DNA of 64,000 nt from contig OX597817.1 in the NCBI GenBank assembly GCA_951406725.2, positions 11,532,001-11,596,000 of the forward strand. The letters run 5' to 3'. The translations under genes and the position numbers were made by a program. The DNA comes from Octopus vulgaris. Its lineage: Eukaryota. Positions within the stretch are counted from its first letter, which is position 1. Every line of letters starts with the position of its first letter. Shown in pieces: positions 1 to 64,000 of this stretch. The notes under the pieces are model-generated. The model saw only the letters and a program-made list of their open reading frames with translations, did no database searches and was not told the DNA's origin.

Positions 1-960
1 GTGTGATATCTTTCTGATCATCATAAAAACTAAATTTTCAGATTTGTTAAATACTCCGGAGGGCGAGGTCGACTCAAAGAGAAATCAAATATCACAGCTA
101 TCGGTCCGGTATAGTAAAGATTATAGCACTCAGCTATCTTTATAATGGACTCATACACTAATAAAAAGAAATGGCCAGGTTGACTGACTAATAATAGATC
201 TATAGAGGAAATTTTCATTATTGATTATTTTGTGTTTAAAACCCATTTTGATACCAACAAAATAATGAATATTGTTATTCTAATATTGTTCTTCTCTCTG
301 AACCTCCTTTCGCCAGATAGATGCTGAATCGTAAAACTCACTCACACACACAACACACACACACACACTCTCTCTCTCTCTCTCTCTCACGCACGCATGA
401 ATATAAAACATAACGTAACATTTATCTATTTTCAAGTATCTATAAATACACCCATTATCTCACTCAGACGTAATTTGCAAACTATTTATTTCTAAGAGAC
501 ATATTTTAGCATAAACACATAACGCATAGTGGAACAGCAAGAAGAAGGAGTAAAAGAAATTAGCAAAAATAAAAGCAAAATGTAAAGAAATAATTAGAGC
601 AATTGCGGCAACAAAACAACAATAGTAACCTTTTTTAATAAATCTGGCTAGCTACAGAAACCGTTGATAAACAACAGGTACTTAAAAATATAAGAGGCGA
701 AAGAACGAGAACAAAAGGAGTAGGAAAGCTATATATATATTTATATATTTGTATATTTATGTATCTATATTATATTGTATTGTATTAATTACGCGTTAGT
801 CTTTCAGCCATCTTACATGGTACTTAAAACGAGTTCTTGTTCACGCTTTTCTTGTTATCGTCTTGATCGTCATTGTTATATTGCTCTTTTGATATTCTCG
901 TTGTTCTTGTTGGCATTTTGCAATCGTCGTCATTTCTGTGTTTTTTTGGGTTTTTTTACA

Positions 961-1122
961 GCAGGAGTGGCTGTGTGGTAAGTAGCTTGTCTACCAACCG
1001 CATGGTTCCGGGTTCAGTCCCACTGCGTGGCACCTTGGGCGAGTGTCTTCTGCTATAGCCCCGGGCCGACCAAAGCCTTGTGAGTGGATTTGGTAGACGG
1101 AAACTGAAAGAAGCCTGTCGTA

Positions 1123-1173
<51 letters not shown>

Positions 1174-1407
1174 GCGTGTGTGTGTTTGTGTGTCTGTGTT
1201 TGTTCCCCTAGCATTGCTTGACAACCGATGCTGGTGTGTCTACGTCCCCGTCACTTAGCGGTTCGGCAAAAGAGACCGATGGAAGAAGTATTGGGCTTAC
1301 AAAAGAATAAGTCCCGGGGTCGAGTTGCTCGATTAAAGGCGGTGCTCCAGCATGGCCGCAGTCAAATGACTGAAACAAGTAAAAGAGTAAAAGAGTAAAA
1401 GAGTAAA
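961..1407 (+). mobile_element. tRNA-derived SINE family A, full length, with internal (TA)n/(TG)n microsatellite
   Basis: A-box-like TGGCTGTGTGG, B-box-like GGTTCAGTCCC, CORE-like CACCTTGGGCGAGTG, 3' end TGACTGAAACAAG-(TAAAAGAG)n; near-identical copies at 7810, 39533 and 42707. Confidence 0.9.
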
Positions 1408-1473
1408 CCGTTGTCGTTTAAATGTTTAAATGCTATCACCGTTTTTATGTTTATATTATTATTATCGTTATGA

Positions 1474-1684
1474 AAGCGGCAGCTGGCAGAATCGTTACCG
1501 CGTCGGATAAAATGCTTAGCAGTATTCCTTCCGGCTTTAAGTTCTGGGTTCAAATTCCGCCGAGATCGACTTTCCATCCTTTGTGTCGATAAACTAAGTA
1601 CCATTTGATCACTGGGCTCAGTGAGGTGGACCAGCACCTTTCTCCAAAACTTTAGGCCTCGTGCCTATAGCAGAAAGGAATACT
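1474..1684 (+). mobile_element. SINE family B, diverged copy
   Basis: Head GCGGCAGCTGGCAGAATCGTTA, GTTCAAATTCCGCCGAG, central CATCCTTT..GTCGATAAA..AAGTACCA, tail GTGCCTATAGCAGAAAGGA; homologous to 4723, 16444, 28956 and 58813. Confidence 0.8.
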
Positions 1685-3463
1685 GTCGTTTTCGTTGAAG
1701 GCCCTTTTGTCGTCCACATCGTCGTTATTTTTTTCTTTTTTGTAGTTATTGCTTTTGTTGCTGCCCTGGCTTACCTCTAGGCAGATTTGCATCCAGCCCA
1801 CAGAAATAATATTCTTTATACGAAATCGTTGATATCTATCGTAACTCATCAGGGAGGAAGATAAATTTACATTGGAAACATTTTTCTTTACCATTCGTAT
1901 TTTTTAATATTTATTTACTTATTTTTGCTGATAAGATCAATCATAGACAAGTAGATTCATAATTCAAAGTATTTCAGCCATGAGCAAGCAGTCTGATTCA
2001 TGGTCTTTCGGACACAGTATGTCTAGGACTACTATATCATTAAGTGTGACTTTTCAGCTTCACATGTTAAATTTTGATTTCAACGAGACTTAAATTCTGC
2101 TTTTTCTATGAAATCGAGAGTGCACATAGAGATAGAAATCGTCAGACACTTTTGAAACATTGACAGCAGCTCCATCATTACTGAAGGCAAAAGGAATTAG
2201 TCCGACTGTTTGGGACGAATCGATTACTGTTTGTACTTGTTACAATGTGTGTAATAAATGTGTAACAAGTATATTACAGTATGTATATGTTAATCAGGGC
2301 ATGGAGAACTATGTCCATAACTATTCGAGGTCCTCTTAGATTGGAGAGATTGAATTAAACAATTACAAGTTTGAAAATTGATCAAAGATGGGGAATACCC
2401 AGCTCTGTTCCGAATGGTGAAACAGAGCTAAGTCTTCTAAAGAGATCAAAAGACAAGATCCTGGCATTAAACCTGGTGTCGTGTGAGGCCCAAACTTAAA
2501 TTACTTGTGAAATTGATTTTACTTCTACTATTTGATATCTACTTGCATCAGCATGAGGAGAAAGAGGATAAGATTTATTAATGAAATAATTAAGTATGTA
2601 ATTCATATATTTTTTGTGAAGTTTGTAAGTCCTAGTTTTACAATTTTCAGTCCGCCATAAAGTTAATACTTATCTTTGAATACTGAAGCCTTGTCATTAT
2701 GCTGGTTGATTGGAGGAGACATATTCAGCTTTCTGAAACTCTGATTTCACTAATAACTCCGACCCTAGATATATTTCCGACTCCTGTCACCGAGTTACGG
2801 ACAATCGCCCATCACTAAACTAAGTGTTGCTTTAACAAGCCGACCATATATACTATTTAGTATATATGAAATTTTCTAACATTTTGAAGCCTAAGTCAGA
2901 AACATCTGTGAAGGACTCATTTTCTCACAGGGGAGAAGATTTTTAGACTATTGCAAAGAAAAGCAACAGCCGAGGCTTCATGTGCAATGAAGTTTAAAAG
3001 TTCCCGAGCTATTGATTGTTATAATGTTACATAATGGTGCACTGTTCACCTCTAGGCCACGAAATAGAAAATGGTGAAACAAACTATTGACGAGGTATTA
3101 CACTTTCTGTGTAACACATTTTATTTGTACAGTTAAACTTACATAGGACTGATGCTTTTCATCTAACGAGTTAAAACTTTCTATATATCTATATAACTCC
3201 AACCGGGTATTCACCAGCTATTCAACTGGGTATCTACTTGCTTTTTATGTTTTCGAACCTTTTCTGTACATATATTACTCACTCACTTCCTTTCCCGAGA
3301 AAGGGAGGAATGGGAAGAGAGAGAGATAAGAAGAAGGGGTGAGAATGAGGGAGAGGGATATAAGAAAGAGAGGTGAGAAAGGGATAGACAAGGATATAAT
3401 ATTTTATTCAAGAAAAAGGATAGATGAAGCAAACGTGAGAGAAAAAGAGATGGAGCAAACGAC

Positions 3464-3552
<89 letters not shown>
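3464..3552. repeat. (GA)n microsatellite
   Basis: Direct reading. Confidence 0.95.
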
Positions 3553-3553
<1 letters not shown>

Positions 3554-3925
3554 GATGCAAGTATGAAGATATAATAAGATCTGAAATGACTAAGGTTTCT
3601 CAACTCAAGGAGTTACCTATGGCACCCTGTCGCATTCGTTTTTATTGTACAGGACGCTTCAATGGGGTATCTTCCATTGATAATATTGTAAAGAATATGG
3701 AGAGTCGGCATGCTTATGAAAGACAGTGTGTGGACTTATACACACGTAAGACAGTGGGAAACTTTCACGCTAGCATGGGGAAATGTGGACACTGAAACAG
3801 ATATAGAATTTCATATATGCACAGTTCACACAAGAATTTATGCAGTTCACACTATTCATAAAAATACGTATATACATGAATATTGGCGATCATGTACATG
3901 CGTATCACGAAGCCAGATGTGTTTC

Positions 3926-3926
<1 letters not shown>

Positions 3927-3961
<35 letters not shown>

Positions 3962-3986
3962 GTTATTATTATTATTATTATTATTA

Positions 3987-4018
<32 letters not shown>

Positions 4019-4059
4019 GTTATTATTATTATTATTATTATTTTTATTGTTATTATTGC

Positions 4060-4092
<33 letters not shown>
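3927..4092. repeat. (ATT)n microsatellite
   Basis: Direct reading; source of the poly-I/L/Y pseudo-ORFs. Confidence 0.95.
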
Positions 4093-4094
<2 letters not shown>

Positions 4095-4602
4095 TATCTG
4101 CTATGATAGTCAGATATATCATATGCTCATGTAAGCACGTAGAAATATATGTATATATGTTATTACACTCGTGTCAGTGAGTTTACGTGTATATCGTTGC
4201 ATCTACAGCATGTGTAAACATTGGGTCTTATTTATATTTAGAGTATCTCATTGTTATTCAGGCTGTTATAACACAGAGTTCTACATATATCTAAAGGCAC
4301 AAAAGCATTCATGCACACATATATGCACACATATGCATCCGAACGTGTATGTATATATACATATATACATACATACATACATATATACATACATGCATAT
4401 ATATACATATATGTATTTATGTATGATGTATGTATAATATGTATGAATGTATATACATATAGATATATATATACATATATATATACGTGTGTATGTGTGC
4501 GTGACTGTGTAAGCATGGATGCGTGTGTATGTAAATGTATGCATAATTATATACGTGCATATGCATACGTGCATTTGCACCATTCACACACACATATACA
4601 TC

Positions 4603-4638
<36 letters not shown>

Positions 4639-4722
4639 TATATTTATATATACATACATGTGTGTACATATACATACACACATATATATACATTTATCAT
4701 ACAGTTATACACACAAATATGT

Positions 4723-5066
4723 GGCGGCGAGCTGGCAGAATCGTTAGCACGCCGGGCAATATGCTTAGCAGTGTTTCGTCTGCCGTTACGTTCTGAGTTC
4801 AAATTCCGCCGAGGTCGACTTTGCCTTTCATCCTCTCGCGGTAAATTAAATAAGTACCAGTTACGCACTGGAGACGACGTAATCGACCAAATCCCTTTGT
4901 CTGTTCTTGTTTGTCTCCTCTATGTTTAACCCCCACCACCATCGCTTGACAGATGATGTTGGTGTGCTTATGTCCCCGCTAGAATAAATACTGGGTCCTC
5001 TTTGTTCGACTAAAGACGGTACTCCAGCATGGCCGTAATAAATGACTGAAACAAATAAAAGAATAA
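4723..5066 (+). mobile_element. SINE B copy fused to the 3' part of a diverged SINE A
   Basis: GGCGGCGAGCTGGCAGAATCG head to about 4932, then family A 3' sequence (CGCTTGAC...CCAGCATGGCCG...AATGACTGAAACAAATAAAAGAAT). Confidence 0.8.
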
Positions 5067-5075
5067 AAAAGCATA

Positions 5076-5116
<41 letters not shown>

Positions 5117-5146
5117 TGCGCACAGACACACAGAGATCTAACTATC

Positions 5147-5206
<60 letters not shown>

Positions 5207-5335
5207 AATAAATATTATAAATCCAAATTTACAGGGAAAATCAGATTTAGGATTGAATCAATTTTATAGTAAAATATTATATAATATTAATTAGAGACAA
5301 AACCACTATTTTGTAAATCAAACAAAGAAAGACTT

Positions 5336-5367
<32 letters not shown>

Positions 5368-5420
5368 GTCTCTTTTCAGGACATCATCAGGTGGATTTCA
5401 GATCTTCTATTCTATTAGAC

Positions 5421-5473
<53 letters not shown>

Positions 5474-5599
5474 GCAATGAGACAAGCAGAGAGAGATGGT
5501 GGTGAAAGAGGCAGGCAGAGGGAAGTGACAGGCAGACACAAAGAGTGAGAGATTAAATCAGTCATATCATTGTTTGTATATATTTTTTAAAACTTCAGA

Positions 5600-5656
5600 T
5601 CGGTGCCCCAGCATGGCCACAGCTCATAAGCTGAAACTAGAATCAATCAATCAATC
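5600..5656 (+). mobile_element. SINE 3' end fragment (A-related variant tail)
   Basis: CGGTGCCCCAGCATGGCCACAG shared with the family A tail, followed by a different end GCTGAAACTAG(AATC)n. Confidence 0.5.
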
Positions 5657-5985
5657 ATATGAAAGGATGAAAATAACGTGCGATAAAAGATCAAAATGTA
5701 CAATAGTATCTTGGAGAAAGTCGAAGCGAGGTATAATAAGCCCCTTGAGTTATTATAATCGTAACCGAATTCCATGCAAGAAATACTCTACTGCAAAAGG
5801 AGTTGTATAGACTAGACATACATAATTAGGTCCCATATTTCTTTCTTTATCTCTGTCTGTCTGTCTTTTTCCTTTTCTCTCTTATATATATATATAGCTA
5901 TAGCTATCAAATAATTCGCTGTAGTTGATGAAAGATATTGTATTAAAAATTTACTAAATATTTCACAACAATATTTCACAATATA

Positions 5986-6231
5986 GGCGCAGGAGTGGCC
6001 GTGTGGTAAGTAGCTTGCTAACCAACCACATTGTTCCGGGTTCAGTCCCACTGCGTGGCATCTTGGGCAAGTGTCTTCTGCTATAGCCCCGGGCCGACCA
6101 AAGCATAGAATAAGTACTGGGCTTACAAAGAATAAGTCCCGGGGTCGATTTGCTCGACTAAAGGCGGTGCTCCAGCATGGCCACAGTCAAATGACTGAAA
6201 CAAGTAAAAGAGTAAAAGAGAGTAAAAGAGT
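5986..6231 (+). mobile_element. SINE A, internally deleted
   Basis: Head to CCGACCAAAGC joined directly to ATAGAATAAGTACTGGG; the microsatellite-bearing middle is missing. Confidence 0.9.
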
Positions 6232-6607
6232 AATAACTTTCGAAAACCAGAATGATATAAACGTTACGAAAGGAAGTTCAAGTGTTCAGTCTTCTCATTT
6301 TCAGTATTTCAACCACACACACATACACACTCACACTCGCGCAAGCATGCGCGCACACACGCATATACACACCTGTATGCATGGAAGAATGTATGTAAGC
6401 TTGTATGTATTCTGAATAGAATACATCAGTGCATCAATAGCAATTAGATTATTTAATTTCCTAGCTTCTCTTATAGATATCCTTTTGAAGAAAGAATGAG
6501 ATAATGATATGATAAAAAAACCAACTATTTGTAACATAAGAATAATAGTATCATATATACATACATAAAATATATATATACATACATATATATATACATG
6601 CATATAC

Positions 6608-6780
6608 CAACCGATGCTGGTGTGTTTACGTCCCTGTCACTTAGCGGTTCGGCAAAAGAGACCGATAGAATAAGTACTGGGCTTACAAAGAATAAGTCCT
6701 GGGGTCGATTTGCTCGACTAAAGGCGGTGCTCCAGCATGGCCGCAGTCAAATGACTGAAACAAGTAAAAGAGAGAAAAAG
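6608..6780 (+). mobile_element. SINE A, 3' half
   Basis: CAACCGATGCTGGTGTGTTTACG...AATGACTGAAACAAGTAAAAGAG. Confidence 0.9.
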
Positions 6781-6840
6781 AGAGAAATACATACATACAT
6801 ACATATATATATATATATATGCTCATTCATACGTATGTTT

Positions 6841-6940
<100 letters not shown>

Positions 6941-6942
6941 CA

Positions 6943-6967
<25 letters not shown>

Positions 6968-6975
<8 letters not shown>

Positions 6976-7162
6976 CCTTGACTATCGCGTGTGTTACGGC
7001 CCCATCGGCGTTAGGCGAAAATCCGCGAAGTCGAAACTGTATTTTTTAAAAATTATTTTTGAGAATTTGTATATATAAATTTTATTATAAATGTAAAACA
7101 ACACCACGTAGGAATCGACGTAAGCTTAAATAATAGACCGCGATAGGTGAACGCGATACTGC
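6968..7162 (+). mobile_element. pogo/Tigger-like MITE relic
   Basis: Start TAATCCCTTGACTATCGCG and end CCGCGATAGGTGAACGCGATA match the reverse-oriented copy at 14659; Tigger-like terminus. Confidence 0.5.
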
Positions 7163-7809
7163 TAGTATTATTATATATGCAGAGAGAGAGAGAGGGGGTT
7201 GGAGAGAAATAGAGAAAGAGAGAGAGAGAGAAAGGGAGAGAGAGAAAGAAGGAGAGAGAATGGAAATCTGATCTTTTCTTAATTAATTGTATAAAATATA
7301 TATTAGTGACTTGATTGCCTGTGGATAACTCCAGTTTCATGGCTTGAAGCGCAACTTTACATAGGATAGACACCAGCTGCTGCCAACGATATTTCCACAT
7401 GACTTAACATCTTTTTCCATTACCAATATAAATTTACGTAATTTGTTTTACCCAGAGAAAAAATGTTAGCATCGTGTTGGACTCAGAATCCAAAGGAGCT
7501 CACGTGTCAAACATCAGGATAAAATCATAACATAGTACTCACTCACAAAACTTGGCAGTATAATCTTATACATAACACTATAATCTTAGGAGTATAATCA
7601 TATATATGTGAGCAATATTCAGTGAGAGTATTCAACGACTCAGCATTTAGTTGGTACGATGACTAAATCTATGCGAATTAAACAAGCAACGAAAGAGGGA
7701 TCGCAACTATACCACATAGATGCATGCAACATTTTCAACGAGTTACTTCAAAGGACATCAAAATGTATCGGTGGCTGTTCACATCGTCAGTCACTATTGA
7801 ACTGATTTT

Positions 7810-8233
7810 CTCTTTTATCTCTCTTTTACTTGTTTCAGTCAATTTGACTGCGGCCATGCTGGAGCACCGCCTTTAGTCGAGCAAATCGACCCCGGGACTT
7901 ATTCTTTGTAAGCCCAGTACTTATTCTATCGGTCTCTTTTGCCGAACCGCTAAGTGACGGGGACGTAAACACACCAGCATCGGTTGTCAAGCAATGCTAG
8001 GGGGACAAACACAGACACACAAACACACACACACATGCATATACATATATATATATATATATAAATATATACGACAGGCATCTTTCAGTTTCCATCTACC
8101 AAATCCACTCACAAGGCTTTGGTCGGCCCGGGGCTACAGCAGAAGACACTTGCTTAAGGTGCCACGCAGTGGGACTGAACCGGGAACCATGTGGTTGGTT
8201 AGCTAGCTACTTACCACACAGCCACTCCTGCGC
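7810..8233 (-). mobile_element. SINE A, full length
   Basis: Reverse complement of 961-1407 including the internal CA/TA microsatellite. Confidence 0.92.
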
Positions 8234-8656
8234 TACATTATATATAATTGTGTCACTTGTTGATACATAAAAGGATATTACATAAATTTACCAGGAACGA
8301 GGAAAGGAACAAACAGGTTATTTCACACATCAACGTGAAATGCCACCTGTGTCTCTGAAAGGGACCGAAAAATAGCTTCAGAGAACTCTAATGGTATCAT
8401 ATAAACCGGAACACTAAAATATATACAATGAGTTGTAGAGTAGATAGACGCATAGAAAACTAATATGTAAAACTTGAATTCATCTGAACATAGTTGAATT
8501 TATATAAACATGATGTCGGAATTCAAAATAACTCAGTATTTTGTCGGTGATATGATTTTATGAATGTTTGAAGTAAACGAACGGGAAGGAAGAAACTCAG
8601 ATATAGCGCAAACAGACAACTCCCGATACGTCATCCAGCAACCATCTATGATTTGG

Positions 8657-9167
8657 GATGCTGGTGTGTTAATGTCCCCGTAACTTAGCGATTAAGTAAA
8701 AGACCAATAGAATAAGTACTAGGCCTGCAAAGAGACAAAGAATAAGTCCGGGGATCGATTCTTCGACTAACACCCTCAGCCAGGTCAATTCTCATTGGTG
8801 TAGGCTATGCCTAAATTAATAGCACCACCTGATAGGATTAGCTAAATCCTTTCTAAATAAAGTTTTGTGGCATCGTGATCCATTCTAATATGTTTCTGGA
8901 GTTGTATTTTCGAAGGGAGGACTTGATTCATGTGTGTGTGTGTGTGTGTGTGTATTTGTGCTTTTACCTACCACTGCTCGGCAACCGATGCCTTTTTGCT
9001 TGAACTTAGCAGTTGCGGTTCGGCGTAGAATAAATGCCGTAGGATAAGTTTCGACAGAATACACACCAGATCCAAAAATAAAAGTACTGGGATCGATTGG
9101 TTCAGCTTAAACCTTTCAAGATTGTACCTTAGTCCAATGAATGATAGAAGTAAACGATAAAAAGATA
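8657..9167 (+). mobile_element. Two diverged SINE A 3' fragments (8657-8770, 8931-9167) with a minus-strand LINE 3'UTR scrap (about 8785-8860) between them
   Basis: GATGCTGGTGTGTTAATGTCCCCGTAACTTAGCG; ATAGCACCACCTGATA is the reverse complement of the LINE 3'UTR near 20487-20502. Confidence 0.6.
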
Positions 9168-9592
9168 AATACAGATGTCTTAGATGACATTTTACTCTGA
9201 GTCAAAATCCTTTCTAAATATTGTAAACCAACCAAAGTGAATATGAAAGATATTTGTAAGAAGGCCCTGATGGCCAAATTTAGCTGTTATTGCTAAATTT
9301 TATGTCCTTAGTTCCTAATTTTATAACATCCCGAAGACTGCTATGAATTTCCTAATCTTTTGATACAACCACACTTGGTGTGGACTCGAAGAATAGCAGG
9401 TGTGTGTGATTCAGACAAAGTGGCTGAATCTAGCGTGAAATTAAAAACAAATTCTCTCAGGAACACAAGTGGCCATTACCCTCGATGAGCGAATGCAGAC
9501 AGGATCTTATGACTGGTTAAATTCAAATTTTCGAAAAAATAAGAACACAATGCATGCATATGTATATGAGTGAGCTAGTGTGTACGTGTGTT

Positions 9593-9634
<42 letters not shown>

Positions 9635-9776
9635 TGCGTATGTGTATTGCTGTATGGAATATACATGATTAATGTATACATGTATACATTCATATTTTCT
9701 TTCATATATTTTTACATACATAAATGCATACATACGTTCACACACACACAAATATAATACATACGAATATTTTATA

Positions 9777-9831
<55 letters not shown>

Positions 9832-12140
9832 GTATATGTATATGTATGTATATATGTGTGTATGTATGTATATGTATATACGAAGGGAGGGAACGTAGCT
9901 AAGAGAGGGGAAAAGCAGAGAGATTTAGACAAAAGGTCTGGTATTGTTGTTCAAACGTTCCTTGAATACACAAATACATACATAAGCATATACACATATT
10001 TACATATATATTATTTAAATATATACACAAATACACACAGACGCACAGAGACATACACACACACGCGCGCATATACGTATACTGGCACATACATATACAC
10101 ATATACTTATATAAACTCATATATCTTTAAATGCAGTCGAACAAATGAACATAGACGAGACCAAAACCATATTACTAGGAGTATATTTCTAAGTCAATGG
10201 AAGTCACATATGCTTTAGCCATATATATTTCGCTGACAAACCAGATTATGACGTCATTGGTAAGCGCCAGTTCTATTTCACGCTTTGATAACAGATGATT
10301 TTCTTTGTGTTAAAGTACTATCATTATAGTGTTAGCCCACCAAGAATGCCTCCGCCCTCATTTCCCCACCAACCCCAATAACTGTTTATATGGCCAACTG
10401 GTTTTCACTCAACAGCAGTGTTTTGTATAGACAAGAGTTATGACATAGAGGACAAGAAAATATAAAGAAAACTACAATATAACTTTTATTGCTGTTATTG
10501 TTTCTGTTCCTTTTCTTTTCTTTCTGTGTTTGTATTTCTGTGGTTTATCTGTCCTACAAGATGTAACACACTCTGAAAGAGTTTGAAAATTATACGAGCT
10601 ACAGCTATTGATTAGCCAGTTAAAAAGAAAAACACGCTTTTCTCGACTGCGCCACGTTCCTCCCAAACTTGAGAATTCATATTTGTAACAGACAGTTGGT
10701 AACAGAATATAATTTAAAGTCAGTAAGAAAAGGGTATTCAATCTTTCATTTTAGAAACGGAAGCATTATTTGATAGATCCTTGTCAAGAAATTCATTGGC
10801 TAAAAATTGTGATTGATGGAAGTTATAGAATCGGATTAAATGCTTACTCAAATCTATTTTGGTTTTCCACAGTAAAATATTTAAATCCTACTGAAGTCAG
10901 TAGAGTGCTAAAAATAGACAGAACTAGACAGGTCTTCAGCATTAGTGCTAAGATGTATAATTTGTCAACTTTCAAACAGTAGGAGATATAAGTATAAATA
11001 CATACGAACACATATATACATATATATCTATATTACCTATCTTTATATTTATACACATAGCAACTATATGACACCCAGATGTAGTAATGGAGATTCATAT
11101 AGGCTTCATAGAAATATATTTACCTGGAGCACAAAAGATACACAGAAAATGTGCAAAATATGATAAGAAAATATATTAATTCATAACTCGACAGCTGTTT
11201 CAAGAAGCCTGGATTTACATGATAATCATAATAATCCTAAGTTACAAATGAAATCTGCAAATTGTCATGGAATGTAAACGATAACCAGTCACATGTAGAT
11301 ATAGTAAATCTGGCTTCCTTCATCAACGGAAAACTGGCGTTTGTGAAAGTTTTTTTCGTACATGGATATGAATAAATTACGCTTGTAGTGACAGAACAAC
11401 CCCCGGCATTAGAGTGCGTTCTTATTTCGTCAATACACTTGTGGTATGAAATACTATCAACAATGGGTGAAAAGTTAAAACAATTGCAATATTACTCCAT
11501 TATTTTATATATGGTAAACTAGAGTTCTATGTTGTAATTGCTGCGTAAACTATATTTGACAGACACACGTTAAGTTTAACCTTCCATGAGCAAATGTCAA
11601 ACAGCAAGGAAAACTGAAGCAACAGTACCACCACCACCACCTCTACCATCATCGTCATCTCTACTAGCATTAACAGCAACCATAGGCTATCCAAAATTCT
11701 TTCAATATAATAATTGATGTTCGAAAGAGAATCGGCAGCGGGATGAGATTCGATAACGCTTTCACGCAATCAAATATTCTGAGTTAAATCATTGGTCCAT
11801 CACCCAAGTGTATTCCTCTGTAGCTTTGCAGTGTATGTTAACGTAAATAAAGTAACAAGCTTTCTATATTACACTTAATGTGCTACAAATTTTTGCTGGT
11901 GAAAACTATTTCAGTCCTCGCTGTTCCACTCAGACGAAGCCTTCAGGTTATAGGGTGAAATACATGTGATCCTCAGACAACTGCTGACGATAACAGAAGG
12001 GTTTTAGGCATTACTATGGATTTAGAAAAGCTTACAGCTTACAAAACCTCTGCGTAGCTCATGCAGTTCACGCATGGGGCAAAGCATCTCATCCATATCC
12101 ATCCCTCTTTTTATCCATACATATACACATGTAGGGTTTA

Positions 12141-12458
12141 TCACGTGATCACGTGACCGATCCCGTGACCGACCAGACCATTAGATGTTGTTACACATCG
12201 CTGGTCACAATGCGTTCGCATTGTTTTAGCCTTCAAATGACGCCACCCCGCTGGCTAAGCGAGCAGGCCAACAGAAGAAAGAGTGGGAGAAAGTGTGGTG
12301 AAAGAGTACAGCAGGGATCACCACCCTCTGCCGGAGCCTCGTGGAGCTTCTTTAGGTGTTTTCGCTCAATAAACACACACAACGCCCGGTCTGGGAATCG
12401 AAACCGCGATCTGGCGACCGCGAGTCCGCTGCCCTGACCACTAGGCCATTGCGCCTCC
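12141..12458 (-). mobile_element. tRNA-derived SINE family C, full length with TSD
   Basis: Minus-strand head GGAGGCGCAATGGCCTAGTGG...GGTTTCGATTCCC, tail CACGTGATCACGTGA; target-site duplication GTAGGGTTTA(T) at 12131 and 12459. Confidence 0.92.
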
Positions 12459-13312
12459 GTAGGGTTTATACTTTTACATTAAGGTCAACGTAAAGAAGAA
12501 ACCAATCACATCTTTTATCTGCTTGCAATATAGCGTGTCTTTTAAGCATGTTCCGCTCTCAACAAACTGCAAGAGCCAATTTCCAAAATAAGAAGGAGTT
12601 ATTAATTAAAAATAACCCCTCACCATTAAGCGATTATGGGATTTATCATAATCTCGTAGTCGCAATATTTTTAGGGTTTATTTCATTATTTTTTTTTCAT
12701 TGAATAATAAACTGTAGAAGATTAGCAAAGTAAAAAAAAAAAAGGTTGTACATAAACAATGTCAATTTAAAACTAATACGGTAAAAGGAGCACAACTTAC
12801 GCTCCAGGCTTACGAAACAGCCGCTAATTATGCCGTGTTCCTACTGTGTTTATTTGCAAACCGTACAAAATATCAGTGTGAAATATATGTTAGTCAGGAC
12901 CAGGGCTGATATAAGTATAGGAACCTTTGACTACACGGTTAATTCCATGCTCTATAAATTCCTTAGTGTGAAAATCCCTGTAACGTATTCACAATGAATT
13001 TTATTAAAGGGCCGTAAATTTTACACAATGCCGTGAAAAAAATTATTGTGATTTACGAGAGTGTATTCCAAGACTTACATTTGATACTCATTGTGTGGTC
13101 CGTCAGAAATTATAAATCATTCTCCTACCACAGATACATTACACACTAAACATAAAAATATATACGATAGTTCTATTGTTTCTGATTAAAAAAAGAAAAC
13201 TATGATATGCACAGATGTAGACAAACTTCATTCAAATTTCGTCCTGGTTATCTTTGGTATGTTGCATATATACATATATACGTGTGAGTGTGTGTCTTTA
13301 TATGTATGTATG

Positions 13313-13408
<96 letters not shown>

Positions 13409-13661
13409 GCGACAAGCGAAGTATTTCTAGAACTGTCAACACGACTACCAAAAAGTTTTTCAGTAGATATGAGAAGAAAATAGAAATTCGAGCAATTGCA
13501 GTGTTTTAGTGGATAGGGGTAGATGATAGATGTATACATGCTGTCTGCACCATTGGCTTTTGTTCTTTAACAGCTGTTCCATATGCGAGGCACTTTAACA
13601 ACCAACAAATGAATACACATCTCATACCAACAGAGTCGCGCACATATGGTAATATCGTATA

Positions 13662-13706
<45 letters not shown>

Positions 13707-13814
13707 AAATTGTATGCTTTGTATATATACATATATACATTTACATGACATATATACATGTGCGTGTGTGTATGTATTTGTTTGTATCTGCTTGCATATA
13801 TATATGTATGTATG

Positions 13815-13942
<128 letters not shown>

Positions 13943-14189
13943 TATATAGTTATATGTATATGTACATATTATGTATGTATATATCGTTAGACCACATCTG
14001 ATAAGCAAATAGCTACAATTAAAGATGCTATTTAATCACTCCACGAAGTTAATAACATGATGCAAAGAAAAGTCTATGATAAAAAAAATAGGAATATAAT
14101 TAAAAACAAACTTCTGCAAGACCCACATCACACTAGAACATAATAATACAATATGTTGAGTAAGCAGCTAGTATATTCTAAATGAAACA

Positions 14190-14385
14190 GGGAGACGCTG
14201 TGCCGTGTAGGAAAAGCGGTCAGATCTACCTGAAATTATACCTTATAGTCTTAAGGAAAAATAATTTATGTAGCTCATGAGGTACGCTTTCTGATAAAGA
14301 AAAACGTGACGGTTATGACTAGAATGCCTTTCATCAGAATTCTACTCGATCAGAGCTGGGTTTCGACTAAACACAACAGCAACAA
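14190..14385 (+). mobile_element. Old SINE-like repeat with (CAA)n-like tail
   Basis: GACTAGAATGCCTTTCATCAG...CTCGATCAGAGCTG...CTAAACACAACAGCAACAA; similar degenerate copies near 48560-48690 (-), 50215-50440 and 59440-59540. Confidence 0.45.
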
Positions 14386-14658
14386 TAGAAATTATTGAGA
14401 AATGCGTAAATTTTTAGAAACACCTCAAATTCTAATGATGCTATCAAGATCAACCTTGGCTTTGTAAACTAAATGAAAAGTGTTTCTCTCGTGATAGCAG
14501 CGTATTTTTTCCAAACAAAGTTTATCGAAACTACATTATCGAATGTGTTTTAGGGTTTGATATCAAGAAGTTTGGATTGTTAATTCTTATTGTATCCCCC
14601 AACTCTTGTATAAATAACACGTTTGATCAAGATGGGTCTTTTGTTTTTAATCTATATA

Positions 14659-14850
14659 CAATAATCCCTCGCCATATCGCAGTTCACCTATTGCGTATTC
14701 AGTACATCGCGGATTTTTCTGGCTAAATTATGTAAATTTATATCGTGGACTCCTCAGTATATGGCGGGTTTCTGCTGCCGATAGGTATTTATATATTTTT
14801 AGATTTTGATTATTTCTGTAGGCGGTTTTCGAACATAACACTCGTGATTA
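14659..14850 (-). mobile_element. pogo/Tigger-like MITE relic
   Basis: TA|CAATAATCCCTCGCCATATCGCAGTTCACCTATTGCG terminus; related to 6968-7162. Confidence 0.55.
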
Positions 14851-15106
14851 ATCAATATATGAAAAATAGTGTGAGAATACTATTATTTAGATGTCTAGTT
14901 GTGCCACGTTTCGTTTGTCATACGTTAATTTCTAAGTGTTCTAGTTTCAGTCGTCAAACAATAGGGTGTTAGCTGTATCGTTTACTTCCTTTCGTGTTAT
15001 CTTTAATGTAGCCTTCTTTATTATTCAACTGGAAAGTTTTCTTTTCAAACTGTAAACGATTTAGTCCGTCTCAAAGCCAGTTTTCTCATAATCACACAAC
15101 CGCATA

Positions 15107-15502
15107 TCTTTATATATAAAAGTGAGGTTGTGTGCTGTCTGTCTCCTACGATTTAGATTCCTAACTACTCCCACATTTTGCGGTGCAGTTTAACAAAAAC
15201 CGGGTATCTTATAGTCGTGATTCATATCGAGCGCTTCTGGGTATTAACGCGCGTCTACGATGAGTCTACGATTTAAAAAAAAATTTACCATCAATTTTTC
15301 CCATTTTTAATGCATTTTTGGCATATATAAGGGAAGTAACTCTCTAAAAATTTATTATTAAATCTCAGAACGTAAAAAGCTACAGTAACACCCCCTCCCT
15401 TTGTGGTTAGCCATATTGAGATGGCTATTATACTTTACATCTCTAAAAATGCTTATATAGTTATTTCCGTTACAAACCCGAGCAACGCTGGGCGACTGCT
15501 AG
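15107..15502 (+). mobile_element. Non-autonomous Helitron
   Basis: A|TC 5' end, subterminal hairpin CCCGAGCAACGCTGGG, CTAG|T 3' end, no TSD. Confidence 0.9.
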
Positions 15503-15845
15503 TAAATATATAAGGAGCATCAATAATGTGGTGAAATTAATCGACTTCCTTATTTAAATGAAAACAAGTCGCACATGCAGGTTCTTGAAGTTTATTTTCC
15601 CAGCTTTACAGTTCTTGCGAAACTACTTGACTCTGAAATATTTCCAGTTATGAGTTCTGGGTTCTTGTTCAAAAGCCCTTCATAAATTTTATCGCAGTTT
15701 GCTTCTATCTTTTAACCTGATTTAGTTGTTGCGCCACAGTTTATTAATCAATACATTCCTTACCGTACATTAAATTGCTCTGGTGCAATCGCAAAATATA
15801 CGTGCTGATTCTTCTCCTCCCACCTCTCTCTCTCTGTCTGTCTAA

Positions 15846-15889
15846 CTATCTATCTATCTATCTATTTATTTATCTATCTATCTATCTCC

Positions 15890-15935
<46 letters not shown>

Positions 15936-15937
15936 CC

Positions 15938-15985
<48 letters not shown>

Positions 15986-16001
15986 TTATCTATCTATCTC
16001 C

Positions 16002-16063
<62 letters not shown>
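15846..16063. repeat. (ATCT)n tetranucleotide microsatellite
   Basis: Direct reading. Confidence 0.95.
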
Positions 16064-16064
<1 letters not shown>

Positions 16065-16307
16065 AATATTATAATTATATCCATTTGAGACGTCATTATA
16101 ATTCGGCAATTCTGTGCATTTTTCTTCACTCTGAGACTTATTGTAGAATAATCTATTGTTATTACTAACGCTAACTGAATATGATTGTTGCAGGAATGTT
16201 TTAAAGGATCGCTTACCTTGATCGTTTGTATTTCATTAATTATAATTTGATAAGTCAAAACTTAATGAAAATATAAAAAAATTTTCTTCATAATTTCTTT
16301 TACTTAC

Positions 16308-16377
16308 CTCACAGATATATATTTAGTATTCATGGTCAATCATTTCACATCGTTCACCGATATAACCAGCCGGGCAA
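16308..16377 (-). CDS. Candidate exon encoding the C-terminal half of an EGF-like domain (EGFR-ligand type), coding part 16377-16323
   Basis: Minus strand CTAAT...TTGCAG|T TGC CCG GCT GGT TAT ATC GGT GAA CGA TGT GAA ATG ATT GAC CAT GAA TAC TAA ... GAG|GTAAGT gives xCPAGYIGERCEMIDHEY*; canonical acceptor, possible branch point and a consensus donor. Confidence 0.7.
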
Positions 16378-16443
16378 CTGCAATTGACAAATTAGATTTT
16401 AAATTAACAAGCGGAAATGTAGCAGGCGCAAACATATTAAATA

Positions 16444-16661
16444 TTGGTTTCAAATTTTGGCACACAAGACCAGCAATTTCGGGTGAGGGGTATAAGTCGA
16501 TTACATCGATCTCAGTGTCCAACTGGTACTATTTTATCGGGCCCGAAAAGATGGAAGACAAAGATCGACTCCGTCGGCATTTGAACTCAAAACGTGAAGT
16601 CGGAAGAAATACTGCTAGGCACTTAGTCCAGCGTTGGCAACGATTCTGCCAGCTTGCCGCT
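16444..16661 (-). mobile_element. SINE B
   Basis: Reverse complement of the family B head, ending in the CCAAAATTTGAAACCAA-type tail. Confidence 0.8.
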
Positions 16662-16753
16662 TTATGGAAACGATGAATATTAAAACATAGTTAAATATTA
16701 TTCATTGTTTAACTATGTATCGGACATCCATACAAATGACGCAAAGTGTGTGA

Positions 16754-16905
16754 CCTTGACATTTATGATGGCAAGTTGAAATTAGCGTAGTCCTTCACCT
16801 TTCTGTTAGCAAGTTAAAATTACCGTTGTCCTTGACCTTTCTGTTGGCAAGTTAACATTACCGTTGCCCTTGACCTTTCTGCTGGCAAGTTAAAATTAGC
16901 GTAGA
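16754..16905. repeat. 38-bp minisatellite, 4 units
   Basis: Consensus CCTTGACCTTTCTGTTGGCAAGTTAAAATTACCGTTGT repeated four times. Confidence 0.9.
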
Positions 16906-18070
16906 GCTATGTACTAGAACATTCGGTTGGGATCCCTTCTTCCTCATATTTACAATAGCAAAAAACAAAAAAGAGGAAAATAAAAAAGGTCAGAAAAGTT
17001 CGGTATATTATTAATTGTGTATTTCATGAAATACTTTTTGCTAATTGAGACATTAATGAAATATATATAACGAAGGACATAATACAAAGCTCAAATTACC
17101 TCTGTAATAAAAGGATAATATAAAATTTCTGTAACTAAATAGATTTGTTATTGTATCTGTTCTTTTAGTAATATACAAATATGCATATATGAAAGTCTAA
17201 GTTCATCATCAGTTGTCGATTGGAAATCATTAAAATTTCGACACCTATAACAATATTGTTTGTTACAGTGGTGCCGACAGCATATTGGGCTGTGAGAATA
17301 TGTACAGGTGAACATGAAAATTGTACGAAAAGTATATAACGTTGTTGGCAGAATAACTGCAAAACGAAACGAAAAGAGAATATAAGTAACCTTCCGGCTG
17401 AAACGATGAATTTAGGAGAAGTTGCTCGTTTCGTAAAGAACGGGAAAATACAAATCGATACGAACAAGGAAATGTATTGTTTTTTTTGTTTGTTTTTTTT
17501 TTAAAATCAAACGATAAATTTAAAACTAGTTGTATGAACACCGGAAACAGTAAAAACCGAATCAAGCACGCAGAAAAAAATATATATAGTCATTCGAGAA
17601 AAAGTTCAAATCTCATACAGATTTGCAAGTAACGCATGAAATAACCATTAGACGTTGCAGACTTGTCGACTTATTCACTAAGCAACTCTTATCAAAGTAA
17701 AACTATCATACATGATATTCCAGGAGTACTCATTATCTTTATTTAAGATACTAGGGTATGAATTTGCAGAGACTTCATGGTAGAGGTCGTTGACTTAAGT
17801 TATCGGGTTCATGTTCACGAAATTTTATTTTCCAATTCAACTATATTCATAATAACTATAAAATATTTTTGAGAAACTCAAAGTTTTCTACCGAATTGTT
17901 ACTTAATAGTTGACGATATAGTATTAAAATGAAGTTCAATAATTTCTCTCGATACATTGATAAATAGACCCTACTTTCTGTTCTTTAATGCTAACTTATA
18001 ACAATGGAGATATGGGCAATAGAAATATAGTTCAAAAAGCGAATAAAATAGAAAGGCAGGTGTGAGAATA

Positions 18071-18372
18071 TCTTTATATATAAAAGTGAGGTTGTGTGCT
18101 GTCTGTCTCCTTCGATTTAGATTCCTAACTACTCCCACATTTTGCGGTGCAGTTTAACCAAAACCGGGTATCTTATAGTTGTGATTCATATCGAGCCCTT
18201 CTGGGTATTAGTGTGCGTCTACGATGAGTCTACGATTTAAAAAAAAAATTACCATAATTTTTTTTCCATTTTTAATGCATTTTTTGTTATTATATAAGGG
18301 AAGTAACTCTCTAAAAATGCTTATATAGTTATTTCCCCTACAAACCCGAGCAACGCCGGGCGATACTGCTAG
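18071..18372 (+). mobile_element. Non-autonomous Helitron
   Basis: A|TCTTTATATATAAAAGTGAGG...CCCGAGCAACGCCGGGCGATACTGCTAG|T. Confidence 0.92.
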
Positions 18373-18677
18373 TCATACATAAATATGCCGAAGAGGAAGA
18401 ATATTTACAAAAGGGAAGTTATGTGCATGAACGTATGTAAAACTAAAGAGAATGATGTCACAAGATGAAAAGAAAGTAAGAGAACAAATCCGGAAGCTGT
18501 CGCTCTAACCTAGAGTTTTATATCTTGGGCAGATACGAGACTGAACAAACGACAGAATTGATTTACAAATTATATTTAGCAAATCGAATCGTAGCTGAAG
18601 GTCGTTTTTCATAATAAATAAGTCGGAAAATTAAAGTTAAACATTGATGTAGTTATATAAGTATATGATAAGTATAT

Positions 18678-19162
18678 CTTTTATCTTTTACTTGTTTCAG
18701 TCATTAGGCTGTGGCCATACTGGGGCACCGCCTTAAAGAGTTTAGCCGAATAAATCGAATCCAGTACTTCATTTCTAAAGCCTCGTACTTATTCTCTTGG
18801 TCTCTTTCGCCGAACCGCTAAGTTACGGGTACGTAAACAAATCTACACTTGATGGTGGGGGACAAACACAAACGCACACACACAGATATATACACACGCA
18901 CACGCATATACATACACACGCACACACATTCTCTCTCTCTCTCACACACACACACATTCTCTCTCTCTCTCTCTCACACACATACACACACAACCACACA
19001 CATATACACACACAACAAGTTTCTTTCAGTTTCTGTTTCACAAATCCACTCATAAGGCTTTGCTCGACCCGGCACAGAGTAGAAAACACTTGCTCGCAGG
19101 GTTACGGAGAGTGACTGAACTTGAAAACATATGTGGGGAGCAAGCATCTTACCAAACAGCAA
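18678..19162 (-). mobile_element. Older SINE A-related copy
   Basis: TTTTACTTGTTTCAGTCATT...CCGAACCGCTAAGTTACGGG...TTCTTTCAGTTTC...CAAATCCACTCA with internal CA/CT repeats. Confidence 0.8.
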
Positions 19163-19497
19163 AAGCGTTAAGTGCTTTTAGTGCTTATATCAGGCATAAA
19201 AAAAGAAGTATACATTAAAGCAACATAAAGCTAAGGAAATAGATCTCAATTAGTATAAAACATTAAAGCAAATACTAGTAATTGCAAGTATTCACATATC
19301 TGTAGCAATTAAATCTCTATGGCAGTCAGATATCTTTAACAGTCAGCTGAACAGTATATAATATACGCAGTGTGAACGAAAGGAAATAATATTCTTACAT
19401 ATCAAGAGGGCAGACACGAGAAAATAATAGAAAAATTAACAAAAGTATGATTAATAGTTATTGAAGATAAAGTAAGGGGAAAAAACGACAGAACTTG

Positions 19498-19640
19498 CAC
19501 GGGTGGCTCTGGTAAGGAGTTTGTTTGCCTCCTAAATCCACAGTTCCAGGTTCAGTCCCGAAAGTGTCTTCTACTATAACCTCGGATCGATCAAAACCTT
19601 ATGAGTGGATTTGCTTGACGGAAACTGAAGGAAGCTCAAC
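19498..19640 (+). mobile_element. Degenerate SINE A 5' half
   Basis: GTTCCAGGTTCAGTCCC..AGTGTCTTCTACTATA..TGAGTGGATTTG..GACGGAAACTGAAGGAAGC. Confidence 0.65.
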
Positions 19641-20182
19641 CATTTATATATATATTTATATTTGTAGTGCAATATATATGAATTTATAGAATCTTGTGGC
19701 TATCACAGAAGGCTTCTCTAGCGGACCGGAATTTCATACCACAGTAATCCAACACAGAGGAGTTCAAAACAGAGTTCTGTACTGCTGAAAACCAGGTGAC
19801 CCAACTAATGAAAATATTTCATGAGGAGTATATCAACCATAAAATGTCAAGAAGTTACAGAGGTGAATGCATTTATGTAACTTTTTGTTATTCTTACGGT
19901 TACAGCCGTTTCGTAGCCTTCATCATACAATAATAATGATAATTCTTGTTTATAATAAATTATTTTACATGTCTGCGCCAAAATACATACTACGCATTGC
20001 ACAATACAATCGTGCATTTTCAAATCAATGCAAATAAATAAGGCTTGCGCACCAGATCACAAGAACATCATGGTTACACCAATGCTTGAAGCATTGATAG
20101 AAAGAATTGACATATACGTTAACCTTAATGAGGAATTTAACACGATCGAAAAGAGTATCTTCAAAAGAATTTTATATTTTGC

Positions 20183-20556
20183 TTCAAGGTTCATCCAAGG
20201 CTGGGACCAGGGGCCATACGTCTCCTGTCCAATTCAAGATCACAATATATAGGTACACTGCGACACAGTTTCTTTTCCTCAACAGACCCTGCCCTGCTTA
20301 ACATTGTCCCAAAACTGATCAAAGAGGAAAAGATCCCATCACCTTTAAACGGAGTCTGGACAAATTTCTTCAAGGAATACCAGGTAAGCCACCTATACCT
20401 GGATACAACTCACTCAACAAAAGCTCATTACTTGAATGAACCATAATATCACAAAAAAATTGACTTAAAATGTATTTAGATAATCTTATCAGGTGGTGCT
20501 ATTAAGTTAGACATGGCCTGGACCAATCTTTGGTTGAAACATATCTAAGTTTATAA
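20183..20556 (+). mobile_element. CR1-like LINE 3' end (same family as 54265-55710)
   Basis: Begins TTCAAGGTTCATCCAAGGCTGGGA as at 55675; encodes a degenerate FKRSLDKFLQGIPGKP-type C-terminus, then a 3'UTR. Confidence 0.7.
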
Positions 20557-20566
20557 ACGCTACACA

Positions 20567-20614
<48 letters not shown>

Positions 20615-20636
20615 TATATATACACTATATATATAT

Positions 20637-20998
20637 GGAAGCACTCCGTCGGTTACGACGATGAGGGTTCCGGTTGATCCGAATCAACGGAACAGCCTGC
20701 TCGTGAAATTAACGTGTAAGTGGCTGAGAACTCCACAGACACGTGTACCCTTAACGTAGTACTCGGGGATATTCAGCGTGACACAGAGAGTGACAAGGCC
20801 GGTCCTTTGAAGTACAGGTACAACAGAAACAGGAAGTAAGAGTGAGAGAAAGTTGTGGTGAAAGAGTACAGCAGGGATCACCACCATCCCTGCCGGAGCC
20901 TCGTGGAGCTGTTTTCGCTCAATAAACACTCACAACGCCCGGTCTGGGAATCGAAACCGCGATCCTATGACCGCGAGTCCGCTGCCCTAACCACTGGG
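20637..20998 (-). mobile_element. Chimeric SINE: family C head plus family D tail
   Basis: About 20840-20998 matches the SINE C head and body; 20641-20825 matches the 3' half of SINE D at about 37830-38012. Confidence 0.88.
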
Positions 20999-21470
20999 TC
21001 ACTGCATATATGTATACATATATGTATATATGTATGTATATATATATGGAATCGAGAAGATAAAACTATGTAAGAGCTCGTTGTGTGGATTTTATTTGTA
21101 CTTCAAAAGATACAACTTGTCAAACAGTGTGTCACGCTGATTCTGCCAAAGAAATACAAAACGTGTAATGTGTCTTTAAAATGCACACCCATCTGCAAAA
21201 TAATTCAATGAACCAAGGATTCAAATGATGGAATGTACAAACATTCATCCATGCATGTATATATTATGCTTGTCTGTATGTATGTATACAAGTCTATTTC
21301 TGCGCCGTCCCATTCACATTAGTAATCCACCTCTAAGCAAAATAGCATTTTATGTTGAATGGTACCTAAAAATTTCATTATTTACAGAAATGATCATAAA
21401 GCAGTAGATTGACCAGTATTTCGTTCCACAGAATTCGTTAATAAATAAAAAAAAACAATGCAAAGGTAAT

Positions 21471-21532
<62 letters not shown>

Positions 21533-21677
21533 AGCCCTTTCTATCTGCCTCTTTTTTATTTCTCCTGCGGTATAGAACGCTGCTTCCATCTCCAAAAAAG
21601 CGGTGCAAGACCCAGCGTATCGACAAAAAACTTTTCAGTTTCTGACAACATCAGCGTGTCAGTATATATATATATAT

Positions 21678-22135
21678 ATAAAGGAATACCAAAAATGGGA
21701 CAAGTTCACAAAACATCAAGACAGACGATAAAAAAAAACAAGGACGGGTCACTCGGAGTTTTCTTTCTTCAGTCAAGTTCTAGATTATCTTTGCAATTTC
21801 GGCTGCTTATACTCGAGATTGCTCAAATCTGGCCAACCCCAAGGAAAATCTAAACGAAGAGCAATAGGTTCCTTGGAAGAAAGCAACCAATGTATACGAA
21901 AAAAAGGATAGAAAAAACGGATAAATGGTACACAAATCCAAATGCAAATAAGGATATTAACAACAGGTGTCTTTCGACTAAGAACAAATTAAATTAAGCT
22001 GGCGTGTGTGGAAGTGAAGCCTTACGGCAGGGACATAAGAAATGACAAGCATAGGGAGGGATATAGATGTTGCACGGATGGTAGTCGAACCACGAAATAA
22101 AAGTTAGGCTTGGCCGAACACCGATCACGTGGAGA
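21678..22135. repeat. Unclassified dispersed repeat, partial second copy at about 23015-23085
   Basis: AAAGGAATACCAAAAA..GGACAAG...CAAAACATC.AG shared between 21680 and 23019; abuts (TA)n. Confidence 0.45.
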
Positions 22136-22372
22136 GAGAAGAGAGAGGTAGAGGCAGAGGGATAGAAGAATTAGGGAGGGACGAGAAAAAAGAAAAGGGA
22201 CAGAGTGAAGTGAAAGAGGAGGGAAGGTGAGAATGAAGAGAAAGCCTGGAAATGTGAGAGAGGGGAGACGAAAGAAAAAAGAATGGAGAAAACGAAGTAA
22301 GTGTGAAGGGGCTGATAGAAAGAAGGAAAGAATGAAAGAATAATTGAGTCGTACAAAATTTATATATATATA

Positions 22373-22754
22373 TCTATATATATAAAACTGTAGTTGTGTG
22401 AGTGTCTGTCCCCTTCGATTTAGATTCCTAACTACTCCCACATTTTGCGGTGCAGTTTAACCAAAACGGGGTATCTTATAGTCGTGATTCATATCGAGCC
22501 CTTCTGGGTATTAGCGCGCGTCTACGATGAGTCTACAATTTTAAAAATAATTCACCATCATCTTTTTCCATTTTTATGCATATTTTTTTAAAGGGAAGTA
22601 ACTCTCTAAAAATGTCTACGATGAGTCAACGATTAAAAAAAAATTTACCATCATATTTTTTCCATTTTTTTGCTATTTTTTGGCTATAACTCTCTAAAAA
22701 TGCTGTATAGTTATTTCTCTTACAAACCCGAGCAACGCCGGGCGACACTGCTAG
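22373..22754 (+). mobile_element. Non-autonomous Helitron with two internal subunits
   Basis: A|TC start, duplicated TCTACGATGAGTC...AACTCTCTAAAAATG unit, hairpin, CTAG|T. Confidence 0.92.
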
Positions 22755-22809
22755 TATATATATATATATGTACTTACATATAAGAGACCAAAGTGTACGT
22801 ACGCCGTTA

Positions 22810-23007
22810 TCTCTCTCTATATAAACGGCAGTTTGTCTGTGCGTTTTCTGTGTGTCTGTTTTCTCGTACCCTCACTCTGACCACGGCTTTCAACCGATTC
22901 TGATGAAACTTGACAACATGGGGTCCTATTTTTTTGCTATAACTCTCTAAAAATGCTTTATAGTTATTTCCCTTACAAACCTGAGCAACGCCGGGCGATA
23001 CTGCTAG
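22810..23007 (+). mobile_element. Short Helitron with a different 5' end and the same 3' end
   Basis: A|TCTCTCTCTATATAAACGGCAG...CAACCGATTCTGATGAAACTTG, then the shared AACTCTCTAAAAATGC...GCAACGCCGGGCGATACTGCTAG|T. Confidence 0.85.
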
Positions 23008-23374
23008 TATTTATATAAAAAGGAATACCAAAAACAGGACAAGAACGCAAAACATCCAGCCAGTTAGAGGATACAAAAAAGTGACATATGTATATATAAG
23101 TGCTACGGCTTTCTGCAATCGTTTGTGTAATCGGCAGCGAGAAACTCACCGTGATGTTTATAAAAGTTTAAGTGTCTAATATAATATACATATGAATGGA
23201 ATCATAATTTTTTGTCTTTGTCTAAACGAGCGTTAATCACTCTTTATGCATCATGTGTGTGCATATGCTTTCTGAGCAGTGTTAGGTGCTTACACCTAAA
23301 AGTAATCTGCAATCTATTTTACAGTCTGCTATATTCATATATTACAAATTCCAAGAATTATATAAAAATGTGTG

Positions 23375-23408
<34 letters not shown>

Positions 23409-23434
23409 TGTATGTATGTATGTATGTATGTATG

Positions 23435-23508
<74 letters not shown>

Positions 23509-24810
23509 GACACACATGCACACACACAACACATACAATTCTGTTCATATGGACCTTAGGAGCATAATAGCGGAAGTATGTGTATGTTTTGGTGCGATCC
23601 GGCCTGTAACCGAGTAACTTACATTTCAAACACCGCCTCTTAACAAAACACACACGTTACAAGTTGTGATACAGCTTCTCTATATTACATATAAGTGTAT
23701 TAAAATAAACCTCTTGCCATATGTCAGCTATTTTTATGCCTGTATGAGACATATACACGAACAATCCTACACATTTACATGCACACAAACATTCAAAGAC
23801 ATATACACACACACCAACACACATTCATATGTGTATAAACCACACTTGTACACTCTGATGCCGACGCACTCATACATACACGTGCTCACGCATGCATCAG
23901 ATATAGACTTTCTTTTACATTCACAAACGCATTTAGCATATATCCGATCAAGTTATGTAACTTCTAATTATATATATTTTGTGCTTCTAATAATATATTT
24001 TGAGACAGATTTTCCATGCTTACCTAGTTTCATTTGAATCCACGTGCTCAACTACTTTAAAACCTATATATTTAGTTGATCTATTTTACATTCTACTTCC
24101 CAGAGAGATTTTCACGTGAAATAATTTTCTGTAGGTTTAGTAACCAACGTGCCACTTACAATGCCACTGCGTAATCCTTTTCTGAACATCCGACGCTGAT
24201 AGAAGTAAACTATTCTCAAACTTGAGACCTCTTCCAAATGCTTGTCCCAAGGTGGATTCTACTAAAGACACCCAAGGATCAGATGATGGTATTAATTTAG
24301 GCGATGGATTAAATTGATGATTTCAGAAGCTATTGGTTAATATTTCAATTGGTATGCCTTTCGAAAGGTTGCTATATTTTATGCAACGAAATACTAGCGT
24401 CTAGTATGGTCCGACAACTACTTGTGAATGAATTTGATTACAGTGATTGAAGCATGCGCAGAGCTATTTTCACTTTCCTAATAAAATAGTGTTCCTCCTG
24501 GATCGGCCAACATTAGTTAGGACAACCAGTAACTGGACGTTTATATTTTATATTAGAATTTAAACAAAACATTAATGGGATCAATTTCACCGATATCAGA
24601 AGGACTGGAAGGGTTATCAGTAATATCCCTTACTCTGCATTCAACTAGTTAAGGTCATTCCATACGTTAACAGAGAAATTTATAGAGTTTATAGTTTATC
24701 AATCTCCAAGAATATCAATAAATATCAGGCAAATAAGTTTAAGAAGAAATTCAGCTATTCAAAGTCTGAAAGGAAAGAATTACAGTAAATAGTAACCCGA
24801 AAATAGTTAG

Positions 24811-25465
24811 CGTCTTCTTCCAACTTCGTCAACGAAGAATTAGATTAAATATTGTATATAGACAATGTTTCAAGCTACGTATTGAGTTGTCTTAATTACC
24901 AAACAGAGGGTGCAACTATGTTTCGACAACTTCTTTATCATTGAAAACAGTATCAAAGCATAGACATGTGGTGTTTCCAGAGAATACATGAAATATAATA
25001 AAAATATGAATTCAAATGAAAGGAGGTGTAACAGAAAAGCTATATTGCATAATTCGATGAATTTAAAAACAAAGAATGATTCATTTTGCAAAGACTTACT
25101 ACCTTGGTCATAGGGGTTGGAAAATCTTTAATACAGATTTTTATCCAGTTTCGAGGACAGGTTTTTCTCATTCGGAACTGACATGTAGACAAGTAAGAGC
25201 AACAGGAACAATAAATTCAGTTGAAGGCAGGGTAGAATTGTGGGCATTTATTGTGTTTTTGAATTTATTGTTCCTGTTGCTCTTACTTGTATCCTCTGGA
25301 AACACCACATGTCTATGCTTTGATACTGTTTCCAATGATAAAGACGTTGTCGAAACATAGTTGCGCCGTCTGTTTGGTAATTAAGACAACTCAATACGTA
25401 ATTTGAAACATTGTCTATATACAATATTTAATCTAATTCTTCGTTGACGAAGTTGGAAGAAGATG
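24811..25465. repeat. Long inverted repeat (178-bp arms) with a nested 30-bp inverted repeat
   Basis: 24811-24988 is the reverse complement of 25288-25465 with few mismatches; 25190-25219 pairs perfectly with 25260-25289. Confidence 0.92.
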
Positions 25466-25744
25466 TATACGCAGAACATAGAAGAACTTAATTATGCAAC
25501 AAAATGTATTTACACCGATGATATGATTCAGATATGGCTACTGATGATACAGGAGACCCGAGGACCACGGTGGATGATATAAAAACTGATACAGAAAGTG
25601 CACTCGAACAGACGGAAATATCACACACCGAATACCCATCGCCAGCGTAGCAAAGAAACATAAATATATAAAGGTGTATGCGTGCTCAGCTTGTGTGTCT
25701 ATACAGAAACGAGGCACGCATACACGCATATGTTTGCATATATG

Positions 25745-25799
<55 letters not shown>

Positions 25800-25930
25800 A
25801 CACACATATATATATATATATGCGCTAAGTGTATATGAACATATCTATATACATGGGTGTATATATATACATATCTATACATATGTATATATGTATATTA
25901 TTGCATACAAACCCACACACAGACACAGAC

Positions 25931-25991
<61 letters not shown>

Positions 25992-26361
25992 CACATACAT
26001 AACAAGAAAAGCAAAACAAAATATATAGAATATAACTTAGAACAGCATATGTCACTCTGTGTACGAGCATAAATGTGTGGTGTTCTCGGGAGTGTGTCTG
26101 TGAGTTTGAATACACATGTATGTGTGTGTTCGTAGGAGTGAGCGGTTGTGTTAAATCGAAACATGAGCAGAAAAGCACAAAGAAAAACATAAACATACAA
26201 ACAGCAGACAGAATTAATGAAACCAGGCGGGAATATATTACACATATACATAGAGTGTTTGTGGATGCTTATATACATATACATACATGCACATACACAC
26301 ACACACATATATATATATGTATACTATATACACACACACATATATATATGTATACATATAC

Positions 26362-26413
<52 letters not shown>

Positions 26414-26418
26414 GTGTA

Positions 26419-26452
<34 letters not shown>

Positions 26453-26483
26453 CATACATATATATGTATGTATACATATATAC

Positions 26484-26537
<54 letters not shown>

Positions 26538-26619
26538 ATACATACATAAGCATGTATGTATACATATATACATATATATATATGTGTATATATATGTATA
26601 TATATAATTATAAATGATG

Positions 26620-26666
<47 letters not shown>

Positions 26667-27349
26667 ATGTATGTATATATATTATTTTCGATACATGTAA
26701 TATTGATATATGTATATATTTTCGGTAAAAGAAGCTGTCCAATACCAAGGATAAAATAATAAATATTACACAGAACAAAAACTTAAATCACTAGTTTGCA
26801 ATAATAATGGCGTCAGTAGCTTGGTGTAAGAATGATAGTACGTTAACAAACCAATACCTTCAGCCATTTTGTTTCCTAAACCTAATGTTTTCAGCAAGTA
26901 TTTGAGATTCTTATATGTTTAATTGAAATTCATCATTCTTGGCCACAATGGAATTATTTTCGAGATGAAAACTACGTTGAGTAATTGCAGTAGAATATGT
27001 AAGTGACTAACTGGTAATGTCGTCAACACAGAAGATATATAATAATCATAATTGTAAGAATTAAATATGTGGAACTAGGCCACACATTAGTTGATGAAAT
27101 TCAATCGACCTTGGCATCTTGAAATAAAATCAGTAGGACAAATAACTAAATACTGTAAGTTTTTGTTTTCTTCAGCGACGAATCTTGACAACAACATCAA
27201 TGAAAATAACAACAATAACGATGAAGATATTGATGATAATGATTATGATAATGAAGACGATGATGATGATGGCGGTGGTGGTGGTGTTAGTGGTGATGGT
27301 GGGTGGTAGTGATGCTAATGCTGCTGCTGATAATGATGATGACGATGAT

Positions 27350-27632
27350 GATCTAATACCATATCATAACAGAGTGGATACCAAAGAAATTGATATAACT
27401 GAGAAATAACTGGATTTAGCCTGAGAGGTGAAAAGATAGACCGATAGTAATTGGTGTACTTGGCACAATATCCAAATTGCGCCTAAGTGATTGAAAGAAA
27501 TAGGAATTAAGACCCATTATGTAGAAAAGTGCGAACCTGTGTTCAGCAAGAAACCTAAAAGAAAGGTCTTGAGATTTCAAGGGGCGTGTTGTTACCATAT
27601 TTATGATAACATCTCTGCTAAATAAATTAGCA

Positions 27633-27634
<2 letters not shown>
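27350..27634 (+). mobile_element. R4/Dong-like RLE LINE 3' relic
   Basis: Degenerate translation IPYHNRVDTKEIDITEK*LDLA*EVKR / PIVIGVLGTISK / SARNL-RKVL, followed by (AAT)n. Confidence 0.65.
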
Positions 27635-27667
<33 letters not shown>

Positions 27668-27669
27668 TG

Positions 27670-27726
<57 letters not shown>

Positions 27727-27730
27727 TTAA

Positions 27731-28273
27731 ATGCCCTGTTGCACTACTAGGGAGTGGCTCTTATGGCTTCTCATCTTAACTGGTTGGAAGTGTTATCATG
27801 TACATTGTTTTATCTTGGTATAAAAGATTGGTTACAGCAAATATTCCGCTCAATACCACATATTTGCTTGTCATTTGTTTGACCTTAACCAGTTGAGCAT
27901 GTCCCATAGTCGCTGACGATATGGGTGTCTAAGATCACGAGCAGAAGTAGTGGGGGTGCATCTGTTATGTGTTGCGAGGAATTCTTTTGGATTTCGATAG
28001 TTCATCTCTGGAAATATGGGTATTTCAGTTCAACATCCTTAAACAACCCTTATTCAGGGACCTTTTGAGCGGGATGGGCTACTCGATCTGAAGAAAATTC
28101 TAACTGCAAGGTCATGGACTGTTTACCTTGATATGAGATCACCATGTGGCACACATTTGGTTGTGATGCATGTGCCTGGTGTACCCTTATCAGACGGGTA
28201 GTCATGACGGGTATACTGGGCTTCGTATATTTTACCCTAGTCTCACTTTGATGGCATACACTGCTCTCTCACT
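27731..28273 (+). mobile_element. Dispersed repeat E (about 540 bp, ends TGCTCTCTCACT-(AAT)n; retroposon-like)
   Basis: Homologous to 28501-28951 and 45121-45323; flanked by (AAT)n on both sides. Confidence 0.8.
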
Positions 28274-28274
28274 A

Positions 28275-28334
<60 letters not shown>

Positions 28335-28337
<3 letters not shown>

Positions 28338-28446
28338 CACTTTCCATACAATAACCATCAGAGCATCACAACAAATCACAGCACATACCCAAGGCACACA
28401 GAGCTGCGCTCGGTAGTGAAGTGAAAGCATAATAATAATAAAACTA

Positions 28447-28450
<4 letters not shown>
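28335..28450 (+). mobile_element. Short 3' terminal fragment of an RLE LINE embedded in (AAT)n
   Basis: AACACTTTCCATACAATAA resembles the ORF end at 34570-34590; followed by a putative 3'UTR, with (AAT)n on both flanks. Confidence 0.5.
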
Positions 28451-28493
<43 letters not shown>

Positions 28494-28500
28494 TGATATA

Positions 28501-28951
28501 TCCCCTGACGCAATACCAGGCACTGGCTCTCGTGGCTTCTGATCTTTACTGATTGGAAGTGTCATCATGTACATTGTTTCGTCTTGGTATAAAAGATGGG
28601 CTACAGCAAATATTCTGCTCAGTACCACAGATTTGCTTGGCAGTTGTTTGACCTTAACCAGTTGAGTATGTCCCTTCGTGGCCGAAGATATCTGCATATC
28701 TGGTCATGAGCAGAAGTAGTGGGGGAACATCATAGTTATATGTTGAGAGGAGTTCTTTGAGGTTTGAATAATTCACCTCTGGAAGGTCACGCGTTGTTTG
28801 CCTTTACACGAGATCACCATGTCGTGCACATATAGTTTTGAGGCATGTGCCTAGTGTATCCTTATGAGACGAGTAGTTATGATGGATATACCGAGTTTTG
28901 TATATTTTCCTCCCAGTGTCACTTTGATAGCATGTTCTGCTCTCTCACTCA
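28501..28951 (+). mobile_element. Dispersed repeat E, internally deleted copy
   Basis: TGGCTCTCGTGGCTTCTGATCTT...CCAGTGTCACTTTGATAGCATG..CTGCTCTCTCACTC. Confidence 0.8.
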
Positions 28952-28955
28952 GTAA

Positions 28956-29140
28956 GCGAAATGCTTAGCTGTATTTTGTCAGTCTTTACGTTCTGACTTC
29001 AAATTCTGCCGAGGTCAACTTTGCCCTCCATCGTTTCGGGGTCGATAAATTAAGAACCAGTGAAATACTGGCGTCGATGTAATATTCATAACCCCTCTCC
29101 CAAAATTCCAGGCCTTGTGCCTTTAGTAGAAAGGATTATT
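28956..29140 (+). mobile_element. SINE B, 5' truncated
   Basis: GCCGAGGTCAACTTTGCCCTCCATCGTTTCGGGGTCGATAAATTAAG; tail GGCCTTGTGCCTTTAGTAGAAAGGATTATT. Confidence 0.85.
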
Positions 29141-29159
29141 CTTAATAATAATACTCCAC

Positions 29160-29530
29160 CTTTGCAAATTCAAACGGAAAGGAAAATATTACATGCGCAC
29201 CTAGATATCATCCTACTCACTAAAGAGGAAACTGTATTGCTTAATCGATGTTGCTTTTCCGTTTGCCACAAGACTTGTTGGCAAAACGTGAGAACTCTAA
29301 AAAATAGGGGGACCCTAATCTGCGAACTTCTAGATCATGGCATTGCAGTAAATTTATCTTTATTCCAGTTGTTATAGGAATAGCTGCAAGAAGTGTTAAT
29401 AGTTGTTGAATATTGGTATGAATTTCCTGGTTCTGCAGAAACGGTGTTTGCTTGCTTCAGCAAAGGCTCTAAGAAAAGTGCAAGACACCTGAGACAGGGG
29501 TATGCAGTTTGATATCTAGCAACCAAGTAC
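29160..29530 (+). mobile_element. R4/Dong-like RLE endonuclease relic
   Basis: Frameshifted LQIQTERKILHAHLDIILL / LLIDVAFPF / FIPVVIG / LQKRCLLASAKALRKVQDT*, resembling the RLE C-terminus; AAT-rich tail follows. Confidence 0.7.
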
Positions 29531-29601
29531 CAACAGCACAAAGAAATAAATAGATAGATAGATAAATAAATAAAAATAATAATAATAACAATAAGAATAG
29601 T

Positions 29602-29678
<77 letters not shown>

Positions 29679-30054
29679 TAATAAATAATTCCTGCCCAGG
29701 CTGAAAAACAACAATGTGGAAATATATATCTGCCTAAAATGTGAAATAAATCCGATAATATCTCCAAAACCAAAATTAACAAAAAGAAAAATCAAGAAAG
29801 TGATGTTATGAGGACCCGAGTAAGTACAACTGATACATTTTATGTATTGCATGTGATCATTACCCACATAATATATTGTTGTAATAATATACAACACATG
29901 TGTAAATGAGATGAGCATGTGGGACAAACAAAACACAGCGGATTGAACTTCTGGATATAAACAAAACAAAACGATCTCAGTAAGTACAACTGGTATTTAT
30001 TATATCATATGTGTTGCGTGCGATTAATAAACACACACAAACACACACACACAC

Positions 30055-30086
<32 letters not shown>

Positions 30087-31199
30087 GAGATATATATTGT
30101 ATAAATAACATACATACATACGGAAATAAGGAACGTGTGAACTCTCACAAGAAGCGAAATAAAATAAACTATTTCATAGCGAATAAGAGTTTTCACAGTA
30201 AAGAAGACAAGCCGAGACAGTTTTAAAACCCCCCACAAAGTAATTTTAATAAGAATGCCTATGGAAAAATCAGATAACAACAAAAAGATGATCCGCTGAT
30301 GTATGATGAATTTTGTCAATTGTGTTTATTGAGATCAAAATACGAAACTTTATATAACATGTTGATGAGAAGTGATGACTTCTGAAGCAGCTAACTTCAA
30401 ACAGGAAGGATTGTAGCATATAATTATCATGCAGAATAAATACACATTTAGAAAAGAACATTGGTTCTATACATATTGTGGTGGAGTGTTATGCTCCTAC
30501 CATAGAACAACAATATATCCAACACATATGATATGTATAAGAGTGACTAGTGAATGTTTGAGGAAAAGAAACGAAGTGAGGAAGAACAGAAATACAAATA
30601 CAATGGCGAATGGATACAGATTTATAATAAACAATAAGATCTCAAAAATTGAAATAGAACTTATAAAAAAATAAGCACCTGAAACAAAATAAAACAATGA
30701 TATTTTCTAAGTGATAGCCCTTGTTTGGAGTTAACCTTTTAACCTTTTGAAAGGTCAACGCTTTACAACAAGGAATTACATTATTTTCGTATCGTAATCT
30801 TTGAAACGCACGTTACGAAATCCATTATACTTCGATGCACCGTCTTTCTCTAGTGCACTGATTTATCAACTGACATTCTTTTTAAATAGCTTTGGAGTTT
30901 TTCGTTTTGTTTTCTTTATAAAGAAAAGTTTGTTTTGTTTTATTTGTATTTGAAAGAGTTCATTTTGTTTACTTTTGTTTCTTCTGGGTGTACCTTATAC
31001 TACACATAAAACACGATCTACCACAAAACAATCGAAGTATCACAACAAATCCGACACATTCAAAATACATAAGATTCTACGTAAGAAAAGACGGCTATAC
31101 ATACAGTAAATGAGTACTCAACGAAAAATACTACAGAACTCTCAGTAGAAAACTATAAGGAAAAAACAGTTAAGTTATTACAGTAACTAAAAAACAGAT

Positions 31200-34100
31200 A
31201 TAGAGGAAAAAGAACTAAAATCTAAAATGATGATGAAAACCATACAAATCCCCTTGGAAACATTTAACCGAACACAGGGTCACAACAGAGTATACCCTCC
31301 ACCTCAGACTTAACAACAACAATAATAAAGACACACATCAGAAGAGATTATTCAGCATAGACATTGAAGGGAACTAACAGACGCGATGGGGAAAATGAAA
31401 GAAAAAAATAAAGATGAATTGATGAATATTGATTCTATGTAAATACCAACGTAAATACAAGCGACACATGAACAAGCAACCACTCGAAAGAATAATTAAA
31501 AGTAACAAGAGCGCAGAAACAAACTACACGAATGCCAACAGACTGTGTGATCTAATCTATACCGTGGCAGTGACAGCATCGAGAGGAGACAGGACCTGAT
31601 CCTAATAGAACCAGACATTGTTTCTCCTCTCCATAATATAGTAAGAACCCTCTAATATTCTACTTCCATTAAAATGACAACAAAAATATACGGCATAATA
31701 GTTTTGAAAGTTCTGTTTGTTAACGAAATGCAAACTGAGAATTCTCATATAAAAAGTGAAAAAAGAAAGAAGCGAAATAAAAAAAAATGTATATGAATAA
31801 GAAAGATGATACACTAAAAGCAAAATAAAAGCTTAAGTAAATCATACCAGCAAAACATGCTTGATAAATTGCTTTACCAGGTAAATAGGGCACTTTCATC
31901 AAATACCAAAAGATTTTCAGTGACATTTAATGTAAAAACAAACTCATCTCAAGAGAAAACACCAGCAGATACAGATAGAGAAATTGAACTTGAAAAGAAT
32001 ATTGAAGAAAAACATTCAGCTCAATTGATCGAGAGGAAAGAGGTGAAAATATATTAGCACCTCTAGAATGGCCTATCAAAGCTGGTAATGGGGCTTAACG
32101 AAATAGTAAGTAATGCAAGCAACCGCAATTTCATTGGGTTTGAAAAGGTGCCCAATTTCTCGCTGAAGGACTTGAATAATACCGATGCATTCTATGAATT
32201 GATAATGAGGTCAGGACCAGCACCCGAATGGCTTGAGAAGGGGTGTGGTGGTAAAAAGCATTAATTCCTCCAAAACAAAATTATAGAAAACGTATTTGCC
32301 ACAACATAACAACATACAAGACCCTTATATTCAATGCTTACAAAGGGTTGATTTTTTAATAGGAACAATTCTACTAGAAACCAGAGATATTATACATATA
32401 CAAATCTTGACAGGAAAAATATAAGACTTGTAAAGAGTAACTTATTGTAAACCGAAGATAGCAACAAAGGGAAAATAAGTATTGGCATGGTCTGGATTTA
32501 TTACGAAAAAGGATACAATACTCTTCATTACTGGAGGCACTCCAAATAAATAAAGTAGCCTCGATAGTAGCCTCATTGCATCAACTATGCCATATCGAAA
32601 TGACATAGTTGAAATGGCATAAAGATATGAGCATGAAAAAATAAAACTGACCATATACCCATAAAAAGGTGTCTTTCATGGAGACTTATCTCTCTATACC
32701 CGTCTTGCTCTAGCTCCACTAACACAACAGTTAAATGAAATAATGAATGCTCCGAACAAGCAATGAAACATCTCCTCTATGAGAATGGCTTCAAAATATA
32801 TACAAAGAGTAATATTACGTTGGAAACCCTATTAATTCTTCAGTCTGTATATAGGAACGGAAACAAAAGTGTTCCTATAAATAATGCACTTTAAAACTGA
32901 GAACATTAAATTAGATCAAGGCACTGAAACCAGAAAATGAGACATAGGCACCTATACAAATATTTCTGGGTAGAATAAATATTTGTATAGGTATATGAAC
33001 ACTCATTGTCCTAATCGTAAATTACATGTCAACATAAAGCAGATCATGCATGACTTGCGTCCTGCAGGGAGACGAATTGCATCCTACGCCTCCGTAGTAA
33101 ATCTGATATACATGGAAAATAAGTGTCTGGCACTCAAGGTGGATGTAGTGGATGCTGATATGCGTAAGGAACTACTACGAAATAACAGCAATGGAATACA
33201 ACAATAATTTGAAAGAAACAAAAGGAAATTTATTAATGTAAAAAGGAAATATGATAAAAAATATAACAAAACAAGAACATTTCTCTGTATATATGGAAAA
33301 TTATAAAGTGCAAGCTAGAAGCTATGTAAATCGGAAGACAATATATGTAGATAGGAACAACCTTAGAAATGTTTTTAAAAGCAAACCGATGTCAAATCGG
33401 TATCCAACAATGTACTGATGAATAAGGCGGAAAAAATGATGTTTCATAGCTGATATACAATACTCGGCGGAGAAGAAATAAGACAAAGTGAGATCCGATA
33501 ATGGTTCCAAAACTCTGGTATAAAAGTAGAAGCGGGTTTGATTTTATATGCAGAAACTAATGCCTAGCAACAAATAATAACGAAAATAATAGAAAAAACA
33601 AGTTCGGAAGATTGAAACATTTGACTACATCATTTTTAACCGCCCAGTATTTTTCATTTCCAAGTACTGGGCCATCCCAAAAATAATACGGTTTTTTTTT
33701 ATACGTCTTTATTTTTCAAAATTAAGATAAATAAAGTTCTTTTTAAATATAAAATGTACTCTCCTTCATTTTCTACAATGCAGTTCCTTCCATCTGGTAG
33801 ACTTGCAAGGCCCCTCTTCCAAAATCCACTTGTCCGTGGCGAAAAATACTCCGCCAGTACTGTTCTGAATTCGTCTACAGAATTCATATTTTTTCCGTTT
33901 AAATGATTTTGAAATAAGTAAGCTAAGAATAAATAAAAGGTAATAAGAATAAGAATAAGTAAAAGGTAAAATTAATACCTGCTTTTATAGCAAGTTGATG
34001 CAGGTAATTTATCGTGTCCCCCTCCAACTTTTATTTCATGCAATTGAAAAACCACATTATTTATGGGTTGACGCAATATAATCGCAGACACGACCGAGTC

Positions 34101-34590
34101 GGCAAATATGTTCACTGAGCAGTACACCGACACTTCAACGTAGAAATGAATGAGCGGTGTGAACACGAGACCAAAAACAGTAAAGGACAATGACTTGGGT
34201 CACGTTTCTGGAGCAAAATTATCCATATTTACATGGAGAAGAAGGTATGTCTCTGAGATATAATAATCAAGAACGGAAAAGGAAATGCCTATCTCTTGAT
34301 AGGAATCTTAATGTTTTCCAGACCAAAATATTTGCTCAAAAGGAGCGGGAAAAAACTATTAAAGTACTAAGATATTTTAATTAAAATAAATTGGATGCCG
34401 GGTATGAACGCCAACAGAGCACTTGTAATAACTAGAGAACGAGGTATGATAAGAGATAATTGGAGTACGGAGTAATGTATAATGCGTAGAAAAACTACAA
34501 ACCATACCTGGAGCTCTTCGTTGCATACTGTCTAAAAGGTGGCTGCTCGCTACAGCCAACATCCTGCACAAGACACTTTCAGTTCAATAG
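31200..34590 (+). mobile_element. Highly decayed R4/Dong-like LINE (RT to RLE), interrupted by a mariner fragment
   Basis: Ordered remnants: WIDYKKAFD-like (about 32480-32520), KRGIFQGDSLS-like (32661-32691), KHLLYENGFKIYTK (about 32767), YKYLG-like (about 32955), terminal LLATANILHKTLSVQ* (34543-34590). Boundaries approximate. Confidence 0.55.
33665..33920 (-). mobile_element. mariner transposon 3' fragment
   Basis: ORF 33699-33887 NSVDEFRTVLAEYFSPRTSGFWKRGLASLPDG..CIVENEGEYI is a mariner transposase C-terminus; TA plus TIR-like end at 33665. Confidence 0.8.
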
Positions 34591-34621
34591 CTCTGCTCAA
34601 GCAGTTATCTTTGTGCATACA

Positions 34622-34927
34622 ACGCAATGGCCTAGTGGTTAGGGCAGCGGACTTGCGGTCGTAGGATCGCGGTTTCGATATTCCCAGACCGGGCGTCGTG
34701 TGTGTTTATTGAGCGAAAACACCTAAAAGCTCCACGAGGCTCCGGCAGGGTGGGGGTGATCCCTGCTGTACTCCTTCACCACTCTTTCTCTCACTCTTTC
34801 TTCAGTTGGCCTGCTCGCTTAGCCAGCGGGGTGGCGTCACTCGAAGGCTAAAACAATACGAACGCATTGTGACCAGCGATGTGTAACAACATCTGATGGT
34901 CTGGTCGGTCACGTGATCACGTGATCA
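34622..34927 (+). mobile_element. SINE C
   Basis: Matches the reverse complement of 12141-12458, including the CACGTGAT-repeat tail. Confidence 0.92.
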
Positions 34928-35402
34928 CATCGCAATAATTAACCAATAAACTAATACATTTCTCGTACAGACATAAGCTCAATGGAGTCGCCACTAAAAG
35001 ACACAGCACTATACATACACGTAAGTGTCTGTGTACAGTCAGTAACCGAGAATATAATACCAACATTTCACACACCTCACATTCTACACAGTGTTTACCT
35101 GCTAATGTAACAAGTCACACAGCTCACAGTCTACGTAATCAACATCTGGCACTAGAATAAATAAAACTAGTCTCACAGCACTTACGAAACCCAAATACTA
35201 CTCTACAAAATAATATAACTTACAAGGTACATGCCGCGCATGACAAACAAAACATTAAAACAATATCAAAAACAATAAATCTAATGCAACGAAACAAAAT
35301 TAATGCGTTGATGTAGAGAAAACACGATTGTATATTCTCGATACTACCATCTCTGAGCCACCGAAGTACAGTGGAATCTCTCATAAAACAGTCTAAAGCA
35401 TG

Positions 35403-35432
35403 TTACTACTACTACTGCTTCTACTACTACTA

Positions 35433-35467
<35 letters not shown>

Positions 35468-35557
35468 ACAACTACAAGTACTGCTGCTGCTACGACTACT
35501 ACAACTACTACTACTAATAATAATAATGAGAAATAATAATAATAATAATAATAATAA

Positions 35558-35588
<31 letters not shown>

Positions 35589-35710
35589 AAGAAGAAGAAG
35601 AAGAAGGAGAAGGAGGAGGAGAAGAAGAAGAAGAAGAAGAAGAAGAAGAAGAAGAAGAAGAAGAAGAAGAAGAAGAAGAAGAAGAAGAAGAAGAAGAAGA
35701 AGAAGAAGAA
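35403..35710. repeat. Compound microsatellite (CTA)/(CTG)/(AAT)/(GAA)
   Basis: Direct reading. Confidence 0.95.
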
Positions 35711-35906
35711 TTTCTACTATATGCACAAGGTCTGAAATTTTGGGGAAGGGGTTAAGTTGATTACATCGACCCCAGTGTCCAACTGGCGGAATTTGAAGTC
35801 AGAACATAAAAGAAAGACGAAATATCGCTAAGCATTTCGCCCATGGCGCTAACGATTTTGTTAGATAGCAAATTTATTATTATCATTATTATTATAATTA
35901 TTATTA

Positions 35907-35987
<81 letters not shown>

Positions 35988-36084
35988 AGAATAAGAATAT
36001 TACTGTATTGTTTAGACGGCTGTAAACCACATTTAGGTCAATAGAAACGCAACGGACAGTGGAGATTTACGTAAACACGTGTAC
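35711..36084. repeat. Locally duplicated block, copy 1 (contains a deleted minus-strand SINE B)
   Basis: Near-identical to 42041-42399. Confidence 0.93.
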
Positions 36085-36780
36085 GATAACAACAAGAAAT
36101 TTATAACAAAATACCCTAATTGGGAGGAGTACCAACCAGGTGGGTAACCAAGGATCCAGACAACTCACGAATCTTGTGTCAACTCGACCGTCAAGAGCAC
36201 CACTTTCTAGTGCCCCTCTACCACGTGGTGTCTCTCTTCTAAATGTCCTATCTTAGAGTAAGCTATTATTTGGGTCATCCTCCCTACATTTACCCACCTT
36301 TCTTCAAATTTACTGGGTGGGGGTGGGGGTGGAATACACTTCCCTATCAATGCACACCTTCCTTTTCAAATTGGAAATTCTCTCTCATTTCCCGAAGCAA
36401 ACAGGAGTTTGAGGGTGGAGTCTTCGACTTGGCCTGAGCATGGACTCAAACTCAAATGAAATGAAAACAACAAAACAGTCGTAGAAGACCAAAACAAGGA
36501 AAGACGTATAACTAATACAGGATAATGTTGCGAACTTCTGATTAAATTACTTAACAGTGATACATAAGTTACCAGCAGACAAGGTTTAACATAATACTGA
36601 CAGAACCGTGAATAAACAGCTCAATCCCATAGAATAAAGAAACAATAATACTAAAATTCACAGCTCCATAACCTGATTTCCCGGTCTGACAAGTCTTAAT
36701 TGCAATAATATTGCAGAGAAAAATAAACATCTAAAAAAGACACCGATATAAGGAAAGGTACTTTTGGAGATGGAACGTAT

Positions 36781-37277
36781 ATAGTTAGTTAGTTAGTTAA
36801 TTTTTTGGCTCAAACAGCAAAAAGCAAGGCCATGTAGGGGGACATGGAGTTATGTACAGGGTGGTGTTCATGTAAAGAGTTCGGGCCACTTGTGGTCAAG
36901 GGAGACTTTGAACCGAGCGGTCGTCGGCATCTTCACCATCTCGTCCGGCAGCTTATTCCATGGATCCACAACCCGGACGGAGAAAGCCCCTCTACTTCGA
37001 TTGAGATGAAATCGTCGCAGATAGAGCTTTTCGGAGTGACCCCGCAGCCGACGCTCTGGAGCAGGAGTGAAGAACAGCTCTTTCGAGAGGTTACACTTTC
37101 CGCTTATGATGTTGTGAGCAAGAATGAGATCACCACGGCGTCGTCGTTTTTCTAGAGAATAAAGGTCGAGCGTCTTCAGCCTTTCTTCATAAGACAAATT
37201 CTTGAGACCAAGAACCATGCGGGTAGCCAGCTTCTGGACTCTTTCGAGATGCTGTATGTCTTTGAGGAGATATAGTT
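36781..37277 (-). mobile_element. CR1-like LINE, 5'-truncated 3' end
   Basis: Open frame LERVQKLATRMVLGLKNLSYEERLKTLDLYSLEKRRRRGDLI...RGH..KL...FSVRVVDPWNKLP; short 3'UTR and (TAAC)n tail; possible TSD TATAGTT. Confidence 0.93.
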
Positions 37278-37689
37278 GTAAAAACGGGCAACTGATCAAT
37301 AAATCTTTAACTGAGGACAGTAGAAGGAGAAAGTTCTGGGTATGGCGTTAACTGATAACCACTAGCGTTTTGAATTTGTTCCCAAAGTGATACCTAAGAA
37401 TGGTAACACCAATAATGCATTTACGCATTGGACATGTCGTGAGTAAATTGCAAACAATTCTGCTGGTACAGCGCAGAATACTTTTGTTTGCCTGGCATAA
37501 TTAATTTTACTATTAAGTTAAAAAAGGTGAGCTCGGCTACATATTCATTTTTTGGTATGAAAGTCTTCTACCGCTAGGACATAGATTTACCAATGGAATT
37601 CATATAGAATGCAAAGATTAGAAAGACACGTCAAACCAACCACGAAGAGAGAAAGGTTAGGTACTTTGAAATCGATGTACTAGACAGAG

Positions 37690-38025
37690 AGGTGAGGGCG
37701 CGTGGCTTAGTGGTTAGGGCATTCGGCTCATGATCGTAAGGTTGTGAGTTCGATTCCCGGCGACGCATTGTGTCCTTGAGCAAGACACTTTATTTCACGT
37801 TGCTCCAGTCCACTCAGCTGGCAAAAATGAGTTGTACTTGTATTTCAAAGGGTCAGCCTTGTCACTCTCTGTGTCACGCTGATTGTCCCCGAGAACTACG
37901 TTAAGGGTACACGTGTCTGTGGAATGCTCAGCCATTTGCACGTTAATTTCACGAGCAAGCTGTTCCGTTGATCGTATCAGCTGGGACCCTCGTCGTCGCA
38001 ACCGGCGGAGTCTTTTTTTTTTTAA
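37690..38025 (+). mobile_element. tRNA-derived SINE family D, full length with TSD
   Basis: TGGCTTAGTGG A box, GAGTTCGATTCCC B box, GTGTCCTTGAGCAAGACACTT central domain, T-tail; TSD ACTAGACAGAG at 37679 and 38026. Confidence 0.92.
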
Positions 38026-38584
38026 ACTAGACAGAGCACAACACAAGTAAAAGAAAATGTTAGGAAAAACTATAGAGGCAACAGGTTAATACTTAAAAGA
38101 GAACTAAAGGGAAAAATATATATATATTTAAATAGTATGCATCAATATTCCAGCTGTTCTAGTAACAAGTTATGACTATTTTATTTTCTTCTTGATTCGC
38201 AGAAATTCCTGATCATTGGTTTTCGGAACGGAGATAAAAGTAATGTCATTCGTCATCTCTGACTGGTTATGCTTTGAAAAACCTTGTATATGTTTTTGCT
38301 GGCTCTGCTGTTTTCGTTTCCTGCTTCATAAATTATTTCGAGTACAAAGATTACAAATAGCAATGGCTTTATTTGGCATTGAAACTAGGTTATTCTTACA
38401 AATCCAGCTTTTTCTTTCTGTATCCTTGATGGGTACATGTTCAGAGGTCTTTCAGGTCTGAGAGCCACTAGGATTTGTCTTCCTGGCTATCCAATTCCTG
38501 CCCATATTGTATCACAGAGGTGAACATTATACAAACGATAACACCCTATCTAACTAGCACCTGGGGCAAGTATATTACTATTAC

Positions 38585-38880
38585 TCTAGGCCAGCTAAAG
38601 TCTTGTTAGTGGATATGGTAGAGGGGGACTGAACGAAGTTTTTTGTATGTGTATGTGTGTGTGTTTATCTGTGTGGGTGTGCGTATTTGTGTTTGTGCTT
38701 CCACCACCATCACCACTTGAGAACCAATTTTGACTGGTTTAGCAGTTCGGCATAAGAGGTCAATAGAATAAGTACCAGGCTTTAAAAAGCACTGGGATCG
38801 ATTTGTTATACTAAATTATTGTGTCCCACCATGGCCGTAATCCAATGACTGAGGCAAATAAAAGGTAAAAGATAAAAGAT
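38585..38880 (+). mobile_element. Old SINE A-related copy
   Basis: Degenerate GTGGAT.TGGTAGA..TG repeat..TTAGCAGTTCGGCA..TAGAATAAGTACCAGGC..CAATGACTGA..AAAAGATAAAAGAT. Confidence 0.65.
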
Positions 38881-39532
38881 ATTCCCAGAGAATATTAATT
38901 GTGGAAATATACACTCTTTTACTGCTCACATGAATATTATTATTCATATAATAAAACACATATCAATCGTAGTTTTCTTGATTTCCAAAGAGTTGGCCTG
39001 AGTTTGTTTCCTAAATTGGGAACTTAATTAAACATTCTAATTTATGCTTAAATTATTTACATTCATATTTATGATAACGCAATAAATGAATTATTATTTC
39101 AGAGGTCCCAACAAAAGTGAGACACTATAAAGCAGTTAAACCATTAGCTAATAAAATGTTTGCTAGGTCCTTTGAAATTACTTATTTGTACACCAAATGT
39201 GAAACTGAATATCTTGTTTGGATGACAGAGCAATAGCCAGATCTCAATTTTGTGAAATACGAAAAAAAAAAAAGAAGGTTAACAGAAAAGAAAGAAATGT
39301 GATGAAAATAATAAAATAGCATAATAAAATTCCAGTAGATTATTAAATTCTTTGTTGTATTAATCTGAGACAATAAAATTCCATCTTGAATGCGTATAAA
39401 AACCTATTATAAAATGTATATGTTGCCAATGCAATGTATTTTGTAAATTACAGCTTCAACATAAAGAATAGTACGAATAAATTCTTCATTATCCACTGTT
39501 AAATAGAAATGTTTATTATGAGTACTCTCTCT

Positions 39533-39918
39533 CTCTTTTACTTGTTTCAGTCATTTGACTGCGGCCATGCTGAAGCACCGCCTTTAGTCGAGCAAATCGA
39601 CCCCGGGACTTATTCTTTGTAAACCCAGTACTTATTCTATCGGTCTCTTTTGCTGAACCGCTAAGTGACGGGGACGTAAACACACCAGTATCGGTTGTCA
39701 AGCAATGCTAGGGGGACAAACACAGACACACACACACATACATATATATACATATATACGACAGGCTTCTTTCAGTTTCCGTCTACCAAATCCACTCACA
39801 AGGCATTGGTCGGCCCGGGGCTATAGCAGAAGACACTTGCCCATGATGCCACGCAGTGGGACTGAACCCGGAACCATGTGGTTGGTTAGCAAGCTACTTA
39901 CCACACAGCCACTCCTGC
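39533..39918 (-). mobile_element. SINE A, full length
   Basis: Near-identical to 7810-8233. Confidence 0.92.
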
Positions 39919-40244
39919 TATATCATATCAATTTCATTTTCTGGCCAATATTATATTTTTCCAGACTGATTTTTAATTGTGGCAAGTAATTACACATTTT
40001 GAAATGCATTGAAATTTCCAAAAGCTGCAAAGACTCAGATTTGGTAAATTTACTATTGCTTCACTTCAAATTTCTGTTGTCTTAATCAGCTTTGTTTACA
40101 CTACCTGGGGCACTAACGGAGAAAGCCTTGCAAGTTAAGTGTATGAAGAAGTTAAAATGATTTCTGATGGCAGCGTAAAACTTGTTAGTCCTCAACAGAA
40201 GTTTCTTTATTGCAGAAGAGCACTGTGTTTCAGATTAGCAATGT

Positions 40245-40278
<34 letters not shown>

Positions 40279-40935
40279 GAGAGAGAGAGAGGGGGGGGGA
40301 CAAAAGAAGTAGAAGGAAAGTGAAAGAGAAGTGAAATAAAACTAGCAACAAAAAGAATCAAATAGAAAAAAATATATAAAAGTCAAGCAAAAATAATGTA
40401 AGTGAAGTGCTAATACAACATTTAACAAAATGACAAATGTAAATGCAGAAGAGCTGTTGTTGCAATAGACCATCGTCTATTCTTCCCTCGGTATCACAGA
40501 AACCTTAAATAGAATAGTGATGTTTTATAAAAAAGAAAAAGTAAAGAAAAGAAAACAATTTGGAAAAGAAAAAAGTCTCGTGAAATAAATAGAAATCTGA
40601 AAACGGCAATTTGTACTTTGGAAGAATAACAATAAGAACTTAAAAGAAAAGATAAAATGTGTTGAGTGACGCCAATTTAATTAAGAAACATGCTTTAGCA
40701 TACAAGTGATACCAATAGCCATAATATAATTAGATATACGTTTGGTAAACCTCAACATCGCGCGGCAGGGGACCAAGAATGCATCTGCGAATAGATGTAA
40801 TAAAAGACTATCTCTACAAACGTTTTAAAATTAATTTAGATATTTATAATAATAGTTAATAACACATTTAATAACCCATTGACAAACAGTTCTAAGTGAG
40901 TAAGCTACTTTTAGAATTTACAATAATAAAGATAA

Positions 40936-41334
40936 TCTTTATATATAAAAGTGAAGTTGTGTGTCTGTCTTCTACGATTTAGATTCCTAACTACTCCCAC
41001 ATTTTGCGGTGCAGTTTAACCAAAACCGGGTATCTTATAGTCGTGATTCATATCGAGCCCTGCTGGGTATTAGCGCGCGTCTACGATGAGTCTACGATTT
41101 TAAAAATAATTTACCATAATTTTTTTCCATTTTAATGCATTTTTTCGCTATTATATAAGGGAAGTAACTCTCTAAAAATGTCTACGATGAGTCAACGACT
41201 TTTAAAAAAATTTACCATCATTTTTTTTCCAATTTTTAATGCATTTCTTTGCTATTTTTTGGCTATAAATCTCTAAAAATGCTTATATAGTTATTTCCCT
41301 TACAAACCCGAGCAACGCCGAGCGATACTGCTAG
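40936..41334 (+). mobile_element. Non-autonomous Helitron flanked by 93-bp direct repeats
   Basis: A|TC...hairpin...CTAG|T; 40843-40935 is repeated at 41335-41427. Confidence 0.93.
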
Positions 41335-42040
41335 TTTATAATAATAGTTAATAACACATTTAATAACTCATTGACAAACACTTCTAAGTGAGTACGCTAC
41401 TTTTAGAATTTACAATAATAAAGATAATTACCTTTAAAATGGTACTTTAACGGAAACTTTAGACTCTTGTATACGCAAACACACACAATAAGATACTACA
41501 GACTATGACATAAGCAAAATATAACCGCATTTACATCTGTATGTGTGCTTATTTTCCTTTGAGTTTCTGTCTGTGTGCATGCGTGTAAGTGGGAAAATTT
41601 GGGACACTGAAACCATAATGAAAGAAATATGTAGAATAAAAATAAAGATTTTCAAAATCAACAATAATAACTGTGAAGGAGATTCCCAACAAGCAAACAC
41701 CGTAGGGGCAAATGCACTAGTGTGCGTAAAGTTGACAAAATTAGACTAATCTAGGCGTGTACTCTTACAATGGTGGTAGGATCACAGAGATAACAATTAA
41801 GAGGAAAGTTATAGAAATAACACAACAATCCCCAAGAATATGTGTGCGCGCGTGTGCCCTGTGCGTTGCCGGTGTGGGCTTTCCGGTTATTTCTACTTTA
41901 TGTTTTGTTTATATTTGGGTGTAATCATTTTATACATATGAGAAGAAGAAGGAGAAGAAGAAGAAGAAGAAGAAGAAGAAGAAGAAGAAGAAGAAGAAGA
42001 AGAAGAAGAAGAAGAAGAAGAAGAAGAAGAAGAAGAAGAA

Positions 42041-42207
42041 TTTCTACTATATGCACAAGGCCTGAAATTTTGGGGAAGGGGTTAAGTTGATTACATCGAC
42101 CCCAGTGTCCAACTGGCGGAATTTGAAGTCAGAACATAAAAGAAAGACGAAATATCGCTAAGCATTTCGCCCATGGCGCTAACGATTTTGTTAGATAGCA
42201 AATTTAA

Positions 42208-42302
<95 letters not shown>

Positions 42303-42395
42303 AGAATAAGAATATTACTGTATTGACTAGACGGCTGTAAACCACATTTAGGTCAATAGAAGCATAACGGACAGTGGAGATTTACTTAAACACCT

Positions 42396-42399
<4 letters not shown>
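42041..42399. repeat. Locally duplicated block, copy 2
   Basis: Matches 35711-36084; bounded by (GAA)n and (CA)n. Confidence 0.93.
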
Positions 42400-42437
<38 letters not shown>

Positions 42438-42706
42438 ACACAGCAAAAACTAAAACACAGCTGATTATATGAATATATAGGTATTTTTACATGTGTCCGT
42501 TTTTATTCTACTCAAAGAAAATACTCTTATATTGAACCCAGATTTCTATTTGTTAGACGAGGTTGCAATGACTTCCACCAACCCTATTTTAGAAAATATA
42601 TTCAAACATTCAGTTATCTGAGAACATATTTTCTATGGTTTATCAAATCAATTGGAAGGAAAGAAGCTTATAACAAGTCTAAGAGTCGGGAAATGCTCAA
42701 CATATA

Positions 42707-42874
42707 CAAGGAGTGGCTGTGTGGTAAGTAGCTTGCTAACCAACCACATGGTTCCGGGTTCAGTCCCACTGCGTGGCATCTTGGGCAAGTGTCTTCTGCT
42801 ATAGCCCCGGATCGACCAATGCCTTGTGAGTGGATTTGGTAGACGGACACTGAAAGAAGCCCGTCGTATATATG

Positions 42875-42909
<35 letters not shown>

Positions 42910-43110
42910 TTGTGTGTCTGTGTTTGTCCCTCTAGCATTGCTTGACAACCGATGCTGGTGTGTTTACGTCCCCGTTACTTAGCGGTTCGGCAAAAGAGAC
43001 CGATAGAATAAGTACTGGGCTCACAAAGAATAAGTCCCGGGGTCGATTTGCTTGACTAAAGGCGGTGCTCCAGCATGGCCGCAGTCAAATGCCTGAAACA
43101 AGTAAAAAAA
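42707..43110 (+). mobile_element. SINE A, full length
   Basis: Matches 961-1407. Confidence 0.92.
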
Positions 43111-45120
43111 ATATATTTTACTTATCGTTTCTAAGTTCCAGATCCAGCTGGAATTAACTTTACCATTCATATTTATTTATTTATTTGTGTTGGTGGGGGA
43201 TTGATAAAATAATTGTCAAATTACCGTGGACGATCTCGAAATTGCTGACTGTGACAGTGTGGTGGTACTTGTTCTGGCTCTTTAATGTTCTAAGCTGATA
43301 TTCCTAAGTTAATTTTGTCTTTTGTGTTTTAGAAGTTTATAATGTATCACAAGAATACTCTAATCAATATAATCAACAATGTCCGTACACTAATTTATGG
43401 TCTGGTGGGTTTGTTAAAAATTATTTTGAGAGCAGTTTTGCAAATCATTGCTAAGCGTACAAAATGATTCCTATTATCTTTGTTACATTTTTTCAGCATT
43501 TTGAGTTCAATTGCCATAGTTTTCTTCCTTATATGGTCGAAAACAGAAGTAAATCAGGTATACTAGACAGATCTCTTCTTTCTGGGGTGTGGGGTTGATT
43601 TCATTAAGTACTTAATTTAATCAATCCAAGTACTTTATTTTATCTACCCTAGAAAATGAAAAAAGGTTGGTCTCGGCGGAATTTGAACTCATTCTATCAA
43701 TTCTGCTAATCCAATATCTTTCCGAAATTCGAATTTCAACTATACAAAAATAAAGAGAACAGAAACAATAACAACAACTAAGTAAGCACGCAACATAAAC
43801 GGTTTTACTACACGAAGGAAAGAATGAAAAGGAAAAGCTAAGTCGTCTGTAGCAGCGAAGTGCTTCACGTTACGAAATAAAAAATTGTTTGATAGAAATT
43901 TGCGACAAGAGAGGCCACGTATCTGCAAAATGATTCCATTCAACAGTGAGGCAAAATAAAGGATACGTATCTATGCATAGACAAGGGAGAAGCAGGATTC
44001 CATAACAATAGGAAATGCATAGGTCGGGTAGGGATCACAGAATTGTATGTTTAATTTTTACAAGGGGGGAAAGGTGAAGAAACAAGCTGATTTGATAAGC
44101 CATGCCTCTGCCCATGCACGGGTGCCACAATATATAGGGCAATGCAATAGAAGGTTGATAGCGAAGAATGTTGACCTTTGATTCAGCATCATTTTAAAGG
44201 TGCAATATTAGGTGGTTGGTAATTATCAAGGTAATCAAGTACAGCATGTAGTCGGATAAAATTCAATAGCCATGAAAGTCCTGATAAACTCCTTAAGGTT
44301 ACAGAGCTATTTCGAACTTGTTCTCTGTCATAGGTGTTGAAGGAATTGCTGTGTGATAGTGGTGCAAAGCATGAAACTTAGCTGCTAAACATGTAGAAGT
44401 GAAATACGCTTGAGTTCTTTCTGCTTGGTGGAACCAGTTAAGCAGATGAAAGGTGAACAGCTGACGCCACAATAGCAAAAGCAGGATACAAAATCTACTG
44501 TTTTGAGATCACTGGTGACGCTTCTGAGGAGGGCCAGAAAACTCGCATCGTCCTTATTTCTTACGACGAAATATAGTGCTAAGATTCCCCTCCCAACAGA
44601 ATAAATTCATCGGCGCAAGAGAATAGTTAGCATGTGGAAGATCAACAGCAGTAAAAGCAGTCAGGTGTAGTGCAAAAAATAGAATATAGCAAGAAAGCAA
44701 TGTACACCAACGACATGCAAAACCAATTAAGAAAAGAACCCACCAATCTATGTCAACATCTGATTCACGACCCTGTGAATACGCAACTCTTCACTGAGAA
44801 CAAAGAAAGCGTTTTGAAAATTCGTTATGGGGACGTTGTGCTGAATAAGAAACGGGAAACAGGGCAGGATTTTTTAAATACACTCCCATGATATGCTATA
44901 AGTGAGCTACTCAACAAAGATCTATCACATCTGACGTATTCATTTTCGTTGCGGGTTGGAAAATGCAGAATATATTTACAAGCGCTTTGGATGCGTGACA
45001 GCTGGACCGAGTAGTGCGGTGCTCGACCAACCCTATGTAGTGACTTCAGAAATGTGTGAGAGGTGCCCTTATTTTTTGCTATATTTCATTTAATTATGTT
45101 GTCATAGGAAAGAACGAAGG

Positions 45121-45323
45121 AGTCTCATGGCTTTTGATCTTAACTGGTTGGAAATCTTATCATGTACATGTTTTGTCTTGGTATGAAAGATGGGCTACAG
45201 CAAATATTCTGTTCACTACCACAGATTTGCTTGTCAGTTGTTTGACTATAGCCAGCTGAGCATGTCACTTCGTGGCTGACGATATGTGAATCTCTGACCA
45301 CAAGCAGCAGTGGAAGAGCATCA
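45121..45323 (+). mobile_element. Dispersed repeat E, 5' part
   Basis: TATCATGTACAT..TTTTGTCTTGGTAT.AAAGATGGGCTACAGCAAATATTCTG shared with the copies at 27731 and 28501. Confidence 0.8.
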
Positions 45324-45431
45324 TATATGTATACGTATATGTACATATACACACATATATATACATACATATATATATATATACAAATATATGTGTGTAT
45401 ATATATATATATGTGCTTATATATGTGTATA

Positions 45432-45486
<55 letters not shown>

Positions 45487-45577
45487 CTATATATATATAT
45501 ATCTATATATCTATATATATAAACATGTATATATACATACATACATACATACATACATATACATACATATATATGTA

Positions 45578-45842
45578 GGCGCAGGAGTGGCTGTGTGGTA
45601 AGTAGCTTGTTTACCAACCACATTGTTCCGGGTTCAGTCCCACTGCGTGGCACCTCAGTCAAATGTCTTCCACTATAGCCCCGTGAGTGGATCTAATACG
45701 GAAGCTGAAAAAAGCCCGTCGTACATATGTGTGTGTGTGTATGTGACCGTGTGTGTTTGTGTGTCTGCGTTTGTCAGCCCAACATCACTTGACAACCGAT
45801 GCTCTTGTGTTTCCGTCCCCCTAACCTAGCGGTTCGGCCAAA
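45578..45842 (+). mobile_element. SINE A, 3' truncated
   Basis: GGCGCAGGAGTGGCTGTGTGGTAAG head to TAGCGGTTCGGC. Confidence 0.85.
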
Positions 45843-46145
45843 TAGCCTCCTCAAACATGTGGCACTTGGTGAAGAATGGAGTTTGATGTAGCTACCCTCA
45901 ATTGTACCTCTTACCGTGACGTAGGTTCATCTGGGTCTCGATAAGAAGCAGTCCAGCTTTGACTTATAAACGCCTACATCTACTTTGTGCAGGTTCCTGC
46001 TGTGGGCCCCTGAAACCCAGGCTGTTGCAGTAACTGTCTCTGAAGCGCGATGGCATTGCTGGGATTTTTGGCACTATGCAATGTCGACCCGTTCTGGCAT
46101 TGGAATAGCTTTCAATTCAAAAATATGGTACAATTCCGTCCAGGA

Positions 46146-46224
<79 letters not shown>

Positions 46225-46621
46225 AATTTATATAAATAAGGATAGGATCAATATTTAAATACCGATCTTATCAGGTGGTCAGAATGGGAATAAAAACCTT
46301 TCAAAGGTAATAATTATTCAAAAGTATAATTTAGGGTATCTAAGAGATACCACCACGCTGAACATAGCAGTCAAAACCTGATTCTAAAACCACATTAAAG
46401 GTGGGCAATTTAAATTCGCGTACATACATGCATATATATGTATGTGCATACGTTCGTATATGTAAGTATATCGGATGTTGTGTGTATATATTTTTGTATT
46501 TATGTGCTATCTGAGTGTATTCCACTGACGAAGGCAGAGCATCTCTTATGCAATGCCAGAAATCTATATATACATGTATATATATATATACACATATCTA
46601 TATATATATACATACACACAC

Positions 46622-46666
<45 letters not shown>

Positions 46667-46784
46667 TGTATACATACACATATATATATAGATATATGTA
46701 TATATATATTATATATGTGTGTATTATGTGTGTACGTGTGTATGTATACATATGTATATGTGTATATATGCATACGTATATATG

Positions 46785-46871
<87 letters not shown>

Positions 46872-47749
46872 AAGCGGAGCTGGAAGGCGCGAAAGGGTAC
46901 CAAAATGTTTGGGCACCGTAATGTTCCACGGTGCATGCTTATACTGGACATGGTTTGGTAGCAATCATGATAACTTGATAACTTCAGATAGGCCAGTACA
47001 CAGAATCCGACTCATAATCAATAAACAGTTGAACACAGGAAACGTAATCGGTATTTTGAACTTTGTATAATGTACACGTGTTTCAGTAACCCGAATGTCA
47101 TTATCACGTAAACCGGCTGACTATATTATGCAATTAATGCAGTCAACACGCTTCCTCAGCGTTATCAATAAAATATAACATGAAGAAAATTTCAACCTCT
47201 TATATACACCAGTATCCAAATTAAGCGCTAACTGGTCTCTGTAGCAGAATAGAGAGTGTAGGTACTGTGAGGGTGACGATGCGTAACAGAAGAGTTTGAG
47301 AGGGTGAAAATACAAAGTATACTAATGTCACATCGAGCCTCGTGCACACTCCGGTGGCTCCTAATTCAGGCATGTTCGCATACACATACAGAAGTACGTA
47401 CATGTGTACATACGGAGGCGTGTATGAGTGTGTGCGGCACGCAATAATGGTAGTCGGCCTACTAAAATGTATGCACGTTATATAAAGCATAAAATACCGG
47501 TTACGTTTTCTTTTTTGTGTAGATATTATATATATATATATATATAAATATGTGTGCATATGGATGTATGTGTGTGTCTGTCTGTCTGTCTCTGTGTGTC
47601 TGTCTGACTGTTTTTGAGTACGTATGTATATATTGCTAAGTTTATAAAATATTTTACCTTAGGATGAAAAATAACTTCATTTTATTTTTGACAGCAAAAC
47701 GTTTTTATTAATGATAAAACAAGACAGAACACAAATCAAACGAGTGGCT

Positions 47750-47815
<66 letters not shown>

Positions 47816-48357
47816 AGATAGCGAAAGAGAGAGAGGGTGTACGTGGGGTGGGAAAGAGAGGAAGGAAGGGTACAATAGAGAGAGAAAAAGTGAGATGGAA
47901 GGGAATGAAAAGTTGACTACCAGATGTTCAGGTCTGAAATATTTTTGAGAGAGAGGAAACCGATCCTTTATGTGACATCTTTGAAAATAACTCTGTGTCA
48001 CCCCCACCTATCACTCTTTAATTCCTATATATAGGAATGGCGAGTGAAAGCGATGTAACACCAGTTATGCGACTCTGTGTGTGTGTGTATGAGTGTGTGT
48101 GTGTGTGTGTGTGTGAGTGTGTGTATGTGTGTGAGTGAATGTGCCCATATATATGTTTATATATTGAAGTATATAGAATGTACTTGTAAACGTTTGCATA
48201 TGTATGCATGTTCGTGCGTTTGTGTATGCAGAGATATGCACATATATATATTTATATGCAAATGTATCCATGTGTATATGTGTGCGAATGTGTATGTGTA
48301 TGTGTATGTGTGTGTGTGCGAGTGTGTATGTTTATGTATGTGTGTATGCGAGTGTGC

Positions 48358-48404
<47 letters not shown>

Positions 48405-49734
48405 ATCAAAATTTTCCGCAGGTTCTGGCGGGAAGATATTGAAATTATTCCGCAAATGAAAAGCATTATAAGCTGTGGAAAAAGAATTTAAAGAGAGCCG
48501 CACTAGTTCGGATTTTGTCACCGGTAATTCCTTTACCCAACGATCGAAAAATAGAATGAGCCAACACACATCCTACTGTTGGATTTAACCCTGATCAATC
48601 GGAACTGTGATCAAATGCACTCTAACATTGACTATCTCATCTTATATTCAAAGACTGGAAAACAGCATCTTTGGAGTCTGTGAAACTCGTACGAGAAAGA
48701 CAAGATGTTGCCTCAAATACTTAACTGGTACTTTATTTTATCGATCTTGGCGAGATGAGAGAAAAAGTTGATCTCGATCGGTTCTGAACCCATAATACAA
48801 AGAGTTGGAATAAATATTGAAAGGCAGCTTAACTGATGCTCTAAGAATACTAGAATGAAACGATGTAAAGGCATATTTGGTATCAAAAGGATCTGAGCTC
48901 GGTACACGAAGTATCAGAACAATTATAGTTCGTCATTTTGTTCTACGCTTGTAGCTTTTTAAAAACACTGTAAGGTATGATTTAAGTTTACAAATAAATT
49001 TTTTCGTGGTGCTAGACATGTTAGAAGCTACTTCGCTGGTTCGTAAACACTTAGTTTAAACGACAATTCTCTGATTGTTATAGATAATTTTTGGAAGCAG
49101 CAACGGTCGGTCCCATTTTAATTGTCCTTTAGCATTGGCTCGACCCACTGCCTCTTGTTGTTGTTGTTAAGCAACAAGACGGGTAAGGGTGATTAGGTGA
49201 TGGTCTAGGGCTTAGGGGCGGGAGACCCCAGACCTTGGGAAAAAAAACCTTGGTTGTCTTGTTGTAGTCGAGGGCTCTTCGTTGACGCCCGACACCACTG
49301 GGAGGTGGCCCTCGAAGTCGCTGGAAATGGAGATCTCCAGGTCCAAATTCTTGAACGGCCCCACTGTCTCTAAGTGAAAGTGGGTTGAAGATAACGGTGT
49401 AGAAGCCCAGCGGTGAATTGTACATGTAATCTAGTGATTCAGCAATGTATTTTATCAACGGGATCCTCAGCCACCTACACCATATTTTAACAAGTAATTA
49501 GTTCAGTTGATCAAAAAACAATGAAAATTTACAAAGAATCAATCAGGCAGCGATGATATTTGTGTATATAAACTACTTTGTGCATGAATATTGTATGATA
49601 TTGGTAGCATAATACAAACTGCGGATCTCACATTTAGTTATCCGATACGTTATCTGCTCAACAATCTGTAACTTTATATTATTTACTCAAGGCATGAATG
49701 CAATTGCCAAAAACAATTGTTTTAACTATTGTAT

Positions 49735-50056
49735 CTTTTTACTCTTACGTGTTTCAATCATTGGATTGCAGCCGTGATAGAGCGTAGCTTTGTTGGGTCT
49801 GTCGTACATATCGACCCCAATAAATAGTTTGGTAAGTCTGGTAATTATTGTATTCGTCTCTTTTGCTGATCCGTTGGTACAGGGATATAAACACACTAGC
49901 GCTAGTTATCACACGATGGGTTCTTCACAGTTGTCAACCAAATTCACTGACATGGAATTAGTTGACCCAGGACTGTAGTGGAAGACGCTTGTCCAGGCTA
50001 CCGTGCTATGGGACTGAGCCCGAAACTACGTGACTGTAAAGCGATCTTCTTAACCA
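49735..50056 (-). mobile_element. Degenerate SINE A-related copy
   Basis: GTTTCAATCATTGGATTGCAGCC...TCTCTTTTGCTGA.CCG...GAAGAC.CTTGTCCA...TGGGACTGAGCCCGAAAC. Confidence 0.6.
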
Positions 50057-50797
50057 ATGATAGTTGTGTAGCCCACGTGTCTGTTAGGTAACCACATGAT
50101 ATGACACCTATATAAAGTTTTCATACACTTGATATATGAGATTTAATAACGATGTTTAAAAGCAAAATAATATCAGGTTAATAGAAATAAGTAAGTCAAC
50201 GGGCCAACATCAGAGCCCTTACCTAGTCACATGATCTGCTGAAATTAGCAACCGAATTTCATTCCCATCTCTTCCTACCGTCTTAAAGAAAGAAGAGCAT
50301 AGTAAAATAATGTAGTCTTCCATTCATTATGTCTGAATTAAAGAAAAAGTCTATAAGGTTATGGAATGATAACCATTTTTGTTTTCTCGAATGCGAATGC
50401 AAGATGCTATTTGAGTAAATATAAATGCGAAGAAAGACAACGAAAGAACGCTTTTCTGTTCAAAGACCCAAATCGAGGAAAATAGAATTCGCTATCATGG
50501 GAGGATAAAATATTGTTCTCCTACGGTCAGCATATATGACTTTTTACAGAAGATGTTGTTTAAATTCTTATCAGACAATTGAATTATAGATATTTTACAT
50601 GAATTCTCATTCATTTAAATCTATACATACACGTGTGTAGATATATATATATATACACACACGCACATATAACACACCAAATATATACAGATAGATAGAT
50701 TCAGGCATACCATTGTGTACACACGCACATACACATATACATGCATGCACCATGCCCCCAAAAAAACACACTCATATATCATAGCATAAGCGTTGTA

Positions 50798-50869
<72 letters not shown>

Positions 50870-50870
<1 letters not shown>

Positions 50871-51177
50871 CAATTATCAATAATAAAGGATGAAATTAAT
50901 TAATTTAGAAATAATCATTAATTTCACCAAGTAGAGTTCGGCATGTAAAAGCCCCATTCAAGGAAGGTTTAAGTAATACTAAGTAATTAAGGGTTTAGCA
51001 ACGATTTGCCTCACCACACACCGAATTTAGAAATAGCAGTCAAAAAGTTTTGGCTATTCTTTCTACTTTGGTTTTACTGGGATCTCCCTTTTAAGTAGAA
51101 AGAATAGCCAAAACTTTTTGACTGCTATTTCTAAGTTCGGTGTGTGGTGAGGCAAATCGTTGCTAAACCCTTAATTA

Positions 51178-51181
<4 letters not shown>
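50870..51181. repeat. Fold-back element in (TA)n, 89-bp arms
   Basis: 50980-51068 versus 51093-51181, one mismatch, 24-nt loop. Confidence 0.93.
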
Positions 51182-51228
<47 letters not shown>

Positions 51229-51270
51229 CATATTAACTGATACAGAATTCAATATATTGTGTATAATACA

Positions 51271-51309
<39 letters not shown>

Positions 51310-52056
51310 AAAGTTGACATCTGTATTTCGCCTTTGGCTGTTCCAGAGTGAAAGAGGGGGAAATGGTGGTTTTCAGAATTTATAAAATTAAGTGGGCATA
51401 AAAGGTGTCAGTATAGGTGTGGGTGGGTGGGGGTGTAAAGTGTAATTGTAACACTTAACATTTAAATATTGGGAACACAATTGCCCACGTAGATTATAAT
51501 TATATACATACGTATTGAGCTCTGTATCAGTTGTTTGGAGGGGTAGTTAATAGATACTATCGACTCTCTTGCTAGGTGATTTAATTGACCCACCTTCATT
51601 TAAGGGTTGATTGATAAATTTGACCTTAGCGTGATTTGAACACAGAATGAAAAGACTTGGTATCTGCACTATGTAAAATATATATTTGGATATACTTTTA
51701 CATAACAATGCAACACCTCCCTAATAAGGTCAAGCACAAAAAGAAAAAAGAAAATCTGAATATTTATACAAATATGATCACCTTAAAGGCTACTTATAAA
51801 CTCAATAGTTTAAAATAAAGGTTTAAATATACAACACCTCACACATCCTGACAACTCTTACGCCTCCTTAACCTTTTATGTATTACAGGCTTGTTTTCTC
51901 CCTCACATTAGCGAACAGCCATGAACGAAACTTAGTGTAGACTATCAACGTTTGATTATATTAGAAACCACAACTAAGAAGAGCAGTTAATACACTTCAT
52001 TATGTAGGGCTGTGAGTTCAAGTCCAACCATATTCAGTGTCTCGAGTATGAAAACA

Positions 52057-52274
52057 CGAGGGGTTACTGAGCAGTTTCTGGCTTTGGGTAAAAGAAAACA
52101 CAGGAGGATCCGTTAATTATAATTTTATTCAACGTATTCGCCCTCTCAGATTCACACACTAATTGTAGTGGTCTTTCAGTTTTTCTAAGCTCCCTAAAAG
52201 AATTCGGAAGGTTGGTCCACCAGCCAGATCTTTCGCGATACCCTCGAAGCCAGGAAAATTTCAACACTCCCTCG
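52057..52274. mobile_element. mariner-type MITE
   Basis: Imperfect TIRs CGAGGGGTTACTGAGCAGTTTCTGGCTTTGGGTA and TACCCTCGAAGCCAGGAAAATTTCAACACTCCCTCG. Confidence 0.7.
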
Positions 52275-52906
52275 AAAGGATGTAAATACAACGTAATTAA
52301 GTTTGTTTAAGCTTTACAAACACAATCGTGCCATATCCGAATAAAATTATAGAGCGATTAGATTTCCGATTTCGCTCTATAATTAAGCTTGTCTACTCTT
52401 TGACATAAAATTAAAATGTAGATACAAAGCATGTCATCTCATTCAAAGATATTGACTTCCAGGATTGCTCTTTCGCTATTACCTATTTGGACTTTACACA
52501 ATCTGAAGATCAAACACTTCAGAAAAAAATACTATTTAGAAAAAGAAAATTACTACTATGGCTCCCTGTAAACTTCCAGCTAACTTATAGCTTTTAAAAT
52601 AATCACACAATTTCCTCGGGTACAACTAATACTTAGATATTAGCGGATTTGGGCACAAACAATTGGGCGTTAGATTGACTTATGCTTGGATAAATTGCAT
52701 CCTTACATCGAGATCCTGCTGGTGGTTGCATAATGTTTCATTTGGTTACAATAAATACGTTATAGACTATTAATTTTCAACAGACGTTTTTGTAATATCT
52801 AGCAACACGTTAGTGAAGGACACAAAAAATGAATAAATAAAATAAAATCTCTTAAGCATTCAAACTAATATACGCACCAAGATGACTACTTATAGACTAT
52901 AGTTTA

Positions 52907-53307
<401 letters not shown>

Positions 53308-54264
53308 TATGTGTGTGTGTGTATAGGTATCCGTCGTGACAAGACGTACTTTTCATAGATCCGGCAAGTCAGTAACCAAAGAAACAGATTTCAACTCAAA
53401 CCAGCAGTAACTTTCCTTGTTTTAGTCCCAGAACCCTTGAGTTCTACTATTTTACTATCACCGGAGGATAAAATTACACAAATTTATATAGAACATGGAG
53501 AAACAAATATAAACCAAAACCAAACCCAAGATTAGTTCTAAAACTAGTCCTGTGAGTGCAATTATTTTCTCTTGATTTGTATTAAACACATCACTCATTC
53601 TGATTGATACTAAATACACTGAACTCTCCCACACATACCCACATATAGCCACGTATTTCCGAATATATCGACACAAACTTTTCAACGGTGCATTCATGAT
53701 TATACATCAAATCATCAATTACTGACGTACAATGTATAATACTGTCCTATCCACTGAATATGGTCAATAATATTCTAAAACGCCACTGGGTAAAAAGCGA
53801 AATCCGTGCACTGGTAAACGCTTGGTATACTCACCATAACGATTGTGTAAAAGCTAATGTCTACAGTAAAATCGCTTAAAAATTAGCGTCGCAATCCTTT
53901 TACAGATCTGTAAAACAGATCGAAAACAAAATAAACCACAAGATCGTTTCATACTTTACACACGCACATAGTAACACTGGAAGCCATACTTGTCAAGGGA
54001 CGTAGCGCACCAACTGACCCAATGCCAACAGGTCAGGGGTCACTTCAACGACCCGTTAGCCAGCAATTAAATAACATCCTCATTGATATCGCTATCTGAC
54101 CTAATTCCACTCAACACTATTGTGGCAAGTCAGGACTCACTATCGTAGCAACAATAGCCTGTTACTGCTACTATATTGGAAGCACCTTGTTTGGCACCAG
54201 TATCTGACCTGATTCCACCCAGCCCTACAGTTGCAGGTCAAGCTCCACTGCTATTACAGCATAA

Positions 54265-55710
54265 CAAAAATAAGTCTACTACTGCTACTACAATAGGACC
54301 ACTGGCCAATTACACAACACGACGCTCAAGAAATGGCAGAAATACTACAGAAACAATACTGCTCTGTCTTTAGTGATTCCACTGATATTGACGTAAGAGA
54401 AGCGAACGAAGATGATTTCCAACATAGAATCACGGACATAATCACGGACACTGCCTCAGACATCATAGCAGCAATAAATAAATATTCCGCTGCAGGCCCT
54501 AATAGATTCCCCGCTAGTCTCCTGAAGGAATGTAGACACCAACTTGCTGTCTCTCTGACCAACCTCTGGAGAAATTCTTTAGATTCAAGTTATATACCGA
54601 AACACCTTCTAACCCAGTCTGTCATCCCGGTTTTCAAACAGGGAAACAGATCCCTCACAGTCAACTATCGCCCAATTTCACTCATCTCCCACACCATTAA
54701 TGTTTGAAAGAGTGGTAAGATCAAGGATAACTGGCTTCCTGGAGATCCACAAACTCCTAAATGCAAATCAGCATGGCTTTTACTGTGGCACAGACTGTGT
54801 AACACAGCTTTTATACCACGTTGAGGATATACTTAAAGCCTTGGGAACAGGTTCGAAATCTGATGTCATATATCTTGACTTCAGCAAAGCATTCGACAGG
54901 GTTGACCATAATACCTTACTCTCAAAATTGTCGAATGTTGAAATCCGTAGGAAAACTTCTACACTGGATTGAGTATTTCCTGGTAAATAGAACACATGTT
55001 GTGGTCGATGGAGTCCACTCAAGCCCAGCAAAAGTCACCAGTGGTGTCCCTCAGAGGATTGTCTTGGACCAGCTCCCCATTATAATCTTGCAAAGTGAAA
55101 ATATTTGCTAATGACACTAAACTCCAGCAAATCATCAATGAAGAAGTCCAGACTCAACTCCAGTCTGATCTATATGCGGTGAGTCAATGGGCAAACAAAA
55201 ACAAAATGCAACTTAACAGGGAAAATTTGAGCTGATGAATTTTGGAAGAAAGACTATACTAAAACAGCCATACTCTCTTCCTTCAGGGAAGCTGTTCACA
55301 GCATCTAATAATATCAGAGACCGAGGTGTAATTGTTGTTAACAATAAGGTTGATATAGCTCGTAGGATTAGCTCCTGGATCTTAAGAACATTCCGGTCCA
55401 GAGAACAAGGTATCGTTATTCCACTTTTCTCCTTTGTACGGCCACGCCTCGAATACTGCTTCCCCCTGTGGTCTCCCCATACAAAACAAAACATTAACCT
55501 GAATCAACCTGGAGGGCACTCACTAGTCGAATTAAGGGCATGACTGATCTCGATTACTGGGACCGCCTTAAAGCCTTGAAACTCGACTCTCTCCAGTACC
55601 GCCGCGAGCGGTACACCATTTGCACAATGTGGAGAATATACCGCCAGCATTGCCCAAACGAACTCAGCATTAGTTTCAAGGTTCATCCAAGGCTGGGAAC
55701 ACGGGCCATA
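54265..55710 (+). pseudogene. CR1-like LINE ORF2 reverse transcriptase relic (frameshifted)
   Basis: [98 protein letters not shown] across several frames. Confidence 0.93.
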
Positions 55711-55816
55711 TTTATATATATATGTATGTATGTATATGTATATATATGTATATATGTGTGTATTTATATGTATATATGTATATATATATATGTGCATGTG
55801 TGTGTGTGTTTATATA

Positions 55817-55847
<31 letters not shown>

Positions 55848-55863
55848 ATATATGTATACATAC

Positions 55864-55918
<55 letters not shown>

Positions 55919-57259
55919 TGTGTGTGTGTGTGTGTTCAGATTAGATCTAATATTTTTAAGGTGGGTAGCCAAAGAATTATCATAAATATTACAATCGTCG
56001 TTTCTGAATAACAATTCTTTCAGATCGATAATATAAGAAACAATGAAGGATACACAAGCATCGCTCAAAGTCCGATGTACCTCTCGTTCAAAGCATTAAA
56101 TCTAATTGCTTATTATAAAAATAAACCAAATGAAAAATTTACAGGCAATATTTCCAAGCAAAATCAGTCAGTGTAGATCAGAATGCAGTGATCCACGATA
56201 GAGCGAATCTAAAATATGTAAACTACCAACTGAGATTCAAGAGGTACAGTTTTGAAGATTTGAGAAATAGCATCTTTAATATATACCTTTCAGAAAGTTC
56301 TATTTCTAGATTTTTGCCTTGCAAAAACCTTCAGTTATCGACTTGTGGTTCTAAAATTCAGTAGTTTCCTCACAAATATTTGTAAAGCCAAAAATTGCTC
56401 AGGTGACGAATTAGAATGTTATAAAGACAAATAACTGTAACTTGAACGTCTAGATGCTTTCATACTTTATTAAAAGTGTTTGGAGTCTTATTCTTAATCT
56501 CACCCGGTCGTAGGAAGTGGAGAAACAAGCTTCGATTATTTTCAATGTATCTTAATGTCACAGATTTCTCTCTCTTTCTCTCCCTCTATCTATCTCTCTC
56601 TCACTCACACAGACAGACGTACAGACGCACACGCCTTGTCGCCCCTCTCGTTTATCTGTTGTTACTCTCTCTCTTCCCTTCTCACTCTCTATGTCTCTTC
56701 TTAATTTATTCATGAGACTGGAGGGTGGAAGGGTTGCAGATGAAATGTCATCCTTACATTCTACAAAGGCAGGCAATTACCGTGAGGGCCTTTTATATAG
56801 TATAGCATTGCCTTGACTTATGGCTGGAATTCTGAAAGACGAAAATATGAATCTGAATATTGCTTTAAGCTGAGCTTTTAAGCATTCCGAAATTCCAACC
56901 ACACGCATGCCCATACATAATTAATAACTGTATTTATGTCTTGTTTGTTATTTCTTCTTGTGCTTTTCTTTTTGCACTAAGTATAACTTTGCTGCTAGTA
57001 TGTGTAAGTATATTAAGTTCTACACAGTCCTGTGTAGTGTTCAGTTAAACCTCGACTCACATATGGATTCTGATAATGCTATTAGTCTAAATATACAAGC
57101 AAACAAACACACACACACACAAAAAAAAAAACACCTAAGCAACTGTGTAGATTCTTGTATGCGACGGTGTAATTTATGTGTTTATGTCTGTGCTAAAATA
57201 TGAACCTATATGTATGTGTGTGTACATAATATGTATAAGCCGCTTGTTTCGTTCGTGTG

Positions 57260-57392
<133 letters not shown>

Positions 57393-57761
57393 GTATATAC
57401 ATACAGACACACACAAATATATGTGTATGTATATAAACACACACACATGTATACGTATGTGTTTTGGGGGGGTGTGCTTGTGTGTCATAGAATCTAAGTG
57501 TAGTGTATCATATCTATATGAGTGGGTATAATGTATTTATGTGTATGCGTACTTTGAGTGTGTGTGTATGTGTGTGTGTGTGTGTGTATACATGTGACTG
57601 CGAAAGCAAAAGACTATAACAGGTGGAGATGAACAATTTCTCAGCGATAGCGTTCTGTTGGAATGGCACGGCCCAGCAGCTTGCCCTGGCGGCTGGGGGT
57701 GAGGAGACGTTTAGCTTTCCATAATTCATTCTATTGTCTTGAACAGAGCAAATCAAAATAA

Positions 57762-57827
<66 letters not shown>

Positions 57828-57868
57828 GTGTGTGTGTATGTATATATATATATATATATATGCACATT

Positions 57869-57904
<36 letters not shown>

Positions 57905-57941
57905 TATACACACACATATATATGTATGTATTTATATATAT

Positions 57942-58023
<82 letters not shown>

Positions 58024-58154
58024 TTATATATATATATATATGAGTGTATTTCTGTCTGTGTGTGTGTGTGTTACTTTATGCGTGCATTGTGTATGTATAT
58101 ATACGCACACATGCATACATATATATACATATATATACATACACACACACACAT

Positions 58155-58185
<31 letters not shown>

Positions 58186-58750
58186 CACACAATTTTAAAT
58201 AAAAACAAATACGTAATACACACGCATACATACGCATGTTACATACATATGTGAAGTGAGATAGACATATATACGCGCATTACACATGCACACACACACA
58301 CACACACACACATACAGACATATAAAACTGAAAACAAAACAAAACAAAGAAATATAGAAATAATTGTCCAACGTGGAATGGAATTCGGGCGACCAGGATT
58401 TTTGGTACTTTTTGTGTCTTAGTGTTTGGGGAAGGAGTAGTTTGGGAATAAAATCTACAGAAACTACATTAGCAAATGAGAGTAACACCCAAACTGGCAT
58501 TATCATCACTATAATCATGATGATGATGATAATGATGATGATCGTGATCATCATCATCGGCAGTAGCAGCAGCAGCAGCATTATTTTCAGCATCAAATAC
58601 ACACAAGAGCAACATCATGAACGGTATCGTCCCTAACAACGTCACATCAGCAATAACATATAAAATGTCATCATCATCATCATCGTCATTATCATCTAGC
58701 GAGCCACCATTGACATACTCCATCACCAGTATATGTGTGTGTGTGTGTGA

Positions 58751-58785
<35 letters not shown>

Positions 58786-58812
58786 TGTATGTGTGTGTGT
58801 GTGTGTATGTGA

Positions 58813-59026
58813 GGCAAGCTGGCAGAATCGTTACCACGCTGGGCAAAACGCTTAGCAGCTTTTCGTTCACCTTTAAGTTCTGAGTTCAAATTCCACTGAG
58901 GTCGACTACTCTGTCTTTCATCCTTTCATGGTCGATAAAATAAGTACCAGCTGAGCACTGGGGCCGATGTAATCGACTTACCTACCACCTTGAAATTGCT
59001 GGCCTTGTACCAAAATTTGAAACCAA
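58813..59026 (+). mobile_element. SINE B, full length
   Basis: GGCAAGCTGGCAGAATCG...TTTCATCCTTTCATGGTCGATAAAATAAGTACCAG...CCAAAATTTGAAACCAA. Confidence 0.88.
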
Positions 59027-59576
59027 CATACATGTGTGTGTATTTTCCTTCTCCAATTAAAAAAAAAATCATTGTTGTGTAGAGCTAGGTCATTGTACTA
59101 AGTGCTGAAGTGGGAAGTGACAGATCAGTGCATATTCAAAATCAATAGTGGCCAGGAATTACCTTGAGTTATTTAATAACGCCTATTTAAAGTTCGGAGT
59201 TTAAGTCCCACTAGGGTAGAATTTTTTTCGTAACAAGTTCGAGAAAATAAATGCCAATCAGGCACTGAAGTTGACGTAATCGTTTTCATCTCTCTAACAA
59301 AGTTCCTGGACTTGTACCTATCAGTATTAATCGATCAAGTACATCATTATCAGATGATGTGATCATTGGGATCTTTTTCACTTCATTATTGGTGCTATAT
59401 TATAGATGTAGAACATTTCATGCTAGTGAGAATTTACGTGGTCACTAAAACTGCTCGAAATAGTTGAGCATTTCACTAGTCTTTAAAAAAATGAAGGGCA
59501 CATTGGACAGTGTTGTTATAGATATGTAGGATAGCCATGGGATTTTCATAATTATGCTCGTTGGGAGATGAAGATA

Positions 59577-59750
59577 TTGGTATCAAATTTTGACACACGG
59601 CCAACGATTTCGAGAGCAGGGCTTAAATGATCCCGAAAGTATGACAGGCAAAGTCGACCTCGGCGGAATTTGAATTCAGAATGTAAAAGCGGATGAAATG
59701 CTGCTAAGCATTATGCCTGCCGTGTTAACGATTCTGCCAGCTCGCCGCCT
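59577..59750 (-). mobile_element. SINE B, internally deleted
   Basis: GGCAAAGTCGACCTCGGCGGAATTTGAA...ACGATTCTGCCAGCTCGCCGCC on the plus strand. Confidence 0.85.
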
Positions 59751-61366
59751 GGGGAGATGAATATAATAAAACGACTGATTTTTGGATAATGTTAAACAAT
59801 CTGGTTTATTTGTCAACTGTCTCAATTGTAAGATCATCTCCAACTCAACACCCGTCAAAAAAAAGAAAAATAAGTGTCCCTGAAAATAAAATCAATTTGC
59901 ATCTGGTAAGCAGAAGATTAGCATTTAGCTTCTTGGCAGGGGTTAAGCAGTGGTTCAAGGAAAAGTCTGCCAAAACTGAGGTGCATAATCTCCAATGCCT
60001 TATTAGCTGTCAGACACACTACTTCATATTAGAGCAAAGTAATTCATATAATCCAAATGCTAAAACCTGCTGTCCCAGTAGTATAAGTTCCCAACCAGGT
60101 TTCGTTGTCTGTTTTTTTTTTTTAGTTTGATTTATTCTCTTTATTCAATCTTATGAAATGTGGCGGTGCTCATGGAAAATTTTAGACTTCTGTTAACGAC
60201 ATTAGTTATATTGTTCTTGTGAAGCGCCTAAGTGAACCCTGATCAAGTGGACTGTTTGGTGGGTGTTTGTTAGAATTATGCAATCAGCATATTCTGATTT
60301 ACTTGACTGGTAAGTTATTCAGTGTGGTGCAGAAATCTGAACTGTTGCCGACTATTTCTCTTGGAAAACTTAGATAGCAACCGTTTGCTACGTATTTAGA
60401 GCAAGGTATTCAGATGAAGAAAATGTAACGGGAGCATGTGTTTCTGTGGAGAGATTATAGATTTGGTAAGTTCAGAAACGCTGGATCATTCGAGTACGTG
60501 AGTGTGGAAACAAAACAAAAGTCGGATAATGTGATTCGATTGACTAGCTTTAGTAATGTGTAAATAATTGAGAAACTGAGTATCATGTAGACGATTATGT
60601 TGAGTACGAAGTAGAATATGTGACAGAATTGCATGTGTTTCATACCTACAATGACATTTAAATCATTTGGAGCCTTAAATGTACTTGATAGAGTATAACC
60701 AACTGTTGAGGGTAGATGTATTTTCTAGGCCTATAATCTCAAAATATGAAGAGATCTTATGTCCTTAGAAAGACATTAGTTCGCCATGTCCACGTTAGCA
60801 AAATTCCTTCGAGTATTATATTCATGGAGGTAACGGGCGCATAGTGTAAGGAATGATAATTTTGTGCAGATGGGCTTCATGTCTAGATAATGGATGAGAA
60901 GTAAATGTTTAAATATATATATATATATGTTCATATCAATAGAAGAATGTTTGTGGTTCAAGATGACAGTGAGCGAATAGTTTATTTAGATAAAGAAGAA
61001 TGTGGAGACCGAAATATTAAAGTGTATTATATTTAACAGAAAGTCGTTGCCTCCTGTACGGAAGATATCTAACTGGAAGCTTTCAATCGAGAAGAAAGCG
61101 ACACTGAACAATTACTTTAGTCGAAGAATAAGTGATAGAATAGTTGTGTGTAACGCAATCAAACAGGCATCCTACGGATAATAAGAAAGAAAAGAATTTA
61201 GCATTATCAGGAAGGTGATAGTTTTATTGAGGTTACTGGTAGCACTTACTTCAAATATAAAGATACAGTTCACGGCTGTAATTAGTAGAAGCTGATTAGT
61301 TAGCTATATTCAATTATTTTGTCTTGTTTGGTCCAAACTCTCCAAAAACGCACAGGTCACATTAAA

Positions 61367-61980
61367 TATTGGGTTGGCAACTAACTTCCCGCCGTTCTTT
61401 TAAATTTTGGAATCTATTTTGTTCGAGAATTCTATTTTTGAATCATTTCGGAATCTATTTTTTTTTCTAATTAATTTTAGTTACTTTTTGTTTATTTTCA
61501 GATCATTAAAATGGAATGTTAAGTTAAGAAAAACGAGCGTTTTCGACACCTTCTCTTTGCTTTTAATGAAGGTTCTAAGGCCGCAAAAGCTGCTCGCGAC
61601 ATTTGTGCTGTGTATGGAGAGAGCTGAAAGAACCGCTCGTGATTAGTATGCCAAGTTCAAAACTAGAAATTTTGACCTCAAAGACGCACCTCGTTCTGGC
61701 CGTCCAGTTGAGTTCGATGAAGAGCGATTAAACCAACATTTGCACGAAAATTCTCGTCAAACGACAAGAGAACTGGCAGAGAAAATGGAATGCTCCCACA
61801 CTGCTGTAGAGAAGCATCTTCACTCGATGGAAAAGGTTCAGAAGTATGGGGCATGAATTCCGCATGCTTTAAGTGACAACAACAAAAATCAACGAACCAC
61901 AATCTCCGCTGGTTTGCTTGCTCGTCACCGACCAACTCATGGACACAAGCAATGATTTCTTTACCGAATCGTTACTGGTG
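61367..61980 (+). mobile_element. mariner element 5' half with disrupted transposase (mellifera-subfamily-like TIR)
   Basis: TA-TTGGGTTGGCAACTAA terminus; ATG 61511; ARDICAVYG, FDLKDAPRSGRP, TTRELAE, *IPHAL (WVPHEL motif), FLYRIVTG; stops and frameshifts. Confidence 0.92.
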
Positions 61981-62953
61981 CCTGTACATTTAAATTCGAC
62001 TCACAATGAAGTGAGCGTAATAGAACATGAAACTTCGGTTCAACAACAATGACTTAGCCTTGAAATAACTAATGCACCAGAAAATATGTAGGTAAGTTTT
62101 ATAGTGTCAATCATTTACGTATTATCGGTCGCAATAAAATGATTTCTTATTCTCTATAAACCACAGATTTATAGAAGGTAAAATAAGCTCAAGTGACAGT
62201 CAAGCTTTTTTGCCACAACGCTTAAAGTGTAAAGTTGTCTTTAAACGGAAAATCTCCCGATTTCGGCTCATTAGGAGATTACAAATAGGTACCTATTTTC
62301 CTTCCAATGTGCTTGTAACAGAAATGATTTATTACAGGACTAAACATTAATAGAAGAGGAAAGAAAACACATTGCGATGCTTATATATATCTCTCTCGAA
62401 AACATAGATGAAGCAAACTGCCGTCAAATAAGAAGCAAAAGCGGGTTGCAATTGACAGCCAAAATGAGAAGACATTTTCAAAGACTTTTTACAGTAGTAA
62501 AGCAGCAGCACCAAGTAGAGAAATGGTCAAATGTAAATTGAAACTATGTTCATGTTCAACTTTTTTTTCTCGCGTTATAAGATGATATATATGGGTATGG
62601 AGTTGTCACAAGACCTCCCAAATAAAAAGGAACACTTGAGATGAAGTAGGGATGAATGTTGATCTGGTACGTGAGGATGGGTTAAAACATTTCAGGAGTT
62701 ATGTGTTTATTCCAGTCTCCAACTCATTCTTGAAATTTCTTTCTCGCTTATTTTCTCTTTCTCAAAGTCCTCGCCGCATTACTCTCTCTCTCTCTCTCTC
62801 TCTCACTACCTCACTGTCTGTTCTCTTTCACCTTCTGTCTCTCTCACATTCTCTCCACGACTCTCTGCTCTCCACTCTCTCTCTCTCTCTCTCTTTCAAG
62901 TATCTGTCACTCCTTTGCTACTTTTGGTATGTTCATTCCTCTTCCAATTATGC

Positions 62954-63280
62954 TAGTTAGTTAGTTAGTTAATTTTTTGGCTCAAAAAGCAAAAAGCAAG
63001 GCCATGTAGGGGGACATGGAGTTATGTACAAGGAGGGTGTTCATGCAAAGAGTTCAGACCATTTCGGGTCAAGCGAGGCTTTGAACCGAGCGGTCGTCGG
63101 CATCTTCACCATCTCGTCCGGCAGCTTATTCCACGGATCCGCAACCCGGACGGAGAAAGCCCCTCTCCTTCGATTGAGATGAAATCGTTGCAGATAGAGC
63201 TTTTTGAAGTGGCCCCGCAGCCTACGCTCTGGAGCAGGAGTGAAGAACAGATCTTTCGAGAGGTTACACTTTCCGTTTAT
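62954..63280 (-). mobile_element. CR1-like LINE 3' end (same family as 36781)
   Basis: GKCNLSKDLFFTPAPERRLRGHFKKL...WNKLPDEMVKMP; same 3'UTR and (TAAC)n tail. Confidence 0.93.
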
Positions 63281-63297
63281 ATACAATAACGCACACT

Positions 63298-63347
<50 letters not shown>

Positions 63348-63833
63348 TGTGTGTGTGTGCGTGTGTGTATGATGGACTGCCCTGTCGAAGATGACATATG
63401 AGTGTTCAGCTTTTGCCGAATGACCCGCACAAATGATTTGCTTATAGTGATCAAATGTTCCTTATAGTGATCAAATGTACGGCTATATTGATATATACAT
63501 ACATAGAACTGTATATATGAATAAATACAGATTTATATAATTTGTATATATTTATATGTACAGTGATACGTGTGTATATATCAATATAAAGTAACATGGA
63601 TTTATGTGCTTATGTATATACATACATATAGCAATAAACACGCACACGTACGTTTGCACCTGTGTATATACATATGTAAGTATATATATATATATGTATC
63701 TATTATTTATTGAAGCGGTATGTCAGTTTTAGAGAATATTTGATATTTAAGATAACATCTCATCCTCAATTAGAGTTGGTCCCAATTACCGCCAAGCAAT
63801 TGTTTTGCACTCAAGGAGGCAACAATTATTGAT

Positions 63834-63975
63834 GACATAGTGACCATAGATGAAATAACCCAAAACTCTTCTATCGGCCTTGATAGATTTCCAGCGATCC
63901 TTCTGAAAACGTGTGAACGAGCCCTAGCAAAACCACTACAATCTCTATTCCAGAGTTTCCTGGCAAATGGCTAGC
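63834..63975 (+). mobile_element. CR1-like RT fragment
   Basis: SSIGLDRFPAILLKTCERALAKPLQSLFQSFLANG parallels the relic at about 54480-54590. Confidence 0.65.
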
Positions 63976-64000
63976 TTCTTGACAACTTATAAAACGCTTA

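What the first reader, a model, noticed from the sequence alone, without database searches (positions are those of the whole stretch)
16308..16377. Hidden minus-strand exon for an EGFR-ligand-like EGF domain that stops right after the motif
Seen: a 70-bp exon, absent from the ORF track, bounded by CTAAT..TTGCAG and AG|GTAAGT and encoding xCPAGYIGERCEMIDHEY*. Established: ErbB/EGFR ligands (EGF, TGF-alpha, neuregulins) have an intron between the 4th and 5th EGF cysteines and a G-x-R-C motif, and EGF and TGF-alpha have Asp four residues after the last Cys (CQYRDL, CEHADL). All three features match. Unusual: TAA comes 8 codons after the last Cys with no transmembrane segment, yet the exon runs 15 more nt to an in-frame phase-0 donor. 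Inference: a secreted, membrane-anchor-less ligand (as described for Lymnaea L-EGF), a recent nonsense allele or pseudogene, or, speculatively, a recoded stop. I could not find the Cys1-Cys4 exon in the window.
Basis: partly seen in the sequence, partly recalled or inferred. Interest (0 to 1): 0.75.

Follow-up and report, generated by a model that had tools for sequence, protein, structure and literature searches.

The report
Anchorless octopus EGF ligand, giant precursor
This short exon is a real, spliced piece of an octopus gene and carries that gene's normal stop codon; the gene likely makes a secreted growth factor for EGF receptors, predicted to be cut from a very long floppy precursor instead of being shed from a membrane anchor.

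Summary
The 70-nt exon is real and spliced. Five RNA-type contigs (three coded organisms, five studies) match it from donor to acceptor, TAA included. Their loose ends map uniquely to the Cys1-Cys4 exon 135.7 kb upstream (phase-2 intron) and to a 3'UTR exon 23.6 kb downstream. The exon is already in the Octopus vulgaris model CAI9720644.1, labelled 'pro-neuregulin-4, membrane-bound', although that protein has no transmembrane segment. The stop is the normal end. A diverged orthologue (57% identical over the C-terminal 68 aa) also ends 12 residues after Cys6 with no anchor. Read-through would add 33 non-hydrophobic residues, an open run expected by chance 8-16% of the time. The TAA lies 15 nt before the junction, so it should escape NMD. 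The unannotated part is exon 1 (4.26 kb): a signal-like N-terminus, about 1,290 low-complexity residues, one furin site and Cys1-4. The orthologue has the same layout. The reference carries one unresolved frame break there. Verdict: a soluble EGF-type ErbB ligand, a known kind, with an unusually large precursor. Receptor binding and processing are untested.

The parts
16308..16377 (-). Exon 2 (70 nt): completes the codon after Cys4 (phase 2), encodes Cys5-Cys6 of the EGF module, holds the stop and 15 nt of 3'UTR
   Evidence: RNA-type contigs cover exactly this span in 5 of 5 runs laid
16326..16377 (-). Coding part: 1 nt + CPAGYIGERCEMIDHEY, the C-terminus of annotated protein CAI9720644.1 (P0001)
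16323..16325 (-). TAA, the normal stop codon, 15 nt before the exon junction
   Evidence: present in RNA-type contigs; the orthologue ends 5 residues later, also without TM
16308..16322 (-). First 15 nt of the 3'UTR
   Evidence: run X20 has one change here (16314) and none listed in the coding part
16378..16395 (-). Branch-point-like CTAAT and acceptor TTGCAG
   Evidence: junction used in RNA-type contigs
16302..16307 (-). Donor GTAAGT of the 3'UTR intron
   Evidence: contigs leave the window at 16308
16378..64000 (-). In-window part of the 135,748-nt Cys4/Cys5 intron. It leads to exon 1 outside the window: G000 C4:11688380 (likely ATG) to 11684126 (donor TGC AA|GTAAGT), 4,255 nt, with signal-like N-terminus, low-complexity pro-region, RHKR site and Cys1-Cys4; one frame break between 11687769 and 11687493
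1..16307 (-). In-window part of the 23,600-nt 3'UTR intron. It leads to the next exon outside the window, starting at G000 C4:11524707 after a pyrimidine-rich acceptor; at least 503 nt of it are in RNA-type contigs

Best explanation
The exon is the spliced second exon and normal coding end of a single-copy octopus gene that likely encodes a secreted EGF-receptor (ErbB) ligand, predicted to be released by furin from a roughly 1,435-residue precursor that has no C-terminal membrane anchor. Shown: three exons joined across 135.7-kb and 23.6-kb introns, one EGF module with ErbB-ligand spacing and the Cys4/Cys5 intron, the stop in transcripts, no TM segment after the EGF here or in the orthologue, and one R-X-K/R-R site 117 residues before the end. 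Inferred: the N-terminal hydrophobic stretch is a cleaved signal peptide; the Ser/Gln/Asn/Thr-rich pro-region is disordered and glycosylated; furin cuts at RHKR|SFL; the 117-aa product binds one of the three EGFR-like receptors in the genome; the mRNA escapes NMD; the frame break in exon 1 is an assembly error or a repeat-length allele.
For: Splicing and stop. EGF module: Cys spacing 7/5/10/1/8; Pfam EGF 29.5 bits against a cut-off of 21.5 for the 44-aa module. In the PDB search 7 of the best 8 rows are EGF or EGF/TGF-alpha chimeras and the other is a multi-repeat Notch fragment. Family criteria from PMC1618406 and PMC11686035 (passages). Orthologue P0007 (946 aa, unnamed source) has the same N-terminus (39% over 92 aa, E 3e-9), the same KR|SFL site, 57% identity over the last 68 aa and ends 12 aa after Cys6. 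Its only match in this genome is this locus. Unspliced forms P0002, P0013 and P0014 run from Met to Cys4-Arg and stop, as expected for one giant exon and the same intron. The only strong hydrophobic 19-mer is N-terminal in both species (KD 2.33 and 2.31), with (-3,-1) sites near residues 30-32. Three EGFR-like domain-I exons lie in the genome, and egfr is expressed in O. vulgaris optic lobe (PMC9712504, passages). Soluble EGF-type ligands are known in spiralians (PMC4914847; PMC4210270).
Against: The reference exon 1 has a frame break: read as it stands, the signal-bearing frame stops after 295 aa. RNA-type contigs reach only 143-975 nt into exon 1, so the join between signal peptide and EGF is not shown for octopus. 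The annotated model skips the signal peptide and calls a 714-nt in-frame intron. The residue five after Cys6 is His in both species, where EGF and TGF-alpha have a Leu important for human EGFR binding (recalled). One of the two criteria in PMC1618406, closeness to a TM domain, is not met. The 'RNA' label of the runs is the tool's guess, although splicing at both ends argues for it. Only one diverged orthologue group was found, of unknown species.
Confidence: 0.77

Rival explanations
1. The N-terminal hydrophobic stretch is an uncleaved signal-anchor. The precursor would be a type II membrane protein with the EGF at its outer end, released by furin, like type III neuregulin-1 beta3/SMDF (recalled). 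It would be anchored, but at the other end.
For: The hydrophobic stretch is about 20 residues long (KD19 2.3) and conserved in sequence with the orthologue, including residues upstream of the octopus Met.
Against: Short, positively charged n-region and (-3,-1) small-residue sites right after the h-region in both species (hand heuristic, no SignalP available).
Confidence: 0.12
2. The gene, or this allele, is broken. The frame break in exon 1 is real, so no secreted EGF is made from it in this animal.
For: ATG-to-donor length is 4,255 nt (remainder 1, where phase 2 needs remainder 2); the signal-bearing frame ends after 295 aa. No reads were laid on the break.
Against: The downstream frame stays open for 1,214 codons. 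The break lies in or beside a 3-nt-unit repeat tract. Exon 2 shows no listed coding change in any of 7 runs, while X20 has 11 other letters over 145 nt, mostly unlisted and probably in the flanking introns. The orthologue's exon is uninterrupted. One GT-AG pair (1,736 nt) could also bridge the frames, but the 1,552 nt of it that lie in the EGF-bearing frame have no stop (16 and 19 in the other frames; 0 of 2,000 resamples).
Confidence: 0.05
3. It is an EGF-module protein that is not an ErbB ligand, for example a secreted matrix or mucin-like protein whose single EGF has another partner.
For: About 90% of the chain is low-complexity and Ser/Thr-rich with many N-x-S/T sites. PMC1618406 notes that mucins also carry EGF modules with the Cys4/Cys5 intron. 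His at Cys6+5.
Against: Conservation is concentrated in the N-terminus, the furin site and the 70 residues ending in the EGF. Single EGF, G-x-R-C, and best structural-sequence neighbours among ErbB ligands.
Confidence: 0.04
4. The TAA is read through or recoded, or is a recent nonsense change in a once membrane-anchored ligand.
For: The frame stays open for 33 codons after TAA across the next junction. The one change seen after the stop (X20, 16314) is silent in that frame.
Against: The extension has no hydrophobic segment (max KD19 0.06) and ends in two TGA codons. Chance of 33 open codons is 0.08-0.16. The orthologue stops 5 residues later. There is no usable donor between Cys6 and TAA, and no second Cys5-Cys6 exon in C4:11512001-11785000. 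UAA followed by A is a tight stop (recalled).
Confidence: 0.02

Closest known systems
Soluble EGF-type ligands of spiralians (planarian Smed-egf-6 and -7; Lymnaea L-EGF)
   Same: [quoted passage not shown]
   Different: Here the EGF sits at the end of a roughly 1,435-aa (orthologue 946-aa) low-complexity precursor with a furin site. Orthology to L-EGF or the planarian genes was not tested; their sequences were not at hand.
Drosophila Vein
   Same: Secreted EGFR ligand with the Cys4/Cys5 splice site (PMC1618406 passages).
   Different: Vein is NRG-type with an Ig domain. No Ig domain here: no Pfam Ig hit in P0001, P0007 or the 295-aa N-terminal frame, and the 1,214-aa frame has no Cys before the EGF.
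Vertebrate EGF, TGF-alpha, betacellulin, epigen, neuregulin-4
   Same: Cys spacing, Arg before Cys6, Asp at Cys6+4, Cys4/Cys5 intron; best PDB sequence matches.
   Different: These are type I membrane precursors shed by proteases. This gene has no C-terminal TM, so the database label 'pro-neuregulin-4, membrane-bound isoform' does not fit. His instead of Leu at Cys6+5 (Leu recalled for EGF and TGF-alpha).
Neuregulin-1 beta3 isoforms (GGF2, SMDF) - recalled, not checked in a paper (one search found none)
   Same: Stop shortly after the EGF module; SMDF has an N-terminal hydrophobic segment.
   Different: Those are splice isoforms of a gene that also makes TM forms. No alternative TM-bearing route was found here.

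Membership tests
ErbB/EGFR ligand (EGF-type) | Six-Cys module with spacing CX7-CX4/5-CX10-13-CX-CX8-C (spacing recalled) | tested here: met
   7/5/10/1/8 in octopus and orthologue; Pfam EGF over cut-off for the 44-aa module
ErbB/EGFR ligand (EGF-type) | Intron between Cys4 and Cys5 | tested here: met
   TGC AA|GTAAGT ... TTGCAG|T TGC, 135,748 nt; criterion from PMC1618406 and PMC11686035
ErbB/EGFR ligand (EGF-type) | Conserved Arg before Cys6 | tested here: met
   GERC; orthologue GQRC
ErbB/EGFR ligand (EGF-type) | Only one EGF motif; zero to two TM segments, soluble forms allowed (PMC4914847) | tested here: met
   Single module; no other Cys in the 1,214-aa frame; criterion
ErbB/EGFR ligand (strict Stein-Staros rule) | EGF module close to a transmembrane domain | tested here: not met
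   No TM after the EGF in either species, nor in a read-through frame; the same paper lists secreted Vein as a ligand
ErbB/EGFR ligand (EGF-type) | Binds and activates an ErbB receptor | not testable with these tools
   Needs a binding or phosphorylation assay; three candidate receptors exist in the genome
Soluble EGF-type ligand | Cleaved signal peptide in frame with the EGF | tested here: inconclusive
   Signal-like N-terminus conserved and in frame in the orthologue; frame break in the octopus reference
Neuregulin (NRG-type) | Ig I-set domain before the EGF | tested here: not met
   No Ig hit in the proteins scanned; no Cys pair in the pro-region
Neuregulin (NRG-type) / 'membrane-bound' label | TM segment and cytoplasmic tail | tested here: not met
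   Max KD19 of P0001 is 0.67; protein ends 7 aa after Cys6
Programmed stop-codon read-through | Conserved coding extension after the stop | tested here: not met
   Orthologue terminates within 5 residues; 33-codon frame is at chance level
Pseudogene / nonsense allele at the TAA | Stop absent in relatives, or coding decay | tested here: not met
   TAA in RNA-type contigs of three coded organisms and in X19; no coding change listed in 7 runs

The most novel reading that the evidence does not exclude
A distinct architecture of EGFR ligand in octopus and at least one diverged lineage: a single giant exon encodes a signal peptide, 700-1,300 disordered residues and a furin site, so release is set by proprotein convertase rather than by ADAM or rhomboid shedding. 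The huge pro-region would hold, store or slow the ligand in the matrix, and the three octopus EGFRs would read it as a diffusible signal, possibly in the nervous system.
Probability: 0.45. Interest if true: 0.5.

Novelty: new member of a known kind. Interest (0 to 1): 0.32.

Why it matters
It gives a concrete candidate ligand for the octopus EGFRs, one of which marks an optic-lobe neuron class (PMC9712504), and a short peptide that can be made and tested. It corrects a database entry that is labelled membrane-bound, lacks the signal peptide and misses about two thirds of the precursor. The anchorless state itself is not new for spiralians; the giant single-exon, furin-site precursor is the unusual part. 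The more surprising readings (recoded stop, fresh nonsense allele) are unlikely.

Tried and rejected
Homologue search with the 17-aa exon peptide was too short to run. Both flanking exons were sought in the window and are absent. A search for shorter homologues found no candidate. A profile search of 129-2,000-aa proteins gave 3 hits among 36 candidates, P0001 and two orthologue clusters; named cephalopod orthologues were not retrieved, which is weak evidence given the word-based search. Of 5 hits, three (P0003-P0005) are multi-EGF proteins and were set aside. The four other genome hits to the exon peptide are tandem EGF repeats without the Cys4/Cys5 intron. The weak hit on C3 lacks a Cys by eye and was dropped. 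AlphaFold2 on a two-sequence alignment gave mean pLDDT 48.7, so no fold search was run. Complex prediction of the EGF with one 120-aa EGFR domain-I fragment returned 'no answer' (0.15, mark 0.34) and is not used either way. ESM Atlas feature hits were under 0.9, leads only. No listed holder was on record as RNA; the RNA label is a guess. Rfam: no match in the window. Earlier findings: nothing in three look-ups. Paper searches with no result. One search listed 20 of 28 papers, none about an octopus EGF ligand by title or abstract start. One search was seen as a listing only. A whole-protein genome search got no answer from the machine and was replaced by local tblastn. The frame break could not be tested because both read-laying runs had been used.

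Full report
Observation. The exon is as described: minus strand, 16377-16308, 70 nt, acceptor CTAAT...TTGCAG, donor GTAAGT, reading 1 nt + CPAGYIGERCEMIDHEY, TAA at 16325-16323, then 15 nt. It is the only C..G[YFW].G..C match in the window's six frames. Among 12 open AG-N-Cys-x8-Cys sites on the minus strand of 174 kb it is the only one with G-x-R-C; 0 of 5 on the plus strand have it. The DNA is single-copy in the 2.8-Gb genome G000, where the window is C4:11532001-11596000.

Splicing. Fourteen runs guessed to be RNA held 0.14 of the sampled words, about what a 70-nt exon gives. I laid 5 of these 14 (X7, X13 organism B; X9, X1 organism A; X11 organism C; five studies) and two further runs of unrecorded kind (X19, X20). 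In all 5 RNA-type runs one contig covers exactly 16308-16382 with a single other letter. The loose ends of X1 and X13 are identical and each maps once in the genome with 0 mismatches: downstream at C4:11524678-11524707 and upstream at C4:11684131-11684160. The upstream exon ends TGC AA|GTAAGT, which differs from the intron end TGCAG by one letter and accounts for the mismatch, so the exon, TAA included, is unchanged in these contigs. The introns are 135,748 and 23,600 nt. X19 (organism E) runs unspliced over 16230-16365 with 2 changes, both intronic. X20 (organism F) has 11 other letters over 145 nt, of which only one is listed (16314, after the stop); a change at the TAA would lie further from the piece's end than the listed one, so TAA is probably intact there too (inference).

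Identity. The upstream exon supplies Cys1-Cys4 and completes a module with spacing 7/5/10/1/8. The gene is annotated: CAI9720644.1, 'pro-neuregulin-4, membrane-bound isoform', Octopus vulgaris, 499 aa, ending at this exon's stop. The 44-aa module scores 29.5 bits on Pfam EGF (cut-off 21.5; the whole 499-aa protein scores 20.6, just under). Seven of its best 8 PDB rows are EGF or EGF/TGF-alpha chimeras, followed by neuregulin-1. The Cys4/Cys5 intron is the published mark of ErbB ligands (PMC1618406 and PMC11686035, passages seen). The second mark in PMC1618406, closeness to a TM domain, is not met. Asp at Cys6+4 is confirmed against the EGF/TGF-alpha chimera. The next residue is His, where EGF and TGF-alpha have Leu (recalled).

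The stop. A diverged orthologue group from unnamed assemblies (P0002, P0006-P0010, P0013, P0014; 93-96% identical among the three compared) settles this. Its 3 spliced members that reach the C-terminus end 12 residues after Cys6 with no TM segment. Its only match in this genome is this locus. After the octopus TAA the frame stays open for 33 codons, with max KD19 0.06; such a run arises in 8-16% of resamples. No usable donor lies between Cys6 and TAA, and no second Cys5-Cys6 exon was found by motif in C4:11512001-11785000. The other genome hits to the peptide are tandem EGF repeats. The stop is 15 nt from the next junction, inside the 50-55-nt window that NMD ignores at a last junction (PMC1854916, abstract seen; mammalian rule). 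That the downstream exon is the last one is assumed: contigs run up to 503 nt into it before breaking near repeats.

The precursor. The annotation starts at an internal Met and misses the 5' part. The EGF-bearing frame is open for 1,214 codons, and an overlapping frame of 295 codons begins at ATG C4:11688380 with a hydrophobic stretch (KD19 2.33). This N-terminus aligns with the orthologue's (39% over 92 aa, E 3e-9), with (-3,-1) cleavage-type sites at about residues 30-32 in both (hand heuristic). Three unspliced orthologue ORFs run from Met to Cys4-Arg and stop, as one giant exon ending at the same intron would. So octopus exon 1 is probably one 4.26-kb exon with a single frame break between 11687769 and 11687493, in or beside an AAC/CAA tract. 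The precursor would be about 1,435 aa. The pro-region is 78% polar or charged (Ser 18%, Gln 11%, Asn 10%, Thr 9%). Its only R-X-K/R-R site is RHKR|SFL, matched by RKKR|SFL in the orthologue (which has one more such site); the predicted mature products are 117 and 186 aa. The break is untested: contigs reach only 143-975 nt into exon 1 and no read-laying run was left. A 1,736-nt GT-AG intron could bridge the frames, but the 1,552 nt of it in the EGF-bearing frame are stop-free (16 and 19 stops in the other frames; 0 of 2,000 first-order resamples, which do not preserve repeats).

Mechanism. Shown: gene structure, splicing, stop, no C-terminal anchor, conserved furin motif. Inferred: signal-peptide entry to the secretory path, convertase cleavage, release of a soluble EGF peptide, and binding to an EGFR. 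The genome holds three EGFR-like domain-I exons on C10, and egfr marks an optic-lobe cell type in O. vulgaris (PMC9712504, passages). Rivals: type II anchoring by the N-terminal segment (0.12), a broken allele at the exon-1 break (0.05), a non-ligand EGF protein (0.04), read-through or recent nonsense (0.02).

Comparison and novelty. It works like the soluble EGF-type ligands described for spiralians (PMC4914847, passages and section 6 seen; its supplementary architecture figure was not seen and may hold similar long forms) and Lymnaea L-EGF (PMC4210270, passages). It is not a neuregulin by domain content. Searches turned up no paper on this octopus gene; subscription journals are not covered. 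Verdict: a real, annotated but mislabelled exon of an anchorless EGF-type ligand gene, a new member of a known kind whose giant precursor is the point of interest. Interest 0.32.

Noticed in passing
G000 C4:11687769-11687493 (L004:2494-2770): Single frame break in the giant first exon, in or beside an AAC/CAA repeat tract; it probably explains why the annotated protein lacks the signal peptide.
   Followed up: partly
G000 C4:11685813-11685100 (L004/L003): The annotated model skips a 714-nt in-frame, stop-free 'intron' with a purine-rich acceptor. The 5' end of the X1 contig maps to about 11685100, which may be chance (repeat edge, other species) or a real branch such as an exitron.
   Followed up: partly
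G000 C10:39220377-39220652, 39935039-39935314, 67579618-67579899 (L033, L034, L032): Three EGFR-like domain-I exons, two of them 0.7 Mb apart and 76% identical: an EGFR expansion in this genome.
   Followed up: partly
L004:3379-3411 (minus): Nine residues upstream of the octopus ATG still align with the orthologue's first residues (LRQNVLAFNM against MRQNVLEFIM), with CTA where the orthologue has Met; a lost upstream start or a non-AUG start is possible.
   Followed up: no
window 16308-16320 (minus): In another frame the exon end reads Tyr-Leu-TGA just before the donor, lining up with the orthologue's terminal Ile-Leu-stop; the ancestral stop may have been at the exon end and moved by indels in the AT tract. 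Hint only, no orthologue DNA seen.
   Followed up: no
window 54297-55543 (plus); similar-looking pieces at 36868-37347 and 63041-63532 (minus): Decayed LINE-like fragments in the large intron; only 54613-54969 gave a Pfam hit (RVT_1, E 2.4e-6, under the cut-off, 1 of 8 pieces scanned).
   Followed up: partly
window 16426-16690: A high-copy dispersed repeat, abundant in RNA-type contigs, begins about 50 nt upstream of the acceptor.
   Followed up: no
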